Part shown: positions 1 to 64,000 of the stretch, piece after piece
How positions within the stretch are numbered: the stretch's first letter is position 1
How the letters are laid out: each line of letters starts with the position of its first letter
Assembly (NCBI RefSeq): GCF_054482595.1
Contig: NZ_CM137008.1
Length of the DNA: 64,000 nucleotides
Direction: 5' to 3' (one strand)
Notes under the pieces: generated by a model
Told to the model about the DNA's origin: nothing
Seen by the model: only the letters and a program-made list of their open reading frames with translations
The model's database searches: none
Program-made: the position numbers and the translations under genes

Positions 1-743
1 TGGATAAAGACGAAGAGTTCCAGAAATTCATCTCCGTACCGGAAAACCGTGAGTATGTTTACGGTGATACCGCGACGCTGCTCGATAAAAAACTGCCGAA
101 AAGCAACTGGCTGGCAATGTGGATTTTCCTCGGGGCAATCGCTGTAGTCGCCCTTCTTGGTGCTGATTCGGACCTGCGTCCATCCTTCGGCGGCAAACCG
201 CTGTCGATGGTACTGGTTATTCAGATGTTTATGCTGCTGACCGGGGCGCTGATTATTATCCTGACCAAAACCAATCCCGCGTCTATCTCAAAAAACGAAG
301 TCTTCCGTTCCGGTATGATCGCCATCGTGGCGGTGTACGGTATCGCATGGATGGCAGAAACCATGTTCGGTGCGCATATGTCTGAAATTCAGGGCGTACT
401 GGGTGAAATGGTGAAAGAGTATCCGTGGGCGTATGCCATTGTTCTGCTGCTGGTTTCCAAGTTTGTAAACTCTCAGGCTGCGGCGCTGGCGGCGATTGTT
501 CCGGTCGCGCTGGCGATCGGCGTTGATCCGGCATACATCGTGGCTTCAGCACCGGCTTGCTACGGTTATTACATCCTGCCGACTTATCCGAGCGATCTGG
601 CAGCGATTCAGTTTGACCGTTCCGGCACCACCCACATCGGTCGCTTCGTCATCAACCACAGCTTTATTCTGCCGGGGTTGATTGGTGTGAGCGTATCGTG
701 CGTCTTCGGCTGGATCTTCGCCGCGATGTACGGGTTCTTATAA
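1..743 (+). CDS. dcuB: anaerobic C4-dicarboxylate transporter DcuB, 3' portion (5' end outside window)
   Basis: Frame 3 is open from the window edge ([27 protein letters not shown]...) to the stop at 741-743; hydrophobic membrane protein; sits directly upstream of fumB as in the dcuB-fumB operon. Confidence 0.85.
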
Positions 744-820
744 ATGCACTTTGCGTGCCGCCCGTGACTACGCGGCACGCCATTTTCGAATAACAAATAC
801 AGAGTTACAGGCTGGAAGCT

Positions 821-2467
821 ATGTCAAACAAACCCTTTATCTACCAGGCACCTTTCCCGATGGGGAAAGACAATACCGAATACTATCTACTCACTTCCGA
901 TTACGTTAGCGTTGCCGACTTCGACGGCGAAACCATCCTGAAAGTGGAACCAGAAGCCCTGACCCTGCTGGCGCAGCAAGCCTTTCACGACGCTTCTTTT
1001 ATGCTCCGCCCGGCACACCAGAAACAGGTTGCGGCTATTCTTCACGATCCAGAAGCCAGCGAAAACGACAAGTACGTGGCGCTGCAATTCTTAAGAAACT
1101 CCGAAATCGCCGCCAAAGGCGTGCTGCCGACCTGCCAGGATACCGGCACCGCGATCATCGTCGGTAAAAAAGGCCAGCGCGTGTGGACCGGTGGCGGTGA
1201 TGAAGAAGCGCTGTCGAAAGGCGTCTATAACACCTATATCGAAGATAACCTGCGCTACTCGCAAAACGCGGCGCTGGACATGTACAAAGAGGTCAACACC
1301 GGCACTAACCTGCCTGCGCAAATCGACCTGTACGCGGTAGATGGCGATGAGTACAAATTCCTTTGCGTTGCGAAAGGCGGCGGCTCTGCCAACAAAACGT
1401 ATCTCTACCAGGAAACCAAAGCCCTGCTGACTCCCGGCAAACTGAAAAACTTCCTCGTCGAGAAAATGCGTACCCTCGGTACTGCAGCCTGCCCGCCGTA
1501 CCATATCGCGTTTGTGATTGGCGGTACGTCTGCGGAAACCAACCTGAAAACCGTCAAGTTAGCAAGCGCTCACTATTACGATGAACTGCCGACGGAAGGG
1601 AACGAACATGGTCAGGCGTTCCGCGATGTCCAGCTGGAACAGGAACTGCTGGAAGAGGCCCAGAAACTCGGTCTTGGCGCGCAGTTTGGCGGTAAATACT
1701 TCGCGCACGACATTCGCGTTATCCGTCTGCCACGTCACGGCGCATCCTGCCCGGTCGGCATGGGCGTCTCCTGCTCCGCTGACCGTAACATTAAAGCGAA
1801 AATCAACCGCGAAGGTATCTGGATCGAAAAACTGGAACACAACCCAGGCCAGTACATTCCACAAGAACTGCGCCAGGCCGGTGAAGGCGAAGCGGTGAAA
1901 GTTGACCTTAACCGCCCGATGAAAGAGATCCTCGCCCAGCTTTCGCAATATCCGGTTTCCACTCGTTTGTCGCTCACCGGCACCATTATCGTGGGCCGAG
2001 ATATTGCACACGCCAAGCTGAAAGAGCTGATTGACGCCGGTAAAGAACTTCCGCAGTACATCAAAGATCACCCGATCTACTACGCGGGTCCGGCGAAAAC
2101 CCCTGCCGGTTATCCATCAGGTTCACTTGGCCCAACCACCGCAGGTCGTATGGACTCCTATGTGGATCTGCTGCAATCCCACGGCGGCAGCATGATCATG
2201 CTAGCGAAAGGTAACCGCAGTCAGCAGGTTACCGACGCGTGTCATAAACACGGCGGCTTCTACCTCGGTAGCATCGGCGGTCCGGCGGCGGTACTGGCGC
2301 AGCAGAGCATCAAGCATCTGGAATGCGTCGCTTATCCGGAGCTGGGTATGGAAGCTATCTGGAAAATCGAAGTAGAAGATTTCCCGGCGTTTATCCTGGT
2401 CGATGACAAAGGTAACGACTTCTTCCAGCAGATCGTCAACAAACAGTGCGCGAACTGCACTAAGTAA
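821..2467 (+). CDS. fumB: class I (Fe-S) fumarate hydratase, anaerobic isozyme
   Basis: 548 aa ORF; matches remembered FumB sequence and length; position next to dcuB. Confidence 0.93.
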
Positions 2468-2589
2468 CCTCTTCGGCCCAGCGCCTGGCAGCATGCTGCC
2501 AGGTGATCCCCCTGGGCCACCTCTTTTGCGATTGTAATTTCACGCTTGCTGGTGAATAGTCAGTATTTTCCCTGACTTGCGAACTCACC

Positions 2590-3219
2590 ATGACCCGCAC
2601 ACTCAAGCCGTTAATTCTTAACACCGGCGCACTGGCGCTAACGTTAATCCTGATTTATACCGGCATTTCGGCCCATGACAAACTCACCTGGCTGATGGAA
2701 GTGACACCGGTGATTATTGTCGTGCCGCTACTGCTTGCCACCGCTAAACGTTATCCGTTAACGCCGCTGCTCTATACGCTCATTTTCTTTCACGCCATCA
2801 TCCTGATGGTCGGCGGGCAATACACCTACGCGAAAGTCCCCATCGGTTTTGAGGTGCAGGAATGGCTGGGGTTGAGCCGTAATCCGTATGACAAGCTGGG
2901 GCATTTTTTCCAGGGGCTGGTGCCTGCACTGGTGGCACGAGAAATTCTCGTGCGCGGGATGTACGTGCGCGGACGTAAAATGGTGGCGTTCCTGGTCTGC
3001 TGCGTGGCGCTGGCGATAAGCGCGATGTATGAATTAATCGAGTGGTGGGCGGCGCTGGCAATGGGCCAGGGAGCGGATGATTTTCTCGGCACCCAGGGCG
3101 ACCAGTGGGACACGCAATCCGATATGTTCTGCGCGCTGCTTGGCGCATTAACGACGGTGATATTCCTCGCTCGCTTTCATTGCCGCCAGCTACGGCGCTT
3201 TGGCTTGATAACCGGATAA
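2590..3219 (+). CDS. yjdF: inner membrane protein YjdF
   Basis: 209 aa multi-pass hydrophobic ORF between fumB and melB, as in K-12. Confidence 0.8.
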   Translation: MTRTLKPLILNTGALALTLILIYTGISAHDKLTWLMEVTPVIIVVPLLLATAKRYPLTPLLYTLIFFHAIILMVGGQYTYAKVPIGFEVQEWLGLSRNPYDKLGHFFQGLVPALVAREILVRGMYVRGRKMVAFLVCCVALAISAMYELIEWWAALAMGQGADDFLGTQGDQWDTQSDMFCALLGALTTVIFLARFHCRQLRRFGLITG

Positions 3220-3233
3220 CAACGTGCGCTTTG

Positions 3234-3272
3234 TTGATGCCGGATGCGGCGTGAATTCCTTATCCGGTCTAC
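3234..3272. repeat. REP (repetitive extragenic palindromic) element
   Basis: gccggatgcggcgtgaa...ccttatccggtctaca motif between convergent yjdF and melB. Confidence 0.7.
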
Positions 3273-3357
3273 AAAATTTGCAAATCCAAAGCATTACATT
3301 AAGACGTGGCCTGATAAACATATCGCATCAGGCCATTTTCGTTAGCTATTGTCCACG

Positions 3358-4779
3358 TCAGGCTTTCACATCACTCACTGCACCGACCGGAATATCAGCA
3401 TGAACAGGCTCGGGCGGTACTTTGCGATATTTATCCAGCAGATGAATCTGGATCCTGCGCAGCGTGTCGCCATTGAGGCGATAGAAACGGAAGTAGAGAA
3501 TCAGCGTTACCATGAAAAACAGAGTTGGTAGAGCAATCATAATAAACTGCATACCTAATAGGGCTTGCGTAGACTGTTCAACATTCGGTACATAGCCAAT
3601 CATCCCTAACACAACCGCAATGAAAAAAGCCGCAAAGGCTGAACCGCCCTTCACCACCATAGTCTGCACGGAGTAAGCGATACTTTCACAGCGTACGTGC
3701 AGTTTATATTCACCGTAATCAACGGTATCTGCCACCATGATGACCTGTAATACCCAGAAAAGCGCCGTTCCCACATTCAGCAAAATACCCGCAATCACAA
3801 TGAGGACGACGTTGTGATAGCTCATTAATGCCATTAACAGGAGAACACCACAGCTTAACACCGGAAGAATAGATGCTCCGGCCCATAAAATGCGTCGGGA
3901 TAATGATTTAACTAAGCGTGGGAAGAATACTAACGTCACCAGGTTAGCAGCTCCCGCATACGACAGATAATAGGGGAACAAATCCGCATCACCAATAACA
4001 TATGAGAAATAATAGATAGCAAATCCGGTAATAATGTTGCTGGCTACATTATAAGCAAGAGCCATACCCAAGAGGCATGAAAGCTGATCGTTTTTATAAA
4101 TTAGCGCAACGATGGCTTTAAGTGTCAGATGGCTTCCTTCAGCAGACGGTTGATTGTCTGACGAAAAGACTTCATGCACATTGCGCAAAGTGATGATGGT
4201 TGAAACAATAAAAAAGGCGATTAGTACCAGAGTGAACATCTGAAAGCCAAATCCCCGATCGCCACCGCCGACATAATTAACAAATGGTAGCGTCACACCT
4301 GCCGTAACAAAGCCTGCCAGACTGGCAAAAAAACGCGGATAAGGAACCAGTTGTTCGCGCTCACGTTTATCGAGCGTGATGGTTGGAACCAGCGACCAGA
4401 AGGGAATATCCATAATGGTGTAAGTCATGCCCCAGAGGATGTAGGTCACGCAAACAAAGACAATCTGAGTAGTACCTTCAAACAGATGCGCACTAAAGAG
4501 GAGAAATAAGATTACAGAGTTTGCCAACGTACCGATCAGGATCCAGGGTTTGAACTTACCCCATCGCGATCGCGTAGCATTTACAATCCATCCCATAATC
4601 GGATCGTTAATAGCATCCCAGATCCTCGCCACCAGAAACAAAGTACCGACCAAACCCACAGACAGCCCAACGACATCGGTGTAGTAATACATGAGGTACA
4701 TATACACAATGCCGATCGCAAAATCCTTCCCGAACGCTCCAAATCCATAACTGAGTTTTGTAGTCATTGAAATGCTCAT
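3358..4779 (-). CDS. melB: melibiose:Na+/H+ symporter
   Basis: Translation from the ATG at 4779 begins [20 protein letters not shown] and gives 473 aa; the track ORF starts 8 codons further upstream. Confidence 0.93.
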
Positions 4780-4881
4780 AGGGTATCGGGTCGCTGTTAC
4801 CAACGCCCGCCTTCTGTTATTGGTATCGTCAGAGGTGTGCGCCGGAATAATTCCCCCGGCGCAGTAGCGTTTAGTCGCGTT

Positions 4882-6237
4882 TTAACGGTGCAACCAGCCT
4901 GGCAGCCAGTCGCCGTGGGCGGCAATCAGGTCGTCAACAAGAGCATATATTTCGTCAATGCCCAGCACGGCGGCAGTATGCGGGTCCATCATCGCGGCGT
5001 GGTAAACACGGTCGCGATTTTCCGTAAGAATAGCTTCGGTCAGCAGCGTCTGTACGTTGATGTTGGTTTGCATCAGGGCGGCCAGATGCGAAGGTAGCGT
5101 ACCGACTTTGGTTGGCTGAATGCCATTAGCATCAACCAGACAGGCTACTTCCACGCAACATCCTTGTGGCAGGTTATCAATCAAACCATCGTTACGGACG
5201 TTGCCGTAAATCACACTCGGCTCGCCAGTCCAGATAGCGTTCATGATTGTGCTGGCATATTCCCGTGACGGTTTAATATCAATCCGGGAGGCGTTTTTAT
5301 ACTCCTCCAGCTCTTTATGCCAGTTCGCCAGCTGCTCGACGCAGCGTTTCGGGTACTCATCCAGCGGTACTTTATAACGCTCAATCAAATCCTCACGACC
5401 TGGCTTAATAAACCACGGCGTATATTCGGCAAAATGTTCTGACGATTCCGTGACGAAGTAGCCCAGCTTTTTGAACATTTCGTAGCGCACAATATTCTGG
5501 CAGCGAGTATTACCATGAATATTCGGCTTCGGTGCCTGCCCTGCTTCATAAGCCGCCAGCAGTTCCGGGTAGAGATTCACATAACTGCCGTCGGCGGTTT
5601 TGCGCTCCAGCTCCAGGTAAAACGCCATATGGTTGATACCTGCGCAACGGTAACGCAGCGTAGCTGGGTCGATATTGAGGTCACGCGCCAGCTCTTCCGC
5701 CGTTCCCTGCACCGAATGGCACAGCCCGACCTGTTTGATATGCGGATAGCGGGCATACATCGCCCAGGTATTCATCGCCATTGGGTTAACATAGTTGAGC
5801 ATGGTGGCATCGGGGCAGACTTCCGTCATGTCCTCGCAAATTTGCCACAGATGCGGAATGGTACGTAGCGCGCGCATAATACCGCCCGGCCCCAACGTAT
5901 CGGCAATGGTTTGTTCCAGACCATGCCGCTTACAGACCTCGAAATCAGTCACCGTGCAAGGTTCATAACCGCCAATCTGAAATGCCACCACGACAAAATC
6001 GGCATCCTCTAAGGCTTCTTTCTGTTGGGTGTGGCAGGTGATTTTGCCGCTGGCCCCTGCTGAATCCATCAGCTTACGCACCACAATATGCGACTCTTCC
6101 AGGCGGGTGGGATCAATGTCCATCAGGGCAATATGCGCCGTTTTCAGCGCCTCGCGATGGAACACATCACCAAGAATATTTTTAACGAAAATCGTCGAAC
6201 CAGCGCCGATAAATGTAATTTTGGGTGCAGTCATCAT
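4882..6237 (-). CDS. melA: alpha-galactosidase (NAD/Mn-dependent, GH4)
   Basis: 451 aa; N-terminal GAGS Rossmann motif (KITFIGAGSTIF); upstream of melB. Confidence 0.93.
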   Translation of the reverse strand: MMTAPKITFIGAGSTIFVKNILGDVFHREALKTAHIALMDIDPTRLEESHIVVRKLMDSAGASGKITCHTQQKEALEDADFVVVAFQIGGYEPCTVTDFEVCKRHGLEQTIADTLGPGGIMRALRTIPHLWQICEDMTEVCPDATMLNYVNPMAMNTWAMYARYPHIKQVGLCHSVQGTAEELARDLNIDPATLRYRCAGINHMAFYLELERKTADGSYVNLYPELLAAYEAGQAPKPNIHGNTRCQNIVRYEMFKKLGYFVTESSEHFAEYTPWFIKPGREDLIERYKVPLDEYPKRCVEQLANWHKELEEYKNASRIDIKPSREYASTIMNAIWTGEPSVIYGNVRNDGLIDNLPQGCCVEVACLVDANGIQPTKVGTLPSHLAALMQTNINVQTLLTEAILTENRDRVYHAAMMDPHTAAVLGIDEIYALVDDLIAAHGDWLPGWLHR

Positions 6238-6519
6238 GCAGATCTCCTGGCTTGCTTGAATAACTTCATCATGGCAGGCGAATCTGCAGAAAACCTCCGG
6301 CTTCCAGGTTGAGCATTCCCATAAACTCAGATCCTGCGTGAAGCAGCAGTAAATCTGAGTTTATGGTAATAAGTTACCTGAAAAGCAGAGTTTTCGGCCT
6401 CATGATGCTCGGACGCTCCCCTCGCCTCTCTGGGAAGAGGGTGAAAACCGTGCTCCCACTCGCAGTCATCCTCCCTCACTCCTGCCATAATTCTGATATT
6501 CCAGGAAAGAGAGCCATCC
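6238..6519. promoter_or_regulatory. divergent melAB / melR promoter region
   Basis: Intergenic region between divergent melA and melR; established that MelR and CRP act here; individual sites not mapped by me. Confidence 0.5.
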
Positions 6520-7428
6520 ATGAATACAGATACGTTTATGTGCAGCAGCGACGAAAAACAGACCCGCAGCCCGCTGTCGCTGTATTCGGAATACCAGCGG
6601 ATGGAGATTGAGTTTCGCGCACCGCATATCATGCCCACCAGCCACTGGCATGGTCAGGTCGAAGTGAATGTGCCTTTCGATGGCGATGTGGAATACCTGA
6701 TCAACAATGAAAAAGTGAATATCAATCAGGGTCATATCACGCTGTTCTGGGCCTGTACACCGCACCAACTAACAGATACCGGAACCTGTCAGAGCATGGC
6801 GATTTTTAATCTGCCGATGCATCTGTTTCTCTCCTGGCCGCTGGATAAAGACCTGATTAACCACGTCACTCACGGCATGGTGATCAAATCACTGGCCACA
6901 CAGCAACTTAGCCCGTTTGAAGTGCGCCGCTGGCAGCAGGAATTAAACAGTCCGAACGAGCAAATTCGCCAGCTCGCCATTGATGAAATTGGCCTGATGC
7001 TCAAGCGATTTAGCCTCTCTGGCTGGGAACCGATTCTGGTCAATAAAACCTCGCGCACACACAAAAACAGCGTCTCGCGCCATGCGCAATTTTATGTTAG
7101 CCAGATGCTGGGCTTTATTGCCGAAAACTATGATCAGGCGCTGACCATCAACGATGTGGCTGAGCACGTCAAACTTAACGCCAACTATGCAATGGGGATA
7201 TTCCAGCGGGTCATGCAATTGACGATGAAACAGTACATTACCGCGATGCGCATCAACCACGTTCGCGCGTTACTGAGCGATACCGATAAAAGTATTCTCG
7301 ATATTGCCCTGACGGCAGGCTTTCGTTCAAGTAGTCGTTTTTACAGCACGTTCGGCAAATATGTCGGCATGTCGCCGCAACAATACCGCAAACTTAGCCA
7401 ACAGCGCCGCCAGACGTTTCCCGGCTAA
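6520..7428 (+). CDS. melR: AraC-family melibiose operon activator
   Basis: 302 aa; C-terminal AraC-type HTH region; divergent from melAB. Confidence 0.92.
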   Translation: MNTDTFMCSSDEKQTRSPLSLYSEYQRMEIEFRAPHIMPTSHWHGQVEVNVPFDGDVEYLINNEKVNINQGHITLFWACTPHQLTDTGTCQSMAIFNLPMHLFLSWPLDKDLINHVTHGMVIKSLATQQLSPFEVRRWQQELNSPNEQIRQLAIDEIGLMLKRFSLSGWEPILVNKTSRTHKNSVSRHAQFYVSQMLGFIAENYDQALTINDVAEHVKLNANYAMGIFQRVMQLTMKQYITAMRINHVRALLSDTDKSILDIALTAGFRSSSRFYSTFGKYVGMSPQQYRKLSQQRRQTFPG

Positions 7429-7626
7429 AGACGATATCAGTATCAGCCAAAAAAATAGTTTAGCCGTCGATAATAAGCAGTGAAAATAATTTAAAATAAT
7501 CACATAACGTATTGTTTATAAAACTAAATATTTCAAAAATGTTTGTTTTTCACGCGCTTTACAGCCCGAAAAGGCCGGAAGATACTTGCCCGCAACGAAG
7601 ATTCCTTCATAACCGGGTAAGCAATG

Positions 7627-9894
7627 ATGAAAGTATTAATTGTTGAAAGCGAGTTTCTCCATCAAGACACCTGGGTCGGTAACGCCGTTGAGCGTCTGGC
7701 AGATGCTTTAAGCCAGCAAAATGTTACCGTGATTAAATCCACCTCCTTTGATGATGGTTTTGCCATTCTCTCTTCAAACGAAGCCATTGACTGCCTGATG
7801 TTCAGCTATCAAATGGAACATCCGGACGAACATCAAAACGTCAGACAATTGATCGGTAAGCTTCATGAGCGCCAACAAAACGTGCCGGTCTTCCTGTTGG
7901 GCGATCGGGAAAAAGCCCTCGCCGCAATGGACCGGGATCTGCTGGAGCTTGTCGATGAATTCGCCTGGATTCTGGAAGATACCGCCGACTTTATCGCCGG
8001 ACGCGCCGTTGCCGCGATGACCCGCTACCGCCAGCAGCTGTTGCCGCCACTGTTCAGCGCGCTGATGAAATATAGTGACATCCATGAATATTCCTGGGCA
8101 GCGCCAGGCCACCAGGGCGGCGTTGGTTTTACCAAAACACCCGCCGGACGTTTCTACCATGACTACTATGGTGAAAATCTGTTTCGCACCGACATGGGCA
8201 TCGAACGAACTTCCCTCGGTTCTTTGCTTGACCATACTGGCGCATTTGGCGAAAGCGAAAAATATGCCGCACGCGTATTTGGTGCCGATCGCTCCTGGTC
8301 GGTAGTCGTCGGTACTTCCGGCTCTAACCGCACCATCATGCAGGCTTGCATGACCGATAACGATGTCGTGGTCGTTGACCGTAATTGCCATAAATCCATC
8401 GAACAAGGCTTGATGCTGACAGGCGCGAAACCAGTCTACATGGTGCCAAGCCGCAACCGCTACGGCATTATCGGGCCAATCTATCCGCAGGAAATGCAAC
8501 CTGAAACCTTGCAGAAGAAAATCAGTGAAAGCCCGCTGACTAAAGACAAAGCTGGGCAAAAACCGTCTTACTGCGTGGTGACCAACTGCACCTATGACGG
8601 CGTGTGTTATAACGCTAAAGAAGCGCAGGATCTGCTGGAAAAAACCTCCGATCGTCTGCACTTTGACGAAGCCTGGTACGGCTATGCACGTTTCAACCCG
8701 ATCTATGCCGATCACTATGCCATGCGCGGCGAACCTGGCGATCACAACGGTCCTACCGTTTTCGCCACCCACTCCACCCACAAACTGCTGAATGCGCTGT
8801 CACAGGCTTCTTATATTCATGTACGTGAAGGTCGTGGGGCGATTAACTTCTCCCGCTTCAACCAGGCCTACATGATGCATGCCACCACCTCCCCGCTGTA
8901 TGCCATCTGCGCATCCAACGACGTGGCGGTGTCGATGATGGACGGCAACAGCGGCCTGTCACTGACACAAGAAGTGATTGACGAAGCGGTTGATTTTCGT
9001 CAGGCGATGGCGCGGCTGTATAAAGAGTTCACCGCTGACGGTAGCTGGTTCTTCAAACCGTGGAACAAAGAAGTCGTCACCGACCCACAAACCGGCAAAA
9101 CCTATGACTTTGCTGACGCACCAACCAAACTGCTGACCACCGTTCAGGACTGCTGGGTAATGCATCCGGGCGAAAGCTGGCACGGCTTCAAAGATATTCC
9201 GGATAACTGGAGTATGCTCGACCCAATTAAAGTCAGCATCCTTGCTCCGGGAATGGGTGAAGATGGTGAACTGGAAGAAACCGGTGTTCCGGCGGCGCTG
9301 GTCACTGCCTGGCTTGGTCGCCACGGCATTGTGCCTACCCGCACCACTGACTTCCAAATTATGTTCCTGTTCTCTATGGGCGTAACCCGTGGGAAATGGG
9401 GGACTCTGGTTAACACCCTTTGCTCCTTCAAACGCCACTATGACGCCAACACACCGCTGGCGCAGGTGATGCCGGAACTTGTTGAACAATATCCTGACAC
9501 TTACGCGAACATGGGGATTCACGATCTGGGTGACACCATGTTTGCCTGGCTGAAAGAAAACAACCCTGGCGCACGGTTGAACGAAGCCTATTCCGGCCTG
9601 CCGATGGCGGAAATCACCCCGCGTGAAGCGTACAACGCGATTGTCGACAACAATGTCGAACTGGTATCCATTGAAAATCTGCCAGGACGCATCGCGGCAA
9701 ACTCAGTTATCCCGTATCCGCCAGGAATCCCGATGCTGCTGTCTGGTGAAAACTTCGGCGATAAAAACAGTCCGCAAGTAAGTTATTTACGCTCGCTGCA
9801 ATCCTGGGACCACCATTTCCCTGGATTTGAACACGAAACTGAAGGGACTGAAATTATTGACGGTATTTACCACGTTATGTGCGTGAAAGCGTAA
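7627..9894 (+). CDS. adiA: biodegradative (acid-inducible) arginine decarboxylase
   Basis: 755 aa from the second ATG (MKVLIVESEF...); PLP-dependent Orn/Lys/Arg decarboxylase family. Confidence 0.93.
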   Translation: MKVLIVESEFLHQDTWVGNAVERLADALSQQNVTVIKSTSFDDGFAILSSNEAIDCLMFSYQMEHPDEHQNVRQLIGKLHERQQNVPVFLLGDREKALAAMDRDLLELVDEFAWILEDTADFIAGRAVAAMTRYRQQLLPPLFSALMKYSDIHEYSWAAPGHQGGVGFTKTPAGRFYHDYYGENLFRTDMGIERTSLGSLLDHTGAFGESEKYAARVFGADRSWSVVVGTSGSNRTIMQACMTDNDVVVVDRNCHKSIEQGLMLTGAKPVYMVPSRNRYGIIGPIYPQEMQPETLQKKISESPLTKDKAGQKPSYCVVTNCTYDGVCYNAKEAQDLLEKTSDRLHFDEAWYGYARFNPIYADHYAMRGEPGDHNGPTVFATHSTHKLLNALSQASYIHVREGRGAINFSRFNQAYMMHATTSPLYAICASNDVAVSMMDGNSGLSLTQEVIDEAVDFRQAMARLYKEFTADGSWFFKPWNKEVVTDPQTGKTYDFADAPTKLLTTVQDCWVMHPGESWHGFKDIPDNWSMLDPIKVSILAPGMGEDGELEETGVPAALVTAWLGRHGIVPTRTTDFQIMFLFSMGVTRGKWGTLVNTLCSFKRHYDANTPLAQVMPELVEQYPDTYANMGIHDLGDTMFAWLKENNPGARLNEAYSGLPMAEITPREAYNAIVDNNVELVSIENLPGRIAANSVIPYPPGIPMLLSGENFGDKNSPQVSYLRSLQSWDHHFPGFEHETEGTEIIDGIYHVMCVKA

Positions 9895-10011
9895 CCACTA
9901 TTCCGCTGAAGGCGTAATTGTTTAAATAACATTACGCCGCCTGGCCTTAGGCCTTTTGAGTATGGCAACGTTTTCATAAAAATTGCTGCAAACAAAAATG
10001 TCATACTTTTT

Positions 10012-10038
10012 GCGCGGCCCCACCCCGCGCTTTTTTTT
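10012..10038 (+). terminator. rho-independent terminator downstream of adiA
   Basis: Stem gcgcgg / ccgcgc with loop ccccacc, followed by an 8-T run. Confidence 0.8.
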
Positions 10039-10218
10039 GCCTGTTATTTATCCTGTAAAAAAATATGTACATGAAAAATTACTATAAAAATTTGTAATAT
10101 TAGTAAAACTCGTTATTTTTATGCATGTTTATATTCATCATACAATTATATAACCATTTCCCGGTATCGCTTTGCTTTAGCGAGAACTGGTCTTTTATTT
10201 GCACTCAGGAGTACATGT

Positions 10219-10980
10219 ATGAGGATTTGCAGCGACCAACCTTGTATTGTTTTATTGACTGAAAAAGATGTCTGGATAAGGGTGAATGGGAAAGAACCTA
10301 TTAGCCTTAAAGCTAACCATATGGCGTTATTAAATTGTGAAAATAATATTATCGACGTCTCCTCTCTTAACAACACTTTGGTTGCTCATATTAGTCACGA
10401 CATCATCAAAGATTACCTCCGGTTTCTGAATAAAGATCTCTCGCAAATACCAGTATGGCAACGTAGCGCTACGCCCATACTCACCCTGCCATGCCTGACG
10501 CCAGACGTCTTTCGCGTTGCCGCGCAACACAGCATGATGCCCGCAGAAACTGAGTCAGAAAAGGAACGAACACGCGCATTATTATTCACGGTGCTATCCC
10601 GTTTTCTCGACAGTAAAAAATTCCTTTCATTAATGATGTATATGTTACGTAATTGTGTAAGTGACAGCGTTTATCAAATTATTGAAAGCGATATTCACAA
10701 AGACTGGAATCTTAGTATGGTAGCCAGTTGTTTATGTCTTAGCCCAAGTCTGTTAAAGAAAAAGTTGAAAAGCGAAAACACCAGTTATAGCCAAATAATC
10801 ACCACCTGCCGCATGCGTTATGCCGTAAATGAATTAATGATGGACGGTAAAAATATCTCTCAGGTATCACAGTCCTGCGGCTACAACAGTACGTCGTACT
10901 TTATTTCTGTCTTTAAAGACTTCTACGGTATGACGCCGCTGCATTATGTTAGTCAGCACAGAGAACGCACTGTCGCCTGA
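10219..10980 (+). CDS. adiY: AraC-family regulator of the arginine-dependent acid resistance genes
   Basis: 253 aa; AraC-type C-terminal HTH; located between adiA and adiC; visibly AT-rich coding sequence. Confidence 0.9.
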   Translation: MRICSDQPCIVLLTEKDVWIRVNGKEPISLKANHMALLNCENNIIDVSSLNNTLVAHISHDIIKDYLRFLNKDLSQIPVWQRSATPILTLPCLTPDVFRVAAQHSMMPAETESEKERTRALLFTVLSRFLDSKKFLSLMMYMLRNCVSDSVYQIIESDIHKDWNLSMVASCLCLSPSLLKKKLKSENTSYSQIITTCRMRYAVNELMMDGKNISQVSQSCGYNSTSYFISVFKDFYGMTPLHYVSQHRERTVA

Positions 10981-11116
10981 TTTTTAACCTTAACGAAGAG
11001 CTATATTAATAACGGCATCAGCGATAACCCGGTCGATAATAATTCAACTATCGAATGCAGGCGTATGATATGACGTAATTTATTGTCACGAAGCTCGCCT
11101 TCGCAGGAGTTTAATT

Positions 11117-12454
11117 ATGTCTTCGGATGCTGATGCTCACAAAGTGGGCTTAATCCCCGTCACCCTGATGGTGTCGGGGAATATTATGGGGTCAGGTGTT
11201 TTTCTGTTACCTGCAAACCTGGCCTCCACCGGCGGGATTGCCATTTATGGATGGTTGGTGACGATTATCGGTGCGCTGGGGCTCTCGATGGTATACGCCA
11301 AAATGTCGTTCCTCGACCCAAGTCCTGGTGGTTCTTACGCTTACGCCCGCCGCTGCTTTGGCCCGTTTCTCGGTTATCAAACCAACGTCCTCTACTGGCT
11401 GGCCTGCTGGATCGGCAATATCGCCATGGTGGTCATTGGCGTAGGATATTTAAGTTACTTCTTCCCGATTCTGAAAGATCCATTGGTATTAACCATCACC
11501 TGCGTCGTGGTGCTGTGGATCTTCGTCCTGCTGAACATTGTCGGTCCGAAAATGATCACCCGTGTGCAGGCCGTTGCCACCGTGCTGGCGCTGATCCCCA
11601 TCGTCGGGATTGCCGTATTTGGCTGGTTCTGGTTCCGTGGTGAAACCTATATGGCGGCATGGAACGTCAGCGGCCTGGGCACTTTCGGTGCAATTCAAAG
11701 TACCCTTAACGTTACGCTGTGGTCGTTCATCGGTGTGGAAAGTGCCTCCGTTGCCGCAGGTGTGGTGAAAAACCCGAAACGCAATGTCCCTATCGCCACC
11801 ATCGGTGGGGTATTGATTGCCGCCGTTTGCTATGTGCTCTCCACCACCGCGATTATGGGGATGATCCCTAATGCCGCACTGCGCGTTTCTGCCTCGCCAT
11901 TCGGTGATGCCGCACGGATGGCGTTGGGTGACACCGCCGGGGCCATTGTTTCCTTCTGCGCAGCTGCGGGTTGCTTAGGTTCACTGGGCGGCTGGACATT
12001 GCTGGCGGGTCAAACGGCGAAAGCCGCTGCCGATGACGGACTGTTCCCACCGATTTTTGCCCGTGTAAATAAAGCGGGTACGCCAGTGGCGGGGCTGATT
12101 ATCGTCGGTATTTTGATGACCATCTTCCAGCTCAGCAGCATTTCACCAAACGCGACCAAAGAATTCGGTCTGGTTTCTTCCGTCTCGGTCATCTTTACAC
12201 TGGTGCCATATCTTTACACCTGTGCGGCATTACTGCTGCTCGGACACGGTCACTTTGGTAAAGCACGCCCGGCATATCTGGCAGTTACTACCATTGCCTT
12301 CCTCTACTGCATCTGGGCCGTGGTGGGGTCCGGGGCGAAAGAGGTTATGTGGTCATTTGTCACCCTGATGGTCATCACCGCCATGTATGCGCTGAATTAC
12401 AACCGGCTGCATAAAAACCCGTATCCCTTAGATGCACCAATAAGCAAAGATTAA
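11117..12454 (+). CDS. adiC: arginine:agmatine antiporter
   Basis: 445 aa, APC-family 12-TM transporter; gene order adiA-adiY-adiC. Confidence 0.93.
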
Positions 12455-12480
12455 TTCCCCTTAATCCAGCAAAGATAAAA

Positions 12481-12519
12481 GCCAACCTTAAGAACTTAAG
12501 GTTGGCTTAATTTTGCTTT
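12481..12519 (+). terminator. rho-independent terminator downstream of adiC
   Basis: Perfect inverted repeat gccaaccttaag / cttaaggttggc followed by ttaattttgcttt. Confidence 0.75.
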
Positions 12520-12557
12520 GCGAGCATATGCGCACTTTGTTCGATGGAAACACCGTG

Positions 12558-14201
12558 ATGTTGAAGTGCCTACTAAAAAGACCCTCTTTGAATTTACTCG
12601 CCTGGCTATTGTTAGCCGCTTTTTATATCTCTATCTGCCTGAATATTGCCTTTTTTAAACAGGTGTTGCAGGCGCTGCCGCTGGACTCGCTGCATAACGT
12701 ACTGGTTTTCTTGTCGATGCCGGTCGTCGCCTTCAGCGTGATTAATATTGTCCTGACACTAAGCTCTTTCTTATGGCTTAATCGACCGCTGGCCTGCCTG
12801 TTTATTCTGGTTGGCGCGGCTGCACAATATTTCATAATGACTTACGGCATCGTCATCGACCGCTCGATGATTGCCAATATTATTGATACCACTCCGGCAG
12901 AAAGCTATGCGCTGATGACACCGCAAATGTTATTAACGCTGGGATTCAGCGGCGTGCTTGCTGCGCTGATTGCCTGCTGGATTAAAATCAAACCTGCCAC
13001 CTCGCGTCTGCGCAGTGTTCTTTTCCGTGGAGCCAATATTCTGGTTTCTGTACTGCTGATTTTGCTGGTCGCCGCACTATTTTATAAAGACTACGCCTCG
13101 TTGTTCCGCAACAACAAAGAGCTGGTGAAGTCCTTAAGCCCCTCTAACAGCATTGTTGCCAGCTGGTCATGGTACTCCCATCAGCGACTGGCAAATCTGC
13201 CGCTGGTGCGAATTGGTGAAGACGCGCACCGCAACCCGTTAATGCAGAACGAAAAACGTAAAAATTTGACCATCCTGATTGTCGGCGAAACCTCGCGGGC
13301 GGAGAACTTCTCCCTCAACGGCTACCCGCGTGAAACTAACCCGCGGTTGGCGAAAGATAACGTGGTCTATTTCCCTAATACCGCATCTTGCGGCACGGCA
13401 ACGGCAGTTTCAGTACCGTGCATGTTCTCGGATATGCCGCGTGAGCATTACAAAGAAGAGCTGGCACAGCACCAGGAAGGCGTGCTGGATATCATTCAGC
13501 GAGCGGGCATCAACGTGCTGTGGAATGACAACGATGGTGGCTGTAAAGGTGCCTGCGACCGCGTGCCTCACCAGAACGTCACCGCGCTGAATCTGCCTGG
13601 TCAGTGCATCAACGGCGAATGCTATGACGAAGTGCTGTTCCACGGGCTGGAAGAGTACATCAATAACCTGCAGGGTGATGGCGTGATTGTCTTACACACC
13701 ATCGGCAGCCACGGTCCGACCTATTACAACCGCTATCCGCCGCAGTTCAGGAAATTTACCCCAACCTGCGACACCAATGAGATCCAGACCTGTACCAAAG
13801 AGCAACTGGTGAACACTTACGACAACACGCTGGTTTACGTCGACTATATTGTTGATAAAGCGATTAATCTGCTGAAAGAACATCAGGATAAATTTACCAC
13901 CAGCCTGGTTTATCTTTCTGACCACGGTGAATCGTTAGGTGAAAATGGCATCTATCTGCACGGTCTGCCTTATGCCATCGCCCCGGATAGCCAAAAACAG
14001 GTGCCGATGCTGCTGTGGCTGTCGGAGGATTATCAAAAACGGTATCAGGTTGACCAGAACTGCCTGCAAAAACAGGCGCAAACGCAACACTATTCACAAG
14101 ACAATTTATTCTCCACGCTATTGGGATTAACTGGCGTTGAGACGAAGTATTACCAGGCTGCGGATGATATTCTGCAAACTTGCAGGAGAGTGAGTGAATG
14201 A
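12558..14201 (+). CDS. eptA: lipid A phosphoethanolamine transferase
   Basis: 547 aa from internal ATG ([18 protein letters not shown]...); N-terminal TM segments plus sulfatase-like domain; overlaps basR start. Confidence 0.9.
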
Positions 14202-14866
14202 AAATTCTGATTGTTGAAGACGATACGCTGTTATTGCAGGGACTGATTCTGGCGGCGCAAACCGAAGGCTACGCGTGCGATGGCGTGACAACCGCGCGGA
14301 TGGCGGAACAAAGCCTTGAGGCCGGTCATTACAGCCTGGTGGTACTGGATTTAGGGTTACCCGACGAAGATGGACTGCATTTTCTCGCCCGTATCCGGCA
14401 GAAAAAATATACCCTGCCGGTACTGATCCTCACCGCTCGCGATACGCTGACCGACAAAATCGCCGGGCTGGATGTCGGTGCCGACGACTATCTGGTGAAG
14501 CCTTTTGCGCTGGAAGAGTTACATGCCCGTATCCGCGCCCTGCTACGACGCCATAATAATCAGGGCGAAAGTGAGCTGATTGTTGGCAATCTGACGCTGA
14601 ACATGGGTCGCCGTCAGGTATGGATGGGCGGTGAAGAGTTGATTCTGACGCCCAAAGAATATGCTCTGCTGTCACGGTTAATGCTCAAAGCAGGCAGTCC
14701 GGTGCATCGGGAAATTCTCTACAACGACATCTATAACTGGGACAATGAACCCTCGACCAACACCCTGGAAGTGCATATCCACAATCTGCGCGACAAAGTG
14801 GGCAAAGCCCGTATCCGCACCGTGCGCGGCTTTGGCTATATGCTTGTCGCTAATGAGGAAAACTAA
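14198..14866 (+). CDS. basR: OmpR-family response regulator BasR (PmrA)
   Basis: 222 aa; receiver domain plus winged-helix; 4-bp overlap with eptA stop. Confidence 0.92.
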
Positions 14867-14875
14867 TTGAATCTG

Positions 14876-15967
14876 ATGCGTTTTCTGCGCCGACCAATAT
14901 CGCTGCGCCAACGGCTGATATTGACCATCGGGGCCATTTTGTTGGTGTTTGAGCTGATCAGCGTCTTCTGGCTATGGCATGAAAGTACCGAGCAGATTCA
15001 GCTGTTTGAGCAGGCGCTACGCGACAATCGCAACAACGATCGCCACATCATGCGTGAGATCCGCGAGGCGGTCGCCAGCCTGATTGTCCCCGGCGTCTTT
15101 ATGGTCAGCCTGACGCTATTTATCTGCTATCAGGCGGTACGCCGCATCACCCGCCCGCTGGCGGAGCTGCAAAAAGAGCTGGAAGCGCGCACCGCCGACA
15201 ACTTAACGCCCATTGCCATTCACAGCGCCACCCTCGAAATCGAAGCGGTGGTTTCGGCGTTAAACGATCTGGTCAGTCGCCTGACCAGCACGCTGGATAA
15301 CGAAAGGTTGTTTACCGCTGACGTCGCGCACGAACTGCGAACGCCACTGGCGGGGGTACGTTTGCATCTGGAACTGCTGGCGAAAACGCATCACATTGAT
15401 GTAGCACCGTTAGTGGCACGGCTTGATCAGATGATGGAGAGCGTCTCCCAGCTGCTGCAACTGGCGCGTGCCGGACAGTCATTTTCTTCCGGTAATTATC
15501 AACATGTAAAACTGCTGGAAGATGTCATTCTCCCCTCGTATGACGAACTCAGTACCATGCTCGACCAGCGACAGCAAACCCTGCTATTGCCAGAGAGCAC
15601 CGCCGACATCACCGTTCAGGGTGATGCAACCCTGCTGCGGATGTTATTGCGAAACCTGGTAGAAAACGCCCATCGTTACAGCCCGCAAGGCAGCAACATT
15701 ATGATTAAGCTGCAAGAAGATGGCGGAGCGGTCATGGCAGTTGAAGATGAAGGACCAGGTATTGATGAGAGTAAATGCGGGGAGTTGAGTAAAGCGTTTG
15801 TACGTATGGACAGCCGTTATGGCGGGATTGGTCTGGGGTTAAGTATTGTCAGCCGCATTACACAGTTGCATCACGGGCAGTTTTTCCTGCAAAACCGGCA
15901 AGAGACTTCTGGCACGCGCGCCTGGATACGGCTGAAGAAAGATCAGTACGTGGCAAACCAGATATAA
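14876..15967 (+). CDS. basS: sensor histidine kinase BasS (PmrB)
   Basis: ~363 aa from ATG at 14876; H-box (ADVAHELRTPL) and HATPase motifs; the track ORF begins at a TTG 3 codons upstream. Confidence 0.9.
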   Translation: MRFLRRPISLRQRLILTIGAILLVFELISVFWLWHESTEQIQLFEQALRDNRNNDRHIMREIREAVASLIVPGVFMVSLTLFICYQAVRRITRPLAELQKELEARTADNLTPIAIHSATLEIEAVVSALNDLVSRLTSTLDNERLFTADVAHELRTPLAGVRLHLELLAKTHHIDVAPLVARLDQMMESVSQLLQLARAGQSFSSGNYQHVKLLEDVILPSYDELSTMLDQRQQTLLLPESTADITVQGDATLLRMLLRNLVENAHRYSPQGSNIMIKLQEDGGAVMAVEDEGPGIDESKCGELSKAFVRMDSRYGGIGLGLSIVSRITQLHHGQFFLQNRQETSGTRAWIRLKKDQYVANQI

Positions 15968-16032
15968 AGAAAGCTGCTGACCACCAGCACGCTGAACACG
16001 GTAGTTAAACTTTCATAAACACGGTTTTTCAT
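15943..16032 (-). CDS. pmrR: small membrane peptide PmrR (29 aa)
   Basis: Reverse strand translates exactly to MKNRVYESLTTVFSVLVVSSFLYIWFATY*; overlaps the last 25 nt of basS on the opposite strand; not in the supplied ORF track. Confidence 0.8.
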   Translation of the reverse strand: MKNRVYESLTTVFSVLVVSSFLYIWFATY

Positions 16033-16146
16033 TGCACTCTCCTCCGTTAACCTGGAGGAGAGTATGCGCGGCAGAGATTAAGTGAACCTTAAGAGTTCAA
16101 TTGTTGGTCTGATAAGACAGCGTCACATCAGGCCATCCGTTTCAGC

Positions 16147-17649
16147 TTATTCATCAATTCGCGGATGTTGCTGCACCAGGCGGGTACGTTTCGCCTGCAA
16201 ATCGGCAATCTCGTGGTCAATATCATCGATTTTCTGCTCGATATTATCGTAATGCTCGACGAGAATTTCCTTCGCTTCCTGTATATCTGACGCCGCCGGT
16301 GTTGCACCTTTCAACGGACGATTTGCCGTCTCTTTCATGGTTACGCCGGTGATTAAACCAACCACCGCCACTACCATCAGGTAATAGGCTGGCATCATCA
16401 GATTCTGCGAGCTTTCGACCAGCCAGGCCGCCAGTGTTGGCGTCAGACCGGCAACCAACACCGAAATATTAAATGCCGCCGCCAGCGCGCTGTAACGGAT
16501 ATGCGTCGGGAACATCGCTGGCAAGGTAGAAGCCATAACGCCCGTAAAGCAGTTAAGGATCACCGCCAGCATCAGTAACCCGGCAAAAATCAGGCCGATG
16601 ACGTTACTGTTAATCAGAATAAACGCCGGGATCGCCAACACAAACAGTGCAACACTACCAAGTAGCACAAACGGACGACGGCCAAAACGGTCACTCAGCA
16701 AGCCCATCACCGGCTGGACAAACAGCATACCGATCATAATGGCGATAATAATCAGCACCCCGTGGTCTTCGGAGTAATGCAGGTTATGCGACAAATAACT
16801 CGGCATATAGGTCAGCAACATGTAGTAAGTCACGTTGGTGGCAATTACCAGACCAATACATGTCAACAGGCTGCGCCAGTATTTAGTGGCAATCTCTTTA
16901 AACGAGACTTTCGGGCCATCCTGCAAACCTTCGCGGTCGCCCTGTTCCAGTTTATCAACATGCTGCTGGAACGCCGGAGTTTCTTCCAGCGCATGGCGCA
17001 GGTAAAGCCCGATAATCCCTAACGGCAGAGCAATAAAGAACGGAATACGCCAGCCCCAGTCGAGGAAGTTCGCTTCGCCGACAATGGTCGAAATTAACAC
17101 CACCACGCCCGCACCCAGCACAAACCCGGCAATAGAACCGAAGTCCAGCCAGCTGCCCATAAAGCCACGTTTACGGTCAGGGGAGTATTCCGCAACAAAT
17201 ATCGACGCCCCGGTATATTCACCGCCGACCGAGAAACCTTGTGCCATCTTACAGATCAACAGCAGAATCGGTGCCCAAATACCAATCGTGTCGTAGGACG
17301 GTATTAAGCCAATACAGAACGTACTGATCGACATAATCACAATAGTGATAGCGAGGATCTTCTGGCGACCATATTTATCGCCCAACATACCAAAGAAGAG
17401 TCCGCCAAGCGGTCGAATCAGAAAGGGAACGGAGAAAGTGGCAAGTGCAGCAACCATCTGCACGCTGGGGTCAGCCCCCGGGAAAAAAACTTTACCTAAT
17501 GCGTAAGCAACAAAACCATAAACACCAAAATCAAACCATTCCATTGCATTACCCAGTGATGCTGCGGTAATGGCTTTACGCAGTTTACCGTCATCAATAA
17601 TGGTGACATCACGAAGGGTAATCGGTTTTACTTTTTTCCTTTTCAGCAT
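16147..17649 (-). CDS. proP: proline/glycine betaine:H+ symporter (osmosensor)
   Basis: 500 aa from internal ATG (MLKRKKVKPITLRDVTIIDDG...); MFS transporter with C-terminal coiled-coil region. Confidence 0.92.
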   Translation of the reverse strand: MLKRKKVKPITLRDVTIIDDGKLRKAITAASLGNAMEWFDFGVYGFVAYALGKVFFPGADPSVQMVAALATFSVPFLIRPLGGLFFGMLGDKYGRQKILAITIVIMSISTFCIGLIPSYDTIGIWAPILLLICKMAQGFSVGGEYTGASIFVAEYSPDRKRGFMGSWLDFGSIAGFVLGAGVVVLISTIVGEANFLDWGWRIPFFIALPLGIIGLYLRHALEETPAFQQHVDKLEQGDREGLQDGPKVSFKEIATKYWRSLLTCIGLVIATNVTYYMLLTYMPSYLSHNLHYSEDHGVLIIIAIMIGMLFVQPVMGLLSDRFGRRPFVLLGSVALFVLAIPAFILINSNVIGLIFAGLLMLAVILNCFTGVMASTLPAMFPTHIRYSALAAAFNISVLVAGLTPTLAAWLVESSQNLMMPAYYLMVVAVVGLITGVTMKETANRPLKGATPAASDIQEAKEILVEHYDNIEQKIDDIDHEIADLQAKRTRLVQQHPRIDE

Positions 17650-17912
17650 AGCTTTCCTCGCAGAGTTGGCCCATTTCCGCAAACGCCAGAAAAATCAGCG
17701 CGACGGCCGCAAAAGGGGAGCGGGAATTGCAGGATGCAATCTCTGTAACAAGCGTAGCGGGTTTGCTTACACCCTCCGGTTAAGGAATGTACAATCAAAC
17801 CAGTTGACGCCTGAATTGGGCAGTTAATGACCTTTTTACCCTACCAGCGTTTAAATTTGTGATCAACTTCACACATGAATTTCGTTTAGGACTCATTGAT
17901 GTAACTGATTAT

Positions 17913-18791
17913 TTACACCAAATTTACAGAGAAGATTTCCTCGAGCATTGCCCCCGCCAGACGCTGCGCTGAACAGAGTCGTGGCATCCCCAGCGCGACA
18001 GTTTGCCAGCGTTGGGTCACTGACCAGCAAACGGGTTGTTTATCTGCCGTGGTCCACTTTCCCAGCCAACTTAAAAAATCAGCATGATCCCCGCCCGTCG
18101 GAACGGTCGAAGAGGCAAACCACTGATGGTAATAGTGACGCGTGGTCGGGGCCGCATTGATACTCTCTGCCAGATGTTGTGTCGCTTTCACGCGCAAATC
18201 ACCCAGCAACAACGCCACCGCTTGCGGGCTTCCCAGACGACAGGCATCGCCAAATGCCCCCCAACGCAACTCTTCGAGAACGATAAAACAGCGCCCAGGC
18301 AACGACCAGGCGTTATACGCCCCAGCACGCCAGCGGGTAAAAATTTGCTCGCTCTGTTCACCCGCCTGCACCAGTAGGCCTCGTTGCGTTAACGCCTTTT
18401 CCTTCCAGCGACAACGGGCTGAAAACCACTCATACAAGGCGGCAATTTGCTGGGGGAGCTCCGGGAAAGCAGAGTGCTGGCGGTGATCCATTTTTTGCAG
18501 CAGCGCCAGATGCTGCGCGATCTGCGTCAGTGCCAGATGACCGGGATCCAGCATCGACGCCAGTTTTTCCACCAATGTCAAACGCAGGCTAAGCGGCGCA
18601 TTTAACATTCCGCCGTTCGTCCATGTCTGAAGCTGCACGCGCGCAAGAAGTTCCTGCATCAGTCGTTCACGAAACTGCTGCTGATGGGCTTGTGGAAGGC
18701 GGGCATCATCGCCCTGCGCCAGATCCACTAAAAAGCGGGGATAAACCGACTCCAGCACGCGACCGGGGCCGTCAAGTAACGTCTTGGTCAA
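17913..18791 (-). CDS. yjcZ: uncharacterised protein YjcZ
   Basis: 292 aa; position downstream of crfC as in K-12; 4-bp overlap with crfC stop. Confidence 0.8.
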   Translation of the reverse strand: MTKTLLDGPGRVLESVYPRFLVDLAQGDDARLPQAHQQQFRERLMQELLARVQLQTWTNGGMLNAPLSLRLTLVEKLASMLDPGHLALTQIAQHLALLQKMDHRQHSAFPELPQQIAALYEWFSARCRWKEKALTQRGLLVQAGEQSEQIFTRWRAGAYNAWSLPGRCFIVLEELRWGAFGDACRLGSPQAVALLLGDLRVKATQHLAESINAAPTTRHYYHQWFASSTVPTGGDHADFLSWLGKWTTADKQPVCWSVTQRWQTVALGMPRLCSAQRLAGAMLEEIFSVNLV

Positions 18792-21016
18792 TATCGTTCT
18801 GCCGTGAAAAGTGTTTGAATATCATCGCGTAACAGCTGGGCGTCGGTGTAAATCCAGCCGTGAGTCATCACAGTCTGCTGCAATTGCTGCTGCATCAGCC
18901 TGACCACCGATTCATTTTGTTGACGCAGAGCCAGACTTTCGCGTAAACGCGTCTGTAATTCCGTCAAACATGAAGCGAACTCAGCGAAAAAAGTATTCAT
19001 GCCTGCCGTAACAGATTCATCGACCTGCTCTGCCAGAACTTTAGCCATTTGTTGGCAATAGAGATCGACTTCTGCACTTAATGCTCGTTGCAACACACTG
19101 TAATCAACCGTTTCTGTCGGGGATTTCTCATTCCCCCGTCCCCAGTCGGGCTGATTCAACCAGCGCGAAAAAGTCTCACGCACAACGCCTAAACGCGTGC
19201 TCTGCTCGTCCGTTGCTTCCTGGCGCGAAATGACTTCACTGAACAGCTGGCGAGTGTTGAAGTGGGGAACTACGCCGTGAAAAACAGGAAAATGAAACCC
19301 AGGACGAAACCCTGACTCGCTCAATTCCATTTTGACTTGTTGTTCAATGGGGCGAATAACATCGGTTAACACCCGGCAAAGAGTGGATTCAAGCTCGGCA
19401 AAACGCAGCGTAAAGTCGCGACTGATGGTGTTCTGCGCCGTCTGTAACAGTGTCTCACAGCGGGTACGAATCTCGCTTAACGGCTCCGAATCATCCTGAA
19501 ACAAGGCGGCTAACTGCGCCTTCAGCGCATCTTGCTGTTGACGCAGAAAGTGGTTGGCGGAGGTCAGGGCCAGCTCGATTTCATGTTTAATCTCGCCGCT
19601 CACCTGCGCCTGATTGAGTTGCAATAGCTGCAAACTTTCTTCGATCTGGTGGATATTTTGCCGCAATTGTTCACAAGCGACGTTTAACCCGTGCGCACGA
19701 AAATCCAGGTATTCCCGCGCCTGCTGCGCGTAATTCAACAGTTTATGCGCGGCAGATCGCAGAGCATACAACGAGGCGTTAGCGTAAGCGGCATGAAGCA
19801 ACATCTGAATTGGCTGGGCGAACAGCGAATCTTCCCACAGCTGATCGGCAGCATGACGAATATGTTCGAGGTCCGCCAGATCGGCATGACGCCAGCGCCT
19901 GCCGAGCGCGGCATGGGCAAAATCTTCTACCCAGCGTTGTTGCTCTGGCGCTGGTAACTTACCGTTGTTGGCTAACTCATGGCGCGCCCGATTCGCCAGG
20001 TAGCCCCACATCGACGACACCGGAAATATCTGCTGTGGCGTAATACAGCCTTTCATCAGCGTCCCGGAAATCAGTGCCCGCACCTGGTCGGCGTCGTCAC
20101 TGTTACGATCCTGTTGATCGAACTTATTGACCAGCACATACAGCGGCACCGATTGCCCCACCGCCAAAATCGCCTCACGGACCTCTTCATCGGAGATCGA
20201 TTTCAGTTGCGTATAATCCAGCACCGCCAGTACCGCCGAGGCGCGTGCCAGCTGCTGGTTAAGCATTTTTTGCAGATGCGGTTGCCCGGCTTCATTTGGC
20301 CCGGGGGTATCCAGTAACGTCAACTGACCGGGATAACTCTCCAGCCCCGCCAGATGGACAAACTCCACTTCAATCACGGGAATATGCTCAATGGCGGCGT
20401 AAGCAGAAAAAGGAAAATCGACGTCCAGCGCCTTCGCCAGTCGCACCAAATCATTCAAACTTTTCAGACAATGAAAAATAGGCTGGGCACCCAGATAATA
20501 TTTTTCGAAAGCGACGCCATTTTCGATCCGCTGCATAAGCGCACGCATATCTTTATCTATTTCCAGCACATCGGTCAGATGCTTAATATCGCAATCACGC
20601 AGGCGTTGTTGTAATTGTTGAATTAAACAATCGATTGGCGCGACATGTGAAAAATGCAGTACCGGTTCTTTTTGCCCGGGTGTATGGCGAATAAGCGTCG
20701 GCAGGGCAGTCATTGGGCGATTGCGATTAGGCAGAACCTCCGTACCAACAATGGCATTAATGGTGGTTGATTTCCCTGCTTTCATAGTACCGACAATCGC
20801 CAGCACCATTTCCAGTTGGGAAATTTTACGCAACTCATTATTCAGCATCGCGTGACGCTCGGCGATATTAGGCTGACTCCAGGGTAAAGCCAGTTGTGGC
20901 GCATCGTCTCCGGGTACAGAGAGAGGCATTTTTTCCAGTAACTGCAACTGTTGGCGAGAAAGCTGTAACAGGCGTTCAGCCTCCTGACTTAACTCATACA
21001 GGGTCTGTGTGTACAT
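18788..21016 (-). CDS. crfC: dynamin-like GTPase CrfC (YjdA)
   Basis: 742 aa; P-loop GTPase motif GTMKAGKST near N-terminus; long coiled-coil C-terminal part. Confidence 0.85.
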   Translation of the reverse strand: MYTQTLYELSQEAERLLQLSRQQLQLLEKMPLSVPGDDAPQLALPWSQPNIAERHAMLNNELRKISQLEMVLAIVGTMKAGKSTTINAIVGTEVLPNRNRPMTALPTLIRHTPGQKEPVLHFSHVAPIDCLIQQLQQRLRDCDIKHLTDVLEIDKDMRALMQRIENGVAFEKYYLGAQPIFHCLKSLNDLVRLAKALDVDFPFSAYAAIEHIPVIEVEFVHLAGLESYPGQLTLLDTPGPNEAGQPHLQKMLNQQLARASAVLAVLDYTQLKSISDEEVREAILAVGQSVPLYVLVNKFDQQDRNSDDADQVRALISGTLMKGCITPQQIFPVSSMWGYLANRARHELANNGKLPAPEQQRWVEDFAHAALGRRWRHADLADLEHIRHAADQLWEDSLFAQPIQMLLHAAYANASLYALRSAAHKLLNYAQQAREYLDFRAHGLNVACEQLRQNIHQIEESLQLLQLNQAQVSGEIKHEIELALTSANHFLRQQQDALKAQLAALFQDDSEPLSEIRTRCETLLQTAQNTISRDFTLRFAELESTLCRVLTDVIRPIEQQVKMELSESGFRPGFHFPVFHGVVPHFNTRQLFSEVISRQEATDEQSTRLGVVRETFSRWLNQPDWGRGNEKSPTETVDYSVLQRALSAEVDLYCQQMAKVLAEQVDESVTAGMNTFFAEFASCLTELQTRLRESLALRQQNESVVRLMQQQLQQTVMTHGWIYTDAQLLRDDIQTLFTAERY

Positions 21017-21417
21017 AGAAAATTCTTCCTTAAAGCAAATTTTATTACTTTTATTTAGCCAGATTGTTTTTGAGTTCTGTTTTCGGCTTTTATAATTACT
21101 GCAAGAAATAATTTTATATTTAGAGCGTTGTTTTTTATTAGAATAAATAACATCTTCCGATACGTTTAAAACGTCAGAAAGATAAAAATATCATGTGAAT
21201 TAAAAAAAGAACAAGTAGAGCATTAACCTTATCTTAAATAATAAATGGAGGCAAAAAGATTATTTTCTTTTTGCGTTTCCTTTCAAATGAAAACGATCGT
21301 CGTCTAAAATCAGCAGTACCCCCGACAAACTCAGGGATTTTGTGTATAATTGCGGCCTTTTTCGGCAATCTGCCGTTTTTTGGCGCTTTTGCCCTGCTGA
21401 CTTTTGAGGAAATCCAC

Positions 21418-21753
21418 ATGTCATTACCACACTGCCCAAAATGCAACTCCGAATACACTTACGAAGATAACGGCATGTACATCTGCCCGGAATGTGCCTA
21501 CGAATGGAACGACGCAGAACCTGCACAGGAAAGCGACGAGCTGATCGTTAAAGATGCTAACGGCAATCTGCTGGCTGACGGCGACAGCGTTACCATCATT
21601 AAAGATCTGAAGGTGAAAGGTAGCTCTTCGATGCTGAAAATTGGCACCAAAGTGAAAAACATCCGCCTGGTTGAAGGCGACCATAACATCGATTGCAAAA
21701 TCGACGGTTTTGGTCCGATGAAACTGAAATCTGAGTTTGTGAAAAAGAACTGA
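21418..21753 (+). CDS. phnA: zinc-ribbon protein PhnA (YjdM)
   Basis: 111 aa from ATG at 21418 ([30 protein letters not shown]...); CxxC...CxxC zinc ribbon; the track ORF is extended upstream. Confidence 0.88.
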
Positions 21754-21771
21754 TTGTATTGTGATCGGTAA

Positions 21772-22247
<476 letters not shown>

Positions 22248-22310
22248 GCCTCTCATCTGTATAAATTTCGAACTACACTTAACTGGCTTCTCTTAACTGA
22301 GGTCACCATC

Positions 22311-22754
22311 ATGCCGTTAAGTCCCTACCTCTCTTTTGCCGGTAACTGTGCCGACGCAATTGCTTATTATCAACGTACGTTGGGCGCGGAACTGCTCTAT
22401 AAAATCAGCTTCGGCGAAATGCCAAAATCAGCGCAGGACAGCGCCGAGAACTGCCCTTCCGGAATGCAATTTCCCGATACCGCCATCGCCCACGCCAATG
22501 TGCGTATTGCCGGAAGCGATATCATGATGAGCGATGCTATACCGTCAGGAAAAGCCAGCTACTCCGGCTTTACGCTGGTGCTCGATTCGCAACAGGTCGA
22601 AGAAGGAAAACGCTGGTTTGATAACCTTGCCGCTAACGGAAAAATCGAAATGGCCTGGCAGGAAACTTTCTGGGCGCATGGCTTCGGCAAAGTCACCGAT
22701 AAATTTGGCGTACCGTGGATGATTAATGTCGTCAAACAACAACCAACGCAATAA
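22311..22754 (+). CDS. phnB: glyoxalase/bleomycin-resistance-fold protein PhnB (YjdN)
   Basis: 147 aa; position between phnA and phnC. Confidence 0.85.
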   Translation: MPLSPYLSFAGNCADAIAYYQRTLGAELLYKISFGEMPKSAQDSAENCPSGMQFPDTAIAHANVRIAGSDIMMSDAIPSGKASYSGFTLVLDSQQVEEGKRWFDNLAANGKIEMAWQETFWAHGFGKVTDKFGVPWMINVVKQQPTQ

Positions 22755-22809
22755 TCCGCCGGGAGGCCCGCCCTCCCGCACTGTCATCGAATTCCCGTTA
22801 ACTCTTCAT

Positions 22810-22847
22810 CTGTTAGTCACTTTTCATTAACCAAACCGTCACAATAA
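22810..22847 (+). promoter_or_regulatory. candidate Pho box (PhoB binding) of the phnC promoter
   Basis: 7-bp elements separated by 4-bp spacers (ctgttag-tcac-ttttcat-taac-caaaccg-tcac-aataatc) 40-80 bp upstream of phnC; phn operon is an established Pho regulon member. Confidence 0.55.
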
Positions 22848-22886
22848 TCCGCCACGATGGAGCCACTTTTTTAGGGAGGCTGCATC

Positions 22887-23675
22887 ATGCAAACGATTAT
22901 CCGCGTCGAGAAGCTCGCCAAAACCTTCAATCAGCATCAGGCGCTGCATGCGGTTGATCTGAACATTCATCACGGTGAAATGGTGGCTCTGCTTGGGCCG
23001 TCGGGTTCCGGCAAATCCACCCTTTTACGTCACTTAAGCGGCCTGATTGTCGGCGATAAAAAGCCAGAATGCCGCGTCGAACTGCTGGGCCGTACCGTCC
23101 AGCAAAATGGCCGTCTGGCCCGCGATATCCGCAAAAGCCGCGCCCATACCGGCTACATCTTCCAACAATTCAACCTGGTGAACCGCCTGAGCGTACTGGA
23201 GAACGTGCTGATTGGCGCGCTCGGCAGCACGCCGTTCTGGCGCACCTGTTTTAGTTGGTTCACCCGCGAGCAGAAACAGCGCGCGTTACAGGCGCTGACC
23301 CGCGTTGGCATGGTGCATTTTGCCCATCAGCGCGTTTCCACCCTCTCCGGCGGCCAGCAGCAGCGTGTAGCGATTGCCCGCGCGCTGATGCAGCAGGCGA
23401 AGGTGATTCTCGCCGACGAACCGATCGCCTCGCTGGACCCGGAATCGGCGCGCATCGTGATGGACACCCTGCGCGACATCAACCAGAACGACGGCATCAC
23501 CGTGGTCGTCACGCTGCATCAGGTGGATTACGCCCTGCGCTACTGCGAGCGCATCGTCGCCCTGCGTCAGGGGCACGTCTTCTACGACGGCAGCAGCCAA
23601 TTGTTTGATAACGATCGTTTTGACCATCTCTACCGCAGCATTAACCGCGTCGAAGAGAACGCGAAAGCTGCCTGA
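22887..23675 (+). CDS. phnC: phosphonate ABC transporter ATP-binding protein
   Basis: 262 aa; Walker [13 protein letters not shown] signature LSGGQQQR. Confidence 0.93.
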
Positions 23676-23699
23676 CATCCCCATCATTGAGGAAAACGA

Positions 23700-24716
23700 A
23701 TGAACGCTAAGATAATTGCCTCGCTGGCCTTCACCAGCATGTTCAGCCTCAGCACCCTGTTTAGCCCGGCGCACGCCGAAGAGCAGGAAAAGGCGCTGAA
23801 TTTCGGCATTATTTCAACGGAATCACAGCAAAACCTGAAACCGCAATGGACGCCGTTTTTACAGGATATGGAGAAGAAGCTGGGCGTGAAGGTCAACGCC
23901 TTCTTTGCCCCGGACTACGCGGGCATTATCCAGGGAATGCGCTTCAACAAAGTGGATATCGCCTGGTACGGCAACCTGTCGGCAATGGAAGCGGTGGATC
24001 GCGCCAACGGCCAGGTCTTCGCCCAGACGGTCGCGGCGGATGGATCGCCGGGTTACTGGAGCGTGTTGATCGTCAACAAAGACAGTCCGATCAACAACCT
24101 GAGCGATCTGCTGGCGAAGCGGAAAGATCTCACCTTCGGCAATGGCGATCCTAACTCCACCTCTGGCTTCCTCGTCCCCGGTTACTACGTCTTTGCCAAA
24201 AACAATATCTCCGCTAACGACTTTAAGCGCACCGTCAACGCCGGGCATGAAACCAACGCGCTGGCCGTCGCCAACAAGCAGGTGGATGTGGCGACCAACA
24301 ACACCGAAAACCTCGACAAACTGAAAACCTCCGCGCCGGAGAAGCTCAAAGAGCTGAAGGTGATCTGGAAGTCGCCGCTAATCCCAGGCGATCCGATCGT
24401 CTGGCGCAAGAATCTGTCCGAAACCACCAAAGACAAGATCTACGACTTCTTTATGAATTACGGCAAGACGCCGGAAGAGAAAGCGGTGCTGGAACGCCTG
24501 GGCTGGGCGCCGTTCCGCGCCTCCAGCGACCTGCAACTGGTGCCGATTCGCCAGCTCGCGCTGTTTAAAGAGATGCAGGGCGTGAAAAGCAATAAAGGAC
24601 TGAATGAGCAGGACAAGCTGGCAAAAACCACCGAGATTCAGGCGCAGCTGGATGACCTGGACCGCCTGAACAACGCGTTAAGCGCGATGAGTTCGGTGAG
24701 TAAAGCGGTGCAGTAA
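23700..24716 (+). CDS. phnD: phosphonate ABC transporter periplasmic binding protein
   Basis: 338 aa with N-terminal signal peptide. Confidence 0.93.
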   Translation: MNAKIIASLAFTSMFSLSTLFSPAHAEEQEKALNFGIISTESQQNLKPQWTPFLQDMEKKLGVKVNAFFAPDYAGIIQGMRFNKVDIAWYGNLSAMEAVDRANGQVFAQTVAADGSPGYWSVLIVNKDSPINNLSDLLAKRKDLTFGNGDPNSTSGFLVPGYYVFAKNNISANDFKRTVNAGHETNALAVANKQVDVATNNTENLDKLKTSAPEKLKELKVIWKSPLIPGDPIVWRKNLSETTKDKIYDFFMNYGKTPEEKAVLERLGWAPFRASSDLQLVPIRQLALFKEMQGVKSNKGLNEQDKLAKTTEIQAQLDDLDRLNNALSAMSSVSKAVQ

Positions 24717-24720
24717 ATCG

Positions 24721-24808
24721 TAGGTCGGATAAGACGCCCCGGCGTCGCATCCGACAATGTGCAGGCGTTGATGCCGGATGCGGTGCAAGCACCTTATCCG
24801 GCCTACAG
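24721..24808. repeat. REP element pair between phnD and phnE
   Basis: ggtcggataagacgccccggcgtcgcatccgaca ... gatgccggatgcggtg...ccttatccggcctaca. Confidence 0.8.
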
Positions 24809-24821
24809 ACCGGAGCCAAAC

Positions 24822-25601
24822 ATGCAAACCATCACCATCGCCCCACCCAAGCGCAGCTGGTTCTCGCTTCTGAGCTGGGCCGTTGTACTCGCCGTGTTGG
24901 TCGTCTCGTGGCAGGGCGCGGAAATGGCCCCGCTTACGCTGATCAAAGACGGCGGCAACATGGCAACCTTCGCCGCCGACTTCTTCCCGCCCGATTTCAG
25001 CCAGTGGCAGGATTACCTCACCGAAATGGCCGTCACGCTGCAAATCGCCGTCTGGGGCACCGCGCTGGCGGTGGTTCTCTCCATCCCCTTTGGCCTGATG
25101 AGCGCCGAAAACCTGGTGCCGTGGTGGGTTTACCAGCCCGTTCGCCGCCTGATGGACGCCTGCCGCGCCATTAACGAAATGGTCTTCGCCATGCTGTTCG
25201 TGGTCGCCGTCGGCCTCGGCCCGTTCGCTGGCGTGCTGGCGCTGTTTATCCACACCACCGGCGTGCTCTCCAAGCTGCTTTCCGAAGCGGTGGAAGCGAT
25301 TGAACCCGGCCCGGTGGAAGGCATTCGCGCGACCGGCGCTAACAAGCTCGAAGAGATCCTCTACGGCGTGCTGCCGCAGGTGATGCCGCTGCTGATCTCC
25401 TACTCCCTCTATCGCTTCGAATCCAACGTCCGCTCGGCGACCGTCGTCGGCATGGTCGGCGCGGGCGGGATCGGCGTCACGCTGTGGGAAGCGATTCGCG
25501 GTTTCCAGTTCCAGCAAACCTGCGCCCTGATGGTGCTCATCATCGTCACGGTCAGCCTGCTGGATTTCCTCTCTCAACGGTTGCGTAAGCACTTTATCTG
25601 A
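24822..25601 (+). CDS. phnE: phosphonate ABC transporter permease (intact reading frame)
   Basis: 259 aa from ATG at 24822 ([19 protein letters not shown]...), uninterrupted to the stop; the track ORF starts upstream inside the REP element. Confidence 0.88.
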
Positions 25602-25621
25602 TTAGCGAGGCATTGATAGCT

Positions 25622-26347
25622 ATGCACTTGTCTACACATCCGACCAGCTACCCAACACGCTATCAGGAGATAGCCGCAAAACTTGAGCAGGAGCTTCGTC
25701 AACACTACCGCTGCGGCGACTATCTTCCCGCCGAGCAGCAACTGGCGGCGCGCTTTGCGGTGAACCGCCACACCCTGCGTCGCGCCATCGACCAACTGGT
25801 GGAAAAAGGCTGGGTACAGCGCCGTCAGGGCGTCGGCGTGCTGGTGCTGATGCGCCCGTTCGATTACCCGCTCAACGCCCAGGCGCGTTTTAGCCAGAAT
25901 CTGCTGGATCAGGGCAGCCATCCCACCAGCGAAAAACTGCTGTCGGTGCTGCGCCCGGCCTCCGGTCACGTCGCTGACGCGCTGGGGATCAAGGAGGGCG
26001 AGAACGTTATCCACCTGCGCACCCTGCGCCGGGTCAACGGCATCGCGCTCTGTTTGATCGACCACTACTTCGCGGACCTCACCCTCTGGCCGACGCTGCA
26101 ACGCTTCGACAGCGGCTCGCTGCACGATTTTCTGCGCGAGCAAACGGGGATTGCACTGCGCCGCAGCCAGACGCGGATCAGCGCCCGCCGCGCCCAGGCC
26201 AAAGAGAGCCAGCGTCTTGAAATCCCGAATATGTCGCCGCTGCTGTGCGTGCGCACCCTTAACCACCGTGACGGTGAAAGCAGCCCGGCGGAGTACTCCG
26301 TCAGCCTGACGCGCGCCGACATGATTGAATTCACTATGGAGCACTGA
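25622..26347 (+). CDS. phnF: GntR-family regulator of the phn operon
   Basis: 241 aa from ATG at 25622 (MHLSTHPTSYPTRYQEIAAKLEQ...); N-terminal GntR-type HTH. Confidence 0.9.
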   Translation: MHLSTHPTSYPTRYQEIAAKLEQELRQHYRCGDYLPAEQQLAARFAVNRHTLRRAIDQLVEKGWVQRRQGVGVLVLMRPFDYPLNAQARFSQNLLDQGSHPTSEKLLSVLRPASGHVADALGIKEGENVIHLRTLRRVNGIALCLIDHYFADLTLWPTLQRFDSGSLHDFLREQTGIALRRSQTRISARRAQAKESQRLEIPNMSPLLCVRTLNHRDGESSPAEYSVSLTRADMIEFTMEH

Positions 26348-26800
26348 ATGCACGCAGATACCGCGACCCGCCAGCACTGGATGTCCGTACTGGCGCACAG
26401 CCAACCGGCAGAACTGGCAGCACGCCTGAACGCGCTGAACATCACCGCCGACTATGAGGTGATCCGCGCCGCTGAAACTGGCCTGGTACAGATTCAGGCG
26501 CGGATGGGCGGCACCGGCGAACGCTTTTTTGCCGGCGACGCCACGCTCACCCGCGCCGCCGTACGCCTGACTGACGGCACGCTCGGCTACAGCTGGGTGC
26601 TGGGGCGCGACAAACAGCACACCGAACGCTGCGCGCTGATTGACGCGCTGATGCAGCAAACCCGCCACTTTCAAAACTTATTAGAAACTCTTATTGCCCC
26701 GCTGGACGCTGACCGTATGGCACGCATTGCCGCACGCCAGGCCGAAGTGAACGCCAGCCGGGTCGACTTCTTTACGATGGTTCGCGGAGACAACGCATGA
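26348..26800 (+). CDS. phnG: C-P lyase core complex subunit PhnG
   Basis: 150 aa; operon position. Confidence 0.9.
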
Positions 26801-27381
26801 CCCTGGAAACCGCTTTTATGCTTCCCGTGCAGGATGCCCAGCACAGTTTTCGTCGCCTGTTAAAGGCCATGAGCGAGCCGGGCGTGATTGTCGCCCTGCA
26901 TCAGCTCAAACGCGGCTGGCAGCCGCTGAATATCGCCACCACCAGCGTGCTGCTGACGCTGGCCGATAACGACACGCCGGTGTGGCTTGCCGCGCCATTG
27001 AGCAACGATATCGTCAGCCAGAGCCTGCGTTTTCATACCAACGCGCCGCTGGTCAGCCAGCCGGAACAGGCGACCTTCGCGGTAACGGATGAGGCGATTT
27101 CCAGCGAACAGCTTAACGCCCTTTCCACCGGCACCGCCGTTGCGCCGGAAGCGGGCGCAACGCTGATTTTACAGGTCGCCAGCCTGAGCGGCGGGCGCAT
27201 GCTGCGTCTCACCGGCGCGGGTATTGCCGAAGAACGAATGATCGCCCCGCAGCTGCCGGAGTGCATTCTGCACGAACTCACCGAGCGCCCGCACCCGTTC
27301 CCGCTCGGCATCGACCTGATCCTGACCTGCGGCGAGCGCCTGCTGGCTGTTCCGCGAACCACTCATGTGGAGGTGTGCTGA
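26797..27381 (+). CDS. phnH: C-P lyase core complex subunit PhnH
   Basis: 194 aa; 4-bp overlap with phnG. Confidence 0.9.
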
Positions 27382-28445
27382 TGTACGTTGCCGTGAAAGG
27401 GGGCGAGAAGGCGATCGACGCCGCCCACGCCCTGCAAGAGAGCCGACGCCGGGGCGATACCGATTTGCCTGAACTGAGCGTCGCCCAGATTGAACAGCAG
27501 CTTAACCTCGCAGTAGATCGCGTGATGACCGAAGGCGGCATTGCCGACCGCGAACTGGCGGCGCTGGCGCTGAAACAGGCCAGCGGCGATAACGTCGAAG
27601 CAATTTTCCTGCTGCGCGCCTACCGCACCACGCTGGCGAAGCTCGCGGTAAGCGAGCCGCTCGACACCACGGAGATGCGCCTCGAACGGCGTATTTCGGC
27701 GGTTTATAAAGACATTCCCGGCGGCCAGCTGCTTGGCCCAACCTACGACTACACCCATCGCCTGCTCGATTTCACCCTGCTGGCAAACGGCGAAGCGCCG
27801 ACGCTGACCACCGCCGACAGCGAACAACAGCCGTCGCCGCACGTTTTCAGCCTGCTGGCGCGTCAGGGGCTGGCGAAGTTTGAAGAGGATAGCGGCGCAC
27901 AGCCGGATGACATCACCCGCACGCCACCGGTTTACCCCTGCTCACGTTCTTCCCGCCTGCAACAGCTCATGCGCGGCGACGAAGGCTATTTGCTGGCGCT
28001 GGCCTACTCCACCCAACGCGGTTACGGGCGCAATCACCCGTTCGCGGGTGAAATCCGCAGTGGTTACATCGACGTGTCGATTGTGCCGGAAGAGCTGGGA
28101 TTTGCGGTGAACGTCGGCGAACTGCTGATGACTGAGTGTGAAATGGTCAACGGTTTTATCGACCCACCGGATGAATCTCCGCACTTCACGCGCGGCTACG
28201 GGCTGGTGTTCGGCATGAGCGAGCGCAAAGCGATGGCGATGGCGCTGGTCGACCGCGCTCTGCAAGCCCCGGAGTACGGCGAGCACGCGACAGGCCCGGC
28301 GCAGGATGAAGAGTTCGTGCTGGCACATGCCGACAACGTCGAAGCCGCAGGCTTTGTCTCGCACCTCAAACTCCCGCACTACGTCGATTTCCAGGCCGAA
28401 CTGGAGCTACTCAAACGTCTGCAACAGGAGCAGAACCATGGCTAA
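27381..28445 (+). CDS. phnI: C-P lyase core complex subunit PhnI
   Basis: 354 aa from ATG at 27381 preceded by ggagg; the track ORF is extended upstream. Confidence 0.9.
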   Translation: MYVAVKGGEKAIDAAHALQESRRRGDTDLPELSVAQIEQQLNLAVDRVMTEGGIADRELAALALKQASGDNVEAIFLLRAYRTTLAKLAVSEPLDTTEMRLERRISAVYKDIPGGQLLGPTYDYTHRLLDFTLLANGEAPTLTTADSEQQPSPHVFSLLARQGLAKFEEDSGAQPDDITRTPPVYPCSRSSRLQQLMRGDEGYLLALAYSTQRGYGRNHPFAGEIRSGYIDVSIVPEELGFAVNVGELLMTECEMVNGFIDPPDESPHFTRGYGLVFGMSERKAMAMALVDRALQAPEYGEHATGPAQDEEFVLAHADNVEAAGFVSHLKLPHYVDFQAELELLKRLQQEQNHG

Positions 28446-29283
28446 TCTGAGCGGCTACAACTTTGCCTACCTCGACGAGCAGACCAAACGCATGATCCGC
28501 CGCGCCATCTTAAAAGCGGTGGCAATCCCCGGTTATCAGGTGCCGTTTGGCGGGCGCGAGATGCCAATGCCGTACGGCTGGGGAACCGGCGGCATACAGC
28601 TCACCGCCAGCGTGATTGGCGAAAGCGACGTGTTGAAGGTGATTGACCAGGGCGCGGATGACACCACCAACGCCGTGTCGATCCGCAACTTCTTTAAGCG
28701 CGTGACCGGGGTGAATACCACCGAACGCACGGATGATGCGACGGTTATCCAGACGCGTCACCGCATCCCCGAAACGCCGCTGACCGAAGATCAGATAATT
28801 ATCTTCCAGGTGCCGATCCCCGAACCGCTGCGCTTTATCGAGCCGCGCGAAACGGAAACCCGCACCATGCACGCGCTGGAGGAGTACGGCGTGATGCAGG
28901 TGAAGCTGTATGAAGATATCGCCCGCTTCGGTCATATCGCCACCACCTACGCCTATCCGGTGAAGGTAAACGGGCGCTACGTAATGGACCCGTCGCCGAT
29001 CCCGAAATTTGATAACCCGAAAATGGACATGATGCCCGCCCTGCAACTGTTCGGCGCAGGGCGCGAAAAGCGCATCTATGCGGTGCCGCCGTTTACCCGC
29101 GTGGAAAGTCTCGATTTCGACGATCACCCGTTCACCGTTCAGCAGTGGGATGAGCCATGCGCCATCTGCGGAACGACCCACAGCTATCTTGATGAAGTGG
29201 TGCTGGATGACGCCGGAAACCGCATGTTTGTCTGCTCCGATACCGATTATTGCCGCCAACAGAGCGAGGCAAAAAGCCAATGA
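28438..29283 (+). CDS. phnJ: C-P lyase catalytic subunit PhnJ
   Basis: 281 aa from ATG at 28438 (MANLSGYNFAYLDEQTKRMIRR...); C-terminal cysteine cluster (CAICGTTHSYLDE...FVCSDTDYC). Confidence 0.9.
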   Translation: MANLSGYNFAYLDEQTKRMIRRAILKAVAIPGYQVPFGGREMPMPYGWGTGGIQLTASVIGESDVLKVIDQGADDTTNAVSIRNFFKRVTGVNTTERTDDATVIQTRHRIPETPLTEDQIIIFQVPIPEPLRFIEPRETETRTMHALEEYGVMQVKLYEDIARFGHIATTYAYPVKVNGRYVMDPSPIPKFDNPKMDMMPALQLFGAGREKRIYAVPPFTRVESLDFDDHPFTVQQWDEPCAICGTTHSYLDEVVLDDAGNRMFVCSDTDYCRQQSEAKSQ

Positions 29284-30038
29284 ATCAACCGTTACTTTCG
29301 GTCAATAACCTGACCCACCTTTACGCGCCGGGCAAAGGTTTTAGCGATGTCTCTTTTGATTTATGGCCGGGAGAAGTGCTGGGCATTGTCGGGGAATCCG
29401 GCTCCGGGAAGACCACGCTGCTGAAATCAATCTCCGCGCGTCTGACGCCGCAACTGGGGGAGATTCACTATGAAAACCGTTCCCTCTATGGCATGAGCGA
29501 GGCCGACCGCCGTCGCCTGCTGCGCACCGAATGGGGCGTAGTGCATCAGCATCCGCTCGACGGCCTGCGCCGCCAGGTGTCGGCAGGCGGCAATATCGGC
29601 GAGCGGCTGATGGCAACCGGGGCGCGTCATTACGGCGACATTCGCGCTACCGCGCAGAAGTGGCTGGAAGAGGTGGAAATTCCCGCCAACCGGATCGACG
29701 ACCTGCCGACCACCTTTTCCGGCGGTATGCAGCAGCGTTTGCAGATTGCCCGCAACCTGGTGACGCATCCGAAGCTGGTGTTTATGGACGAGCCAACCGG
29801 TGGGCTGGATGTGTCGGTGCAGGCGCGCCTGCTCGATCTGCTGCGCGGCCTGGTGGTGGAGCTGAACCTGGCGGTGGTGATTGTCACCCACGATTTAGGC
29901 GTCGCCCGCCTGCTGGCGGACCGTTTGCTGGTGATGAAGCAGGGGCAAGTGGTGGAGAGTGGGTTAACCGACCGCGTGCTCGACGACCCGCATCATCCGT
30001 ATACACAGCTGCTGGTGTCATCGGTTTTGCAGAATTGA
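29280..30038 (+). CDS. phnK: C-P lyase system ABC-type ATPase PhnK
   Basis: 252 aa from ATG at 29280 ([15 protein letters not shown]...); Walker [10 protein letters not shown]. Confidence 0.9.
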
Positions 30039-30039
30039 G

Positions 30040-30129
<90 letters not shown>

Positions 30130-30148
30130 CCGAACCACGAGGCGAAAA

Positions 30149-30829
30149 ATGATTAACGTACAAAACGTCAGTAAAACCTTCATCCTGCACCAGCAAAACG
30201 GCGTGCGCCTGCCCGTCCTCAACCGCGCCTCGCTCATCGTCAACGCGGGCGAATGCGTGGTGCTCCACGGCCATTCCGGCAGCGGAAAATCAACCCTGCT
30301 ACGCTCGCTGTACGCCAACTATCTGCCCGACGAAGGGCAAATCCAGATCAAACACGGCGACGAATGGGTCGATCTGGTCACCGCGCCAGCGCGCAAAGTG
30401 GTGGAGATCCGCAAAACCACCGTCGGCTGGGTGAGCCAGTTTCTGCGCGTCATCCCGCGTATTTCAGCACTGGAAGTGGTGATGCAGCCGCTGCTCGATA
30501 CCGGCGTACCGCGTGAAGCCTGCGCCGCTAAAGCCGCGCGTCTGCTCACCCGCCTGAACGTGCCGGAACGCCTGTGGCACCTGGCGCCATCGACCTTCTC
30601 CGGCGGCGAACAGCAGCGCGTCAACATCGCCCGCGGCTTTATCGTCGACTACCCCATTCTGCTGCTCGACGAACCTACCGCCTCGCTGGACGCTAAAAAC
30701 AGCGCCGCCGTAGTGGAACTGATCCGCGAAGCAAAAGCCCGTGGCGCGGCCATCGTCGGCATTTTCCATGACGAAGCCGTACGCAATGACGTCGCCGACC
30801 GCCTGCACCCAATGGGAGCCTCTGCATGA
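30149..30829 (+). CDS. phnL: C-P lyase system ABC-type ATPase PhnL
   Basis: 226 aa from ATG at 30149 ([15 protein letters not shown]...); Walker [10 protein letters not shown]. Confidence 0.9.
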
Positions 30830-31962
30830 TTATCAATAACGTCAAACTGGTGCTGGAAAACGAAGTGGTAAACGGTTCGCTGGAGATGCAGGACGGCGAA
30901 ATCCGCGCCTTTGCCGAAAGCCAGAGCCGCCTACCGGAGGCGATGGACGGCGAAGGCGGCTGGCTGCTGCCGGGGCTGATTGAGCTGCATACCGATAATC
31001 TGGATAAATTCTTCACCCCGCGCCCGAAAGTTGACTGGCCTGCCCACTCGGCGATGAGCAGCCACGACGCGCTGATGGTGGCGAGCGGCATCACCACCGT
31101 ACTGGACGCCGTGGCAATTGGCGACGTGCGCGACGGCGGCGATCGGCTGGAGAATCTGGAGAAGATGATCAACGCCATCGAAGAGACGCAGAAACGCGGC
31201 GTCAACCGCGCCGAGCACCGTCTGCATCTGCGCTGCGAACTGCCGCATCACACCACGCTGCCGCTGTTTGAAAAACTGGTGCAGCGCGAGCCGGTGACGC
31301 TGGTGTCGCTGATGGACCACTCACCGGGCCAGCGCCAGTTCGCCAACCGCGAGAAGTATCGCGAATATTATCAGGGCAAATACTCGCTCACCGACGCGCA
31401 GATGCAGCAGTATGAAGAGGAACAGCTGGCGCTTGCTGCACGCTGGTCGCAGCCAAATCGCGAATCCATCGCCGCAATGTGCCGCGCGCGACACATTGCG
31501 CTCGCCAGCCACGATGACGCCACCCACGCCCATGTTGCCGAATCCCACCAGCTTGGCAGCGTGATCGCCGAATTTCCCACTACGTTCGAAGCGGCGGAAG
31601 CCTCGCGCAAGCATGGCATGAACGTGCTGATGGGCGCGCCGAATATTGTGCGCGGCGGTTCGCACTCCGGCAACGTGGCGGCCAGTGAACTGGCGCAGCT
31701 TGGCCTGCTGGATATCCTCTCTTCCGACTACTACCCCGCCAGCCTGCTGGATGCGGCGTTCCGCGTCGCCGATGACGAGAGCAACCGCTTTACGCTGCCG
31801 CAGGCGGTGAAGCTGGTGACTAAAAATCCAGCGCAGGCGCTTAATCTCCAGGATCGCGGGGTGATTGGCGAGGGCAAACGCGCCGACCTGGTGCTGGCGC
31901 ATCGCAAGGGCAACCACATTCATATCGACCACGTCTGGCGTCAGGGTAAAAGGGTGTTCTGA
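30826..31962 (+). CDS. phnM: amidohydrolase-family phosphonate pathway enzyme PhnM
   Basis: 378 aa; 4-bp overlap with phnL. Confidence 0.9.
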
Positions 31963-32519
31963 TGACGGGAAAACTGATTTGGTTAATGGGGCCGTCCGGC
32001 TCCGGGAAAGATAGCCTGCTGGCGGAACTCCGCCTGCGGGAACAAACTCAGTTACTGGTGGCGCATCGCTACATCACGCGCGACGCCAGCGCTGGAAGCG
32101 AAAACCATATCGCCCTGAGCGAGCAGGAGTTTTTTACCCGCGCGGGGCAAAACCTACTGGCCTTAAGCTGGCACGCTAACGGTCTGTATTATGGCGTCGG
32201 CGTCGAGATCGACCTCTGGCTGCACGCCGGATTCGACGTGCTGGTCAACGGCTCACGCGCCCATCTGCCGCAGGCGCGGGCGCGCTATGCATCGGCGCTG
32301 CTGCCCATCTGCTTACAGGTGTCGCCGGAGATCCTGCGCCAGCGCCTGGAAAACCGTGGTCGTGAAAACGCCAGTGAAATTAACGCCCGGCTGGCGCGCG
32401 CTGCCCGCTATACTCCACAGGATTGCCATACGCTCAATAATGACGGCAGCCTGCGCCAGTCGGTCGACACGCTGCTGACGCTGATTCATCAGAAGGAGAA
32501 ACACCATGCCTGCTTGTGA
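31962..32519 (+). CDS. phnN: ribose 1,5-bisphosphate phosphokinase PhnN
   Basis: 185 aa; P-loop GPSGSGKDS; 1-bp overlap with phnM stop. Confidence 0.9.
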
Positions 32520-32940
32520 GCTTCGCCCGGCCACGCAGTACGACACCGACGCGGTTTACGCGCTGATTTGTGAGCTAAAACAGGCGGAGTTTGACCATCA
32601 CGCGTTTCGCGTGGGCTTTAACGCCAACCTGCGTGACCCAAACATGCGCTACCATCTGGCGCTGCTGGATGGCGAAGTTGTTGGCATGATCGGCCTGCAT
32701 TTGCAGTTTCATCTGCATCATGTCAACTGGATCGGCGAAATTCAGGAGCTGGTGGTGATGCCGCAGGCGCGCGGTCTGAACGTCGGCAGTAAGTTACTGG
32801 CGTGGGCAGAAGAAGAAGCCCGCCAGGCCGGGGCCGAAATGACCGAGCTTTCCACCAACGTGAAGCGCCACGACGCGCACCGTTTCTATCTGCGCGAAGG
32901 CTACGAGCAGAGCCATTTCCGCTTCACCAAGGCGCTGTAA
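32506..32940 (+). CDS. phnO: aminoalkylphosphonate N-acetyltransferase PhnO
   Basis: 144 aa GNAT-type; overlaps phnN 3' end. Confidence 0.88.
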
Positions 32941-32941
32941 C

Positions 32942-33700
32942 ATGAGCCTGACCCTCACGCTCACGGGCACCGGCGGCGCACAGGGCGTTCCGGCATGGGG
33001 CTGCGAGTGCGCGGCCTGCGCACGAGCGCGACGCTCGCCGCAGTATCGCCGCCAGCCGTGCAGCGGCGTAGTGAAGTTTAACGAGGCTGTCACCCTGATC
33101 GACGCCGGGCTGCACGATCTCACCGATCGCTGGTCGCCAGGATCGTTCCAGCAGTTTTTGCTGACGCATTATCATATGGATCACGTTCAGGGACTGTTTC
33201 CGCTGCGCTGGGGCGTGGGCGATTCGATCCCGGTCTACGGCCCGCCGGATGAACAGGGCTGCGACGATCTGTTTAAACATCCGGGCCTGCTTGATTTCAG
33301 CCACACGGTGGAACCGTTTGTGGTGTTCGATTTGCAGGGGTTGCAGGTGACACCGCTGCCGCTAAACCACTCAAAACTGACCTTCGGTTATCTGCTGGAA
33401 ACGGCACACAGCCGGGTGGCGTGGCTGTCTGACACCGCAGGCCTGCCGGAAAAAACGCTGAAATTTTTACACAATAATCAGCTACAGGTAATGGTGATTG
33501 ATTGCAGCCACCCGCCGCGCGAGGATGCACCGCGTAATCACTGTGATTTAAATACCGTGCTTGCGCTGAATCAGGTTATCCGCTCGCCACGGGTGATTCT
33601 GACCCATATCAGCCACCAGTTTGATGCGTGGCTGATGGAGAACGCGCTGCCGTCAGGGTTTGAGGCGGGGTTTGATGGGATGGAGATTGGGGTGGCGTGA
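32942..33700 (+). CDS. phnP: metallo-beta-lactamase-fold phosphodiesterase PhnP
   Basis: 252 aa; HxHxDH motif ([10 protein letters not shown]). Confidence 0.9.
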
Positions 33701-33732
33701 TGGGGGAGAATGTGCGCGCTGATGCCCTCATC

Positions 33733-33820
33733 CCGGCCCTCTCCCACAGGGAGAGGGAGAAAATCACCCCGTGCACCATCGGTCCCCTCGCCCCTTTGGG
33801 GAGAGGGTTAGGGTGAGGGG
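33733..33820. repeat. GC-rich palindromic intergenic element (family uncertain, possibly Box C-like)
   Basis: ccctctccc-aca-gggagaggg followed by cccctcgcccctttggggagagggttagggtgagggg between convergent phnP and yjdP. Confidence 0.5.
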
Positions 33821-33843
33821 CGATGCCAGCACCCGAGCCTACC

Positions 33844-34173
33844 TCACCGCCCATACTCATCTTCCATTCTCCGCTCTTCATCCTCCAGTTGCCGACGCTC
33901 CTGATCAAGCTGACGTTGGCGATCGTCCAGCTGCCTGCGGCGATCTTCAAACTGGCGGCGGCGGTCGTCATATTGTCTGCGCCGATCGTCGCTCACTTCA
34001 CGCTGCCAGCCGTCGTCGCGCGAATCTTCATAATCTCGCCCACGGTCAGGGTTATAAGCATCGTTAATCGCCTGCTGAATATTGCCAATGGTGTCGTCGA
34101 TAATATCGGCCTGGGCCGGTACGGTGGTCAGCGTGAGCAGGGTGAAAAAAAAGAGCGTGGAGTGGCGTTTCAT
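33844..34173 (-). CDS. yjdP: small secreted low-complexity protein YjdP
   Basis: 109 aa; N-terminal signal peptide; C-terminal DDRRRQ/ERRQ repeats; convergent with phnP as in K-12. Confidence 0.75.
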   Translation of the reverse strand: MKRHSTLFFFTLLTLTTVPAQADIIDDTIGNIQQAINDAYNPDRGRDYEDSRDDGWQREVSDDRRRQYDDRRRQFEDRRRQLDDRQRQLDQERRQLEDEERRMEDEYGR

Positions 34174-34241
34174 AAACTCGGCCTCGCAACAAAGTTAATA
34201 CAAGGTAGGCAAAGGTGCCTGTTACGAGTAGAGGAGGATTC

Positions 34242-36503
34242 TCAATTCTCTTGCCCCAGCGCCTGCGCCAACTGCGCACGGGTAAAGGGTTTGCGCAACA
34301 GCGCCACGTCTGGCAGCGCGGGGTTATGGCTGGGGCGTAAATCCTGACCGCTGATGAGTAGCAGCGTCAGGTGCGGGTAAAGTTTGCGGGCCGCATTGAC
34401 CACTTCTGCGCCGCTCATGCCGCCGGGGAGCATTAAATCGCTGATAAAAATATCGATTTCTGCTGATGCCGCCAGCAGATCCAGCGCCTGTTCGCCGCTG
34501 CTTGCTTCCAGCGTCAAATAGCCCAGCAGGTGCAACTGTTCGCAGATGGTCTGGCGCACCGCGGCTTCATCTTCCAGCACTAACACCAGTTTATCGCCGC
34601 TGACAGAAGCCTGTTCTACTGCCGCTGGCGATAGGTTTTTCGCCGCCGTCAGCGCGCGGGGAAGCTGTAATCTGACCGTTGTCCCCTGCCCCGGCGCGCT
34701 TTCAATTTCAACGCGCCCACCGGACTGGCGCACAAAACCATAGACCATCGACAAACCCAGCCCGCTGCCGCTGCCCGTCTGTTTGGTGGTAAAGAATGGC
34801 TCAAATACCTGGCTTTTCACCGCCTGCGACATACCGCTGCCATGATCGATGACCTCCAGTGCCACCATGTCCTGACGCTGCCCACTGCTGCGAGTAACGC
34901 GCTGATTCCAGGTACGAATTTTGATGATTCCCGTCTGCCCTTCCATCGCGTCACGGGCGTTCATCACCAGGTTGATGATGGCATTTTCCAGTTGGCTGAC
35001 GTCAATCCACGCGGGCCACGCCGGAGACTGCGCTTCAATCTCCAGCGCCAGCGTTGCCGGTAAGGAGTGGCGCATTAATTCGCTTAACTCTTCCAGCAAT
35101 GTTTTCAGTTCAACGGCTTGCGGATGTAAGGACTGCTTGCGGGAAAACGCCAGCAGTCGTTGTGTCAGTAGCGCCCCACGTTCGGCAGCTTGCAGCGCCC
35201 GCTGTATTCGCGGCGCGTCTGGCGAGTCCGGATTCACCAGCTCCAGGCTGCCAATAATCACCGCCAGCAGATTATTAAAATCATGGGCCAGCCCGCCCGT
35301 CAGTTGCCCGACCGCTTTCAGTTTCTGGCTGTGTAATAGCGCCTCTTCCAACCCCTGCCGCTCAGTTTGGGCAATCTCCATCTGCGTGGTCTTCTCTTTT
35401 AGCAGCCGTGAGGTTCGTTCGAGTGACTCGGTATTGCGGGCAAAAACGTTAAAGGCGCGCGCCAGTTCACCCAACTCATCACGCCGCTGTAACGCCGGAA
35501 AAGTGACGTCCGCTTCGCCGTACGCCAGGCGGCTCATGGCGCGGGAAATCGCCGTCAGGTTAGTGCCGAGGTTGCGATAGATATACCAGCCGGCAAACGC
35601 GGTGATCACCACCGCTAACAGGGCGAAAATCATGATCACCCTCTCGCCGGAGCGCAAATCCTGGTAACTTTGCGCCACGCGCTGACCGGAGAGCGTCGCC
35701 ACCTGTTCGGCGTAACGGTTGATGTCGCCATTGAGGATCGCCACCAGCGCTTTGATGTGAAACATATACCAGCTGATTGCCAGATCGCTTTGCTCCAGAG
35801 CGGCAGAAAGCGGCGCGAGTTTACGCATTTCATCATTGAAATCATTGAGTAACGTATTAACCAATGGCATATCGCTGTGGGTCGGCAACGCAGACATTAC
35901 CCCGACCAGTTGATGAATAATCGCCTGCGGCGCGGGGGTGGCAATAGCGGCAACAATCAGTCGGTTCATCTCGTTAAGCAAAATATCATCTTGCGCGTGA
36001 GTGACTTTTTGCAGATGCCGCAGATAACTTAAGTTTTGATACAGCGAACTTAACAGCGCGTTGCGCTCCAGATGCCGCCTTTGCCCGCGCTCCAGCATAC
36101 CGCCGACGCTGGTTTGCAGTTCGTTGCTACGCGTGATGATTCGCGTCACCAGCCCGGCTTCCTGCTGCGCTAAAGGCGCGTTCGCCAGTTGTGCAAGCGA
36201 GCTTTTTAATGCCCGCTGTGTCTCCTGCAACCGCTCGGCTTCGCCTTTATATTCCAGCGCTCCCACCACCTGCGACAATCGCACCGCCGCCGTTGCCACG
36301 TTTGCCGTGTCGCGCGCCAGATTCAGGCTGCCGGTCATATCATCCACCGTTTGCTGCTGCACCAGCTCCTGCATCTGGCTGGCATGACGAAAGCCCATTA
36401 CCGCCACGCCGCTGACCATCAACGTCACCGCCACCACCAGCAAATTCAAAAGCAGCAATCGCCCGCGCGCGCTGGCAAAAAAATGACGTCCGGGGTGCGC
36501 CAT
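34242..36503 (-). CDS. hybrid sensor histidine kinase (periplasmic sensor, HAMP, HisKA, HATPase, C-terminal receiver; no HPt domain)
   Basis: ~753 aa from ATG at 36503 (MAHPGRHFF...) with GGAG 8 nt upstream; two TM segments flank a ~300 aa periplasmic region; H-box GGLAHDFNNLL; G-boxes DHGSGM / GSGLGLSMV; receiver with ISDLMLPGG; protein ends ~25 aa after the receiver. Confidence 0.85.
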   Translation of the reverse strand: MAHPGRHFFASARGRLLLLNLLVVAVTLMVSGVAVMGFRHASQMQELVQQQTVDDMTGSLNLARDTANVATAAVRLSQVVGALEYKGEAERLQETQRALKSSLAQLANAPLAQQEAGLVTRIITRSNELQTSVGGMLERGQRRHLERNALLSSLYQNLSYLRHLQKVTHAQDDILLNEMNRLIVAAIATPAPQAIIHQLVGVMSALPTHSDMPLVNTLLNDFNDEMRKLAPLSAALEQSDLAISWYMFHIKALVAILNGDINRYAEQVATLSGQRVAQSYQDLRSGERVIMIFALLAVVITAFAGWYIYRNLGTNLTAISRAMSRLAYGEADVTFPALQRRDELGELARAFNVFARNTESLERTSRLLKEKTTQMEIAQTERQGLEEALLHSQKLKAVGQLTGGLAHDFNNLLAVIIGSLELVNPDSPDAPRIQRALQAAERGALLTQRLLAFSRKQSLHPQAVELKTLLEELSELMRHSLPATLALEIEAQSPAWPAWIDVSQLENAIINLVMNARDAMEGQTGIIKIRTWNQRVTRSSGQRQDMVALEVIDHGSGMSQAVKSQVFEPFFTTKQTGSGSGLGLSMVYGFVRQSGGRVEIESAPGQGTTVRLQLPRALTAAKNLSPAAVEQASVSGDKLVLVLEDEAAVRQTICEQLHLLGYLTLEASSGEQALDLLAASAEIDIFISDLMLPGGMSGAEVVNAARKLYPHLTLLLISGQDLRPSHNPALPDVALLRKPFTRAQLAQALGQEN

Positions 36504-36616
36504 ATCACGCTCCGTGAAGAAAAATCGCAATATGACAAATATGAACGGCTTCTGACATTTTGCATTTACTTTCCTGTGATGGAGTGCTGATATCGACAAC
36601 CTCGCAGGAGTCCACC
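36504..36616. promoter_or_regulatory. divergent promoter region between the sensor kinase gene and the ABC transporter operon
   Basis: 113-bp AT-rich spacer between divergent start codons; direct repeats tgacaaatatgaa (36533-36545) and tgacattttgcat (36553-36565) spaced 20 bp apart. Confidence 0.5.
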
Positions 36617-38137
36617 ATGAACAGCACGCCAGTTCTGGAGATGCGCAATATTGCCAAAGCCTTCGGCAAATTTTATGCACTCAAAGGGGTGGATTTGACG
36701 GTCTACCCTGGCGAGATCCATGCCCTGATGGGGGAAAACGGCGCGGGAAAAAGCACGCTGATGAAGGTGCTGGCGGGGGCGTATACCGCCACCAGCGGCG
36801 AGATCCTCATAGACGGCAAGCCCTTTCACATTCGCACGCCAAAAGATGCCTTAAGCGCCGGTATTACGCTGATTTATCAGGAGATGCAGCTGGCACCGAA
36901 TCTGTCGGTGGCAGAAAATATTTTTCTCGGCAGCGAGCTTTCCCACGGCGGGCTGGTGCAGCGTAAAGAGATGCTAGTGCAGGCGCAAAAAGTGATCGAC
37001 CGCCTCGGCGCGCAGTTTAACGCCAGCGATAAGGTCATGACGCTGACCATTGCCGAGCAACAGCAGGTCGAAATCGCCCGCGCACTACATCGCAACAGCC
37101 GCATTCTGGTGATGGACGAACCCACCGCTGCCCTCTCCTCCCGTGAAACTCACCGTCTGTTTGAACTGATTATGCGGCTGCGCGATGAAGGGATGGCGAT
37201 TATCTACATCAGCCACCGTATGGCGGAAGTGTATGAGCTTTCCGATCGCGTCAGCGTGCTGCGCGACGGGCAATACGTTGGCAGCCTGACCCGCGATAAC
37301 CTCAATGCCGGGGAGCTGGTGCGGATGATGGTCGGCAGGCCACTGAGCGATCTGTTCAATAAAGAGCGCGATATCCCGCTCGGTAAAGCCCGCCTGAATG
37401 TTCACCACCTGACCGACGGCGGCAAAGTCCAGCCGAGTAGCCTGCTGGTGCGTTCCGGCGAAATTGTTGGCCTCGCCGGACTGGTGGGTGCCGGACGTTC
37501 CGAACTGGCGCAGTTGATCTTCGGCGTGCGGAAAGCGACAGGCGGAATGATTGAAGTCGATGGTGAACCGGTGGTGATCCACTCCCCGCGCGAAGCCATC
37601 GATCTTGGCATTGGTTTTCTCACCGAAAACCGCAAAGAACAAGGCTTATTCCTTGAAATGGCAGCAGCCGAAAACATCACCATGGCAACCCTGGAGCGCG
37701 ATGCCCGCTGGGGAATGCTCAATCGCAAAAAAGCGCAAACCATTTCCGATGACGCCATTAAGTTGCTCAACATTCGCGTGCCTCACGCCCAGGTACGCGC
37801 GGGCGGGCTTTCCGGCGGCAATCAGCAAAAACTGTTGATCTCCCGCTGGGTGGCGATTGGCCCGCGCATTTTACTGCTCGATGAACCCACCCGCGGCGTG
37901 GACGTTGGCGCCAAAAGCGAGATCTACCGGATCATGAACGAGATGGCGCGCAAGGGCGTGGCGATCCTGATGATCTCCAGCGAACTGCCGGAGATAGTGG
38001 GAATGAGCGATCGCGTCTATGTGATGCGCGAAGGCAGCATTGCCGGTGAGTTAAACGGCAAAAACATCACCCAGGAAAACATTATGACCTTAGCGACTGG
38101 CGTCAACGACGCCCATTCCCAGGCGGTAACCTCATGA
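36617..38137 (+). CDS. sugar ABC transporter ATP-binding protein, tandem ABC domains (RbsA/CUT2-type)
   Basis: 506 aa from ATG at 36617 ([16 protein letters not shown]...) preceded by aggag; two Walker A motifs ([18 protein letters not shown]) and two signature motifs (LSGGNQQK in the second half). Confidence 0.88.
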
Positions 38138-39108
38138 CGACCTCTGCAAAAACCTCTGCCAAAAAAATGCTGATGAGCGATCTGATGCAAACGGTCGGCA
38201 TCTTGCCCATTTTGATTCTGATCGTGGCGGTATTTGGCTTTATCGCGCCAAACTTTTTTACCGAAAGCAACCTGCTGAATATTACCCGCCAGGCATCGAT
38301 CAACATTGTTCTGGCGGCGGGGATGACCTTCATCATTTTGACCGGCGGGATCGATCTTTCCGTGGGTTCGATCCTCGGCACCACAGCGGTGGCGGCGATG
38401 GTCGTCTCCCTTAGCCCTGAGTTCGCCATGCTGTCGATCCCGGCAGCGCTGATGCTCGGCCTGCTGCTGGGGCTGTTCAACGGCGCGCTGGTGGCCTTTG
38501 CCGGATTGCCACCGTTTATCGTCACGCTTGGCACCTATACGGCGCTGCGCGGGGCGGCGTATCTGCTGGCGGACGGCACCACGGTTATCAACTCCAACAT
38601 TAATTTCGAGTGGATAGGCAATAACTATCTCGGGCCGGTCCCGTGGCTGGTGGTGATTGCCCTCGCAGTGATTGTGCTGTGCTGGTTTATTCTGCGCCGC
38701 ACCACGCTTGGCGTTCATATCTACGCCGTCGGCGGCAATATGCAGGCGGCGCGTCTTACCGGCATTAAGGTCTGGCTGGTGCTGCTGTTTGTTTATGGTA
38801 TGAGCGGCCTGCTTTCTGGGCTTGGCGGGATTATGAGCGCCTCACGGCTGTACAGCGCCAACGGCAACTTAGGCATGGGTTACGAACTGGATGCCATTGC
38901 AGCGGTGATCCTCGGCGGCACCAGTTTTGTCGGCGGCATCGGCACCATCACCGGCACGCTGGTCGGCGCGCTAATTATCGCCACGCTCAACAATGGCATG
39001 ACCTTAATGGGCGTCTCTTACTTCTGGCAACTGGTGATCAAAGGGGCGGTGATCATCATTGCGGTGCTGATCGACAAATACCGTACCCGACACCATCAAA
39101 GTGCATAA
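38134..39108 (+). CDS. sugar ABC transporter permease (RbsC-like)
   Basis: 324 aa polytopic membrane protein; 4-bp ATGA overlap with the ATPase gene. Confidence 0.85.
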
Positions 39109-39126
39109 ACACATGAGGAATACAGC

Positions 39127-40068
39127 ATGAGATTGAAGCCCTTAGTGACCGCGCTCTATGCAGGCGCGCTGCTGACCGCAGCACCGTTCGCCCAGGCGAA
39201 AGAACTGAAATCGATAGGCGTAACGGTGGGCGATCTGGCGAACCCGTTCTTCGTGCAGATCACCAAAGGCGCGGAGCTGGAAGCACGCAAACTGGCAGGC
39301 GATAACGTCAAAGTGACGCTGGTTTCCAGCGGCTACGATCTGGGTCAGCAGGTGTCGCAGATAGACAACTTTATCGCCGCTAACGTCGATATGATTATCC
39401 TCAACGCTGCCGATTCAAAAGGGATCGGCCCAGCGGTGAAACGGGCGAAAGATGCCGGGATCGTAGTCGTCGCGGTTGACGTAGCGGCAGAAGGTGCTGA
39501 TGCCACCATCACCTCCGATAACACCCAGGCGGGCGAAATGGCCTGTAAATACATCACCGATCGCCTGAAAGGCAAAGGCAATGTGGTGATCATCAACGGC
39601 CCGCCGGTATCCGCCGTGCAAAACCGCGTCGAAGGATGCCAGACTGAATTTAAACGCCATCCTGACATCAAAGTGCTCTCTGACAACCAGAACGCGAAAG
39701 GCAGTCGTGAAGGCGGGCTGGAGGTAATGACGGGACTGCTGGCGGCAAATCCGAAGATCGACGGCGTATTTGCGATTAACGATCCCACCGCAATCGGTGC
39801 CGATCTGGCAGCAAAACAGGCGCAACGTAACGAGTTCTTTATTGTTGGTGTGGACGGAAGCCCGGACGCCGAAGAGGCGCTCAAGCGTGAGAACTCGTTG
39901 TTTGTCGCTACTCCGGCGCAAGATCCCCAGGTGATGGCAGCGAAAGCGGTGGAAATTGGCTACGACATTTTGCAGGGCAAACCTGCGCCGAAAGAGCCGG
40001 TGCTGATCCCGGTGACGATGATCGATAAAAACAACGTCGGCAATTACAAAGGCTGGACGGTGAAATAA
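39127..40068 (+). CDS. periplasmic sugar-binding protein (type I PBP, RbsB-like)
   Basis: 313 aa; signal peptide MRLKPLVTALYAGALLTAAPFAQA; RBS gagga upstream. Confidence 0.85.
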   Translation: MRLKPLVTALYAGALLTAAPFAQAKELKSIGVTVGDLANPFFVQITKGAELEARKLAGDNVKVTLVSSGYDLGQQVSQIDNFIAANVDMIILNAADSKGIGPAVKRAKDAGIVVVAVDVAAEGADATITSDNTQAGEMACKYITDRLKGKGNVVIINGPPVSAVQNRVEGCQTEFKRHPDIKVLSDNQNAKGSREGGLEVMTGLLAANPKIDGVFAINDPTAIGADLAAKQAQRNEFFIVGVDGSPDAEEALKRENSLFVATPAQDPQVMAAKAVEIGYDILQGKPAPKEPVLIPVTMIDKNNVGNYKGWTVK

Positions 40069-40122
40069 GTCCACACGCCGGGCGGCGCAGCTGCCCGGTC
40101 ACCGCTAAGGAGAACGCTTTCG

Positions 40123-40806
40123 ATGAAACGCTCCGCTATAAACGACATTCTCGGCCATACACGGCAATTCTTTTCGCAACATGACGTACATCTGCCGCCC
40201 TTTGCCAGTTTCTCGCCTGCTCAATGGCAGCAGCTCGACACCGCCGCGTGGGAGGAGGTTTTTGATCTTAAACTCGGCTGGGATGTTACCGCTTTTGGTC
40301 GCAACAACTTTGCAGCACACGGGCTGACGCTGTTTACCCTACGTAACGGCTCAGCAAAAGGAATGCCGTATGTGAAATGTTACGCCGAGAAGATCATGCA
40401 TGTGCGCGATGCGCAGGTCACGCCAATGCATTTTCACTGGCGTAAGCGTGAGGACATTATCAATCGCGGCGGCGGTAATTTAATTGTTGAACTGTGGAAT
40501 GCCGATAGTAACGAGCAAACGGCTGATAGTGACATTACGGTGGTGATCGACGGCTGCCGCCAGAAACATACTGCAGGCACTCAGTTGCGCCTGTCTCCCG
40601 GCGAAAGTATCTGCCTGCCGCCCGGCCTGTATCACAGCTTTTGGGCGGAAACCGGCTTTGGCGATGTTCTGGTTGGCGAAGTCTCTTCTGTCAATGACGA
40701 CGACCACGATAACCACTTTTTACAGCCACTGGACCGCTACAACCTGATTGACGAAGACGAACCTGCACAGTTGGTATTGTGTAACGAATACCGCCAGTTC
40801 CGCTGA
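40123..40806 (+). CDS. cupin-fold sugar isomerase, D-lyxose/D-mannose isomerase-like
   Basis: 227 aa; RBS aaggag; His-rich metal-site region (VTPMHFHWRKRE); length and context match my recollection of the characterised pathogenic E. coli D-lyxose isomerase family (not verified by search). Confidence 0.7.
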   Translation: MKRSAINDILGHTRQFFSQHDVHLPPFASFSPAQWQQLDTAAWEEVFDLKLGWDVTAFGRNNFAAHGLTLFTLRNGSAKGMPYVKCYAEKIMHVRDAQVTPMHFHWRKREDIINRGGGNLIVELWNADSNEQTADSDITVVIDGCRQKHTAGTQLRLSPGESICLPPGLYHSFWAETGFGDVLVGEVSSVNDDDHDNHFLQPLDRYNLIDEDEPAQLVLCNEYRQFR

Positions 40807-40820
40807 ATAAGGATAACGTT

Positions 40821-41681
40821 ATGCCATTGATTTCTCTCGCTGAAGGGCTGGCACATGCCCGCGAACATCACTATTCGTTAGGTGCGTTTAATGTGCTGGA
40901 CTCGCACTTTTTACGCGCCTTGTTTGCTGCTGCCAGACAAGAACGTTCGCCCTTTATTATCAACATTGCCGAAGTACATTTTAAATATATCTCGCTGGAT
41001 TCCCTGGTCGAGACAGTGAAATTTGAAGCGGCGCGTCATGCCATTCCGGTGGTGTTAAATCTCGATCACGGACTGCATTTTGAATCGGTGGTGCAAGCGT
41101 TGCGGCTGGGATTCAGCTCGGTAATGTTTGATGGCTCCACGCTGGGGTATGAAGAAAATGTCCGCCAGACGCGGGAAGTGGTGAAAATGTGCCATGCCGT
41201 TGGCGTATCGGTAGAAGCTGAACTGGGCGCGGTGGGTGGCGACGAAGGCGGTGCACTCTATGGCCATGCCGATGAATCCCTGTTTACCGATCCGCAACTG
41301 GCGCGTGATTTTGTCGACCGTACCGGCATTGACGCGTTGGCCGTGGCGATTGGCAATGCACACGGCAAATATCGCGGCGAACCGAAACTCGATTTCCCGC
41401 GCCTCGACGCTATCCGCCAGCAGGCTGCTATCCCGCTGGTATTACACGGCGGCTCAGGGATTAGCGATGCCGATTTCCGCCGCGCCATCGAACTGGGTAT
41501 CCACAAAATCAATTTCTACACTGGCATGTCGCAAGCGGCGCTGGCTGCCGTTGAGGCCCGAATGGCGTACCGTCAGCCGATGTATGACGAGTTTGCCGAG
41601 TTACTGCTGGCAGTGGAAGCCGCCATCAGCGATACGGTTGCACAACAGATGCGTATTTTTGGCAGTGCGGGGCAGGCATGA
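40821..41681 (+). CDS. class II ketose-bisphosphate aldolase family protein (GatY/KbaY/FbaA-like)
   Basis: 286 aa; alignable by eye with GatY (NLDHG, SVMFDGS, SVEAELG, ALAVAIGNAHG, LVLHGGSG motifs). Confidence 0.8.
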   Translation: MPLISLAEGLAHAREHHYSLGAFNVLDSHFLRALFAAARQERSPFIINIAEVHFKYISLDSLVETVKFEAARHAIPVVLNLDHGLHFESVVQALRLGFSSVMFDGSTLGYEENVRQTREVVKMCHAVGVSVEAELGAVGGDEGGALYGHADESLFTDPQLARDFVDRTGIDALAVAIGNAHGKYRGEPKLDFPRLDAIRQQAAIPLVLHGGSGISDADFRRAIELGIHKINFYTGMSQAALAAVEARMAYRQPMYDEFAELLLAVEAAISDTVAQQMRIFGSAGQA

Positions 41682-42679
41682 TGGAGCGTAAAGGAATTAT
41701 CGCCGCAGGCAATATGTTGGTTGACCACGTCCATCAGATTATCCAGTGGCCAGAGCGCGGCTGGCTGGCGGAGATCACCCACAGCGAACGCTCCACCGGC
41801 GGTGCGCCGCTTAACGTCCTGCTGACGCTGGCGAAAATGCGCACCGGGCTGCCGTTACAGGCGGTTGGGCTAATCGGTCAGGACAGCGACGGCGATTACA
41901 TCATGGCGATGCTTGAGCAATATCACGTCAATCGTCAGCATGTGCAGCGCACTACCTTTGCCCCGACGTCGATGTCGCAGGTGATGACAGACCCAAGCGG
42001 GCAGCGGACGTTTTTCCATTCGCCGGGTGCAAACAGACTTTTGGATCTTCCGGCGTTCGATCAGCTCGATAACACCATGAAGATTTTCCATCTCGGCTAT
42101 TTACTGTTGCTCGACAGCCTGGATATGCCGGACGATGTTTACGGCACCCGTAGCGCACGCCTGCTGGCGCAAATGCGTGATACTGGCTTTGAAACCTCAC
42201 TCGACCTGGTCTCCCGTAAGGGCGATCCGCGTTATCAGCCGCTGGTGCTGTCCGCGTTGCGCCATCTGGATTATCTGGTAATTAACGAACTGGAGGCCGG
42301 GGAGTTTAGCGGGCTGGAAATTCGGTTACCCAACGGCGAACCGCATATCGCGCATATTGCTGCCGCCGCGCGTGAACTGTTAGATGCGGGCGTGCGCCAG
42401 CGGGTGGTGATCCACTGCCCGGAAGGGGCGTGGGGAGAGACCCCAGAACAGGGCGGCGTGTGGATCCCTTCGCAAAAGTTAGAACAACGGGAAATTATCG
42501 GCAGCGTCGGCGCGGGCGATGCATTTTGTGCCGGATTTTTATATGGCTGCCATGAACGCTGGACGCTTACCGAGAGCATCAAACTGGCACACGCCTGCGC
42601 GCGGGCAAGCCTGTTATGCGCCAATGCCATCGACGGGGCGAAAACGCTGGAAGAGCTGCAAACAGAAATGTCGGATTAA
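41678..42679 (+). CDS. pfkB/ribokinase-family sugar kinase
   Basis: 333 aa; C-terminal GAGDAF motif (GSVGAGDAFCAGFLYG); 4-bp overlap with the aldolase gene. Confidence 0.8.
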   Translation: MMERKGIIAAGNMLVDHVHQIIQWPERGWLAEITHSERSTGGAPLNVLLTLAKMRTGLPLQAVGLIGQDSDGDYIMAMLEQYHVNRQHVQRTTFAPTSMSQVMTDPSGQRTFFHSPGANRLLDLPAFDQLDNTMKIFHLGYLLLLDSLDMPDDVYGTRSARLLAQMRDTGFETSLDLVSRKGDPRYQPLVLSALRHLDYLVINELEAGEFSGLEIRLPNGEPHIAHIAAAARELLDAGVRQRVVIHCPEGAWGETPEQGGVWIPSQKLEQREIIGSVGAGDAFCAGFLYGCHERWTLTESIKLAHACARASLLCANAIDGAKTLEELQTEMSD

Positions 42680-43383
42680 TGCACGTCGGCAGCGAAGACA
42701 TACCCCAGACCGCGCAGAGTTTTAATCAACATCGGCTGATGCGGGTTGAGTTCGATTTTGCGTCGTAAGCGCATGATTAATACGTCGATGGTGCGATCAA
42801 ACACCTCCACGCTGTCGCTGTGGGTGAACGCCAGCAACTGCTCGCGGCTCAATACCCGACGCGCGTTTTGCGCCAGAGCCAGTAACAAGCCATATTCGCC
42901 CTGAGTTAACTCGACATGTTGCTGAAGCGGATTGTGCAACTGGCAGCGCATGGTATCGAGATACCAGCCATTGAATGACAGCCCGGCGCTTTTCTCGTCA
43001 TTAACCGCCAGCGCACCAACCCGTCGCAACACCGCTTTCAGTCGTGCGACCACCACCCGCGGGGTGAACGGTTTGCAGATGTAATCATCCGCGCCCATTT
43101 CCAGCCCGACCACCACATCAGACTCACTGCCCATGCCGGTCAACATCACCACCGGCAATGTCGGACGCAGTTTCTGGATTTGCTGCAATACCCTCAGGCC
43201 GTTGGTATCGGGTAGCATCATATCCAGCACCACCAGCGCAATGTCAGGATCGCCCTCAATACGCAATATGGCCTCCTGTCCGGTATGGCAGACTGAAACC
43301 GTAAAGACATGTTCACTTAACACGTCCTGCAACAGTGCGCAGATAGCCGTGTCATCATCCACCACCAGCACGACGGGTTTCAT
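42676..43383 (-). CDS. OmpR/PhoB-family response regulator
   Basis: 235 aa from ATG at 43383 (MKPVVLVVDDD...) with GGAG upstream; the track ORF starts 6 codons earlier at 43401; receiver plus winged-helix (LRGLGYVF); 3' end overlaps the kinase gene stop convergently. Confidence 0.85.
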   Translation of the reverse strand: MKPVVLVVDDDTAICALLQDVLSEHVFTVSVCHTGQEAILRIEGDPDIALVVLDMMLPDTNGLRVLQQIQKLRPTLPVVMLTGMGSESDVVVGLEMGADDYICKPFTPRVVVARLKAVLRRVGALAVNDEKSAGLSFNGWYLDTMRCQLHNPLQQHVELTQGEYGLLLALAQNARRVLSREQLLAFTHSDSVEVFDRTIDVLIMRLRRKIELNPHQPMLIKTLRGLGYVFAADVH

Positions 43384-43673
43384 GGTTACACTCCGCATCA
43401 TTCATCTGATTAATCATTGTGCGTACTTCTTGTCGAAGTGAAAGCTGAAAGTAATATAAATAATAAAAATATAAGTCAGGTCACATTATTGATGATAGTA
43501 ATAAATATGCCGTACTTTTCCCTCTTCAGCACAAATGCCTAATAAAATGGATCGTTCCGCTCACACTTCCACTTATTAAAGTCGCAATTTCCCAATTATG
43601 ATAACGCCAGCTTTAAATGACGTATTTTGCATGGATTACATATTTACGACATAAATGATAAATGGAGATTTAT

Positions 43674-45659
43674 ATGAATAACTCTCGGTTATTCCGTTTG
43701 AGCAGGATTGTTATTGCGTTAACCGCCGTCAGCGGCATGATGGTAAATACCGCTAACGCGAAAGAGGAAGCGAAAGCCGCCACTCAATATACCCAACAGG
43801 TTAATCAGAATTACGCCAAATCATTACCGTTTAGCGATCGTCAGGATTTTGACGATGCCCAGCGTGGATTTATCGCCCCGCTGCTGGATGAAGGTATTCT
43901 GCGTGATGCGAACGGTAAAGTTTACTACCGCGCAGACGATTACAAATTTGATATTAATGCCGCTGCGCCGGAAACCGTAAACCCCAGCCTGTGGCGTCAG
44001 TCGCAGATCAACGGCATATCTGGCCTGTTCAAAGTCACCGATAAAATGTATCAGGTGCGCGGCCAGGATATCTCTAACATTACGTTCGTTGAGGGCGAGA
44101 AAGGCATTATTGTCATCGACCCGCTGGTGACGCCGCCTGCCGCAAAAGCCGCACTTGACCTTTACTTCCAGCATCGTCCGCAAAAACCGATTGTTGCCGT
44201 TATTTACACTCACAGCCACACTGACCACTATGGTGGCGTGAAAGGTATTATCTCTGAAGCCGATGTTAAATCCGGCAAAGTTCAGGTGATTGCCCCTGCT
44301 GGCTTTATGGACGAAGCCATCAGCGAAAACGTGCTGGCGGGTAACATCATGAGCCGCCGTGCGCTCTACTCTTACGGTCTGTTACTGCCGCACAACGCGC
44401 AAGGCAACGTGGGTAATGGCCTTGGCGTGACGCTGGCAACCGGCGACCCGAGCATTATTGCGCCAACCAAAACTATCGTCAGAACTGGCGAGAAGATGAT
44501 TATCGACGGCCTGGAGTTTGACTTCCTGATGACCCCAGGCAGCGAAGCCCCAGCCGAAATGCACTTCTATATTCCGGCCCTGAAAGCCCTGTGTACCGCC
44601 GAGAACGCCACGCATACCCTGCACAACTTCTACACTCTGCGCGGCGCGAAAACCCGCGATACCAGCAAGTGGACAGAGTACCTGAACGAAACGCTGGATA
44701 TGTGGGGTAACGACGCGGAAGTACTGTTTATGCCGCACACCTGGCCGGTCTGGGGCAATAAGCATATCAATGATTATATTGGTAAATATCGCGATACCAT
44801 CAAGTATATTCACGATCAAACCCTGCATCTGGCGAACCAGGGCTACACCATGAATGAAATCGGCGACATGATTAAGCTGCCGCCTGCGCTTGCCAATAAC
44901 TGGGCCAGCCGCGGTTATTACGGTTCTGTCAGCCACAACGCCCGCGCGGTGTATAACTTCTATCTTGGCTATTACGACGGTAACCCGGCTAACCTGCATC
45001 CGTATGGTCAGGTAGAGATGGGCAAACGTTACGTGAAAGCGCTGGGCGGTTCTGCCCGTGTCATCAACCTGGCGCAAGAAGCGAACAAGCAAGGTGATTA
45101 CCGCTGGTCGGCAGAACTGCTGAAACAGGTGATTGCCGCCAACCCGGGTGACCAGGTCGCGAAGAATCTGCAAGCGAATAACTTTGAACAGCTGGGCTAT
45201 CAGGCCGAGTCCGCCACATGGCGCGGTTTCTACCTGACCGGCGCGAAAGAGCTGCGCGAAGGGGTGCATAAGTTCAGCCACGGCACCACCGGTTCCCCGG
45301 ACACCATTCGCGGAATGTCGGTCGAAATGCTGTTCGACTTTATGTCCGTTCGCCTCGATAGCGAAAAAGCCGCGGGTAAAAATATCAGCCTGAACTTCAA
45401 TATGAGCAACGGCGATAACCTCAACCTGACGCTGAACGATAGCGTGCTTAACTACCGTAAAACGCTGCAATCCCAAGCTGACGCCTCTTTCTACATCAGT
45501 CGTGAAGATCTGCACGCCGTGCTGACCGGACAAGCCAAAATGGCGGATCTGGTAAAAGCGAAGAAAGCCAAAATTATTGGCAATGGTGCGAAACTGGAAG
45601 AAATTATTGCCTGTCTGGATAATTTCGATTTGTGGGTAAATATCGTAACCCCAAATTAA
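43674..45659 (+). CDS. yjcS: metallo-beta-lactamase-fold alkyl/aryl sulfatase
   Basis: 661 aa from ATG at 43674 ([21 protein letters not shown]...); signal peptide; HxHxDH motif ([10 protein letters not shown]). Confidence 0.85.
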
Positions 45660-45669
45660 TGCCACTCAC

Positions 45670-45695
45670 TTTTGGGGGCGCTTAAGCCCCCAAAA
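45670..45695 (+). terminator. hairpin terminator downstream of yjcS
   Basis: ttttgggggc / gcccccaaaa inverted repeat with 6-nt loop; A/T runs on both sides. Confidence 0.6.
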
Positions 45696-45867
45696 GCATT
45701 TACTTTAAAAATATATGCAGCCAATTAATAAATAAAACATATAAGTTATGAATGCGGTGGCTGAATAAAGCTATTTTTATTCATCAAGAAAATAGCCATA
45801 CTGACGCCTTCAATGGATAGTGATATTCACTACAGATATTGTTCGCAGCAGACAGGATGTATTTAAT

Positions 45868-46143
45868 ATGCCAACAGTTCTCTCTCGCATGGCGATGCAA
45901 CTCAAAAAAACAGCCTGGATAATTCCCGTCTTCATGGTTTCGGGATGTTCATTATCTCCGGCAATCCCGGTGATCGGCGCTTATTATCCCAGCTGGTTTT
46001 TCTGCGCCATTGCCAGCCTTATATTGACGCTCATCACGAGGCGAGTTATTCAGCGGGCAAATATCAAGCTGGCATTTGTCGGAATTATTTATACCGCCCT
46101 TTTTGCTCTCTACGCCATGCTGTTCTGGCTGGCATTTTTCTAA
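45868..46143 (+). CDS. ytcA: small lipoprotein YtcA
   Basis: 91 aa from ATG at 45868; lipobox MVSGC; upstream of mdtN. Confidence 0.75.
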   Translation: MPTVLSRMAMQLKKTAWIIPVFMVSGCSLSPAIPVIGAYYPSWFFCAIASLILTLITRRVIQRANIKLAFVGIIYTALFALYAMLFWLAFF

Positions 46144-46161
46144 TCTATTTGAGACGCGCTC

Positions 46162-47193
46162 ATGGAAAGTATGCCGAAAAAAGCTCCTCGCAGTAAATTC
46201 CCTGCTCTGTTAGTGGTTGCGTTGGCGCTGGTTGCCCTTGTTTTCGTTATCTGGCGCGTAGACAGTGCGCCATCAACTAATGACGCTTACGCGTCAGCAG
46301 ATACCATTGATGTGGTGCCGGAAGTCAGCGGTCGCATTGTAGAACTGGCGGTCACCGACAACCAAGCGGTGAAGCAGGGCGATTTGCTGTTCCGCATTGA
46401 CCCGCGCCCGTACGAAGCCAATCTGGCGAAAGCCGAAGCCTCCCTCGCGGCACTGGATAAGCAAATTATGCTCACCCAGCGTAGCGTTGACGCGCAACAG
46501 TTTGGTGCCGACTCGGTTAACGCCACGGTAGAAAAAGCCCGTGCCGCCGCTAAACAGGCCACAGATACATTACGCCGCACCGAGCCATTACTGAAAGAAG
46601 GTTTTGTCTCAGCGGAAGACGTTGACCGTGCGAGGACCGCGCAGCGCGCTGCAGAAGCGGATCTTAATGCCGTATTGTTACAGGCGCAGTCAGCCGCCAG
46701 CGCCGTCAGCGGCGTCGATGCGCTGGTGGCGCAACGTGCGGCGGTCGAAGCGGATATTGCCCTGACCAAACTGCATCTGGAAATGGCGACCGTTCGCGCA
46801 CCGTTTGATGGCCGGGTCATTTCCCTCAAAACCTCCGTCGGGCAATTTGCTTCTGCCATGCGCCCTATTTTTACCCTAATCGACACTCGTCACTGGTACG
46901 TGATCGCCAACTTCCGCGAAACCGATCTGAAAAATATTCGCTCAGGTACACCCGCAACGATTCGCCTGATGAGTGACAGCGGCAAAACTTTCGAGGGTAA
47001 AGTGGATTCGATTGGCTACGGCGTGCTACCGGATGACGGCGGCCTGGTGCTGGGCGGCCTGCCAAAAGTGTCTCGCTCTATTAACTGGGTCCGCGTTGCC
47101 CAGCGTTTTCCGGTCAAAATCATGGTCGATAAACCTGACCCGGAAATGTTCCGCATCGGCGCTTCGGCAGTCGCTAATCTTGAGCCGCAATAA
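46162..47193 (+). CDS. mdtN: membrane fusion (HlyD-family) efflux component
   Basis: 343 aa; N-terminal TM anchor; operon position. Confidence 0.88.
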   Translation: MESMPKKAPRSKFPALLVVALALVALVFVIWRVDSAPSTNDAYASADTIDVVPEVSGRIVELAVTDNQAVKQGDLLFRIDPRPYEANLAKAEASLAALDKQIMLTQRSVDAQQFGADSVNATVEKARAAAKQATDTLRRTEPLLKEGFVSAEDVDRARTAQRAAEADLNAVLLQAQSAASAVSGVDALVAQRAAVEADIALTKLHLEMATVRAPFDGRVISLKTSVGQFASAMRPIFTLIDTRHWYVIANFRETDLKNIRSGTPATIRLMSDSGKTFEGKVDSIGYGVLPDDGGLVLGGLPKVSRSINWVRVAQRFPVKIMVDKPDPEMFRIGASAVANLEPQ

Positions 47194-49244
47194 TGAGCGC
47201 GCTCAACTCCCTGCCATTACCGGTGGTCAGGCTGCTGGCGTTCTTTCATGAAGAGTTAAGCGAGCGGCGACCAGGTCGCGTGCCGCAGACCGTGCAACTC
47301 TGGGTAGGCTGCCTGCTGGTGATTCTGATCTCGATGACTTTTGAGATCCCTTTTGTGGCGTTATCGCTGGCAGTGCTGTTTTACGGTATTCAGTCGAACG
47401 CGTTTTACACCAAATTTGTCGCGATCTTGTTTGTGGTTGCCACGGTGCTGGAGATCGGCAGCCTGTTTTTGATCTACAAATGGTCATACGGCGAACCGTT
47501 GATCCGCTTGATCATCGCCGGACCGATCCTGATGGGCTGCATGTTTTTGATGCGCACCCATCGCTTGGGGCTGGTCTTTTTCGCCGTCGCCATTGTCGCT
47601 ATTTACGGGCAAACCTTCCCCGCCATGCTCGACTATCCGGAAGTGGTCGTGCGCTTAACGCTGTGGTGTATCGTTGTTGGCCTCTATCCAACCTTGCTGA
47701 TGACGTTAATCGGCGTGCTGTGGTTTCCCAGTCGTGCCATTTCGCAAATGCATCAGGTGCTTAATGATCGGCTTGATGATGCCATTAGCCACCTGACGGA
47801 CAGCCTCGCACCGCTACCCGAAACGCGGATTGAAAGAGAGGCGCTGGCGCTGCAAAAACTCAATGTCTTTTGCCTCGCGGACGATGCCAACTGGCGAACC
47901 CAGAGTGCATGGTGGCAAAGCTGCGTGGCAACGGTAACCTACATTTACTCGACGCTGAATCGCTACGATCCCACCTCTTTTGCTGATTCTCAGGCAATTA
48001 TTGAATTCCGACAAAAATTAGCTTCAGAAATCAACAAGCTGCAGCATGCCATTACCGAAGGTCAGTGCTGGCAAAGCGACTGGCGGATCAGTGAAAGTGA
48101 AGCGATGGCGGCACGGGAATGTAACCTGGAGAATATCTGCCAGACACTGTTACAGCTTGGTCAGATAGACCCGAATACGCCGCCAACGCCCGCAGCCAAA
48201 CCGCCATCAATGGCCGCCGATGCTTTTACCAATCCAGACTATATGCGCTACGCGGTAAAAACGCTGCTCGCCTGTTTGATCTGTTACACCTTCTACAGCG
48301 GCGTGGACTGGGAAGGCATTCACACCTGTATGCTGACCTGCGTGATCGTCGCTAATCCGAATGTCGGTTCATCGTACCAGAAGATGGTGCTGCGTTTTGG
48401 CGGGGCCTTTTGCGGCGCGATTCTGGCGCTGTTATTCACGCTACTGGTCATGCCCTGGCTGGACAATATTGTCGAATTGCTGTTTGTGCTGGCACCGATT
48501 TTCCTGTTGGGCGCATGGATTGCCACCAGCTCTGAACGCTCTTCTTATATCGGCACACAGATGGTGGTTACCTTCGCGCTCGCCACGCTCGAAAACGTTT
48601 TTGGCCCGGTGTACGACCTGGTGGAAATTCGCGATCGCGCCCTGGGTATCATCATTGGTACCGTGGTGTCCGCGGTGATTTACACCTTTGTCTGGCCTGA
48701 AAGTGAAGCGCGCACGCTGCCGCAAAAACTGGCTGTCGCGCTGGGTATGTTAAGTAAAGTAATGCGGATCCCACGCCAGCAGGAAGTCACGGCTCTGCGC
48801 ACTTATCTGCAAATTCGTATAGGTCTGCATGCGGCGTTTAATGCCTGTGAAGAGATGTGCCAACGCGTGGCGCTGGAGCGTCAACTGGACAGCGAAGAAC
48901 GCGCCTTACTGATTGAACGTTCGCAAACGGTTATTCGTCAGGGCCGCGATCTTCTTCACGCCTGGGATGCCACCTGGAACTCGGCGCAGGCGCTGGATAA
49001 CGCACTACAGCCGGACAGAGCAGGTCAGTTTGCCGACGCTCTGGAAAAATACGCTGCCGGTCTGGCAACCGCACTCAGCCGTTCTCCTCAAATAACGCTT
49101 GAAGAGACACCCGCCTCGCAGGCCATCCTGCCCACCTTATTAAAACAGGAGCAACACGTCTGCCAGCTTTTCGCCCGCTTGCCAGACTGGACAGCCCCGG
49201 CATTAACGCCCGCCACGGAACAGGCACAAGGAGCCACACAATGA
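47193..49244 (+). CDS. mdtO: inner-membrane efflux component (aromatic acid exporter-like)
   Basis: 683 aa polytopic protein; TAATG stop/start overlap with mdtN. Confidence 0.88.
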   Translation: MSALNSLPLPVVRLLAFFHEELSERRPGRVPQTVQLWVGCLLVILISMTFEIPFVALSLAVLFYGIQSNAFYTKFVAILFVVATVLEIGSLFLIYKWSYGEPLIRLIIAGPILMGCMFLMRTHRLGLVFFAVAIVAIYGQTFPAMLDYPEVVVRLTLWCIVVGLYPTLLMTLIGVLWFPSRAISQMHQVLNDRLDDAISHLTDSLAPLPETRIEREALALQKLNVFCLADDANWRTQSAWWQSCVATVTYIYSTLNRYDPTSFADSQAIIEFRQKLASEINKLQHAITEGQCWQSDWRISESEAMAARECNLENICQTLLQLGQIDPNTPPTPAAKPPSMAADAFTNPDYMRYAVKTLLACLICYTFYSGVDWEGIHTCMLTCVIVANPNVGSSYQKMVLRFGGAFCGAILALLFTLLVMPWLDNIVELLFVLAPIFLLGAWIATSSERSSYIGTQMVVTFALATLENVFGPVYDLVEIRDRALGIIIGTVVSAVIYTFVWPESEARTLPQKLAVALGMLSKVMRIPRQQEVTALRTYLQIRIGLHAAFNACEEMCQRVALERQLDSEERALLIERSQTVIRQGRDLLHAWDATWNSAQALDNALQPDRAGQFADALEKYAAGLATALSRSPQITLEETPASQAILPTLLKQEQHVCQLFARLPDWTAPALTPATEQAQGATQ

Positions 49245-50707
49245 TCAATCGTCAACTTTCACGTCTGCTGTTGTGCAGCATTCTCGGCAGCACGACGCTG
49301 ATTTCCGGCTGTGCCCTGGTACGCAAGGATTCTGCGCCTCATCAACAGCTCAAACCGGAACAAATCAAACTGGCCGATGATATTCATCTTGCCAGCTCCG
49401 GCTGGCCGCAGGCGCAGTGGTGGAAACAACTCAATGACCCGCAGCTGGATGCGCTGATCCAACGGACGCTAAGTGGTTCACACACCCTCGCCGAAGCGAA
49501 ACTGCGGGAAGAAAAAGCGCAGTCCCAGGCCGATTTGTTAGATGCCGGTTCACAATTACAGGTCGCAGCGTTAGGGATGCTCAACCGCCAACGCGTCTCG
49601 GCGAACGGCTTTTTAAGCCCTTATGCGATGGATGCGCCAGCACTGGGTATGGACGGGCCGTACTATACGGAAGCCACAGTAGGTTTGTTTGCCGGACTGG
49701 ATCTTGATTTGTGGGGTGTGCATCGCTCAGCGGTTGCCGCCGCCATTGGCGCGCATAATGCCGCGCTGGCAGAAACCGCAGCAGTAGAGCTATCGCTGAC
49801 CACGGGCGTAGCGCAGCTTTATTACAGTATGCAGGCCAGCTATCAGATGCTCGATCTGTTAGAACAAACTCGCGATGTGATTGATTACGCGGTGAAAGCG
49901 CACCAGAGTAAAGTGGCGCAAGGTCTGGAAGCGCAAGTGCCTTTCCACGGCGCGCGGGCACAGATTCTGGCGGTCGATAAACAAATTGCTGCCGTCAAAG
50001 GGCAAATCACCGAAACGCGAGAATCTCTGCGTGCATTGATTGGCGCGGGAGCCAGCGATATGCCGGAGATCAAACCTGTAGCATTACCACGAGTTCAGAC
50101 CGGCATTCCGGCGACACTCTCTTATGAGTTGCTCGCCAGACGCCCGGATCTGCAAGCCATGCGCTGGTATGTTCAGGCGTCATTAGATCAGGTGGATTCC
50201 GCGCGGGCGTTGTTCTACCCGAGCTTTGATATCAAAGCGTTTTTCGGCCTTGATGCCATCCACCTGGATACCTTATTCAAAAAAACCAGTCGCCAGTTCA
50301 ACTTTATCCCGGGTCTGAAATTGCCGCTGTTTGACGGTGGACGGTTGAATGCCAATCTCGAAGGCACGCGCGCCACCAGCAACATGATGATTGAACGTTA
50401 CAACCAGTCAGTACTGAACGCGGTGCGTGACGTTGCCGTCAACGGCACGCGTCTGCAAACGCTCAACGACGAGCGAGAAATGCAGGCTGAACGCGTGGAA
50501 GCCACGCGCTTCACCCAGCGCGCTGCCGAGGCCGCCTATCAGCGCGGCTTAACCAGCCGCTTACAGGCCACTGAAGCCCGGTTGCCAGTACTTGCCGAAG
50601 AGATGTCATTACTGATGCTGGACAGCCGCCGGGTGATCCAAAGCATTCAGTTGATGAAATCGCTGGGCGGCGGGTATCAGGCGGCTCCCGTCGTCGAGAA
50701 AAAATAA
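49241..50707 (+). CDS. mdtP: outer-membrane efflux channel (TolC-family lipoprotein)
   Basis: 488 aa; lipobox LISGC; 4-bp overlap with mdtO. Confidence 0.88.
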   Translation: MINRQLSRLLLCSILGSTTLISGCALVRKDSAPHQQLKPEQIKLADDIHLASSGWPQAQWWKQLNDPQLDALIQRTLSGSHTLAEAKLREEKAQSQADLLDAGSQLQVAALGMLNRQRVSANGFLSPYAMDAPALGMDGPYYTEATVGLFAGLDLDLWGVHRSAVAAAIGAHNAALAETAAVELSLTTGVAQLYYSMQASYQMLDLLEQTRDVIDYAVKAHQSKVAQGLEAQVPFHGARAQILAVDKQIAAVKGQITETRESLRALIGAGASDMPEIKPVALPRVQTGIPATLSYELLARRPDLQAMRWYVQASLDQVDSARALFYPSFDIKAFFGLDAIHLDTLFKKTSRQFNFIPGLKLPLFDGGRLNANLEGTRATSNMMIERYNQSVLNAVRDVAVNGTRLQTLNDEREMQAERVEATRFTQRAAEAAYQRGLTSRLQATEARLPVLAEEMSLLMLDSRRVIQSIQLMKSLGGGYQAAPVVEKK

Positions 50708-50715
50708 AATGTCTG

Positions 50716-50750
50716 CCGCGTGATGGCTGTCACGCGGTATTTCGTTTCGT
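50716..50750 (+). terminator. rho-independent terminator downstream of mdtP
   Basis: ccgcgtga / tcacgcgg stem with loop tggctg, followed by tatttcgtttcgt. Confidence 0.7.
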
Positions 50751-50837
50751 CACGTCAAAACTGACGACAGCCTGTTTTTCGTCAGAGTTTTGAATAAATA
50801 GTGCCCGTAATATCAGGGAATGACCCCAAATAAAATG

Positions 50838-50853
50838 TGGCATAAAAGATGCA
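50838..50853 (+). promoter_or_regulatory. sigma54 (-24/-12) promoter of fdhF
   Basis: TGGCAT-N5-ATGCA with GG-to-GC spacing of 12 nt, about 50 bp upstream of the fdhF ATG; fdhF is an established sigma54/FhlA-dependent gene. Confidence 0.8.
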
Positions 50854-50904
50854 TACTGTAGTCGAGAGCGCGTATGCGTGATTTGATTAACTGGAGCGAG
50901 ACCG

Positions 50905-53052
50905 ATGAAAAAAGTCGTCACGGTTTGCCCCTATTGCGCATCAGGTTGCAAAATCAACCTGGTCGTCGATAACGGCAAAATCGTCCGGGCGGAGGCAGCG
51001 CAGGGGAAAACCAACCAGGGTACCCTGTGTCTGAAGGGTTATTATGGCTGGGATTTCATTAACGATACCCAGATCCTGACCCCGCGCCTGAAAACCCCCA
51101 TGATCCGTCGCCAGCGTGGCGGCAAACTCGAACCTGTTTCCTGGGATGAGGCACTGAATTACGTTGCCGAGCGCCTGAGCGCCATCAAAGAGAAGTACGG
51201 TCCGGATGCCATCCAGACGACCGGCTCCTCGCGTGGTACGGGTAACGAAACCAACTATGTAATGCAAAAATTTGCGCGCGCCGTTATTGGTACCAATAAC
51301 GTTGACTGCTGCGCTCGTGTCTGACACGGCCCATCGGTTGCAGGTCTGCACCAATCGGTCGGTAATGGCGCAATGAGCAATGCTATTAACGAAATTGATA
51401 ATACCGATTTAGTGTTCGTTTTCGGGTACAACCCGGCGGATTCCCACCCAATCGTGGCGAATCACGTAATTAACGCTAAACGTAACGGGGCGAAAATTAT
51501 CGTCTGCGATCCGCGCAAAATTGAAACCGCGCGCATTGCTGACATGCACATTGCACTGAAAAACGGCTCGAACATCGCGCTGTTGAATGCGATGGGCCAT
51601 GTCATTATTGAAGAAAATCTGTACGACAAAGCGTTCGTCGCTTCACGTACAGAAGGCTTTGAAGAGTATCGTAAAATCGTTGAAGGCTACACGCCGGAGT
51701 CGGTTGAAGATATCACCGGCGTCAGCGCCAGCGAGATTCGTCAGGCGGCACGGATGTATGCCCAGGCGAAAAGCGCCGCCATCCTGTGGGGCATGGGTGT
51801 AACCCAGTTCTACCAGGGCGTGGAAACCGTGCGTTCTCTGACCAGCCTCGCGATGCTGACCGGTAACCTCGGTAAGCCGCATGCGGGTGTAAACCCGGTT
51901 CGTGGTCAGAACAACGTGCAGGGTGCCTGCGATATGGGCGCGCTGCCGGATACGTATCCGGGATACCAGTACGTGAAAGATCCGGCTAACCGCGAGAAAT
52001 TCGCCAAAGCCTGGGGTGTGGAAAGCCTGCCAGCGCATACCGGCTATCGCATCAGCGAGCTGCCGCACCGCGCAGCGCATGGCGAAGTGCGTGCCGCGTA
52101 CATTATGGGCGAAGATCCGCTGCAAACTGACGCGGAGCTGTCGGCAGTACGTAAAGCCTTTGAAGATCTGGAACTGGTTATCGTTCAGGACATCTTTATG
52201 ACCAAAACCGCGTCGGCGGCGGATGTTATTTTACCGTCAACGTCGTGGGGCGAGCATGAAGGCGTGTTTACTGCGGCTGACCGTGGCTTCCAGCGTTTCT
52301 TCAAAGCAGTTGAACCGAAATGGGATCTGAAAACGGACTGGCAAATCATCAGTGAAATCGCCACCCGTATGGGTTATCCGATGCACTACAACAACACCCA
52401 GGAGATCTGGGATGAGTTGCGTCATCTGTGCCCGGATTTCTACGGTGCGACTTACGAGAAAATGGGCGAACTGGGCTTCATTCAGTGGCCTTGCCGCGAT
52501 ACTTCAGATGCCGATCAGGGGACTTCTTATCTGTTTAAAGAGAAGTTTGATACCCCGAACGGTCTGGCGCAGTTCTTCACCTGCGACTGGGTAGCGCCAA
52601 TCGACAAACTCACCGACGAGTACCCGATGGTACTGTCAACGGTGCGTGAAGTTGGTCACTACTCTTGCCGTTCGATGACCGGTAACTGTGCGGCACTGGC
52701 GGCGCTGGCGGATGAACCTGGCTACGCACAAATCAATACCGAAGACGCCAAACGTCTGGGTATTGAAGATGAGGCATTGGTTTGGGTGCACTCGCGTAAA
52801 GGCAAAATTATCACCCGTGCGCAGGTCAGCGATCGTCCGAACAAAGGGGCGATTTACATGACCTACCAGTGGTGGATTGGTGCCTGTAACGAGCTGGTTA
52901 CCGAAAACTTAAGCCCGATTACGAAAACGCCGGAATACAAATACTGCGCCGTGCGCGTCGAGCCGATCGCCGATCAGCGCGCCGCCGAGCAGTACGTGAT
53001 TGACGAGTACAACAAGTTGAAAACTCGCCTGCGCGAAGCGGCACTGGCGTAA
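50905..53052 (+). CDS. fdhF: formate dehydrogenase H (selenocysteine-containing molybdoenzyme)
   Basis: Track ORFs 50905..51324 and 51373..53052 are in the same frame, separated only by TGA at 51322-51324; reading through gives 715 aa with ...NNVDCCARV-U-HGPSVAGLHQSVGNGAMSNAINE... Confidence 0.93.
51322..51370 (+). other. fdhF: UGA selenocysteine codon plus downstream SECIS hairpin
   Basis: In-frame TGA at 51322-51324 followed immediately by a stem-loop-forming segment (ggttgcag gtct ctgcacc core). Confidence 0.85.
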
Positions 53053-53066
53053 TACAGTCCTTTCTA

Positions 53067-53093
53067 CAGCCTCCTTTCGGAGGCTGTTTTTTT
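53067..53093 (+). terminator. rho-independent terminator downstream of fdhF
   Basis: cagcctcc tttc ggaggctg followed by a 7-T run. Confidence 0.85.
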
Positions 53094-53145
53094 ATCCATT
53101 CGAACTCTTTATACTGGTTACTCCCTACCCAATCGTATTATCAAA

Positions 53146-53835
53146 ATGAAAAAAATTATCGCATTGATGTTGTTTTTGACATTCTTTGCCCACGCCAACG
53201 ACTCCGAGCCTGGCAGCCAGTATTTAAAGGCAGCAGAGGCCGGGGACCGACGCGCACAATATTTTCTTGCCGACAGCTGGTTTAGCTCCGGCGATTTGAG
53301 CAAAGCCGAATATTGGGCACAGAAAGCCGCCGACAGCGGTGATGCTGATGCCTGCGCGCTGTTGGCGCAGATCAAAATCACCAATCCGGTCAGTCTGGAC
53401 TATCCACAAGCAAAAGTTCTTGCAGAGAAAGCGGCGCAAGCGGGCAGTAAAGAAGGTGAAGTAACGCTGGCGCATATTCTGGTAAATACTCAAGCGGGCA
53501 AACCGGATTATCCAAAGGCGATTTCGCTGTTAGAAAACGCCTCGGAAGATCTGGAGAACGACTCTGCCGTCGATGCCCAAATGCTGCTTGGTTTGATTTA
53601 CGCCAACGGCGTGGGCATTAAGGCCGACGATGACAAGGCAACCTGGTATTTCAAACGCAGCTCTGCAATTTCCCGAACCGGTTATTCCGAGTACTGGGCG
53701 GGAATGATGTTCTTAAACGGTGAAGAAGGTTTTATCGAGAAGAATAAACAAAAGGCGCTGCACTGGTTGAACCTGAGCTGTATGGAAGGGTTTGATACCG
53801 GGTGTGAAGAGTTTGAAAAATTAACCAACGGTTAA
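53146..53835 (+). CDS. yjcO: Sel1-like repeat (TPR-like) periplasmic protein
   Basis: 229 aa; signal peptide; repeated A-x-x-W-Y-x-K-A-A-x-x-G motifs. Confidence 0.8.
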   Translation: MKKIIALMLFLTFFAHANDSEPGSQYLKAAEAGDRRAQYFLADSWFSSGDLSKAEYWAQKAADSGDADACALLAQIKITNPVSLDYPQAKVLAEKAAQAGSKEGEVTLAHILVNTQAGKPDYPKAISLLENASEDLENDSAVDAQMLLGLIYANGVGIKADDDKATWYFKRSSAISRTGYSEYWAGMMFLNGEEGFIEKNKQKALHWLNLSCMEGFDTGCEEFEKLTNG

Positions 53836-53837
53836 GG

Positions 53838-54100
53838 TAGGCCTGATAAGACGCGTTAAGCGTCGCATCAGGCGTTGATGTCGGATGCGGCGTAAACGCC
53901 TTATCCGACCTACAAAATCACGCTAAATCAGGCTATTGCGCTGTCTGGCGTAGGCCTGATAAGACGCGGCAAGCGTCGCATCAGGCGTTGATGTCGGATG
54001 CGGCGTAAACGCCTTATCCGACCTACAAAATCACGCTAAATCAGGCTATTGCGCTGTCTGGCGTAGGCCTGATAAGACGCACCAGCGTCGCATCAGGCAT
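53838..54100. repeat. BIME/REP array, ~2.3 units of ~112-115 bp
   Basis: ggcctgataagacgcg...cgtcgcatcaggcg...gatgtcggatgcggcgtaaacgccttatccgacctacaaa units starting at about 53838, 53953 and 54065. Confidence 0.9.
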
Positions 54101-54137
54101 CCACACATTGCCGGGGGATAACCCCGGCAATCTTCAA

Positions 54138-55451
54138 TTATTGATCCGCAGTTTTATCAAATTTGCCCAGCACTTCACGCTCATAAGCCAGCGCCTTTTT
54201 GCGGTCAAATTTGTGTTCCCACTTGGCAATCACCAGCACCGCCAGCGCATTACCCACCACGTTCAGCGCAGTACGCGCCATGTCGAGGATACGGTCAACA
54301 CCGGCAATAAACGCCAGACCTTCCAGCGGAATACCTACGCTACCCAGCGTTGCCAGCAACACCACAAACGACACGCCAGGCACGCCAGCAATCCCTTTCG
54401 AGGTCACCATCAGCGTCAGCACCAGAATGATTTCCTGCCAGATGGACAGGTCAATGCCATACAGCTGAGCGATGAAAATAGCGGCAATACTTTGGTACAG
54501 CGTCGAACCATCAAGGTTAAAAGAGTAACCGGTTGGCACCACGAAGCTGGTGATCGACGCCGGTGCTCCGTAGGCTTCCATCTTCTCAATAATTCGCGGC
54601 AGTACGCTTTCAGAGCTGGCAGTGGAGTACGCCAGAATCAGCTCATCTTTCAGAATACGAATCAGGATCCAGACGCTTAACCCGCACAGGTGCGCCACAA
54701 TGCCCAGCACTACCAGCGCGAAGAACAGAATGGCGAAATGCACCAGCAGCACCAGTTTCGCCAGTGGCCACAGAGAAGAGAAACCAAAGTTAGCCACCGT
54801 CACCGCAATCAGCGCAAACACACCCACCGGCGCATAACGCATCACCATGTGAGTCACTTTAAACATGGTTTCAGAGATGGAGCGGAACACGGTCACCAGC
54901 GGTTCACGATGCGTCGCGGGCAGGGAAGAAAGCCCCAGACCAAACAGCACCGAGAAGAAGATGATCGGCAGCATTTCGCCTTTCGCCATCGACGCCACAA
55001 TGTTCGTCGGCACCAGCGACAAAATCGTGCCCATAATGCCGTGGGAACTGCTTTGTACCGCTTCCGTAGTGCTCTGATATTTCGAGATATCGACGGTCGC
55101 CAGCTGCGACATATCCACCCCGGCACCGGGCTGGAAGACGTTCGCCAGAGTGATCCCCAAAATGATGGCGACGGTGGTGATCACCTCGAAGTAGATAATG
55201 GTTTTCGCGCCAATACGCCCGAGCTGTTTGGCATCACCAACACCCGCGATACCCACCACCAGCGTGGAGATCACAATCGGCACAACAATCATTTTGATCA
55301 AATGGATGAAGATATCACCCGCCGGAGAGAGCAAATTGACGACCAGCCAGTCGCGGCTGTCGCTATGGTAGTGCAGGTAGCTTCCCAGGAGAATGCCCAG
55401 CACCATAGCAAACAGAATCTGCCAGGCCAGGCTGAATTTTATATTTTTCAT
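54138..55451 (-). CDS. gltP: glutamate/aspartate:proton symporter
   Basis: 437 aa DAACS-family transporter. Confidence 0.92.
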   Translation of the reverse strand: MKNIKFSLAWQILFAMVLGILLGSYLHYHSDSRDWLVVNLLSPAGDIFIHLIKMIVVPIVISTLVVGIAGVGDAKQLGRIGAKTIIYFEVITTVAIILGITLANVFQPGAGVDMSQLATVDISKYQSTTEAVQSSSHGIMGTILSLVPTNIVASMAKGEMLPIIFFSVLFGLGLSSLPATHREPLVTVFRSISETMFKVTHMVMRYAPVGVFALIAVTVANFGFSSLWPLAKLVLLVHFAILFFALVVLGIVAHLCGLSVWILIRILKDELILAYSTASSESVLPRIIEKMEAYGAPASITSFVVPTGYSFNLDGSTLYQSIAAIFIAQLYGIDLSIWQEIILVLTLMVTSKGIAGVPGVSFVVLLATLGSVGIPLEGLAFIAGVDRILDMARTALNVVGNALAVLVIAKWEHKFDRKKALAYEREVLGKFDKTADQ

Positions 55452-55792
55452 CAGAATAACTTCCTCAATGGAGCGCCGTTCCCCGTTCAGAAACGCGAGA
55501 ACGTGACATACTGCCAGGGCATGAATTGTGTTGCGTTGGTTTGTAGATTTTTTTAACGCTTATGATCAGTATCATTTGCGCGGTATGTTGCGCAACCCTT
55601 TAACAACAGAGCTTTTCGCTGCATTAATGCATAATAACGCGAGTTTATGGCAGGATTAATGAATAACCATTTGTTATGGAAAGATTTTTATTTGTTTAAT
55701 CTGCAATAATACTGATTAGTGATTATTTTTGACATATGTTCATTCGATTATTTTTTATGCAGCTCAATAACATAATCTTCATCACCAGATGA

Positions 55793-56389
55793 TTAATCCG
55801 ATCTCCGCTGCAACAGTTTCGCCATATTAATCGACTCGACCAGCTGTGTCCGGTTGATCCGGGGTGAGTTGAGATCCATCACTTTTTGCCATAGTTCGAT
55901 GGCTTGCGCGTAATTCGCCTGCATAAACGCATCGGAAGCCAGCAGCATCAGAGCGGTGATTTCGTTAGAGTCCAGCGCGAGGGCTTTGTCGATCATTGCG
56001 CGAGTCTGGGCGGTCATATGCTGGCTGGCCTGGTAATAAAGCACCGTCGCCAGCGCCGCATACAGTTCAGCGTTCTCACCACGTAGTTGCAACGCCTGAC
56101 GGTACGCCAGCAGCGAATTGCTGTAATCGTTTTGCCACAGATAGTACTCGCCCAGTAGCGCCCATTGTTCGCTGTTTTGTGGATTAGCGCGGATTTTATC
56201 CTGCAATGCCTGAAGCTGCGCTTCCGGGGTTTGCTGGCTGGCAAACTGATGTAGCGGATCGCGCTGACGCTGGTACTCCGCACGTACCGCCTGCCATTTT
56301 GGGCTTAACAGATAACTGCCGACACAGAGGAATACCATCAATATCGTGAGTGTTGTCAGCATTTTCACCGGTATTTGAGGCCGTTTCAT
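55793..56389 (-). CDS. nrfG: TPR-repeat heme lyase accessory protein NrfG
   Basis: 198 aa from ATG at 56389 ([20 protein letters not shown]...); TPR repeats. Confidence 0.88.
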
Positions 56390-56769
56390 CGCTTCGCCCT
56401 CACTCGCCAGAGGATCAGTGCCATCAGCAGTAACAACACCACTGGCAGCGCCCACAACACCAGCGTCTGACCCGTTAACGGTGGGTTATAGCGAACAAAA
56501 TCTCCGTAGCGTTCGGTCATCCAGCCAATGATTTCGACTTCACTTTTCCCCTCCGCCACCATGCTGTAAACCTGATGGCGCATACTGACTGCCACCGGCG
56601 CGTTGGATTCCAGTAAGTTTTGATTCTGGCACTGCGGACAACGTAACTGGCTGGCAATATTTAACGCCTGTTGCTGTTGTTGCGGATTGGCGAATTGCCA
56701 GGTGTCTACAACCTGAGCGCGCGCAAAACAGGTAAATAACAGCAGTAGCGTGAGAAGTCCTTTATTCAT
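56386..56769 (-). CDS. nrfF: cytochrome c-type biogenesis protein NrfF (CcmH-like)
   Basis: 127 aa; CPQC motif ([10 protein letters not shown]). Confidence 0.88.
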
Positions 56770-58420
56770 CGCGCTTCCTCCCCCGCCATCCGCTTAACAA
56801 TGCGCCCGCAATCATCAACAATCCTCCCCCCCAGATCCAGCGCACACCGCTTTGTACATACAAACGAAAAGCGTAACGATCCGGCCCAGTTTTCTCCCCC
56901 ATGACCGCATACCAGTCATGGATGCCGTTCCAGCGAATTGACGGTTCCATCATTTGCTGACGGCGTGCTTCATAAAAACGCCGCTCCGGCGTCAGTTCAC
57001 CAATACGTTGCTGATGGTCAAACAGTGCCACTATCGCTTTTTCGCTGGTGTAATTGCCTCTGGCTTGCAGATCGAGGCGCTCAAAACGGAAGGTGTATCC
57101 TGCCAGCGTCACCTGCTGACCCGGCTGTAAATTCAGGCTGATTTCCTGACGGCTGACGCTGGAAACCACGACCCCAGCGGCAAATAACAGCACGCCCGCA
57201 TGAGCTACCAGCGCCGGAAGCTGCACGCGTTTGCCAGAGACAAACGTCGCCAGCACAATCACCACCAACATCAACAGACCAAACGGTAACGTCGCGCGGT
57301 TAAAATACGGTGCGCCAACGGAGAGGCGTCCCCAGCCCAGCAGGCCGTAAATCATCGGATAAAGCGTTCCCACCAGCACGATCAGTAGCACTGCGCAAAA
57401 CAGCAACAGCGTAGCGAGGATTAACATTTCCCGCGATAACCCCGAAAAACGCACCGCCGGGCCACCGTCCCGCGCTCGCCAGCCATACAGAGCCAGAGAC
57501 GCAAGGCTAATCAGTACAAACAGACTGAACAACGGCACGGCGCGGACGTTATCCAGCGCGAACGCATGAACCGAAACCAGAATGCCAGAACGGACAATTA
57601 AGGTGCCCAGCAGCGACAGCATCAGAGTAACTATCGCCAGTAACAGCGACCAGTGGCGAAAAATCCCCCGCTGGCGTGTCAGGGATAAACTGTGCAGCAG
57701 CGCAGTGGCAGAAAGCCAGGGTAATAAAGAGGCGTTTTCCACCGGATCCCAGAACCACCAGCCGCCCCAGCCCAGTTCGCAATAGGCCCACCAGGAACCG
57801 AGGATGATCCCCGCCGTTAATGCGCTCCAGCCAGGTAGTGCCCAACGCCAGCAAATTCGGGCGCAGGCCGCATCAAACTCGCCGCGCAGTAAACTCGCCA
57901 GCACCACGCTCGCCGCTACCATCAAACCGCCATAGCCAAGGTAAAGCAGCGGTGGATGAAAGATAAGACCGGGATGTTGCAGCATCGGATTGAGATCGCG
58001 GCCTTCGATTGCTGGTGGAAATATCCGCACGAAGGGATCGGACCACAGCACCACAAACAGTAGCAGTGCGGCGAGCATGAGAGATAAAACGGCTAACGTC
58101 AGCGGAAATAGCGGATCGGTTTGCTGCCGATAATGCCAGGCAAACAGCGCGCTCCAGGCGGAAAGCAGCAGCACCCAAAGCAGCAGCGAACCTTCATGGC
58201 CGCCCCACACCGCTGCCAGCTTGAGTTCCCACGACAGCAGGCTGTAGCTATGTTGCGCGACATAAATGACCGAGAAATCGCTGATGAGAAAACAATACGT
58301 CAGTACGCCAAAGGCGAGCAGCTGGAGCGCGAACTGCGCCAGAATGCCGACGCAAGTGAGTCGCATCATGGCAGGCCAGCGCAACCGCACTCCCGCAAAG
58401 GCCGTCAACGGGGTCAACAC
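56762..58420 (-). CDS. nrfE: heme lyase NrfE (CcmF-like)
   Basis: Large polytopic CcmF-type protein; the track ORF starts at a TTG at 58441; a GTG at 58420 gives the 552 aa length I recall for NrfE; start uncertain. Confidence 0.8.
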   Translation of the reverse strand: MLTPLTAFAGVRLRWPAMMRLTCVGILAQFALQLLAFGVLTYCFLISDFSVIYVAQHSYSLLSWELKLAAVWGGHEGSLLLWVLLLSAWSALFAWHYRQQTDPLFPLTLAVLSLMLAALLLFVVLWSDPFVRIFPPAIEGRDLNPMLQHPGLIFHPPLLYLGYGGLMVAASVVLASLLRGEFDAACARICWRWALPGWSALTAGIILGSWWAYCELGWGGWWFWDPVENASLLPWLSATALLHSLSLTRQRGIFRHWSLLLAIVTLMLSLLGTLIVRSGILVSVHAFALDNVRAVPLFSLFVLISLASLALYGWRARDGGPAVRFSGLSREMLILATLLLFCAVLLIVLVGTLYPMIYGLLGWGRLSVGAPYFNRATLPFGLLMLVVIVLATFVSGKRVQLPALVAHAGVLLFAAGVVVSSVSRQEISLNLQPGQQVTLAGYTFRFERLDLQARGNYTSEKAIVALFDHQQRIGELTPERRFYEARRQQMMEPSIRWNGIHDWYAVMGEKTGPDRYAFRLYVQSGVRWIWGGGLLMIAGALLSGWRGRKRDE

Positions 58421-58499
58421 ATTGACCCCGAGACTTAACAACAGCGCCAGAAAACCGACTTCAGGAAGGAATACGTCCAGAAACCACCTCTGTTCTGGC

Positions 58500-59456
58500 T
58501 TACGCCACCGTTAACTGCCCGGCGTAGAGAATGAAAAATCGCAACATCAACACGCCGACCAGACTGGCCCCACACGCCGCCAGCACGGCAGGAATGCCGG
58601 AACTGCGATTGACCCACGGTTTGAGCAACATTGGCACAATCAGCCCCAGCCCGGCGACACCAAGCCAGAACCACCACGTCCAGAAACCGCCGCCCAATGC
58701 CGCCACCAGCGCACGCACTTTACCGTCATCGCCCAGCGCCAGACCGACAAAAAACGCCACCAGCAGGAAGATTTCACCCCATACCACGGGGATTTCCATA
58801 CGGTGTACAAACTGCGCTTCCGTGGAATGCGGGTTACTGCGTTGGCGTATCGCCATGGCGATCAGTGCCACCGCCGCACCGGACGAGATGCCGGAGAAGA
58901 GGAACAGCACCGGCAGGATCGGGTTATTAAGGAACGGATACGATTTCAGCGCCGACAGCAGAAAACCGGTATAAGCCCCCAACAACACCGCCAGCACCAG
59001 CATCAATGTTTCCAGTCCGCGATGAACGGGCGTCAGCAGGCTCAGAACCTTTTGCACGATCCCCAGCTTCGGCAACCAGCGTTGTTGCAGGGCAAGCAAA
59101 TCATGTTCAAAGATTTTCGCCAGCCACAGCACCAGCACCACCATGTAAAGCTGAAACAGCATCACCCCCATCGACATCACCGAGGTAAAACTGTAGTGGA
59201 ACATCAGCTTCCAGAAGGTCCACGGTCTTGTCAGGTGGAAGACGAGGATCAACAGACCGAGGATCACCGCGCCCGGCCCGACAATCAGCGTGGTGCGCAG
59301 CAACGTACTGTCTGCACCGCCCGCCTGCGGGTAGAAGCGACGTAACAGCACAGCCAGCGTCACCAAACCAGCAGAAATACCAATCAAAAACAGGTAGATG
59401 GCAATCGGCCAGTCCCACACCAGCGATTCAAAATGAAATGCGGAAGTCTGCGTCAT
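58500..59456 (-). CDS. nrfD: membrane quinol dehydrogenase subunit NrfD
   Basis: 318 aa polytopic membrane protein; operon position. Confidence 0.9.
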   Translation of the reverse strand: MTQTSAFHFESLVWDWPIAIYLFLIGISAGLVTLAVLLRRFYPQAGGADSTLLRTTLIVGPGAVILGLLILVFHLTRPWTFWKLMFHYSFTSVMSMGVMLFQLYMVVLVLWLAKIFEHDLLALQQRWLPKLGIVQKVLSLLTPVHRGLETLMLVLAVLLGAYTGFLLSALKSYPFLNNPILPVLFLFSGISSGAAVALIAMAIRQRSNPHSTEAQFVHRMEIPVVWGEIFLLVAFFVGLALGDDGKVRALVAALGGGFWTWWFWLGVAGLGLIVPMLLKPWVNRSSGIPAVLAACGASLVGVLMLRFFILYAGQLTVA

Positions 59457-60124
59457 TGGCTCACCTCCCCGTATTTAAACGGTACGCGGTACAGCTTCGG
59501 TTTGGTTCCCAGCGCCAGCTTGTAGCGGTAAGTAGGCTTCTGGCGCAGCAGTTGCGAAATCTCACTGTTAGGATCGTCCAGATTGCCAAACGTCAGCGCC
59601 TTCGTCGGGCAAGCCTCAACGCACGCGGGCAGCTTACCGGCCTGCAAATTGGTCTTACGGCAGAAATCGCATTTGTCCGCCGTCTTCGTGACCGGATGGA
59701 TAAAGCGCACGCGGTACGGACAGGCGGCGATGCAGTACTGACAACCGACGCAGAGATCAGGATTAACATCGACAATCCCGCTAGCGGCATCACGAAAAGA
59801 CGCACCGGTCGGGCAGACGTCAACGCACGGCGCATGATCACAGTGCTGGCAAGACTTACGGAAGAAGCGATATTTCACATCAGGAAATTCGCCCTGCGGC
59901 TCGCTACGAATAATCGTCAGGCGCGAGACGCCTTCCGGCACCTTGTTCACTTCCCGACAAGCATCCATACAGGCGGTACAGCCGATGCATAACGACTCGT
60001 CATGCACCATGCCGTAACGTACCCCATTGATATTCAACGTTTTCGCCACCACGCGTCCTGCGGTGCCGCTGACGGCTGCCAGCACGCCGACGCCGGTGAG
60101 AAACTGGCGACGAGACCAGGTCAT
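59453..60124 (-). CDS. nrfC: 4Fe-4S ferredoxin-type subunit NrfC
   Basis: 223 aa; Tat-type RRQFL motif; several CxxCxxCxxxCP clusters. Confidence 0.9.
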
Positions 60125-60687
60125 GGCTGCTCCTTAAGCAACGGAACAGACGCCGGGTTAAAGTTCGGATTGGTGCGCTGATCGCTGTGGCAATCGACGC
60201 AAATCTTAATCCGTCCTTTGTCACTTAACGTCTGCATCGTATCTTGCTGTGGATGCAGGGAATGGCAGCTGGCGCACGCCACTTTGGTTACGTGGACATC
60301 GTGCGGCCAGAACGCTTTTTGCAACTGTTCCGGCAGATGGCAGGACATACAGACGCTGTTCTGCTCTCCAACCTTGTACATCGGCTCGTTAAAGCGCATC
60401 ACATCTTTCACCCCTTCGCGGTGTTGCGGTGATGGCTGGCCGTGACAGTTGGTGCAGGTGACCGGCAGTTTGTTATTCGGGTTGATAACGGAAGCATGTT
60501 TGCCATGCATACCTTCGGTATCTGGCTTATGACAGTCCAGACAGGCGGCATCCGGGTTACGCTGCTGGGTAACTTCGTAGCGATCATCAGATGCCTGCGC
60601 CGCAGGGGTAGCGGTAATTCCGTTCAGGCTCCACAACAGGCCCGACGCCAGCACCCCGGCAGTTAATAACGAACGTAATACGCTCAT
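60121..60687 (-). CDS. nrfB: pentaheme cytochrome c NrfB
   Basis: 188 aa from ATG at 60687; five CxxCH motifs (CLDCH, CTNCH, CMSCH, CASCH, CVDCH). Confidence 0.9.
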
Positions 60688-60731
60688 ATTCACTCCATTG
60701 TGTTTTCCGCCCCTTGCGAGGCGGAACGGGG

Positions 60732-64000
<3,269 letters not shown>

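Follow-up and report, generated by a model that had tools for sequence, protein, structure and literature searches.

The 1.2 kb that separate the adiA stop codon from the adiC start codon (9895-11116) are compositionally distinct from the surrounding E. coli chromosome, with ~39% GC as opposed to 54% for the window, the term used here for the whole 64-kb stretch of DNA analysed. Taken together, the evidence makes it highly probable that this segment is an inserted regulatory module whose AT-richness has been maintained, which is occupied by H-NS in K-12, and within which the regulator AdiY is kept low. The silencing of adiY by H-NS is already known, having been published in 2010 and 2022, and our results mainly confirm adiY as a textbook-style example of a core regulatory gene of foreign appearance that is under H-NS control. 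The comparative analysis adds that the base-compositional deficit of adiY is an old and stable property of the locus and not the fading trace of a transfer, and its constancy bears on the question of why some long-resident genes remain AT-rich and H-NS-bound.

RefSeq annotation and NCBIfam agree on the order of genes, which is melR (6520-7428), adiA (7627-9894), adiY (10219-10980), adiC (11117-12454), and eptA (12558-14201). The adiY gene, on the + strand, encodes an AraC/XylS regulator of 253 aa (WP_001217059.1, "DNA-binding transcriptional activator AdiY"). Its best NCBIfam matches were the GadX, YdeO, HilD, and HilC models, all scoring under the equivalog cut-offs, and AdiY is therefore a relative of those regulators and not one of them. 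A C-terminal AraC-type helix-turn-helix and full-length similarity to members place it in the GadX/EnvY-like branch of the AraC/XylS regulators. Over 9600-11300 the sequence matches several complete E. coli genomes with 100% identity.

Taking the window's 53 annotated genes of 300 nt or more as the local reference for gene composition, we found adiY to have the lowest GC content of all (41.3%; mean 55.3%, sd 4.6, z = -3.06), well outside the normal range of its neighbours. The original prediction that adiY is much more AT-rich than the genes on either side was thus borne out, with GC contents of 52.5% for adiA and 54.3% for adiC. Spacer and gene together (9895-10980, 39.5% GC) make up the 1.1 kb with the highest AT content anywhere in the 64 kb; of all 1086-bp windows, only 0.5% have so little GC, every one of them overlapping the adi locus, and the somewhat broader patch at 9742-11203 has a GC content of 40.4%. 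Relative to the 53 genes, the first and third codon positions of adiY deviate strongly (GC1 z = -3.1, GC3 z = -2.5) and the second position less so (GC2 z = -1.1). Codon bias was measured by Nc, by GC3 relative to the amino-acid expectation, and by the rare-codon fraction. GC3 in adiY is 0.457 compared with 0.635 expected from its amino acids under window codon usage (z = -2.5), a shortfall of 0.18 where other genes average +0.007 ± 0.074; Nc is 61, which amounts to no codon bias (window 43.8 ± 6.1), and the rare-codon fraction is twice the window mean. The combined G+A+R+P content of AdiY is also the lowest found (14.6%; window mean 26.5%, sd 3.6). Since both GC1 and GC3 deviate, the bias of adiY has two sources, namely amino-acid content and synonymous choice.

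Elsewhere in the window, the sole other comparable AT trough lies at ~20.3-21.8 kb and takes in the 5' portion of crfC/rdcA together with the spacer between crfC and yjdM (~20300-21420); this spacer has 31.7% GC, falling to 20.8% in its lowest 120 bp (21089-21208). A published H-NS-bound region (MG1655 4327229-4327672, corresponding to window positions ~20479-20922) falls in the same trough, and the published list of H-NS-bound genes includes crfC (PMC8894471). The crfC gene is intact here (18788-21016) and is annotated as frameshifted, one base shorter, in strain XH990, which is identical to the window over 9600-11300. The gene melB (3358-4779), unlike its neighbour melA, ranks second from the bottom of the window in GC3 (0.485, or 0.166 less than its amino acids predict), while the phn operon (22887-33700) represents the opposite extreme, with genes of up to 58-63% GC and GC3 reaching 0.84 in phnE.

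The adiA-adiY spacer measures exactly the 324 bp initially proposed (9895-10218), and the sequence quoted as an example of its AT-richness is located at 10066-10157. With a GC content of 35.2%, it ranks fifth lowest among the 26 intergenic regions of the window and is therefore not exceptional as a whole. It consists, however, of two unlike halves, and the claim that the spacer is conspicuously AT-rich holds for one of them: the upstream region of adiY, presumably promoter and 5' UTR (10041-10218, + strand), has a GC content of 27.5%, whereas the first 146 bp (9895-10040), which contain the adiA 3' UTR, have 44.5% and are not AT-rich. The AT-richest 120 bp of the entire 64 kb (10034-10153, 18.3% GC) fall almost wholly within the former.

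The adiA 3' UTR (9895-10038, + strand, 144 bp) immediately follows the stop codon of adiA and is closed by an intrinsic terminator (10012-10038, + strand), which was recovered by a terminator scan and comprises a GCGCGG/CCGCGC stem (10012-10030) followed by T8. In an alignment of spacers from seven species of Escherichia, Citrobacter, and Salmonella, a near-invariant block of the form TGTCATAC-TTTTTGCGCGG...CCGCGC-T7/8 was found, within which the terminator is invariant, as is the TTTTT that precedes it, the remainder of the spacer being variable. RNA folding of the 3' UTR gave a z-score of -2.9. AdiZ is an sRNA cut by RNase E from the adiA 3' UTR of Salmonella, as published in December 2025, with homologues reported in Escherichia-Shigella (PMC12746102). 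By position directly after adiA and by its conserved terminator with a preceding U-rich stretch, the first half of the spacer is the homologue of AdiZ, the homologous part extending from ~9954 to 10038, and the adiA terminator would then double as the Hfq-binding module of that sRNA. RNase E processing, Hfq binding, and expression of AdiZ have been shown only for Salmonella (PMC12746102), and an Rfam 15 scan of 7000-13000 (E <= 1) returned no match in the adiA-adiC region, the AdiZ homologue included. The likeness to Salmonella AdiZ thus lies in the adiA 3' UTR position and in the terminator and U-rich module, near-invariant from E. coli to Salmonella; the two differ in that the E. coli 3' UTR has an extra 5' hairpin and is without the SgrS-like seed (PMC12746102). 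This extra hairpin of the Escherichia 3' UTR is located at 9911-9938 (GGCGTAAT...ATTACGCC). At the same site, C. amalonaticus and C. sedlakii also have a hairpin, in which the sequence differs but the changes compensate one another, and C. youngae and Salmonella have none that corresponds to it.

Occupancy and derepression by H-NS were looked up in published data for E. coli K-12, a strain different from that of the window. MG1655 and the window are colinear over 9600-11300, with nine SNPs and no indels, and positions were converted as 4348148 minus the MG1655 coordinate. The prediction of H-NS-type silencing agrees with several lines of this published work. In a competitive gel shift, H-NS preferentially binds the adiY promoter fragment, and adiY mRNA is 5-fold up in an hns mutant by qRT-PCR (Krin et al. 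2010, PMC2984483). In a Δhns strain, adiY has a log2FC of +3.70 (~13-fold, P = 1.5e-23; Forrest et al. 2022, PMC8894471) and adiC mRNA one of +2.19, while adiA, at 0.17, is not derepressed under the published conditions (PMC8894471). All three genes are on the list of H-NS-bound genes (PMC8894471). Two bound regions, derived in that study from earlier ChIP-seq (PMC8894471 Supplementary Data 3), map to the locus: the first (9742-10022; MG1655 4338126-4338406) spans the final 153 bp of adiA plus 128 bp at the start of the spacer, and the second (10290-11203; MG1655 4336945-4337858) begins at codon 24 of adiY, takes in the rest of the gene and the whole adiY-adiC spacer, and ends 87 bp inside adiC. 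The adi locus therefore combines high AT content with in vivo occupancy and derepression on hns deletion, the last two being taken from published K-12 data. The called regions skip 10023-10289, a gap of 267 bp with 32.6% GC that contains the AT-richest part and the presumed adiY promoter and that may be an effect of the peak-calling threshold. The high-affinity H-NS motif TCGATAAATT, allowing up to two mismatches, had 67 matches in the window (49 ± 7 expected), and within 9851-11251 there were five two-mismatch matches and none better. For silencing of adiY by H-NS in Salmonella, nothing relevant was found in the literature.

Derepression extends to transcription start sites (TSSs) across the patch. 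According to the Cappable-seq source data of PMC8894471, 13 TSSs lie in the H-NS-bound regions, all of them up in Δhns and all beginning at a purine. Four are sense TSSs within adiY (10545, 10651, 10935, and 10958, + strand; Δhns log2FC 6.5, 6.9, 3.4, and 4.5) and three are antisense within the gene (10338, 10426, and 10634, - strand; log2FC 5.4, 7.3, and 3.5). The adiY-adiC spacer (10981-11116, + strand, 38.2% GC) contains the adiC promoter, whose two TSSs at 11075 and 11077 (+ strand; MG1655 4337073 and 4337071) rise with log2FC of 7.4 and 4.3 and are preceded, by 6 and 8 nt, by the -10 element TATGAT (11064-11069, + strand). The remaining four are on the - strand, at 9880, 11028, 11058, and 11175, the middle two being antisense TSSs within the same spacer. 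No TSS was found in the adiY upstream region (10041-10218) in the TSS data examined. A sigma-70 consensus scan of 9700-11300 gave five sites compared with 4.4 ± 2.1 in shuffles, hence no excess beyond composition; two of these five independently predicted sites are located 5 and 8 nt upstream of TSSs raised in Δhns, as in the case of TTAAGA-16-TATTAT (ending at 10343), which lies 5 nt upstream of the antisense TSS at 10338.

The further suggestion that silencing accords with acid-induced, anaerobic expression of the system connects only loosely with what has been published. The PadiY fragment, which contains 10041-10218, is weak, near-constitutive, and barely pH-responsive, and it is neither bound by AdiY nor autoregulated; AdiY binds PadiC and is itself the pH sensor, via histidine protonation, so that acid sensing resides in the protein (PMC12826058). 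As for why adiY is induced anaerobically, the literature offers no explanation so far (PMC12746102).

For the evolutionary history of the segment, 80 adiA loci were fetched from one-genome-per-species collections, and AdiY and AdiC were located in each. The order adiA-adiY-adiC is syntenic in 30 species of Enterobacteriaceae and Hafnia, distributed among Escherichia, Citrobacter, Salmonella, Kluyvera, Yokenella, Kosakonia, an Enterobacter sp., two other Enterobacteriaceae, and Hafnia. Over these loci, identity to the E. coli proteins ranges from 98% to 49% for AdiY, from 100% to 91% for AdiC, and from 100% to 80% for AdiA. Across the 30 species, adiY differs from its flanks by -11.9 ± 1.2 GC points and -16 ± 2.8 GC3 points, irrespective of divergence, and its GC3 tracks that of the flanks (r = 0.82, the significance of which is overstated, as the species are not independent). 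Within Escherichia, the dN/dS of adiY is ~0.03, which means that the gene is under purifying selection, and its dN is two to four times that of its neighbours; beyond Escherichia synonymous sites are saturated and NG86 fails, leaving dN alone comparable. AdiY has been described as found only in Enterobacteriaceae (Brameyer et al. 2022, PMC8989999). In Hafnia an adiY-like gene of 49-51% identity and 37-38% GC occupies the syntenic position, with adiA and adiC on either side (loci L026, 2712-3470, and L027, 8600-9358), where the published survey, at a cut-off of E < 1e-100, reported Hafnia to be without AdiY (PMC8989999). The adiA-adiY spacer carries additional genes in some genera: in Yokenella (L020, 8266-10447), and also at the loci L021, L048, and L076, it contains a GadE homologue, hdeD, and hdeA, and in Kosakonia (L024, 5213-6736) a GadE homologue and hdeA but no hdeD. 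The GadE homologue in such spacers is 45% identical to E. coli GadE, and the extra genes represent a piece of the "acid fitness island" inside the adi locus, with 39-43% GC.

In the Xenorhabdus species recovered (~20), adiA and adiC are separated by a gap of 20-70 bp with no adiY, and in Variovorax and a deltaproteobacterial MAG an antiporter lies directly downstream of adiA. What these lineages lack is thus exactly the AT-rich 1.2 kb. An old insertion of an adiY module between adiA and adiC would be the more parsimonious reading of these comparisons, the direction (insertion in Enterobacteriaceae as opposed to loss in Xenorhabdus) resting on few outgroups. The distinct evolutionary origin proposed for adiY may accordingly be retained in the form of an old insertion, in keeping with the absence of the gene from Xenorhabdus and with the AT-rich AraC branch to which it belongs, and abandoned in the form of a recent transfer.

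The alternative that fares best, although we consider it improbable, is that the AT-richness of adiY is a passive by-product of the amino-acid content of its AraC subfamily together with absent codon selection, H-NS binding being incidental and without a selected role. Much of the composition is compatible with this: the most deviant codon position of adiY is the first, AdiY has the lowest G+A+R+P content, its Nc indicates no translational selection, AT-richness is common to all adiY paralogues, and promoter-like sites are no more numerous than in composition-matched shuffles. Amino-acid content nevertheless leaves the GC3 shortfall of 0.18 unaccounted for, non-coding DNA on either side of the gene is AT-rich too, and the GC offset has been held throughout the history of the locus. 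Furthermore, loss of H-NS shifts adiY 13-fold and the adiC TSSs 20- to 170-fold, from which it follows that H-NS binding has regulatory consequences.

Far less credible is recent horizontal transfer, in which adiY would be newly acquired in E. coli and its AT-richness not yet ameliorated. The strong deviation of the gene from its neighbours, its absent codon bias, and the fact that close relatives adjoin prophage or island DNA (envY by DLP12, gadX/gadW in the acid fitness island) are all what would be expected of an import. The distribution of adiY is, however, not patchy: 5417 of the 5426 complete E. coli genomes contain the adi region, and the gene sits at this position in 30 species as distant as Hafnia; synonymous sites are saturated beyond Escherichia, and the GC offset is no smaller in the more divergent species. 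There is no annotated integrase, transposase, or tRNA from melR to eptA, and adiY has been flagged "horizontally acquired: no" (PMC8894471 Supplementary Data 2). Recent acquisition is rejected on the grounds of its near-universal presence in E. coli, this synteny, and this flag. That the patch is a biologically meaningless chance fluctuation of base composition can be dismissed as practically nil, for although the spacer alone is only the fifth lowest of its kind, adiY lies 3 sd under the mean of 53 genes as the extreme of the window, and the recurrence of the same GC deficit in 30 species already refutes it.

We therefore favour the explanation in which 9895-11116 is a compositionally distinct regulatory module set between the adiA stop and the adiC start. 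Its parts would be the adiA 3' UTR, carrying an AdiZ-type sRNA and the terminator and not AT-rich; the very AT-rich adiY upstream region; the AT-rich and codon-unbiased adiY itself; and the adiC promoter spacer. The module would have been inserted between originally adjacent adiA and adiC genes in an ancestor of the Enterobacteriaceae and Hafniaceae, and the steady GC deficit of ~12 points since then would represent a maintained equilibrium and not an unameliorated recent import. The published K-12 data show H-NS occupying the patch from the 3' end of adiA to the 5' end of adiC, holding adiY mRNA ~13-fold down, repressing the adiC promoter, and suppressing spurious sense and antisense promoters within adiY. 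The probable consequence is that AdiY is kept at a low basal level, and the acid response of adiA and adiC would then arise from pH-dependent activation of the AdiY protein and not from the adiY promoter. Selection for H-NS binding, local mutation bias, and weak codon selection could each underlie the stable GC deficit of adiY, and the data do not separate these causes. A stronger version, which we put forward tentatively and regard as doubtful, is that the coding AT-richness of adiY is itself selected as a cis-acting platform for H-NS, the gene body and not the promoter alone nucleating the filament. If true, the filament would set a low and noisy basal level of AdiY and also gate the downstream adiC promoter, and a platform of this kind would explain why the deficit of ~12 points (16 at third positions) has been constant in 30 species despite synonymous saturation.

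AT-richness is a trait that adiY has in common with the GadX/GadW/YdeO/AppY/EnvY branch, the E. coli paralogues having GC contents of 41.8% (gadW), 41.0% (gadX), 39.5% (ydeO), 31.7% (appY), and 46.3% (envY). By BLASTP, AdiY is 57% identical to EnvY over the full length, 38% to GadW, 37% to AppY, 35% to YdeO, and 33% to GadX. EnvY, also of 253 aa, is thus the closest E. coli paralogue of AdiY, differing from it in genomic context (envY adjoins ompT and the DLP12 prophage) and in its less extreme composition (GC3 0.59). The envY gene is located at NC_000913.3 586147-586908 (L086, 8148-8909), and its product nests within the syntenic adiY clade, beside the Kluyvera/Yokenella/Kosakonia group (NJ bootstrap 95.5%), by virtue of which envY has the look of an adiY-type gene copied from that lineage.

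The most similar known arrangement is that of gadX/gadW in the acid fitness island. These regulators are of the same AraC/XylS branch (33-38% identical to AdiY) and have a gene GC of ~41%; as with adiY, they stand next to decarboxylase and transporter genes of normal GC (gadA and mdtF, neighbours of the gadX/gadW-type paralogues, have 53-54%), control acid resistance based on an amino-acid decarboxylase, and were shown by one and the same study to be direct targets of H-NS (PMC2984483). They differ in being inside a 15-kb island, where adiY stands alone between adiA and adiC, and adiY is far more widely conserved (Enterobacteriaceae and Hafnia) and not flagged as horizontally acquired. The locus likewise resembles cases in which H-NS suppresses spurious intragenic promoters (Singh et al. 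2014, PMC3923964; Forrest et al. 2022, PMC8894471), in that H-NS lies across an AT-rich gene body and intragenic TSSs in both orientations emerge or become stronger in Δhns. What sets it apart from xenogeneic silencing by H-NS is that adiY is a long-resident core gene and not recently acquired DNA.

Follow-up and report, generated by a model that had tools for sequence, protein, structure and literature searches.

The open reading frame on the reverse strand at positions 15943–16032 is almost certainly a bona fide pmrR gene, and nothing is at odds with this identification. It begins with ATG, ends with TGA and comprises 29 codons plus the stop; reverse-strand translation of the window (the whole 64,000 nt stretch of DNA that was analysed) gives the product MKNRVYESLTTVFSVLVVSSFLYIWFATY. 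The peptide matches the NCBIfam model NF033224 (PmrR equivalog) over its full length, residues 1–29 falling on profile positions 1–29 of 29, with a score of 74.2 bits (cut-off 30, E = 5e-21). Comparison with annotated PmrR, as proposed in the original prediction, showed it to be identical at 29/29 residues (100%) to K-12 b4703, 'small regulatory membrane protein PmrR' (UniProt PMRR_ECOLI). The window is 99.992% identical to E. coli strain XH990, where RefSeq labels the same ORF 'LpxT activity modulator PmrR'. Translation, family match and the annotations of XH990 and K-12 confirm the original assignment of these positions to PmrR. The gene, its 25 bp overlap with basS and its PmrA box were already known (PMC8129183, PMC8004244). 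The ORF, PmrA box, Shine-Dalgarno sequence, family membership, conservation and coding selection described here were observed directly in this analysis.

For the PmrA dependence, translation and membrane location of pmrR, and for its inhibition of LpxT, the evidence comes from the literature. A Ribo-RET start-site signal has been reported for E. coli pmrR, His-tagged PmrR was membrane-associated upon fractionation, and the phenotype of a pmrR deletion was rescued by the wild-type gene and not by an ATG to TAA mutant (PMC11429745). [quoted passage not shown] 2012, cited in PMC8004244 and PMC8129183). In pmrA-constitutive E. coli, deletion of the PmrA box at pmrR led to loss of polymyxin B resistance, an effect suppressed by deletion of lpxT (PMC8129183). 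The published role of pmrR lies in lipid A remodelling and in polymyxin and bile resistance. Only three residues of the peptide are charged (K2, R4 and E7), residues 9–27 form a hydrophobic 19-mer (Kyte-Doolittle mean 1.94), and PmrR is predicted to be a single-pass membrane peptide. It would insert as one helix into the inner membrane, with the basic N-terminus cytoplasmic and residues 9–27 spanning the bilayer, and there bind LpxT and inhibit its conversion of the lipid A 1-phosphate into the 1-diphosphate. Inhibition would leave position 1 available for EptA to add phosphoethanolamine and reduce the negative charge of the surface; polymyxin resistance would rise while deoxycholate resistance and Fe3+ binding would fall, feeding back on PmrB. 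Some growth phenotypes of E. coli pmrR are independent of lpxT (PMC11429745), and LpxT may therefore not be the sole target.

The gene lies tail to tail with the sensor kinase gene basS/pmrB (14867–15967, forward strand; ORF, annotation and an NCBIfam PmrB match of 643.6 bits), for which PGAP places the start at a TTG (14867), the ATG at 14876 being the equivalent of the K-12 start. The two coding sequences share 25 nt (15943–15967, with the basS stop at 15967), as had been predicted; the overlap is identical in K-12, where pmrR is also annotated, and was previously stated in PMC8004244 and shown also in PMC8129183. The original description placed eight codons and the stop of pmrR within the overlap. 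The stop does lie there, together with seven complete codons and one nucleotide of codon 22. The further claim of constraint in two frames on two strands holds formally but hardly in effect: in this antisense phase the third codon positions of pmrR face those of pmrB, and the PmrB residues encoded in the overlap belong to a variable tail beyond the conserved kinase terminus ...RAWV.F. Within Escherichia, 7/25 sites vary in the overlap, compared with 12/65 in the rest of pmrR. Five of these seven are third-position changes that are synonymous in pmrR and silent in basS, and one silent change turns the basS stop from TAA to TGA. Genera differ in the extent of the overlap, with values between −8 and +57 nt. 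The overlap adds little extra constraint, and is probably a by-product of a variable C-terminal extension of PmrB running into the end of pmrR, not a conserved functional unit.

The transcripts overlap further than the coding sequences. A 3′ terminus mapped in K-12 at 4332300–4332312 (peak 4332305), corresponding to 15836–15848 on the reverse strand of the window, is assigned to pmrR transcripts (PMC10687069, Supplementary Data 2 and 4). With the K-12 coordinates transferred to the window, it lies 100 nt beyond the pmrR stop, making the pmrR mRNA antisense to the final ~125 nt of basS. PmrA-activated, convergent transcription of pmrR might, besides encoding PmrR, thereby exert antisense or 'excludon' control that damps or shapes basS expression. 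Apart from the position of the terminus, this is favoured by the naming of pmrR-basS among convergent excludons recognised from RNA-seq coverage (PMC12288877), and by the finding that the region downstream of pmrB alters both the pmrB mRNA level and the colistin MIC (PMC8004244). The endpoints of the latter series, +86, +103 and +126, correspond to 16053, 16070 and 16093 of the window, however, and the results are equally explained by the presence or absence of pmrR promoter elements. The extent of the coding overlap is also unconserved, and a basS transcript 3′ end was not found among those of the mapped termini of PMC10687069 that were read. While pmrR-basS matches the convergent excludons of PMC12288877 in being listed by name and in having overlapping transcripts, the regulatory consequence is putative for this pair, and antisense control of basS is considered unlikely.

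That the locus encodes a small protein is supported by its conservation. The pmrR gene and promoter are present in 5408 of the 5426 complete E. coli genomes, and the gene was annotated in all 60 genomes sampled from this species (60/60), each match being an ungapped 151 nt span. Disruption of the frame in close relatives that retain basS had been named as evidence against the gene; no disruption was seen in any of six further Escherichia sequences examined, namely E. coli K-12 and five Escherichia genomes that include E. albertii and E. whittamii. Eighty pmrB loci of other species were gathered and a small ORF was sought without using its own sequence (Salmonella is outside these 80 loci, E. 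coli-specific peptide patterns having been used). A PmrA box, a hairpin and an ORF of 28–33 aa were found beside pmrB and convergent with it in 57/80 loci (one per species), and inspection of Citrobacter koseri showed a regular pmrR together with its box and hairpin. Across genera the ratio of synonymous to nonsynonymous change is ~1.15 in the annotated frame, as against 0.26 and 0.08–0.13 in control frames, and the third codon positions of pmrR are the most variable. Despite nucleotide divergence, the length of 28–33 codons and the F...W..[TS][YF] ending are retained over ~15 genera, F21/22, W25/26 and the terminal [TS][YF] being invariant or nearly so in the PmrR-like peptides. A profile built from 30 aa peptides alone recovered the window ORF from among 635 small ORFs (E = 1.6e-6).

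The 30 aa PmrR-like peptides occur in Klebsiella, Raoultella, Kosakonia, Kluyvera, Phytobacter and others, and fall below the NCBIfam model; the Klebsiella type is exemplified by MQKINFREYLAVATALVIIVAFFHQWVLTF. In Klebsiella and other genera such peptides are filed merely as 'hypothetical protein'. An unnamed PmrR-like peptide driven by a PmrA box adjoins pmrB in Klebsiella pneumoniae and many other Enterobacteriaceae, where it could matter for colistin resistance.

The promoter of pmrR carries a perfect match to the PmrA (BasR) box pattern YTTAAK-N5-YTTAAK, CTTAAGGTTCACTTAAT, at 16077–16093 (reverse strand), 61 nt upstream of the ATG. Only two perfect boxes are found in the window (0.03 expected), one at pmrR and the other in the eptA-basRS promoter of the same regulon (12495–12511, forward strand). 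In 56 further loci, a box lies 57–63 nt ahead of the start codon. The hexamer CATACT (16061–16066, reverse strand), 10 nt past the box, is the presumed −10 element, judging from its spacing: NNNACT is nearly invariant at a fixed distance from the PmrA box among the aligned loci, and at the eptA promoter the spacing from box to −10 (GAGCAT) is likewise 10 nt. Phosphorylated PmrA would bind the direct-repeat box at the −35 position, with CATACT presumably serving as the −10, and the PmrA-dependent transcript is predicted to start at about 16053–16054 (K-12 4332094–6). Translation would be driven by the strong Shine-Dalgarno sequence of the short leader, GGAGGAG (16039–16045, reverse strand), which lies 6–8 nt before the ATG; its GAGG/GGAG core is kept in 57/57 loci. 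A cloned pmrR reporter region did not show low-Mg induction (PMC11429745).

Immediately upstream is proP (16147–17649, reverse strand; annotated, NCBIfam ProP 1088 bits), which is co-directional with pmrR, its stop codon being 53 nt from the PmrA box. The upstream gene is co-directional in 55/56 loci. It is of ProP size in Escherichia and most Citrobacter, and of UvrB size in most others, where one Klebsiella locus (L023) was confirmed as UvrB.

Between promoter and start codon lies a conserved leader hairpin, ACTCTCCTCC-AGGTTAAC-GGAGGAGAGT (16035–16064, reverse strand), recognised by folding, by covariation and in the Rfam STnc630 structure. Its 5′ arm starts within the presumed −10 hexamer and its 3′ arm constitutes the pmrR ribosome-binding site, including the Shine-Dalgarno sequence. 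The predicted stability is −19.4 kcal/mol (z about −5.8), and the fold survives in the context of the proP 3′ UTR. In a hairpin-only alignment, from which the pair counts were taken, pairing amounted to 81.8%, against 37–49% in slid controls. The hairpin is more stable on the pmrR-sense strand in 39/57 loci, and G.U pairs outnumber A.C pairs in total (36 vs 29), the A.C pairs being mainly in the doubtful outer positions; assignment of the strand from these pairs is only suggestive.

In K-12, an RNA 3′ terminus at 4332112–4332126 (peaks 4332117/8) marks the end of transcripts from proP (PMC10687069, Supplementary Data 2 and main text). Transferred to the window, it falls at 16022–16036 on the reverse strand (peaks 16030/31), at the foot of the hairpin. 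The hairpin was absent from the terminator scan of the window and is without a U tract on either strand, what comes after the stem being GCAAUGAAAAA on the pmrR strand and AUGCGCGG on the opposite one. It was consequently rejected as a canonical or bidirectional intrinsic terminator. The mapped K-12 terminus nonetheless sits 4–5 nt beyond the stem although the U tract is missing, and the 3′ end may result from trimming or from a non-canonical mode of termination. The terminator scan did report a second hairpin, TGCTGGTGGTCAGCA, which together with a T-rich run lies within the pmrR coding sequence (15965–15989, reverse strand). It is seen in 8/57 loci and has no conserved place outside Escherichia, and this restriction to E. 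coli-like sequences makes its significance doubtful. As a conserved end of the upstream transcript, this hairpin (15975–15989) was rejected, both for this restriction and because the mapped 3′ end is at the leader hairpin.

Since an RNA 3′ end maps to the foot of the leader hairpin, this structure may insulate pmrR from proP or uvrB read-through. RNA reading in from proP (or uvrB) would contain both arms, and would either stop at the hairpin or have its ribosome-binding site locked, whereas PmrA-started RNA would begin in or past the 5′ arm and be the sole translated form. In folding calculations, the pairing probability of the Shine-Dalgarno sequence is 1.00 in read-through RNA and 0.2–0.3 in the first 54–74 nt from the predicted start at 16053. 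In full-length pmrR folds it also pairs with downstream UCUUUC/pyrimidine runs (0.85), and the idea that it is free throughout the PmrA-started mRNA was therefore rejected, being true for the nascent RNA only. A pmrR promoter placed within the 3′-end hairpin of the upstream gene, together with the linked extension of the PmrR family to 30 aa peptides, is put forward tentatively, as an arrangement that is possible but still somewhat doubtful. If true, PmrR output would be strictly PmrA-dependent despite the position of the gene 0–300 nt from an unrelated, actively transcribed one, and the hairpin may account for the exclusive PmrA control of a tiny gene behind proP or uvrB, which could likewise bear on colistin resistance.

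The same region matches the Rfam family RF02052, 'Enterobacterial sRNA STnc630' (15936–16101, reverse strand), at 177.1 bits (gathering score 55) over model positions 1–166 of 166. A high-scoring, full-length match to a family typed as 'Gene; sRNA', whose conserved secondary structure includes the pmrR leader hairpin, might be taken to mean that the locus yields a non-coding regulatory RNA and that the small ORF is incidental. Substitutions are, however, of the protein type, with a synonymous excess in the annotated frame only, and both the ORF length and the F...W..[TS][YF] ending are kept across ~15 genera. There is also published evidence of translation, membrane association and start-codon-dependent complementation (PMC11429745), and the Rfam model covers the PmrA box, which is promoter DNA. 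A solely non-coding role is thus highly improbable. The STnc630 stretch consists of the promoter and leader of pmrR together with its coding sequence, for which the label 'sRNA' is unfitting: the 166 nt are the same, but Rfam types them as a non-coding sRNA and here they represent a small-protein gene. No mention of the name STnc630 was found in the searchable literature.

A chance open frame antisense to the 3′ end of basS would find some support in the abundance of small ORFs (the 8 kb surrounding pmrR are overlapped by 117 of 20 aa or longer), but just 25/90 nt are antisense to basS, and conservation, family match and published expression data refute this explanation, leaving it a negligible probability. 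Since the window holds 635 start-to-stop ORFs of 20–60 aa, the size of the pmrR ORF is by itself no better than chance; what sets it apart are the family match, identity to K-12, the PmrA box, GGAGGAG and the coding substitution pattern. As originally pointed out, a 60 aa cut-off hides pmrR, which was listed only once the cut-off was lowered to 20 aa. The suspicion that other small proteins were hidden in the same way was borne out by ytcB (18 aa; 62265–62321, reverse strand). The practical lesson is that a 60 aa ORF cut-off conceals real genes, two of them (pmrR and ytcB) in this window.

PmrR has been characterised in K-12 and in Salmonella enterica (Kato et al. 2012), and the window carries this same gene, from a different E. 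coli strain: peptide, location between proP and basS, 25 nt overlap and PmrA box are as for b4703, with zero differences. Two other E. coli proteins, MgrB and MgtS, resemble PmrR in being shorter than 50 aa, in having a single membrane helix and in being controlled by a two-component system; like PmrR, they are induced by an envelope or ion stress regulon and bind a larger membrane protein. Their sequences are unrelated to PmrR, their targets are PhoQ and MgtA/PitA rather than LpxT, and their genes, unlike pmrR, do not overlap a kinase gene. For the leader hairpin, the closest parallel in logic is the transposase gene of IS10 and IS50 (Tn10/Tn5), in which fold-back pairing inhibits the translation of read-in transcripts only. 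There, the pairing sequence precedes the transcription start of the gene itself, so that only transcripts reading in are silenced. The arrangement proposed for pmrR shares this logic, sequence preceding the start being able to pair with the ribosome-binding site; it differs in that both the mechanism and the transcription start are predicted, and in that the hairpin coincides with an RNA 3′ end, so that its main role may be to form the end of the upstream transcript.

The reverse strand of the window at 15943–16032 carries an ATG-to-TGA frame of 29 codons (translation MKNRVYESLTTVFSVLVVSSFLYIWFATY) that was hidden from the ORF track, as the original prediction had it, and appears once the cut-off is set at 20 aa. 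ORF size alone is unremarkable, since the window holds 635 start-to-stop ORFs of 20–60 aa. The peptide matches the NCBIfam equivalog model NF033224 ('LpxT activity modulator PmrR') end to end with 74.2 bits (curated cut-off 30), and is identical to its K-12 counterpart b4703 ('small regulatory membrane protein PmrR') and to UniProt PMRR_ECOLI; a Pfam search with it gave no match. In E. coli XH990, which is 99.992% identical to the window, PGAP places pmrR (WP_000797657.1) at exactly matching coordinates. The model match, the K-12 identity and this annotation confirm that the ORF encodes PmrR, a gene already known and annotated. Charged residues occur only at positions 2, 4 and 7, and residues 9–27 form a hydrophobic segment of 19 residues (mean Kyte-Doolittle hydropathy 1.94), a composition that fits a single membrane helix with its N-terminus inside.

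The finding is correct but not new, because the locus, its overlap with basS, its PmrA box and its phenotypes have all been published. The E. coli locus has been shown with both the overlap and the box, and deletion of the box in a pmrA-constitutive strain led to loss of polymyxin B resistance and restored deoxycholate resistance, the polymyxin phenotype being suppressed by lpxT deletion (PMC8129183). The gene has also been described as a 90-bp ORF with a 25-bp overlap (PMC8004244), and pmrR-basS has been named as a convergent excludon (PMC12288877). The start codon was seen by Ribo-RET, His-tagged PmrR was located in membranes, and a growth defect in low Mg was complemented by wild-type pmrR while an ATG to TAA allele failed to do so; part of the pmrR phenotypes were lpxT-independent (PMC11429745). 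Experiments might be worthwhile only for the leader hairpin and for the Klebsiella-type homologues, which have gone unrecognised.

That other small proteins could be hidden in the window was also borne out. An intact ytcB of 18 aa (MHLQLIKDNIHSVVICYT), too short even for a cut-off of 20 aa, was found at 62265–62321 (−) in the interval from acs to nrfA; at the DNA level it matches K-12 b4821 exactly, and PGAP left it unannotated in XH990. Rfam searches matched repeat arrays of naRNA4 (REP325-type nucleoid-associated RNA), in tandem units of 100 nt plus 113 nt, with five copies between yjdM and yjdN (21768–22247), two near gltP (53837–54098) and one after phnD (24723–24803). They also found SECIS_2 in fdhF (51317–51371, +, 87 bits), an element to be expected because formate dehydrogenase H is encoded with a selenocysteine codon. 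The crfC/rdcA gene is an intact 742-aa ORF (18788–21016, −) and is 'frameshifted' in XH990 because that record is without one base at window 20232, probably a sequencing error in either the window or the XH990 record. Where K-12 carries rpiB and the als (allose) operon, between yjdP and yjcS, the window (about 34200–43400) has genes for a hybrid sensor kinase, a sugar ABC transporter, a D-lyxose/D-mannose-type isomerase, an aldolase, a kinase and a response regulator.

The basS (pmrB) ORF on the plus strand ends at 15967, so that 25 nt (15943–15967) are common to the two genes, tail to tail, and the K-12 overlap is of the same length. The predicted length was right, but the shared bases amount to the stop, seven complete codons and a single base of codon 22 rather than eight codons and the stop. 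The overlap had further been taken to constrain the sequence in two frames, and here the constraint appears weak. Third positions of pmrR face third positions of basS, and among seven Escherichia sequences the variable sites number 7 of 25 in the overlap and 12 of 65 elsewhere in pmrR. Of the seven in the overlap, five are third-position changes that leave both proteins as they are (synonymous in pmrR, silent in basS), one of them turning the basS stop from TAA to TGA. The overlapped PmrB residues (..DQYVANQI) sit past the conserved end of the kinase (..RAWV.F), in a tail that varies by genus in both length and sequence, and the overlap is unconserved as a result, with values across loci of 25, 7, 4, 0, −3, −8, 11, 22, 29, 42 and 57 nt. 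At least ten length classes, in all three phases, were seen in the pmrB loci of other species (L002–L081). Taken together, the coinciding third positions, the variable tail and the varying length make the overlap look like a side effect of drift in the position of the PmrB stop codon. At its other end, pmrB is started by PGAP at TTG 14867 (366 aa), abutting the basR stop, and in the K-12 annotation at an ATG equivalent to 14876 (363 aa).

Conservation, which the original prediction had offered as a check, held both within E. coli and between genera. Of 5426 complete E. coli genomes, 5408 contain the 151 nt from the pmrR stop codon to the PmrA box (at least 95% identity, bar one match at 94.8%); in a sample of 60 records spread over the ranking, every one showed an ungapped match and an annotated pmrR. 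Two matches of note are NZ_CP074033.1 and NZ_CP083870.1. In strain PI7 the match ends at window 15937, with pmrR and proP kept and the pmrB side unmatched beyond. Four matches are on plasmid-typed records, one of them an 18-kb record with 94.8% identity.

Eighty pmrB loci were retrieved from one-genome-per-species contigs with PmrB as the query, so the sample is free of bias towards loci that keep pmrR. In 57, a PmrA box (at most one mismatch) lies 57–63 nt upstream of an ORF of 28–33 codons convergent with the end of pmrB; these include Escherichia, Citrobacter, Klebsiella, Raoultella, Kosakonia, Kluyvera, Phytobacter, Pseudocitrobacter, Yokenella, Trabulsiella, Pluralibacter and Enterobacter-like strains. 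The 23 loci without box and ORF belong to Pectobacterium, Rahnella, Rouxiella, Ewingella, Chimaeribacter and similar genera, and to seven Enterobacteriaceae (e.g., Pseudescherichia, Superficieibacter) in which pmrB directly abuts the neighbouring gene. Across genera, variation in pmrR is highest at third codon positions, and the synonymous/nonsynonymous ratio, counted on codons with a one-base difference, is about 1.15 in the annotated frame versus 0.26 and 0.08–0.13 in two control frames. In the PmrR-like peptides F22 and W26 do not vary, and the C-terminal [TS][YF] is retained. By its substitution pattern, pmrR behaves as a protein-coding gene.

Many of the positional homologues, from Klebsiella, Raoultella, Kosakonia, Kluyvera, Phytobacter and others (L012–L064), are 30-aa peptides with the consensus MQK...F...W.L[TS][YF], encoded between uvrB and pmrB and predicted to be driven by the PmrA box. 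Against NF033224 they give no match, or 18 bits, and databases name them 'hypothetical' or 'uncharacterised' protein. The Klebsiella pneumoniae ORF (4050–4142, −, of locus L023) adjoins pmrB, has a PmrA box, and encodes a peptide (MQKINFREYLAVATALVIIVAFFHQWVLTF) found in at least 1000 contigs. When a profile built from the 30-aa peptides alone was run against the 635 small ORFs, the window PmrR came first with E=1.6e-6 and the runner-up had 0.3. Among the papers searched, those naming PmrR, Klebsiella and LpxT together were by title reviews or E. coli/Salmonella studies, and those consulted gave no description of a Klebsiella PmrR.

Upstream of pmrR, on the same strand, are a Shine-Dalgarno sequence GGAGGAG (16039–16045), an inverted repeat ACTCTCCTCC/GGAGGAGAGT (16035–16064), a presumed −10 hexamer CATACT (16061–16066) and, 10 bases upstream of the hexamer, a perfect PmrA box CTTAAGGTTCACTTAAT (16077–16093). 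A search of the 64 kb for the motif YTTAAK-N5-YTTAAK gave two perfect matches versus 0.03 expected, the second lying before eptA, which heads the eptA-basRS operon and where the spacing from box to hexamer is also 10 nt. An NNNACT hexamer is nearly invariant across loci at this distance. A PmrA-dependent transcript would start about 7 nt past the hexamer, near 16053–16054, so that the predicted start is level with the end of the 5′ arm of the repeat or past it. The Rfam family RF02052 ('enterobacterial sRNA STnc630') has a full-length match at 15936–16101 (−; 177 bits, gathering score 55), making the candidate sRNA and the small-protein gene one locus. What Rfam types as the sRNA STnc630 is actually promoter, leader and coding sequence of pmrR; the STnc630 model takes in even the PmrA box, and its consensus includes the helix of the leader hairpin.

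These positions bear on a deletion series in which colistin MICs were 0.5, 4 and 16 µg/mL with +86, +103 and +126 bp downstream of pmrB, an effect ascribed mainly to structure in the pmrB 3′ UTR (PMC8004244). Counted from the basS stop, the endpoints are window 16053, 16070 and 16093. The first is the predicted pmrR start site and leaves out the −10 hexamer; the second, 4 nt upstream of the hexamer, includes it and the whole hairpin and excludes the box; the third is the distal end of the box, which is then complete. The endpoints track the promoter elements, so the pmrR promoter and the 'critical 3′ UTR' coincide. Because the host had pmrR on its chromosome as well, what matters may be copy number or convergent transcription.

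The hairpin formed by the repeat is predicted at −19.4 kcal/mol (z about −5.8) and stays in the context of the proP 3′ UTR; a comparable one occurs in about 54 of the 57 loci (mean z −4.6). On a MAFFT alignment, not structure-fitted, 81.8% of hairpin cells pair, compared with 37–49% after shifting the partners by one to three columns, and 45 cells have changes on both sides, versus 5–19 in these shifted controls; one pair occurs as AU, CG, GC and GU. The 5′ arm begins within the NNNACT hexamer, and the helix pairs the presumed −10 and start region with the Shine-Dalgarno sequence, which belongs to the 3′ arm. Of 56 loci, 55 have an upstream gene in the same orientation as pmrR, ending −4 to 310 nt from the box; this gene is ProP-sized in Escherichia and most Citrobacter loci and UvrB-sized (about 673 aa) in most others, and was confirmed as ProP in the window and UvrB in K. 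pneumoniae.

The hairpin is not a canonical intrinsic terminator, as no U tract follows the stem on either strand. A K-12 3′-end map nevertheless has a terminus on the pmrR strand at 4332112–4332126, corresponding to window 16036–16022 at the hairpin foot; its authors have the upstream gene terminating within the pmrR CDS, and assign to pmrR a second terminus at 4332300–4332312 (PMC10687069), which is window 15848–15836. Predicted pairing of the Shine-Dalgarno sequence is 1.00 in RNAs entering from proP and 0.2–0.3 in the first 54–74 nt of an RNA begun at 16053; full-length folds pair it again, with downstream pyrimidine runs (0.85), so this contrast would be only co-transcriptional. Deletion of the PmrA box left the Shine-Dalgarno sequence and CDS intact downstream of proP, yet gave pmrR-null behaviour (PMC8129183), which is circumstantial support for insulation by the hairpin.

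We tentatively suggest a possible dual role, in which the hairpin would mark or make the 3′ end of transcripts from proP or uvrB and, in read-through RNA, conceal the pmrR ribosome-binding site, while RNA started by PmrA would lack the 5′ arm and so escape this lock. The pmrR gene may thus have its promoter inside the 3′ hairpin of the upstream gene, insulating it from read-through, a logic shared with the fold-back inhibition of IS10.

Follow-up and report, generated by a model that had tools for sequence, protein, structure and literature searches.

The AT-rich gap between crfC and yjdM in Escherichia coli is probably a modular, two-way control region

Introduction

Divergent σ70 regulatory regions with long leaders, such as the one between nrfA and acs in E. 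coli, are AT-rich, extend over a few hundred bp, and combine back-to-back promoter-like hexamers and conserved ends with a variable middle. The gap between the divergently oriented genes crfC (also rdcA or yjdA) and yjdM (the old “phnA”) shares all of these traits; it differs in that the predicted crfC start lies unusually far from its gene (about 200 nt) and in that both of its promoters are predictions.

Three other described systems come close to this locus. A FliA promoter located inside yjdA drives yjcZ (PMC4183435), and the crfC–yjdM locus resembles it to the extent that in Buttiauxella a coding sequence upstream of crfC contains a block that is non-coding elsewhere; here, however, the host gene appears to have decayed in most lineages, leaving the embedded blocks behind, and promoter activity is predicted. 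Regulators of the HTH-WYL-WCX type (YafY/PafBC/BrxR-like) are represented by that Buttiauxella gene, which matches both the WYL and the WCX domains, whereas the E. coli gap has neither such an ORF nor a detectable protein-level remnant of one. Lastly, Ssr28 is a predicted sRNA of Shigella flexneri 301, 328 nt long and placed at NC_004337 4,281,467–4,281,794, on the phnA strand between yjdA and phnA (Wang 2016, PMC4782007). Its flanks and strand agree with the gap considered here, most of which it would cover, but it was predicted from a promoter and a terminator and has an RT-PCR signal only; our tests on the E. coli gap lend it no independent support.

The region is of interest for the gene to its left. 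CrfC/RdcA is a GTPase that activates DgcE, the top-level trigger of biofilm matrix production in E. coli (PMC6510439), and the control of crfC expression itself is unsettled: a FliA promoter once predicted for it has been rejected, and its RNA is nonetheless FliA-dependent. Here, we compare the gap across the Enterobacteriaceae and argue, with fair but incomplete confidence, that it is a compound two-way control region made up of promoters and leaders rather than a gene.

Results

A core, AT-rich gap with conserved ends

The window analysed here is a 64,000-nt stretch of an E. coli chromosome (contig NZ_CM137008.1, assembly GCF_054482595.1). A 601-nt query spanning the gap shows 100% identity to strain XH990. 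A preliminary description based on the letters of the window had marked out an AT-rich, non-coding interval of about 400 bp between crfC and phnA, and this was borne out: the gap runs from 21017 to 21417 (401 nt), its G+C content is 31.7% compared to 54.1% for the whole window, and the three AT-rich strings quoted in that description are all found within it. The lowest G+C content (25.5–26.5%) is reached in 200-nt windows across 21000–21299. The gap is bounded by the ATG of crfC at 21016 on the minus strand, which opens an intact ORF of 742 codons (18788–21016), and by the ATG of yjdM at 21418 on the plus strand. The same description had called the gap unusually long, which is true insofar as it ranks second in length and lowest in G+C within the window, but the gaps nrfA/acs (392 nt, 38.5% G+C), adiA/adiY (324 nt, 34.9%), and RR/yjcS (290 nt, 33.1%) are of a similar kind. 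On the other side of yjdM, the 557-nt yjdM-yjdN gap consists mostly of five tandem copies of REP325/naRNA4 (21771–22247, plus strand; Rfam RF02564, 102–111 bits), a known element that acts as a partial terminator and stabiliser of yjdM mRNA according to a 2026 preprint.

The crfC/yjdM gap is core E. coli DNA. The 601-nt query was found in 5413 of 5426 complete E. coli genomes, with at least 80% coverage in 5404 of them, and RefSeq annotates no feature inside the gap in E. coli, MG1655 included (NC_000913.3, 4326735–4327134). As separate observations on individual strains, AVS0747 (NZ_CP124467.1, hit H15) matches the query at its yjdM end only (19% coverage), such that this strain apparently lacks the gap together with the beginning of crfC, and crfC is annotated as frameshifted in XH990 (L002) and 08-3918 (L089), which makes it evidently dispensable in some lineages.

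For comparison, 80 loci from other Enterobacteriaceae were fetched using the CrfC N-terminus as a query. yjdM is the divergent upstream neighbour of crfC in 76 of these loci, an arrangement common to about 70 species, and the 74 gaps that could be measured range from 323 to 1397 nt: about 400 nt in Escherichia, 526–583 nt in most Citrobacter, mostly 550–614 nt in Enterobacter, Kosakonia, Lelliottia and their relatives, 323–430 nt in Trabulsiella, Yokenella, Pluralibacter and their relatives, and 796–1397 nt in Cedecea and Buttiauxella. Since the species compared are related, counts given below (such as 50 of 57) describe non-independent events. Within crfC itself, the first 300 residues of the protein (codons 1–300) usually align to 307–309 codons outside Escherichia (loci L006–L083), pointing to an indel of ~8 codons near the N-terminal GTPase region that sets Escherichia, Trabulsiella, Yokenella and a few others apart.

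Conservation in all genera is confined to ~115 nt adjoining yjdM and ~100 nt adjoining crfC; the intervening ~180 nt of the E. coli gap can be aligned within Escherichia and weakly with C. koseri. On this basis the gap resolves into four modules, namely the yjdM promoter with its leader, a predicted crfC promoter, a crfC leader hairpin, and a crfC-proximal block, with the hairpin flanked by AT-rich filler to which most E. coli polymorphisms of the gap map (Table 1).

Table 1 Coordinates of features in and around the crfC/yjdM gap (window positions unless gap positions are stated; a dot marks features without an assigned strand)
Feature	Position	Strand	Remarks
crfC Shine-Dalgarno	21031-21025	-	AAGGAAG
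A-rich tract	21055-21041	-	AAUAAAAGUAAUAAA; Hfq-motif-like; interrupted in K-12
crfC-proximal leader	21079-21017	-	highly conserved in all genera, including those with the extra gene
Proximal stem	21088-21084 / 21061-21057	-	AGCCG / UGGCU; crfC leader
Conserved box	21080-21102	.	GCAGTAATTATAAAAGCCGAAAA (crfC sense), also given as GTAATTATAAAAGCCGAAA; perfect TATAAT on plus strand, 21091-21096
crfC-proximal block, ~100 nt	21122-21018		highly conserved; box, stem, A-rich tract, ribosome-binding site
AT-rich, fast-evolving filler	21123-21225	.	flanks hairpin; unalignable beyond Escherichia and C. koseri
Inverted repeat I1	21129-21152		inside the filler
ATG ORF, 32 aa	21153-21055	-	no Shine-Dalgarno; start ATG to ACG in K-12
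Conserved crfC leader hairpin	21184-21151	-	UAUCUUUCUGACGUUU...AAACGUAUCGGAAGAUG; per-species folding
M1, predicted distal crfC/rdcA promoter	21254-21226	-	TTGCCT (21254-21249), 17-nt spacer, TAAGGT (21231-21226)
ATG ORF, 20 aa	21245-21307	+	no Shine-Dalgarno; start ATG to ATA in K-12
AT-rich perfect inverted repeat	21251-21274	.	GCAAAAAGA/TCTTTTTGC; Escherichia only
Second promoter-like site, minus strand	21286-21259	-	TTGAAA-16-AATAAT; overlaps the GCAAAAAGA/TCTTTTTGC repeat
Second promoter-like site, plus strand	21282-21310	+	TTCAAA-17-TAAAAT; scan score 8.7; Escherichia-specific
Predicted yjdM core σ70 promoter	21322-21350	+	CCGACA-17-TATAAT; consensus scan; predicted start near 21357
yjdM 5′ leader, about 61 nt	21357-21417	+	from predicted start to yjdM ATG
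yjdM leader hairpin 1	21363-21375	+	CGGCA-AUC-UGCCG; U6 run directly after, 21376-21381
yjdM leader hairpin 2	21382-21393	+	GGC/GCC
yjdM Shine-Dalgarno	21406-21410	+	GAGGA
HTH-WYL-WCX gene directly upstream of crfC, L081 (Buttiauxella)	gap positions 370-1299		
HTH-WYL-WCX gene directly upstream of crfC, L077-L080 and L082	gap positions about 362-1078		

Predicted σ70 promoters face both genes

The preliminary description had also supposed that the gap holds divergent promoters, and promoter prediction agrees, with predicted σ70 sites top-scoring on both strands in E. coli and in most of the 17 species scanned. Both the predicted yjdM promoter and the predicted crfC promoter (termed M1) carry hexamers near TTGACA and TATAAT with a 17-nt spacer, within the 16–18 bp expected, and in both the hexamers and their spacing are conserved around a drifting spacer. 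The yjdM promoter has the best yjdM-direction score in 12 of the 17 species; its two hexamers are kept in every genus aligned, and the promoter region is identical among seven E. coli and two other Escherichia. The start of yjdM is predicted near 21357 from this promoter. A second plus-strand site further upstream is the same in E. coli and E. whittamii and cannot be aligned in Citrobacter.

On the crfC side, no crfC-direction σ70 site in the E. coli gap scores higher than M1 (9.4), which is also among the top three in 11 of 16 other species. Its pattern, TTG[CT][CTG]N-N17-TA[N]GGT, is present in 56 of 75 gaps; the spacer is always 17 nt, while its first nine positions vary freely and lack three-base periodicity. 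Within E. coli the -10 is polymorphic (TAAGGT/TAATGT), with the key T, A, and final T retained. Hexamers and a 17-nt distance that are kept around a free spacer devoid of codon periodicity constitute the signature of a promoter and not of coding sequence. Transcription from M1 would begin near 21219, giving crfC a leader of about 200 nt.

Two further elements were noted. The AT-rich inverted repeat at 21251–21274 has an imperfect stem in E. whittamii and E1V33 and is probably incidental, and a second promoter-like site on the minus strand overlaps this repeat. With respect to published transcription-start data, the RNA polymerase/σ70 SELEX tables list no constitutive promoter in the crfC/yjdM spacer, the available text of Kim 2012 and of the SMRT-Cappable-seq supplement has no start-site entry for the locus, and Mendoza-Vargas 2009 gives a RACE primer for yjdM only and no start-site entry for the gap.

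Pairing is retained in the yjdM leader as its sequence changes

Of the 32 species folded, most share the layout of two hairpins in the yjdM leader and build it from differing stem sequences. Stems seen elsewhere include CGACA/UGUCG, CUCGGC/GCCGAG, GCUGG/CCAGC, ACCGG/CCGGU, and others. Hairpins were judged by per-species folding; with MAFFT, the crfC hairpin sequences aligned out of register, and RNAalifold returned no consensus structure for the yjdM leader, the alignment being too gappy. In a pair count, 77.5% of the cells of hairpin 1 are paired compared to 24–51% with a slid partner, and 12 cells are changed on both sides, a number equalled in two of 500 shuffles. The E. coli leader fold has a z-score of only -1.5. 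Its minimum-energy form (21363–21394, plus strand) nests CGGCA with UGCC(C) and UGCCG with UGGCG and thereby excludes both conserved hairpins, which could reflect a structural switch or chance.

Hairpin 1 together with its U-run was flagged as terminator-like by our scan, and a hairpin followed directly by a U-run is the arrangement expected of an attenuator. The structure could act as a stabiliser, as a site of pausing or attenuation, or as a site for protein binding. An attenuated product of ~25 nt would probably be missed by Term-seq-type libraries. The curated Term-seq tables of Adams 2021 hold no premature 3′ ends at this U-run.

The predicted crfC leader carries a strand-biased hairpin and a conserved proximal block

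Between M1 and crfC, a hairpin occupies a homologous position in most genera even though its inner stems are unrelated. Owing to U-G pairs, the crfC-sense strand folds more stably than the antisense strand (mean difference -3.4 kcal/mol) in 50 of the 57 distinct sequences, and this bias suggests that the region is transcribed toward crfC, consistent with a start at M1. In E. coli, the z-score of the hairpin is -3.2; the fold of the whole predicted crfC leader is not unusual (z -0.99). Across Escherichia, the 5′ arm hardly varies (a single 1-nt deletion, in E1V33), and the 3′-arm changes that we checked (GG to AG in K-12, two in Z135-1) preserve pairing.

Downstream of the hairpin, the crfC-proximal block contains a stem whose partners co-vary by eye (AAGCC/GGCUU, AACCG/CGGUU, and UCCGG/CCGGA) and a box in which columns T5, T8, A10, A14, C17, and C18 are invariant among 31 distinct versions. 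The substitutions within the box fit a -10 in the yjdM sense better (T in 29 of 31, A in 26, T in all 31, a variable position, A in all 31, and T in 30), which implies that the crfC start may lie closer in than M1, or that the box may belong to an upstream yjdM-direction promoter or give rise to an antisense transcript. In the latter case, the plus-strand -10 would drive an RNA across the crfC leader that converges on M1, and transcriptional interference or the formation of an RNA duplex would then govern crfC. Besides the substitution pattern, this reading draws on the rank of the box among the top four yjdM-direction scores in 13 of 17 species, carriers of a WYL-family gene described below among them, and on the overlap of the proposed RNA with the conserved hairpin. 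We nevertheless regard it as unlikely: there is no conserved -35 for the box on either strand, the invariant bases exceed the -10 hexamer (CACGT..., ...GCC) such that a protein site or an RNA element would fit equally well, and the strand bias of the hairpin favours crfC-sense RNA.

Contact between the crfC leader and Hfq-bound sRNAs was considered as well. A “crfC.5UTR” feature is enriched in the MS2-GlnZ pull-down (log2 5.99, adjusted p 0.0037, at low counts), and crfC is listed among the RIL-seq partners of GlnZ; the enrichment speaks for a crfC 5′UTR that exists as RNA, and these data fit a crfC leader that meets Hfq-bound sRNAs. Separately, the A-rich tract of the proximal block, an (ARN)5-type sequence, was downgraded as a firm Hfq site and is not relied upon here because it is interrupted in K-12.

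No support for a hidden small RNA or small protein

According to the preliminary description, the gap is long enough to encode a small RNA or a very small protein, a suggestion that found no backing: there is no Rfam match, no Term-seq 3′ end, no small ORF that is conserved or preceded by a Shine-Dalgarno sequence, and the middle of the gap is also not conserved outside Escherichia. In detail, Rfam hits in the E. coli gap remain at chance level (at most 17 bits, compared to family thresholds of 50–94), and the gaps of nine other species' loci returned no match. The Adams 2021 tables, which cover three growth conditions, contain neither a 3′ end in the gap nor any yjdM or rdcA entry; they do contain a 3′ end downstream of rdcB (4330351). 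Just two sites in the gap look like terminators, one a stem of 5 bp within the yjdM leader and the other AT-rich and confined to Escherichia, and a promoter of its own combined with a strong intrinsic terminator and a discrete 3′ end, as expected of a small RNA, was not found.

An independent yjdM-sense sRNA resembling Ssr28 would have to start from the plus-strand TATAAT of the conserved box and end at 21363–21381, making it about 280 nt long. The Shigella prediction on the phnA strand, with its positive RT-PCR, speaks for such an RNA, as do the conserved, perfect -10 in the yjdM sense and the downstream terminator-like hairpin with its U6. However, RT-PCR was the only detection, with neither northern blot nor mapped ends reported (PMC4782007), and a long leader or read-through gives the same signal, so that Ssr28 amounts to weak evidence for a discrete RNA. 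Moreover, the putative terminator is the short stem within the yjdM leader, none of the three growth conditions yields a Term-seq 3′ end in the gap, ~180 nt of the proposed RNA are unconserved beyond Escherichia, Rfam offers no match, and the MG1655 annotation is empty here. Taken together, we judge an sRNA of this kind very unlikely.

The absence of a convincing ORF, also stated in the preliminary description, was upheld. The only ATG ORFs in the window strain encode 20 and 32 aa, and it is on these that a protein gene below the annotation cutoff would depend. Both lack a Shine-Dalgarno sequence, both lose their start codon in K-12, and neither is conserved in E. whittamii. The MG1655 annotation, which covers validated small proteins, has no gene in the gap. 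Two candidates from other genera were examined by eye and discarded: an ORF ending in “...NCYA..FRIR” in Enterobacter is broken in Lelliottia and Kosakonia and lacks three-base periodicity, and a short upstream ORF following “AAAATG” varies in start codon, length, and frame and has shrunk to six codons in E. coli. A very small protein gene is thus extremely improbable.

Probable relics of a WYL-family regulator gene in the longer gaps

In Buttiauxella, the space between yjdM and crfC holds an intact gene of 309 aa that reads in the same direction as crfC. It matches the Pfam families WYL (6.8e-7) and WCX (5e-5) and the PADLOC WYL model (6e-18), and it has full-length relatives at 30–40% identity in other Proteobacteria. 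Cedecea carries a 238-aa version without a WYL domain at the same place, and C. colo carries fragments, all of them likewise oriented as crfC is. The position that a remnant would occupy in E. coli is held by an intact gene in relatives.

The longer gaps of Enterobacter, Kosakonia, and related genera contain two short blocks that match this locus in the right order and orientation. The first is an inverted repeat, TGACAC..CCTGTCA, located just upstream of the ATG of the WYL gene (nhmmer E 6e-4); the second, “AAAATGCGCTACGCTGT”, matches the WYL domain at the codons KNALRC (nhmmer E 0.0036). When the gap middle was compared with the WYL gene at the DNA level, these same codons (about 155–165) gave the best match in 14 of 19 species, over 16–24 nt, with shuffle p-values of 0.005–0.01 in nine species and 0.02–0.06 in three more. 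The conserved leader hairpin comes after the KNALRC block, and the intact WYL coding sequence contains a hairpin resembling it. Together, the intact Buttiauxella gene and the short relics in other genera indicate that part of the gap probably derives from a decayed gene.

Protein-level comparisons gave less. The WYL protein-family profile performed no better on six-frame translations of all gaps than on reversed decoys, and tblastn of the WYL protein against the gaps rose only marginally above decoys. For the middle of the E. coli gap, similarity to the WYL gene is not significant (p 0.36), nor does M1 have significant homology to that gene. E. coli is linked to the WYL gene by positional alignment through Citrobacter only. 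The WYL matches elsewhere are short. The simplest reading of these patterns would be that an ancestral regulator gene decayed and that pieces useful for crfC expression were kept, in which case the E. coli filler itself may be gene debris. As an aside, CrfC gives weak matches (about 1e-6) to the PADLOC LeoBC and LeoA dynamin-like models, and a WYL regulator beside a pair of dynamin-like GTPases resembles a defence-island layout.

The FliA site lies within crfC and not upstream of it

Fitzgerald 2014 (PMC4183435) reported a FliA peak inside yjdA, found the FliA promoter formerly predicted upstream of yjdA to be incorrect, and described the promoter internal to crfC as driving yjcZ/rdcB. The window agrees with this account. 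The exact FliA motif, TAAAGTTCTGGCAGAGCAGGTCGATGAA, occurs inside crfC (19016–19043, minus strand), ~240 nt before the stop codon. In the gap, the best match to the σ28 motif TAAAGTTT-N11-GCCGATAA reaches 10 of 16 positions, and a FliA -10-like sequence (GCCGAAAA, 21087–21080) has no -35. We rejected a FliA promoter upstream of crfC. The same study nonetheless lists an about tenfold drop of yjdA RNA on mutation of fliA, from a value of 111 to one of 11 (Fitzgerald 2014 Table 2, PMC4183435); with no upstream FliA site, this leaves part of crfC control unexplained by the present model. Reads from the internal promoter or an indirect effect could account for the drop. yjdA is not named in the available text of Zhao 2007.

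The weak basal level also bears on the role of base composition. Over about 300 bp, the core of the gap has a G+C content of 25–27% and many A/T runs, and it might serve mainly as a platform for nucleoid proteins (H-NS, Fis) or as curved DNA that silences or insulates both promoters. AT-rich composition with A/T runs matches the preferences of H-NS. The residual yjdA expression of 11 in the fliA mutant (PMC4183435) is compatible with silencing of this sort. Such a platform leaves unexplained both the hexamers at fixed spacing and the hairpin with conserved pairing, and we consider it unlikely as the main explanation, though it can coexist with the promoters and leaders favoured here.

Discussion

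Our preferred reading, that promoters and leaders serving both genes make up the gap, can be stated as a sequence of proposed steps. On the yjdM side, ~95 nt would comprise a near-consensus σ70 promoter and a short leader of two hairpins, in which selection appears to keep pairing as the sequence changes. On the crfC side, transcription would most likely begin at M1, ~200 nt upstream of the gene, and the transcript would run through an AT-rich leader with one conserved hairpin into the ~100-nt conserved block that ends at the ribosome-binding site. This layout suggests control after initiation, for example by RNA structure or by access of sRNAs and Hfq to the ribosome-binding site. The AT-rich filler between the modules evolves fast and probably stems in part from the decayed WYL-family regulator gene. 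The firing of M1, the actual start positions, and the roles of the hairpins are what we infer from comparative patterns.

In kind, the crfC/yjdM gap is a real but ordinary feature that would not surprise a specialist and does not suggest a new type of element. Neither the map of modules, nor the distal crfC promoter predicted here, nor the origin by gene decay has an earlier description in the literature searched; all three are modest refinements. They do supply concrete and cheap targets for reporter fusions in the form of the conserved distal promoter, the long leader, and the hairpin.

A more far-reaching version of these ideas would treat the crfC leader as a lineage-wide cis-regulatory RNA salvaged from the dead WYL gene, in which M1 and the hairpin are opposed by the antisense -10. 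We put this forward as a long shot. If true, the level of a dynamin-like GTPase that activates the c-di-GMP pathway of DgcE would be set by convergent transcription or by leader structure and not, contrary to an earlier assumption, by the flagellar sigma factor. As for the origin of the gap, gene decay would make it a small but neat illustration of the way in which long, “empty” stretches between genes can come about.

Follow-up and report, generated by a model that had tools for sequence, protein, structure and literature searches.

An uninterrupted two-unit phnE allele in the phn operon of an Escherichia coli closely related to isolate XH990

The phn operon of Escherichia coli is known in an active and in a cryptic form. 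In the active form, represented by phn(EcoB) of E. coli B and by phn(EcoK+) of K-12 revertants, phnE is an open reading frame of 259 amino acids that holds an 8-bp repeat in two copies (Makino et al., 1991; Iqbal et al., 2004; Stasi et al., 2019, PMC6469041). In the cryptic form, phn(EcoK0) of K-12, the phnE lesion is an 8-bp duplication (PMC6469041; PMC3463581), and the K-12 revertants delete 5'-GCTGGCGT at positions 407-414 (PMC6469041). Phase variation of phnE between two and three copies is described in the passage of bioRxiv 10.1101/2019.12.23.887760 that cites Iqbal et al. (2004). Besides phosphonates, the PhnCDE importer also transports orthophosphate (PMC6469041).

The phnE repeat can also be compared with the contingency loci, for example the opa pentamer of Neisseria and the lic tetramer of Haemophilus. 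Like these, it is intragenic and has a unit that is not a multiple of three, and one haplotype carries alleles of two, three and four copies at a single site. Unlike these, which classically have long tracts, phnE has only 2-4 units of 8 bp, and its distribution looks largely clonal, with the three-unit allele almost confined to one haplotype.

The locus described here lies in a 64-kb stretch of DNA, in the following called the window, which was analysed as a whole. The features needed below are:

22810 to 22849, plus strand: Pho-box-like sequence CTGTTAGTCACTTTTCATTAACC (22810-22832) followed by a -10-like element, upstream of phnC; read from the sequence, presumed PhoB-dependent promoter
22887 to 23675, plus strand: phnC, ATP-binding subunit, intact, 262 amino acids; NF007438 at 594 bits, open reading frame, XH990 annotation
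23700 to 24716, plus strand: phnD, periplasmic phosphonate-binding protein, intact, 338 amino acids; TIGR03431 at 375.8 bits, open reading frame
24822 to 25601, plus strand: phnE, encoding the membrane permease of PhnCDE, an ABC importer of phosphonate and phosphate; 259 codons and a stop, intact
25227 to 25242, plus strand: 8-bp tandem tract within phnE, presumably prone to slippage; two units, codons 136-141 (AGVLAL), in-frame "ON" state; from the alignment and copy counts in 11 alleles
25622 to 26347, plus strand: phnF, GntR-family operon repressor, intact, 241 amino acids; NF007486 at 512.6 bits, XH990 annotation
26348 to 33700, plus strand: phnGHIJKLMNOP, C-P lyase pathway and accessory genes, ten full-length frames, which in the list of open reading frames are:
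26348 to 26800, plus strand: phnG
26797 to 27381, plus strand: phnH
27381 to 28445, plus strand: phnI
28438 to 29283, plus strand: phnJ
29280 to 30038, plus strand: phnK
30149 to 30829, plus strand: phnL
30826 to 31962, plus strand: phnM
31962 to 32519, plus strand: phnN
32506 to 32940, plus strand: phnO
32942 to 33700, plus strand: phnP

According to both the list of open reading frames and a reading of the sequence, phnE runs from ATG to TGA through 259 sense codons with no internal stop, and a GGAG stands 8 nt 5' of the ATG. An earlier note on this DNA had described an uninterrupted phnE of 259 amino acids at 24822-25601, and was correct in coordinates, length and open frame. The product reaches 311.5 bits over residues 16-258 of 259 with TIGR01097, the equivalog family for PhnE, whose curated cutoff is 216.7, and 91.8 bits over residues 88-258 with the Pfam family BPD_transp_1 (PF00528). 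The genomic setting is that of a PhnE, with the genes for the ATPase (phnC) and the binding protein (phnD) directly upstream and a C-P lyase operon around it. The EAA coupling loop of the membrane subunits of type I ABC importers is defined as EAA-x3-G-x9-I-x-LP, and in a direct reading of the translation the 20 residues PhnE 166-185 fit this motif. The protein is identical to WP_001193500.1, a common RefSeq accession, and the gene is 100% identical to the annotated phnE of E. coli XH990, an isolate from urine (Zhejiang).

The six-frame list of open reading frames also holds a longer frame of 280 amino acids, which begins at GTG 24759 and is open through the phnD-phnE spacer. This start was rejected because the extension lies inside a REP-like element and has no family match; it is further disfavoured by RefSeq, which puts the start at the ATG on the identical XH990 sequence, and by the TIGR01097 match, which begins at residue 16 of the 259-amino-acid form. 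The REP-like palindromic element occupies the spacer (24717-24821).

As K-12 reference for the alignment the phnE of substrain GM4792 was used (788 bp, annotated as "frameshifted", i.e., as a pseudogene). The pairwise alignment contains a single indel: relative to K-12, the window lacks 8 bp at gene positions 406-413. The K-12 tract consists of three tandem units, TTC GCTGGCGT GCTGGCGT GCTGGCGC TG, the third unit being GCTGGCGc, and the window tract of two, TTC GCTGGCGT GCTGGCGC TG, the second unit being GCTGGCGc. Gene, site, and repeat unit are thus common to the window and the cryptic K-12 allele, which differs by one extra GCTGGCGT; unit and position also match the 8 bp that are deleted in the K-12 revertant (PMC6469041). 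The window allele therefore has the ON configuration, two rather than three GCTGGCGT units together with an unbroken frame. That the frame is open through one 8-bp unit fewer than in K-12, as had been proposed, was borne out by this alignment, which located the missing unit and revealed neither a sequence identical to K-12 nor an overlooked frameshift.

In K-12 the reading frame is lost after about residue 141 and a stop follows at codon 190, so that the product lacks the EAA coupling loop (166-185) and the C-terminal portion of its membrane domain. When the repeat is collapsed, 12 SNPs separate the phnE genes of the window and K-12, all of them synonymous and with zero amino-acid changes: the PhnE of the window is the repaired K-12 PhnE, and the gene order phnCDEFGHIJKLMNOP is that of phn(EcoK+). 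It should be noted that a two-unit 8-bp repeat alone is statistically unremarkable (Tandem Repeats Finder did not report the 16-bp tract of the window at its minimum score) and that the meaning of this one comes from the documented polymorphism. The phnE gene of the window is almost certainly an ordinary functional allele of a polymorphism that has been described previously.

Other repeats are present in the window. Between yjdM and yjdN (21768-22247) a REP/BIME-like unit of 100 bp stands in tandem with 4.8 copies and 97% identity and yields three spurious open reading frames of 66 amino acids; in K-12 this array is shorter by two units, seen as an offset of 200 bp in the BLAST alignment. A 21-bp tandem repeat with 3.5 copies and 75% match is found at 33918-33990 inside yjdP, a minus-strand gene that closely follows phnP and is annotated as "DDRRRQL repeat protein".

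All 14 phn genes, from phnC to phnP, are full length, with lengths equal to those in the XH990 and K-12 annotations; all were recognised through NCBIfam (phnC, phnD, and phnF) or the RefSeq annotation, and phnG to phnP were assessed by the integrity of their reading frames. Upstream of phnC stands CTGTTAGTCACTTTTCATTAACC, which is presumably a Pho box. Pho-box half-sites have the consensus CTGTCAT. The 135 bp upstream of phnC are the same as in K-12 at 132 of 135 positions. Of the three substitutions, those at 22825 and 22836 fall within or close to the Pho-box-like sequence, and the one at 22825 (A to C relative to K-12) changes TTTTAAT to TTTTCAT, which is nearer to the half-site.

Given 14 intact phn genes and a phnC promoter near-identical to that of K-12, it is a reasonable prediction that the strain is Phn-positive without prior reversion, i.e., that it would use phosphonates and take up phosphate via PhnCDE without having to mutate first. 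The strain could nevertheless be Phn-negative in spite of an intact frame, through a missense mutation in another phn gene, a change in the promoter, or a phoBR defect outside the window. This would be compatible with phnG to phnP having been judged at the level of the reading frame, with the location of phoBR and other trans-acting factors outside the window, and with the three promoter substitutions, of which the one at 22825 falls within the Pho-box-like sequence. We consider it very unlikely, however, because the 14 full-length genes are annotated as functional in the near-identical XH990, because the substitution at 22825 shifts the second half-site towards rather than away from the consensus, and because phnE is functional in the majority of E. 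coli isolates (PMC6469041). Nothing in the sequence points to a cryptic operon.

The strain background was assessed by comparison with XH990 and K-12. The window and XH990 are separated by 4 SNPs and a single 1-bp indel across 64 kb; identity to K-12 is 96.7% over 6.6 kb of the phn region, versus 99.99% to XH990. Downstream of phnP and yjdP, where K-12 carries rpiB-alsRBACEK, the window carries instead a 9.2-kb sugar-utilisation block, shared at 99.3-99.4% identity by 410 of 5,426 complete genomes, for the most part O157:H7 and O55:H7. It is well supported by these comparisons that the source is a non-K-12 E. coli and a close relative of the urine isolate XH990.

The 9.2-kb block extends from 34200 to 43400 between yjdP and yjcS and encodes a hybrid histidine kinase/response regulator, a sugar ABC transporter, an isomerase of the D-lyxose/D-mannose family, a ketose-bisphosphate aldolase, a carbohydrate kinase, and a response regulator. 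The only indel relative to XH990 over 64 kb is one base at 20232 in crfC, the gene of a clamp-binding protein (18788-21016, minus strand), which is an intact open reading frame of 742 amino acids in the window and "frameshifted" in XH990; the indel may be genuine and distinguish the sister isolates, or it may stem from an error in the XH990 assembly.

The earlier note had also concluded from the open frame, together with an accessory block, that the source is not K-12. The conclusion stands, on the 12 synonymous SNPs in phnE, the 96.7% identity, and the 9.2-kb block; the argument from the intact frame alone does not, because two units are the majority state and are also found in K-12 revertants. 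Indeed, such revertants have exactly this two-unit tract and an identical PhnE, and one of them is represented by a complete genome of an MG1655 substrain (NZ_CP032679.1), so that the window could at first sight be taken for a K-12 derivative that has returned to Phn+ by loss of one 8-bp unit. Unlike a K-12 revertant, however, the window has the 12 synonymous SNPs, an XH990-like background (4 SNPs and one indel), only 96.7% identity to K-12 over 6.6 kb, and an O157-type island beside the operon in place of als-rpiB, which refutes such an origin for all practical purposes. Equally negligible is the chance that the two-unit tract of this non-K-12 strain is a collapsed three-unit tract, since, although short tandem repeats can be miscalled and the XH990 assembly does show a 1-bp crfC indel relative to the window, a 24-bp tract is far below any sequencing read length, the identical 780-bp allele is found in 15 independent assemblies, and two units are found in about 4,380 records.

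These records come from a count of copy number in complete E. coli genomes. The three-unit allele was counted with a 116-bp three-unit query at ≥95% identity, the other records aligning with an 8-bp gap. It was found in 1,009 of 5,388 matching records (18.7%) and the two-unit allele in about 4,380 (approximately 81%), percentages that are descriptive and not population frequencies, because the collection is redundant and biased to laboratory and outbreak strains. Evenly spaced samples were in agreement with this count: 11 of 59 rows spanned 116 bp when a 108-bp two-unit query was used, and 8 of 39 spanned 788 bp with the full gene as query. Counting by identity bands of the two-unit query was dropped, because divergent two-copy alleles (94.4%) share the 90-95% band with three-copy alleles (93.1%). 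With two copies in approximately 81% of the 5,388 records, an intact phnE does not discriminate between strains, contrary to the use made of it in the earlier note.

The 8-bp insertion had been regarded in that note as the K-12 allele, and a 2004 paper on phnE reportedly judged the inactivating insertion unique to K-12. K-12 does carry it, but the 1,009 records show that it is not specific for K-12. Among 30 sampled carriers of three units, 17 to 19 had a host or environmental source, the sources including pig, chicken, pigeon, dog, cattle, pork, human, seawater, and wastewater. Four three-unit alleles from non-laboratory strains were inspected, and all of them are annotated as "frameshifted" and are 0-2 SNPs away from K-12. 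The frameshifted allele is thus common in natural isolates of one lineage and is no oddity of K-12.

Within this lineage the copy number is not fixed. FDAARGOS_1248 has four units (796 bp, frameshifted) and the same SNPs as the three-copy alleles of MRSN352231, W444, and PCP06102, and two units within one SNP of K-12 were found in only five genomes, namely the MG1655 substrain NZ_CP032679.1, two pig ETEC, and two hospital isolates. Two, three, and four units thus occur on one K-12-like haplotype, which is the copy-number polymorphism expected of a contingency locus and the pattern predicted by slippage. The 108-bp flanks contain no more than one SNP in 1,000 of the 1,009 three-unit alleles versus 1,660 of about 4,380 two-unit alleles. 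The remaining nine three-unit records (95-99% band) have 2-5 SNPs in the flanks and may have arisen by separate expansion on other haplotypes. The exact phnE allele of the window (780 bp) occurs in 15 genomes, whose sources are humans, poultry, pig, duck, and fresh water; each of the 15 has two units and none has three.

How the tract would act on the operon can be proposed as follows. Two units keep phnE in frame, and a third unit, as in K-12 and its haplotype, or a fourth shifts the frame after about residue 141. The product is then truncated before the EAA coupling loop and the C-terminal helices, phosphonates would not be imported, and the operon would be phenotypically cryptic. Where phnE is in frame, phosphate starvation would activate PhoB (Pho control is presumed here), PhnCDE would import phosphonates and also phosphate, and the C-P bond would be cleaved. 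If the literature on K-12 is extended to the locus in general, the copy number would be changed by slipped-strand mispairing in replication, and switching would be reversible and of high frequency, with two-unit revertants being selected on phosphonate or under phosphate limitation. For K-12 itself, high-frequency reversible switching is attributed to Iqbal et al. (2004) in PMC6469041 and in the citing passage of bioRxiv 10.1101/2019.12.23.887760.

The distribution of alleles suggests, however, that the three-unit state has for the most part been passed on by descent and is not often created anew. The OFF allele would then be in essence a marker of one haplotype, with occasional slippage to two or four units. 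If it is mostly inherited by descent, the high-frequency reversible behaviour of K-12 may not apply to the haplotype of the window. Haplotypes such as that of the window appear to have two units essentially always. It could then be that the tract is not freely reversible across E. coli, that one natural lineage has inherited the OFF state and maintains it, and that the lineage of the window is stably ON, a reading for which we find belief and doubt evenly balanced.

For annotation, phnE in the window should be called a normal gene rather than a pseudogene. The distribution of the frameshifted allele is also of relevance when K-12 is used as reference for the uptake of phosphonates, glyphosate, or fosfomycin. 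And if one natural lineage has indeed inherited the OFF state and maintains it, this state would be no laboratory peculiarity of K-12; a possible reason would be that an active PhnCDE is costly there, e.g., by the import of toxic phosphonates such as fosfomycin.

Follow-up and report, generated by a model that had tools for sequence, protein, structure and literature searches.

An inverted Box C pair and its allelic variation at the phnP-yjdP spacer of Escherichia coli

Introduction

What are the G/C-rich palindromes that lie between the convergent genes phnP and yjdP of Escherichia coli, how did they come to be there, and do they serve the cell? We addressed these questions for a 64,000-nt stretch of E. 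coli DNA (hereafter the window), in which the phnP-yjdP spacer and its surroundings are 100% identical to those of strain XH990. An initial annotation, made from the letters of the window alone, had noted two such motifs, able to form hairpins, and had likened them to Box C-type or similar dispersed repeats of enterobacteria rather than to REP. Here we identify the element, follow it through other genomes and weigh what it may do.

Results

The palindromes match a known repeat family

Both motifs are present where the initial annotation had placed them, CCCTCTCCC-ACA-GGGAGAGGG at 33737-33757 and CCCCTCGCCCCTTTGGGGAGAGGGTTAGGGTGAGGGG at 33784-33820, and the flanking stop codons, one on each strand, agree with its description of a site between convergent genes (Table 1). 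The string GGGAGAGGGTTAGGGTGAGGG has one match in the 64 kb and none in 100 shuffles, the 9-3-9 palindrome has one match versus 0.02 expected, and the published hairpin core CCCTCNCCC-N3-6-GGGNGAGGG has two matches versus none expected.

The element has been named repeatedly: Box C in 1992 (Bergler), PIT in 2000 (Hoyne et al.), TMECO in 2015 (Holder et al., PMC4666352) and HPG1/HPG2 in 2016 (Kaplan et al., PMC5100583). BoxC, the PIT element and the TMECO triplex motif were equated by Holder et al. 2015 (PMC4666352); Box C goes unmentioned in Kaplan et al. 2016 (PMC5100583). Bergler 1992, which PMC4666352 gives as its BoxC reference, holds the first description, at fabI/envM.

A generic unit consists of three 9-nt arms, CCCTCNCCC, GGGAGAGGG and GGGTGAGGG, and the TMECO pattern of Holder et al. 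2015 reads 5'-CCCTCNCCC-N3-6-GGGNGAGGG-N3-GGGNGAGGG-3' (PMC4666352). Comparison with this published pattern gave a strict match for the right unit (33785-33819, + strand) and a match with one substitution, in the third arm (GGATGAGGG), for the left unit (33725-33757, - strand). The right unit is letter-identical to MG1655 TMECO copies no. 7, 11 and 15, and the left unit equals no. 1 and no. 4 (CCCTCTCCCTGTGGGAGAGGGCCGGGGTGAGGGC) save for a single G-to-A in the third arm. The founding K-12 copy upstream of fabI (envM; published no. 9, retrieved segment 4206-4240) corresponds to the reverse complement of the right unit, with loop 1 as the sole difference. HPG1 (GGGAGAGGGTTAGGGTGAGGG) lies exactly at 33799-33819, and HPG2 (GGGAGAGGGCCGGGGTGAGGG) differs from the left unit by one change, which leaves the four G-tracts of the unit intact.

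MG1655 has 23 TMECO copies, 15 with a TTA loop (type A) and 8 with a CCG loop (type B), and the two types stand in inverted configuration at five K-12 loci (PMC4666352), a pairing that we confirmed directly in the sequences. The window likewise has a type B unit (CCG) on the - strand and a type A unit (TTA) on the + strand, 27 nt apart. As TMECO no. 22 (4,314,285-4,314,320; Table 1 of PMC4666352) lies within the K-12 yjdP-phnP spacer, the orthologous locus had already been catalogued. The TMECO pattern, the multicopy status described below, the fabI copy and K-12 no. 22 together bear out the earlier suggestion of a dispersed Box C-type intergenic repeat, and we regard it as practically certain that 33708-33820 is an inverted Box C pair made of one type B and one type A unit. 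The phnP-yjdP palindromes are an already-known element and no new kind.

The view that they are not REP also holds, the REP core in the strings quoted by the initial annotation (GCCGGATG / CTTATCCGGCCTAC) being absent from 33701-33843 and models of REP-derived naRNA4 matching only elsewhere in the window. No Rfam family reached its gathering score at the spacer when the whole window was searched, and an E-value search with Rfam 15 over 33000-34600 returned chance-level microRNA and snoRNA models as its best results (at most 21 bits, E at least 0.86). The annotation label due is Box C/TMECO pair, and the short ORFs at 33697-33816 and 33710-33811, which are translations of the repeat, are to be disregarded.

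Table 1. Coordinates of the phnP-yjdP spacer and the parts of the Box C pair in the window.
Feature	Position	Strand	Remarks
phnP stop codon	33698-33700	+	
phnP-yjdP spacer	33701-33843		143 nt
Type B-side extension GAATGTGCGCGCTGATG	33708-33724		Part of the extended (~50-56 bp) Box C unit
Type B Box C/TMECO unit CCCTCTCCC-TGT-GGGAGAGGG-CCG-GGATGAGGG	33725-33757	-	
Left unit, G-arm 2	33725-33733		
Left unit, G-arm 1	33737-33745		
Left unit, C-arm	33749-33757		
Inter-C-arm spacer	33758-33784		27 nt; AGAAAA (TTTTCT on the B-unit strand) plus A-unit 5' extension GCACCATCGGTC
Type A 'mm' unit CCCTCGCCC-CTTTG-GGGAGAGGG-TTA-GGGTGAGGG-G	33785-33820	+	
Right flank CGATGCCAGCACCCGAGCCTACC	33821-33843		Confined to alleles that have, or formerly had, the pair
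yjdP stop codon	33844-33846	-	

Anatomy and extent of the pair

The initial annotation had set the element at 33733-33820. Both motifs lie within that span, but its left start has to be moved: a third arm (CCCTCATCC, 33725-33733) had been overlooked, so that the left unit begins at 33725 and not at 33733. Its placing of the element next to the left edge of an accessory block is right only in rough terms, as the block runs from ~34242, some 420 nt off, with yjdP intervening.

An alignment of ten K-12 loci, with copies taken from the published K-12 table, revealed extensions on both sides of the 33-36-nt core. The resulting units of ~50-56 nt fit the 56-bp length given for Box C in PMC2267715. 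To the left of the type B unit, GAATGTGCGCGCTGATG reads CATCAGCGCGCAC on the unit strand, and the same sequence adjoins the G-end of the TGT-loop type B units at K-12 hrpB-mrcB and ilvC-ppiC, is found in a weaker form at K-12 xynR-argF and adjoins the type B unit of the E. coli plasmid pMTY18781-3 as well. With this extension at 33708-33724, the repeat comes as near as 8 nt to the stop codon of phnP. On the 5' side, most K-12 type B units are preceded by TTTTCT (TTTTCC or TTCTGC in three) and K-12 type A units by a GCACAATCGGTC-like sequence; a T-rich run before HPG2 was described by Kaplan et al. 2016 (PMC5100583). The right flank CGATGCCAGCACCCGAGCCTACC (33821-33843) probably belongs to the element too. 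It has no clear counterpart in the short (27-nt-type) spacers of CFT073, R2 and Escherichia albertii, and CCAGCAC follows the type A G-end at two of the three other long-linker K-12 paired loci (fepB-entC, and alx-sstT in the form CCAGCAT).

The C-rich arms of the two units face each other and the G-rich ends point outward, a layout that among the five K-12 pairs is found only at lldD-trmL. As the units are mutually inverted, the whole region is one long imperfect palindrome: the outer arms (21 nt) are 81% complementary, and the quasi-palindrome measures ~100 nt.

Copies in E. coli and beyond

We searched 5,426 complete E. coli genomes with the 143-nt spacer and found 86,794 places, spread over 5,413 of them. 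The median was 17 per genome and XH990 had 15, so the copy count that the initial annotation had put forward as a check shows that the sequence is not single-copy. Almost all places were chromosomal, with 63 of the 86,794 on plasmids. Genomes with a CFT073-like short spacer had only one place each in a related search, and published copy numbers run to 29 in strain 55989 versus 1 in IHE3034 (Holder et al., PMC4666352).

The same authors report the motif from 262 proteobacterial genomes (PMC4666352). When species-representative genomes were scanned with the probe CCCTCAYCCNNNCCCTCTCCC, the matches listed all came from one Archangium metagenome-assembled genome, Archangium sp. MAG-75 (JAEUJS01, Myxococcota). 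Its 1.1 Mb of retrieved sequence holds at least 162 three-armed units with the arms CCCTCACCC / CCCTCTCCC / GGGAGAGGG, the same arm sequences as in E. coli; these units fall into two loop subfamilies, and the majority are single and not paired. Copies were also found on plasmids of Rhizobium, Sinorhizobium and Azospirillum, and Enterobacter asburiae has 143 copies.

Phage records yielded matches in 3 of 50,697 cases, each over about one-third of the query, and Holder et al. describe the motif as having no association with phages or transposons (PMC4666352). The Campylobacter phage records MG065686.1 and MG065691.1 contain, at two places each, a 42-nt stretch with 97.6% identity to the type A unit of E. 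coli; contamination with host or cloning DNA may explain these matches. Two of the 23 K-12 copies, at 282,101 and 289,246, lie inside the annotated cryptic prophage CP4-6, one of them beside the integrase-core gene yagA.

An allelic series at phnP-yjdP

The spacer takes many forms among E. coli strains. In SCU-102 it is 158 nt long, with a full type A unit beside phnP and a full type B unit beside yjdP. K-12 and 02E060 have this form minus 12 nt between GGGG repeats within B (146 nt), and the 143-nt spacer of the window has B beside phnP and A beside yjdP. In CNR65D6 and CUWW06 (95 nt) the interior is gone and the A and B arms are fused into overlapping chimeric units, and in O157:H7 (76 nt) the junction falls at a repeated AGGGGCGA. 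A single arm remains in UMNK88 (42 nt) and in AHB7 (34 nt); CFT073 and R2 are unit-free (27 nt). The deletions in the K-12, O157 and CNR65D6/CUWW06 spacers thus run between repeated arms. In an evenly spaced sample of 40 rows from the match list, each standing for ~2.5% of records, the 146-nt form made up roughly 55%, the 27- and 34-nt forms together ~30% and the O157 form ~5%. In UMNK88, which has the 42-nt remnant spacer, the annotation gives yjdP as a pseudogene interrupted by an internal stop.

Three assemblies of E. albertii have a unit-free short spacer like that of CFT073, which suggests that the unit-free form is ancestral and that the pair was gained. With the polarity taken from this one outgroup species, a gain is the simplest reading. 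E. albertii lacks phnC-phnP; yjdP is there followed directly by yjdN and yjdM, and ~75 nt of the phnP 3' end persist beside yjdP. Citrobacter was tried as an outgroup and set aside, its spacer being occupied by toxin-antitoxin or other genes. In Citrobacter farmeri and in a C. europaeus-like contig, toxin-antitoxin pairs (ParE/Phd-like and HigB/HigA-like) lie between yjdP and phnP (retrieved records 1827-2362 and 1987-2657), showing that the same site takes insertions in another genus.

Compared with K-12, the window is 81% identical in the 250-nt bin that holds the element versus 92.5-99.6% in the neighbouring phn bins, and the Box C pair accounts for the poor alignment of the 143-nt spacer. 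The allelic series agrees with the published 'palindrome effect' deletions and hypervariability of Box C/TMECO loci; Holder et al. found TMECO loci changed in ~60% of strain comparisons versus fewer than 10% at control regions (PMC4666352). Filled, interior-deleted and unit-free forms also occur at a second locus, next to genes for a glycosyltransferase, a lysine-N-methylase and flgN/flgM/flgA, with the unit-free form in an ST131 strain. We take this locus to be the Flag-2 flagellar gene cluster.

Reversed order of the units in the window

Read from phnP to yjdP, the window has B then A; the order A then B, whole or as remnants, is that of SCU-102, K-12, O157 and CNR65D6. Only 22 of the 5,426 complete genomes share the order of the window, and the next-best full-length match is a paralogous locus. 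Against the K-12 segment, the window pair scores 45.5 when reverse-complemented versus 19 in direct orientation, and across the A unit plus its extension 47 of 49 positions are then identical; blastn likewise gave a minus-strand match to K-12 of 51 nt at 94%.

An in-situ flip would fit the left flank and the right-flank CGATGCC, which are common to both orders. Against a simple flip, the two orders differ in the subtype of their B units and in the middle part of the spacer. Unflipped in silico, the window allele found its best match at 84% (SCU-102), and the window pair resembles an unrelated-locus pair, on pMTY18781-3 (92/109), more than it does the reversed SCU-102 pair (87/113). The differences in B subtype and spacer, together with the closer unrelated pair, make ectopic conversion or independent insertion live alternatives. 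We also considered in-situ inversion as a general property of such pairs and rejected it: in-silico flipped versions of lldD-trmL and hrpB-mrcB matched no genome better than the native order did (best 81% and 92%), which indicates that inversion is no routine outcome.

Predicted folding and published structures

Both motifs are predicted to form stable hairpins, as the initial annotation had supposed. For the left unit this is a perfect 9-bp stem (DNA, -9.8 kcal/mol; RNA, -18 kcal/mol), and the right-unit hairpin has similar stability in DNA (-9.0 kcal/mol) and reaches -21.5 kcal/mol in RNA. Folding of the whole spacer separated the strands: the + strand (-71.6 kcal/mol, z = -2.7) folds better than its shuffles, whereas the - strand does not (z = -1.1). 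On the G-rich strand, a predicted G-quadruplex (-12.6 kcal/mol as DNA) would be competitive with the hairpins.

The right unit is the unmutated counterpart of a four-G-to-C control oligonucleotide printed in the CD/NMR study of Holder et al. 2015 (PMC4666352), in which the type A mm oligonucleotide melts at 74 °C and the triplexes formed in vitro melt at 70-82 °C by CD and NMR. Ion-dependent switching was seen by CD in vitro by Kaplan et al. 2016 (PMC5100583). According to the published data, the isolated G-rich strand folds into a stable triplex or G-quadruplex, only duplex forms when the complement is present, and no triplex footprint or DMS protection appears in vivo. PIT elements had neither promoter nor terminator activity (Hoyne and Maher 2002).

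Other features of the window

Apart from the spacer, a 100-nt unit made of REP sequences is repeated 4.8 times in tandem at 21768-22247, at the K-12 position yjdN-yjdM, with five Rfam naRNA4 (nucleoid-associated RNA 4) matches; we take this to be the known REP325 array. The naRNA4 matches lie at 21771-22247, 24723-24803 and 53840-54023, three of them beyond the five of the array. Two other regions, 15936-16101 and 51317-51371, score above the Rfam gathering threshold for the enterobacterial sRNA STnc630 and a SECIS element, the latter within the fdhF coding region.

At the site that rpiB and the als (allose) operon occupy in K-12, a ~9.2-kb cassette (~34242-43452) separates yjdP from yjcS in the window; its genes encode a hybrid sensor kinase/response regulator, a sugar ABC transporter, a D-lyxose/D-mannose-family isomerase, an aldolase, a kinase and a response regulator. 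The sensor kinase adjoins yjdP in O157:H7 and in the Citrobacter europaeus-like contig too. The phn region (21765-34151) is 96.2% identical to K-12 overall (92.5-99.6% in 250-nt bins), which looks like high divergence for two strains within the species E. coli, and it may be an imported haplotype.

Discussion

The window pair shares with Box C/PIT/TMECO the sequence, the three-arm layout, the TTA and CCG loops, the inverted intergenic pairing of A and B, and the variability between strains. It departs from the catalogued copies in that the left unit misses the strict pattern by one G-to-A, that the order is the reverse of that in K-12 and SCU-102, and that its C-arms face each other, as in only one of the five K-12 pairs. 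HPG1/HPG2 (PMC5100583) are the same elements, opposite-strand pairing included, seen from the G-quadruplex viewpoint, so that only the structural reading differs. With REP, BIME and REPIN sequences the pair has in common that it is short, G/C-rich, palindromic, intergenic, multicopy, often arranged in inverted doublets and locally unstable; however, Box C units have three arms where REP has two, and no RAYT-like partner is known for Box C. Like ERIC/IRU and other MITEs, it is a composite of ~110-150 nt whose terminal inverted repeats are long and imperfect and which recurs at unrelated loci of several genera, but we found neither a target-site duplication nor a parent transposon for the window pair. 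This likeness to ERIC, as to RSA, is one of general repeat features rather than of aligned consensus sequences. What is added here is modest: the reversed unit order, an allelic series polarised by an outgroup, and a composite pair that recurs.

We consider it probable that the best overall explanation is a Box C pair that is passenger DNA, prone to form structures and apt to provoke rearrangements. In this reading, the element would be non-coding DNA with no dedicated cellular function, and its main effect would be mechanical. Its arms, when single-stranded, could fold into alternative hairpins, a purine-motif intrastrand triplex or a G-quadruplex. Such transient folding during replication or repair might then lead to slippage between the short direct G/C repeats and hence to deletions, to strand switching or recombination between the inverted arms, or to ectopic exchange with other Box C copies, leaving the phnP-yjdP spacer structurally hypervariable between strains. 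From these patterns we infer that the rearrangements result from folding and that the element has no function, and for this mechanism at phnP-yjdP our confidence is a little better than even. A lack of function would be consistent with CFT073, R2 and E. albertii, which do without the element and have a 27-nt or similarly short spacer. On the other side, no triplex footprint was seen in vivo, which weakens the proposed step from folding to rearrangement, and flipped versions of two other pairs matched no genome. The strong conservation of the arm sequences across distant bacteria also counts against a passenger; such breadth is hard to square with junk and hints at sequence-specific recognition or at a mechanism of spreading.

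Two functional readings are weaker than the passenger reading. The pair could act in RNA, as part of the 3' untranslated regions of phnP and yjdP, which are transcribed towards each other, its hairpins terminating transcription or blocking 3' exonucleases as REP does. The convergent position speaks for this, as do the strong predicted RNA hairpins and the + strand z score, the report by Kaplan et al. 2016 (PMC5100583) that convergent genes flank 6 of 16 HPG1 copies, and the lack of any other terminator-like site in the spacer; our scan for terminators and promoters found none in 33701-33843 on either strand, and no promoter was predicted in 33500-34400. Yet neither hairpin is followed by a U-tract on either strand, the - strand fold is no better than its shuffles, and the published PIT assays detected no terminator activity (Hoyne and Maher 2002). 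In addition, ~30% of the sampled genomes and E. albertii manage without the element and many alleles are partly deleted, and we consider an RNA-level role unlikely. A switch at the DNA level between duplex, hairpin and G-quadruplex or triplex, tuning local transcription or replication as Kaplan et al. 2016 proposed (PMC5100583), seems to us more unlikely still. The exact HPG1 sequence, the HPG2-like left unit with its intact G-tracts, a G-quadruplex predicted to beat the hairpins on the single strand and the ion-dependent CD switching in vitro (PMC5100583) all point towards it, but only duplex forms with the complementary strand, no DMS protection was seen in vivo, and the copies have no consistent distance or orientation to genes (Holder et al., PMC4666352). 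At this locus the element stands at the 3' ends of both genes and not near a promoter.

A further possibility concerns the origin of the pair and is compatible with the passenger explanation: the pair may be, or have been, a mobile non-autonomous element, MITE- or REPIN-like, that entered phnP-yjdP once E. albertii and the CFT073 lineage had branched off, with both orientations arising by independent insertion or ectopic conversion. We hold this to be a possible but less than probable history. As the unit-free short spacer is common to the E. albertii assemblies and CFT073/R2, a gain of ~116-130 nt is simplest. The composite of GTGCG(C/T)GCTGATG extension, B, spacer and A on pMTY18781-3 has chromosomal counterparts in ~740 genomes, and composites with the same order and extension occur at unrelated loci: pMTY18781-3 and the chromosomal Flag-2 locus (92/109 positions identical to the window pair) and the E. 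hormaechei megaplasmid pMB8072_1 (82/99). The greater similarity of the window pair to the plasmid pair than to its own-locus counterpart in SCU-102 points the same way, and the low counts in short-spacer genomes, with the contrast between 55989 and IHE3034, suggest lineage-specific expansion. Mobility is harder to reconcile with the two filled/empty comparisons (phnP-yjdP and Flag-2), in which neither a target-site duplication nor a clean boundary is seen; the left extension, read by eye, resembles the empty-site sequence at 14 of 18 positions, which makes the insertion boundaries ambiguous. Nor is an associated transposase known, Holder et al. report no link to mobile elements (PMC4666352), the phage matches are few and partial, and the units of the Archangium genome are mostly single. 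Somewhat more doubtful, in our judgement, is the specific form of this idea in which the ~110-150-nt composite (GCGCGC-containing extension, B, spacer and A), and not the single 35-nt unit, is what spreads, having been gained at phnP-yjdP after the split and later reversed or re-acquired in a rare lineage.

The pair makes phnP-yjdP a natural series of deletion alleles with one order-reversed allele at a single site, useful for studies of rearrangement at non-B DNA and of the origin of Box C. If the composite does spread as a unit, the filled, empty and flipped alleles of this one site would offer a means of tracing how Box C has moved.

Follow-up and report, generated by a model that had tools for sequence, protein, structure and literature searches.

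The yjdP locus and its surroundings

The gene described here lies on the minus strand of the window, i.e. the whole 64,000-nucleotide stretch of DNA that was analysed, between phnP and a gene for a hybrid sensor kinase. The features that frame it are the following.

33725..33819, no strand assigned: inverted repeat rich in GC, with two 21-nt arms that are 81% complementary, in the 143 nt that separate the convergent genes phnP and yjdP
33844..34173, minus strand: yjdP coding sequence of 109 codons, with an ATG start and a TGA stop at 33844-33846 (open reading frame list, NF041443, RefSeq, dN/dS)
34242..36503, minus strand: upstream neighbour of yjdP, a hybrid sensor kinase gene with HAMP, HisKA, HATPase_c and Response_reg domains (lmvK of an OI167-type block; RefSeq XH990)

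The 109-residue translation taken from the open reading frame list reads MKRHSTLFFFTLLTLTTVPAQA up to the predicted cleavage site and DIIDD...DRRRQYDDRRRQFEDRRRQLDDRQRQLDQERRQLEDEERRMEDEYGR after it. It matches the NCBIfam profile NF041443 (“DDRRRQL repeat protein YjdP”) with 148.6 bits (the cutoff being 90) over residues 1-103 of the protein and positions 1-101 of the 101 in the profile, and the identical sequence of strain XH990 is annotated in RefSeq under the same name, which confirms the original prediction that this gene is yjdP. Pfam family PF28054 is on record for all close homologues; a scan with the local Pfam set, which was without the PF28054 model, returned sub-threshold compositional matches only (DUF7900, Arm-DNA-bind_5, DUF4140). 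The gene is a full member of the YjdP family, a curated family confined to Enterobacteriaceae. Charged heptads do dominate the protein, as had been stated, but their description as unusual for a periplasmic protein has to be set against existing curation, which covers the family as well as its repeat: the repeat is known, the gene is not new, and what was originally found is a gene whose NCBI name already refers to this very repeat.

YjdP of Escherichia coli K-12 (b4487) is 94% identical to the protein encoded in the window and shares its length, leader, N-terminal motif and heptads, as well as the convergent arrangement of yjdP with phnP. The window gene differs from that of K-12 only as an allele, in that codons 4-10, the 5′ UTR and the upstream spacer are of the type associated with the lmvK block and not of the rpiB type. 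No experiment on YjdP itself was found in the literature searched, where papers naming YjdP do not study it, and a literature search for “b4487” found no relevant paper.

Downstream, phnP ends at 33700 on the plus strand and faces the end of yjdP at 33844, an arrangement seen in 73 of 80 species. The inverted repeat between the two genes folds weakly better than shuffled sequences (z = -1.6) and belongs to a dispersed repeat found at a median of 6 places per E. coli genome; a G-quadruplex/hairpin element between yjdP and phnP has been described (PMC5100583). Upstream, the stop codon of the kinase gene (34242-34244) lies on the same strand, 68 nt from the yjdP ATG, exactly as originally noted, and in K-12 the same-strand rpiB gene ends exactly 68 nt upstream of yjdP as well. 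The kinase gene was named lmvK in a study whose supplements do not mention yjdP (PMC10128022). Although described as EHEC-associated, the lmvK block adjoins yjdP in many genera, and the alternation of als and lmv blocks is therefore old and not pathotype-specific.

An intact yjdP reading frame is present in 76 of 80 species belonging to about 20 genera of Enterobacteriaceae. Compared with 16 homologues, dN/dS is 0.05-0.25 wherever it could be computed, with pN of 0.02-0.28 and pS of 0.15-0.80, the latter saturated between genera, and insertions and deletions comprise whole codons or whole heptads. The gene is real and under purifying selection. Several long open reading frames overlap it in other frames (33823-34347 on the plus strand, 33609-33971 on the minus strand), and it had been recognised at the outset that the repeat might be a frameshift artefact of another frame. 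As an artefact, the gene could be a shadow of GC-rich repeat DNA or of an overlapping 174-codon plus-strand frame. That reading is effectively refuted by the low dN/dS and by the intact frame across some 20 genera; the frame is kept despite saturated synonymous divergence, it gains and loses whole codons or heptads, and conservation in 76 species extends to its signal peptide and the context of its start. We give it practically no chance.

Leader and layout of the predicted protein

The product can be divided into five segments, for which the coordinates on the minus strand are given below.

34108..34173, minus strand: signal peptide, residues 1-22 (MKRH / STLFFFTLLTLTTV / PAQA), with predicted cleavage after Ala22 (rule-based)
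34054..34107, minus strand: residues 23-40 (DIIDDTIGNIQQAINDAY), the conserved segment with which the mature protein begins, predicted as an amphipathic helix
33991..34053, minus strand: variable acidic linker, residues 41-61
33865..33990, minus strand: six full heptads, residues 62-103 (DDRRRQY DDRRRQF EDRRRQL DDRQRQL DQERRQL EDEERRM), encoded by 21-nt DNA repeats
33847..33864, minus strand: acidic C-terminal partial heptad, residues 104-109 (EDEYGR), from the translation

Cleavage was judged by rule, i.e. by a basic n-region, a hydrophobic stretch (h-region) about 10-15 residues long, and positions -3 and -1 occupied by small residues, and the leader agrees with all of these properties of a Sec-type signal peptide. 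Its n-region is basic, the mean Kyte-Doolittle hydropathy of its h-region is +1.68 compared to -2.28 for the mature part, it comprises 22 residues in 70 of 76 homologues, and the A-x-A motif followed by Asp at the predicted cleavage site is found in 76/76. The h-region is hydrophobic yet poorly conserved, leader identity being 0.50 compared to 0.88 in the adjoining segment. The signal peptide noted at first sight is thus of the textbook Sec type by rule, and YjdP is very probably exported by Sec and cleaved after Ala22, which would yield an 87-residue periplasmic protein.

Residues 23-40 represent the best conserved part of YjdP (identity 0.88), with D23, I29, G30, N31, I32, Q33 and A35 invariant, and are helical in an AlphaFold2 model at moderate confidence (pLDDT about 62-70). 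The linker that follows has the lowest identity of the protein (0.42), varies in length between genera and carries a mean net charge of about -2.4.

Heptad repeats and the predicted rod

The statement that charged DDRRRQ/ERRQ repeats dominate the mature protein is borne out by the translation, which contains the string originally quoted, and by heptad statistics that lie far beyond chance. At the DNA level, Tandem Repeats Finder reports a period-21 array at 33918-33990. Self-identity of the protein at an offset of 7 residues is 0.62, compared to 0.18 +/- 0.055 in 5000 shuffles whose maximum was 0.38. Pairs of opposite charge at i/i+3 and i/i+4 number 36 versus 21 +/- 3.3 in shuffled sequences, and pairs of like charge only 2 versus 19.8 +/- 3.3; the Fourier amplitude of charge at period 7 is 0.42 versus 0.10 +/- 0.05. 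Hydrophobic residues recur 7 apart, at positions 68, 75, 82, 89, 96 and 103. Among 69 species, the register is composed of D/E at positions b (0.89) and c (0.77), R at d (0.58), e (0.54) and f (0.93), Q at g (0.72) and L/Y/F/M at a (0.99). Position d, where D (0.21) and E (0.17) make up most of the remainder, is never hydrophobic. Basic residues are overwhelmingly arginine (R:K = 1410:28 in pooled mature sequences), and 55% of the residues of the mature protein are charged, with a mean hydropathy of -2.28.

The heptad region is conserved position by position, with an identity of 0.79 across about 20 genera, and exactly six in-register hydrophobic positions are found in 69 of 76 species. Mean net charge in the 69 species changes from +0.6, +1.0 and +1.1 in heptads 1-3 to 0, 0 and -1.7 in heptads 4-6 and -2.8 in the tail. 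Comparison of repeat number between strains, which had been proposed as a check, yields protein lengths that step by 7 residues (95/102/109/116/123 aa); natural yjdP alleles thus differ by whole heptads.

In the AlphaFold2 monomer, residues 51-108 form one helix with pLDDT of 89-97, and confidence is lowest (pLDDT 53) at the acidic linker residues 41-50. Judging from this model, the heptad region is probably one continuous helix, which would comprise about 55 residues, measure about 8 nm, and be stabilised by dense Asp/Glu-Arg salt bridges from i to i+3 and i+4. Such a helix would bear a hydrophobic stripe just one residue wide at position a, and a conserved charge gradient would run along it from basic heptads 1-3 to the acidic heptad 6 and tail. 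It is through the stripe, the gradient and the N-terminal amphipathic helix that YjdP would likely self-associate or dock to a partner in the envelope. Searches for relatives of known structure returned no match, be it with the mature sequence against the PDB (E <= 1) or with the model against the PDB using Foldseek, the latter as expected of a lone helix.

The original suggestion of a disordered or coiled-coil protein proves too loose, for while residues 41-50 of the linker are indeed of low confidence, residues 51-108 are modelled as a helix with pLDDT 89-97 and Arg occupies position d. Since Arg and not a hydrophobic residue stands at d, a canonical coiled coil describes YjdP less well than a single helix that is stabilised by salt bridges and bears a hydrophobic stripe one residue wide. 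A conventional homo-oligomeric coiled coil, dimeric or trimeric and possibly antiparallel, is nevertheless a serious if less likely alternative: periodicity is strictly 7 residues, the hydrophobic residue at a is invariant and foreign to classical charged single helices, rods with such a basic-to-acidic gradient would pair more readily in antiparallel orientation, and the weak profile matches obtained are all to coiled-coil proteins (FlbB, HlyD, RNase Y). What speaks against it is that canonical coiled coils have hydrophobic residues at both a and d, whereas YjdP has them at a only, so that with R/D/E at d the a/d core is missing, and that the density of i/i+4 salt bridges is typical of stabilisation within a helix. 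An AlphaFold2 model of a tandem construct, in which a 40-residue Gly/Ser linker connects two copies of the mature protein, gave a mean pLDDT of 58, a pTM of 0.43 and helices of lower pLDDT (77-90) than in the monomer (89-97); these scores are uninformative as to self-association. Far less probable still is an essentially disordered mature protein, i.e. a water-retaining polyampholyte of hydrophilin or LEA type in which the repeat serves composition instead of structure. Its high charge and low hydropathy, the variable and low-confidence linker, and the ties of the Rcs regulon to desiccation and osmotic protection would all suit such a protein. A function in composition only, however, needs no conservation of positions, repeat number or gradient and is unlikely for that reason, as all three are conserved here (0.79 across about 20 genera, a count fixed at six), and the confidence of the AlphaFold2 helix is very high.

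A candidate promoter in the spacer upstream of yjdP

The 68-nt spacer and the end of the kinase gene contain a series of short motifs that together resemble a promoter.

34228..34245, minus strand: conserved 18-mer TTGAGAATCCTCCTCTAC (family consensus TTGAGATTCCTCCGCTAC), which holds the RcsB-box-like site
34231-34244, minus strand: RcsB-box-like site TGAGAATCCTCCTC, of which the first three bases are the TGA stop codon of the kinase gene
34202..34207, minus strand: hexamer TACCTT, the candidate -10, which follows the box after 23 nt
34195, minus strand: predicted transcription start (A), placed by analogy with the spacing in rprA and giving a 22-nt 5′ UTR
34182-34185, minus strand: GAGG Shine-Dalgarno sequence within the predicted yjdP 5′ UTR

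The position in strain MG1655 equivalent to the predicted start is 4313846. The 18-mer occurs once in the window with 2 mismatches allowed (0.03 expected by chance). In an alignment of 50 loci from many genera almost all of its columns are at least 80% conserved, which does not hold for the flanking DNA. The box begins with TGAGA in 78 of 80 species and with TGGGA in the other 2, and a TAnnnT sequence follows it in 78 of 80 species at a distance of 23 nt in 72 loci and of 24 nt in 6. As a module, box and -10 are present in 80/80 species whatever the gene upstream, and the box is kept with lmvK adjacent (27 species), with rpiB adjacent (21 species) or with another neighbour. Since the 18-mer is also kept in 33 loci where no long open reading frame ends at the motif, coding constraint does not explain it.

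Several other explanations of these sequences were tried and rejected. LmvR or AlsR, like coding constraint, does not account for the conservation of an 18-mer found with either neighbour and in the 33 loci free of an open reading frame. As a binder, LmvR is further ruled out by the presence of the motif in K-12-type loci that have neither lmvK nor lmvR, LmvR itself being an OmpR-family regulator. A paired recombination site was dismissed since no second copy occurs in the window, which spans the whole block. Klebsiella and Enterobacter have a strong hairpin in the 5′ UTR that would sequester the Shine-Dalgarno sequence, but E. coli lacks it, the window included (z = +0.46). A search of positions 33400-34500 against Rfam gave chance-level matches to eukaryotic miRNAs and snoRNAs only.

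A generic sigma-70 scan called no yjdP promoter; it missed the candidate -10 because there is no good -35. In the spacer, the terminator scan found nothing convincing: its sole match there, located between the box and the -10, is weak, with a stem of 5 bp and a poor T-tract. Two further matches of that scan lie inside the coding repeat of yjdP, on the wrong strand. From its sequence and its conservation, yjdP has in all likelihood a promoter of its own within the 68-nt spacer. In this promoter an activator box, which shares bases with the upstream stop codon, would lie at about -49..-36, a TAnnnT hexamer would serve as the -10, and the leader would span 22 nt.

A putative link to the Rcs phosphorelay

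The published RcsB box is TN(G/A)GAN4TC(T/C)NA (PMC7913699). The site TGAGAATCCTCCTC agrees with it at 7 of the 8 specified positions and departs from it at the last base, which is C and not A in all loci. Taken by itself, the degenerate pattern carries no significance, with 2 matches in the window against 4.3 expected. The closest parallel is provided by rprA of MG1655, an RcsB-activated, RcsA-independent gene, in which the box TGAGACGAATCTGA at -49..-36 is followed after 23 nt by TACTAT, with 6 nt from TACTAT to the annotated RNA 5′ end. Both genes feature a 14-nt box that starts with TGAGA at an identical distance from TAnnnT, and when counted from the predicted start the yjdP box lies right upstream of -35 or overlaps it, as is the case for RcsA-independent promoters. 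Unlike rprA-type promoters, the yjdP box ends in C and not A, overlaps the upstream stop codon, and belongs to an 18-mer conserved far beyond what the loose RcsB consensus demands, and its dependence on RcsB is putative.

Published expression data are consistent with this likeness. In Table 1 of a study of LolCDE inhibition, yjdP is up 9.5- and 10.6-fold together with osmB, bdm, wca, ivy and yjbEFG (PMC5105897), and Data Set S3 of PMC8787472 lists it, with wcaA/B/D/F, gmd, yjbE/G, bdm and ivy, among the genes that colistin, LL37 and CSA13 up-regulate. The gene is thus induced under conditions that activate Rcs, though not Rcs alone, and cell-envelope damage seems to switch it on. Both LolCDE inhibition and cationic peptides activate Cpx and sigma-S too, so that the induction of yjdP is not specific to Rcs. 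The PRECISE “RcsAB” module does not include yjdP, and bdm, osmB, ivy and rprA are likewise not among its genes; this module corresponds to the RcsA-dependent capsule set. An entry for yjdP in an acid-resistance ChIP table (PMC5217608) could not be assigned to a particular regulator and is given no weight here. By analogy with rprA, we favour on balance that the box is an RcsB site and YjdP an Rcs-induced small secreted protein: when the Rcs envelope-stress phosphorelay fires, RcsB would act at the box and YjdP would be made.

Two competing accounts of yjdP expression deserve consideration. The 18-mer may bind a regulator other than RcsB, e.g. of FixJ/NarL type with a similar half-site, or RcsB together with an auxiliary partner, stress induction then being indirect. 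The near-invariance of the 18-mer, including the N4 spacer (TTCC) and flanking GCTAC that the RcsB consensus leaves unspecified, suits this idea, as do a last consensus base that is always wrong and the triggering of Cpx and sigma-S by the stresses of both RNA-seq studies. We consider it rather unlikely all the same, as the left half-site TGAGA and its position relative to the -10 are identical to those of rprA, a standard RcsB-only promoter, and the genes co-induced with yjdP in the two data sets are mostly Rcs targets. The other account would have yjdP without a functional promoter of its own here and expressed mainly by read-through from lmvK. Read-through from the kinase gene had been part of the original prediction, and the same-strand 68-nt gap, the 5-bp stem with poor T-tract as sole terminator-like match, and the co-variation in K-12 of yjdP with upstream rpiB in a CRP-dependent module all point in its direction. 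As the main source of expression it is nevertheless improbable given the box and -10 module in 80/80 species regardless of the neighbour and even with no long upstream reading frame. A weaker point against it is that the genes noted as more than 5-fold up on LolCDE inhibition, in the part of that study available, do not include rpiB, while yjdP of K-12 is up about 10-fold (PMC5105897).

The preferred reading, an own and probably RcsB-dependent promoter, leaves room for read-through from the upstream gene, lmvK here and rpiB in K-12, as a probable secondary input. In K-12, yjdP groups with rpiB in the CRP-dependent “Crp-2” iModulon (PMC6892915 Supplementary Table 4), and the swap of rpiB for the kinase gene would plausibly change this secondary CRP-linked input. 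The transcriptional context originally thought to differ from K-12 may do so in this respect, but the distance to rpiB is also 68 nt and the promoter-like module is present in both contexts.

Comparison with known systems

The combined reading of yjdP as the gene of an exported rod, with its own promoter and an Rcs input, is the best overall explanation of the evidence and one that we hold to be reasonably likely. It turns an orphan “y-gene” into a testable case, with a candidate promoter at single-base resolution, RcsB as its probable regulator, and a defined architecture in which a leader, a conserved and presumed docking helix and a linker precede a charged, polar rod whose length is conserved. 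Small envelope-stress proteins such as Ivy, MliC, OsmB, YmgD, YpeC, Spy and CpxP are comparable to YjdP in that it too is small, predicted to be exported, and co-induced on LolCDE inhibition or with cationic peptides. These proteins are globular or cradle-shaped, however, whereas YjdP is a predicted repeat rod; it has no sequence or profile similarity to them, and neither Pfam nor NCBIfam gave a match to the LTXXQ family of CpxP, Spy and ZraP. If both the Rcs link and the rod model are true, YjdP would be an extra member of this set of small envelope-stress proteins and, at the same time, an easily studied secreted charged single helix.

It is tempting to speculate, although the odds are against it, that YjdP is a dedicated Rcs effector whose polar rod, its length fixed at six heptads (about 8 nm), would serve the stressed envelope as spacer, as clamp or as a decoy that acts electrostatically, e.g. 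on cationic antimicrobial peptides, and that the box is so tightly fixed as to double as boundary and stop codon for interchangeable upstream cassettes (als, lmvK, GNAT fragment). In that event the charged single alpha-helix of eukaryotes would have a secreted equivalent in bacteria, YjdP.

Charged single alpha-helix (CSAH, “ER/K”) domains form lever-arm extensions in myosin VI and myosin X and also occur in caldesmon. YjdP resembles them in its high content of D/E and R, its period-7 charge pattern, the enrichment of opposite charges and near absence of like charges at i+3/i+4, and the long uninterrupted helix predicted by the AlphaFold2 monomer. It differs from them in several respects. CSAH domains have no hydrophobic seam, whereas in YjdP position a is L/Y/F/M in 99% of heptads (69 species), an invariant hydrophobic residue at every seventh position to which a basic-to-acidic gradient is added; its basic residues are almost exclusively Arg (R:K about 50:1), and Asp exceeds Glu. 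Furthermore, YjdP is bacterial and predicted to be secreted, while CSAH domains are cytoplasmic eukaryotic spacers. In terms of the model, YjdP may thus be said to work like a CSAH domain without being filed as a classical one.

Authenticity and distribution of yjdP

The six-frame ORF list and the annotation of the adjacent gene gave the following features.

33844..34173, minus strand: yjdP, an ORF of 109 codons starting with ATG
34242-34244, minus strand: TGA stop codon of the upstream hybrid sensor kinase gene (HAMP, HisKA, HATPase_c and receiver domains)

The charged repeat string quoted in the original prediction is contained exactly in the translation of this ORF, and the kinase gene, on the same strand, indeed ends 68 nt before the yjdP ATG. 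E. coli XH990 is 100% identical to the window across the yjdP region, and its RefSeq labels for the two genes are "DDRRRQL repeat protein YjdP" and hybrid sensor histidine kinase/response regulator. When each species was represented by a single genome, relatives were found in 80 species from about 20 genera of Enterobacteriaceae, including Escherichia, Citrobacter, Enterobacter, Raoultella, Kosakonia, Cedecea, Leclercia, Klebsiella (K. oxytoca and K. grimontii), Lelliottia, Kluyvera, Trabulsiella, Phytobacter, Pluralibacter and Pseudocitrobacter. A frameshift artefact, the outcome that would have undone the prediction, is ruled out by three observations: 76 of the 80 species have an unbroken ORF of 101-116 residues; indels add or remove complete codons or heptads; and dN/dS, where computable against 16 homologues, is 0.05-0.25 (pN 0.02-0.28; pS up to 0.8, i.e. 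saturated between genera). Overlapping ORFs in other frames were rejected as shadows of the real gene. The family is small and confined to Enterobacteriaceae, since only 49 of 1.8 billion cluster representatives searched gave a match, mostly fragments of the YjdP family itself, a few being compositional matches to giant coiled-coil proteins.

Protein architecture and heptad number

Four segments can be distinguished in YjdP.

Residues 1-22: leader, with a basic n-region, a 14-residue hydrophobic core and PAQA
Residues 23-40: DIIDDTIGNIQQAINDAY segment, the best-conserved part (88% identity)
Residues 41-61: variable acidic linker (42% identity)
Residues 62-109: heptad region, six full heptads and an acidic partial heptad

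The proposed signal peptide is well founded: next to the basic n-region and hydrophobic core, A-x-A followed by Asp is found at the predicted signal peptidase cleavage site in all 76 homologues, and the leader sequence is only 50% conserved, as would be usual for a signal peptide. Hydrophobic residues at a spacing of 3-4 in residues 23-40 are consistent with an amphipathic helix. AlphaFold2, run with a 28-sequence alignment, models residues 51-108 as one helix (pLDDT 89-97), with the lowest confidence in residues 41-50 of the linker; neither sequence search nor fold search found a solved relative.

With heptad positions lettered a to g, the register across 69 species is D/E at b and c, R at d, R/Q at e, R at f (93%), Q/R at g and L/Y/F/M at a (99%). 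This repeat is no compositional accident, given an offset-7 self-identity of 0.62 (0.18 +/- 0.055 in shuffles), a period-7 charge signal of 0.42 (versus 0.10 +/- 0.05), hydrophobic residues precisely 7 apart (positions 68, 75, 82, 89, 96 and 103) and a 21-nt tandem array in the DNA (33918-33990). Opposite charges are paired at i+3/i+4 36 times, versus 21 in shuffles, and like charges twice, versus 20; the pooled mature sequences contain 1410 Arg and 28 Lys. Between species the heptad count is held at six, with exactly six in-register hydrophobic positions in 69 of 76 species. Net charge declines along the region: heptads 1-3 have about +1 each, heptads 4-5 have 0, heptad 6 has -1.7 and the tail -2.8. 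The fixed number of heptads and the conserved charge gradient argue for a specific structure and not mere composition.

The comparison of repeat number between strains suggested at the outset, made on sequence clusters from Escherichia, Shigella and Citrobacter, revealed lengths of 95, 102, 109, 116 and 123 residues, differing by loss or gain of whole heptads. The 109-residue form occurs in this window, K-12 and O157; it and the 102-residue form are both common (clusters of about 1000 or more sequences or contigs each), and one E. albertii allele carries two extra heptads. A second, independent length polymorphism is present in E. coli SaT040, which we take to be an ST131 strain: 6.6 copies of a 9-nt tandem repeat in the signal peptide (L086:1609-1667, MKRFPLFLLFTLFTLFTLFTLFTLFTLFTVPAQA) roughly double the h-region, for a precursor of 121 aa. 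This expansion could change export or membrane retention of YjdP.

The neighbourhood of yjdP

The downstream neighbour, phnP, is convergent with yjdP, an arrangement shared by 73 of 80 species. The spacer between them contains a GC-rich inverted repeat (window 33725-33819, CCCTCATCCCGGCCCTCTCCC / GGGAGAGGGTTAGGGTGAGGG). This repeat is part of a dispersed element that matches at a median of 6 places in an E. coli genome. O157 and other strains have a shorter spacer, and PMC5100583 lists a G-quadruplex/hairpin element at this position. In the annotation of E. coli O157:H7 Z892, phnO, directly before phnP and yjdP, is a pseudogene with a frameshift (L003:2906-3341).

The upstream neighbour is dimorphic across the family: among the 80 species, an lmvK-type kinase gene adjoins yjdP in 27 and lies within 6 kb in 12 more, rpiB of the als locus adjoins it in 21, and the remaining 20 have something else there (one with rpiB within 6 kb). 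In the window the upstream block is as follows.

34242-~44000 (L001:12643-21784): kinase, sugar ABC transporter, lyxose/mannose isomerase, aldolase, kinase and response regulator, then yjcS

The block corresponds to OI167 (lmvK-lmuKAIZYX-lmvR), an island reported from EHEC, where it takes the place of the allose locus between yjcS and yjdP (PMC10128022). At 80% coverage, 399 of 5426 complete E. coli genomes carry it; its occurrence here is in the background of a Chinese urine isolate (XH990). Homologues of lmvK with 75-83% identity adjoin yjdP in Citrobacter, Enterobacter, Leclercia, Lelliottia, Pluralibacter, Silvania and others (loci L005-L081), and because they do so in many genera the als/lmv alternation is an old cross-genus polymorphism. 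In Raoultella sp., Kosakonia spp. and Enterobacter sp. Bisph1 (L008, L011, L022, L043, L065, L068) only the C-terminal ~371 residues of the LmvK homologue were matched upstream of yjdP, which suggests that the gene either is a remnant cut short or encodes a smaller kinase whose sensor domain differs.

Relative to K-12, yjdP is nearly identical except at its 5' end, where codons 4-10 (34145-34164) have strongly diverged, as has the spacer outside the conserved box described below (window 34145-34241 versus L002:4549-4645). Since identity collapses inside yjdP, the edge of the als/lmvK swap in E. coli lies within the signal-peptide codons and not in the intergenic region, so that the promoter and 5' end of yjdP travel with the block.

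A conserved promoter-like module and its candidate regulator

In every E. coli context examined, whether lmvK, rpiB or the GNAT acetyltransferase fragment of O145:H28, the upstream gene stops precisely 68 nt before the yjdP ATG (window 34242-34244, L002:4646, L003:4576, L087:2076, the ends of three unrelated genes). Alignment of the 110 nt before yjdP from 50 loci shows an almost invariant 18-mer, TTGAGATTCCTCCGCTAC, between variable flanks, and its TGA is the stop codon of whichever gene precedes yjdP, which accounts for the constant distance. In 78 of 80 species a TGAGAnTnnTCYnC box is followed after 23 nt (72 loci) or 24 nt (6 loci) by TAnnnT; the other two have TGGGA in the box. A long ORF ends at the box TGA in 45 of the 78 and at none of the other 33 loci, so that coding constraint does not explain its conservation. 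The elements in the window are:

34231-34244, minus strand: box
34202-34207, minus strand: TACCTT hexamer
34195, minus strand: A, predicted transcription start
34182-34185, minus strand: GAGG

It is thus very probable that yjdP has a promoter of its own. A leader hairpin GCCAG...CTGGC, pairing the Shine-Dalgarno sequence and the AU of the start codon, is strong in many genera other than Escherichia (Klebsiella grimontii, L035:5970-6003, -12.5 kcal/mol, z = -2.9; Enterobacter chuandaensis, L075:5970-6003, -17.9 kcal/mol, z = -4.2) and absent in E. coli, including the window (z = +0.46).

The promoter of rprA, a standard RcsB reporter, has in MG1655 the box TGAGACGAATCTGA, 23 nt, TACTAT and 6 nt before the annotated RNA 5' end, which places the box at -49 to -36, and the yjdP module shares this box-to-hexamer geometry. 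Apart from its last base the yjdP box fits the published RcsB box, TN(G/A)GAN4TC(T/C)NA (PMC7913699). Two independent K-12 RNA-seq studies show co-induction with Rcs-regulon genes. In one, inhibiting LolCDE raises yjdP 9.5- and 10.6-fold, and osmB, bdm, wca, ivy, mliC and yjbEFG stand at the top of the same table (PMC5105897); in the other, the genes that colistin, LL37 and CSA13 up-regulate include yjdP as well as wcaA/B/D/F, gmd, yjbE/G, bdm and ivy (PMC8787472 Data Set S3). The stresses used in both studies fire Cpx and sigma-S too, and yjdP is missing from the RcsA-dependent 'RcsAB' capsule module of PRECISE (PMC6892915). The degenerate pattern TNRGANNNNTCYNC is not significant alone, with 2 matches in the 64-kb window versus 4.3 expected; the sole other match (24119-24132, minus strand, TGAGATCTTTCCGC) is within chance expectation. 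Moreover, the motif is conserved beyond what RcsB requires. On balance, RcsB is the putative regulator that we favour, with moderate confidence.

The original prediction held that the transcriptional context differs from K-12, with possible read-through from the kinase gene. In K-12, too, a gene on the yjdP strand ends 68 nt upstream, and the promoter module is shared; the main control is therefore probably unchanged. No convincing terminator was found in the 68-nt spacer, and read-through is plausible in both the lmvK and the rpiB context; yjdP (b4487) and rpiB (b4090) are both in the CRP-dependent Crp-2 module of the MG1655 PRECISE compendium (PMC6892915 Supplementary Table 4), which suggests their co-transcription in K-12. 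The secondary input from rpiB would here be replaced by whatever drives lmvK, and to this extent the proposed change of context is partly supported.

Comparison with known systems

NF041443 and PF28054 already cover the gene, its family and the repeat, so the repeat as such was already known, and the papers found to name yjdP do so in passing only. As far as we checked, the promoter module, probable Rcs control, fixed heptad number, charge gradient and Arg-only usage, which we infer from comparison and published expression tables, have not been described before. Rather than a surprise, yjdP is a tidy orphan gene with a hypothesis that can now be tested. As a probe of self-association, a tandem of mature YjdP with a 40-residue Gly/Ser linker between the copies was folded with a matched alignment; judged by confidence scores, the helices were kept at lower confidence (77-90; mean pLDDT 58 and pTM 0.43). 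The charge pattern of YjdP is like that of a charged single alpha-helix, but its invariantly hydrophobic a position is not, and we therefore do not file it as a classical member of that class. Nor is it a canonical coiled coil, since its d position is occupied by Arg, Asp or Glu.
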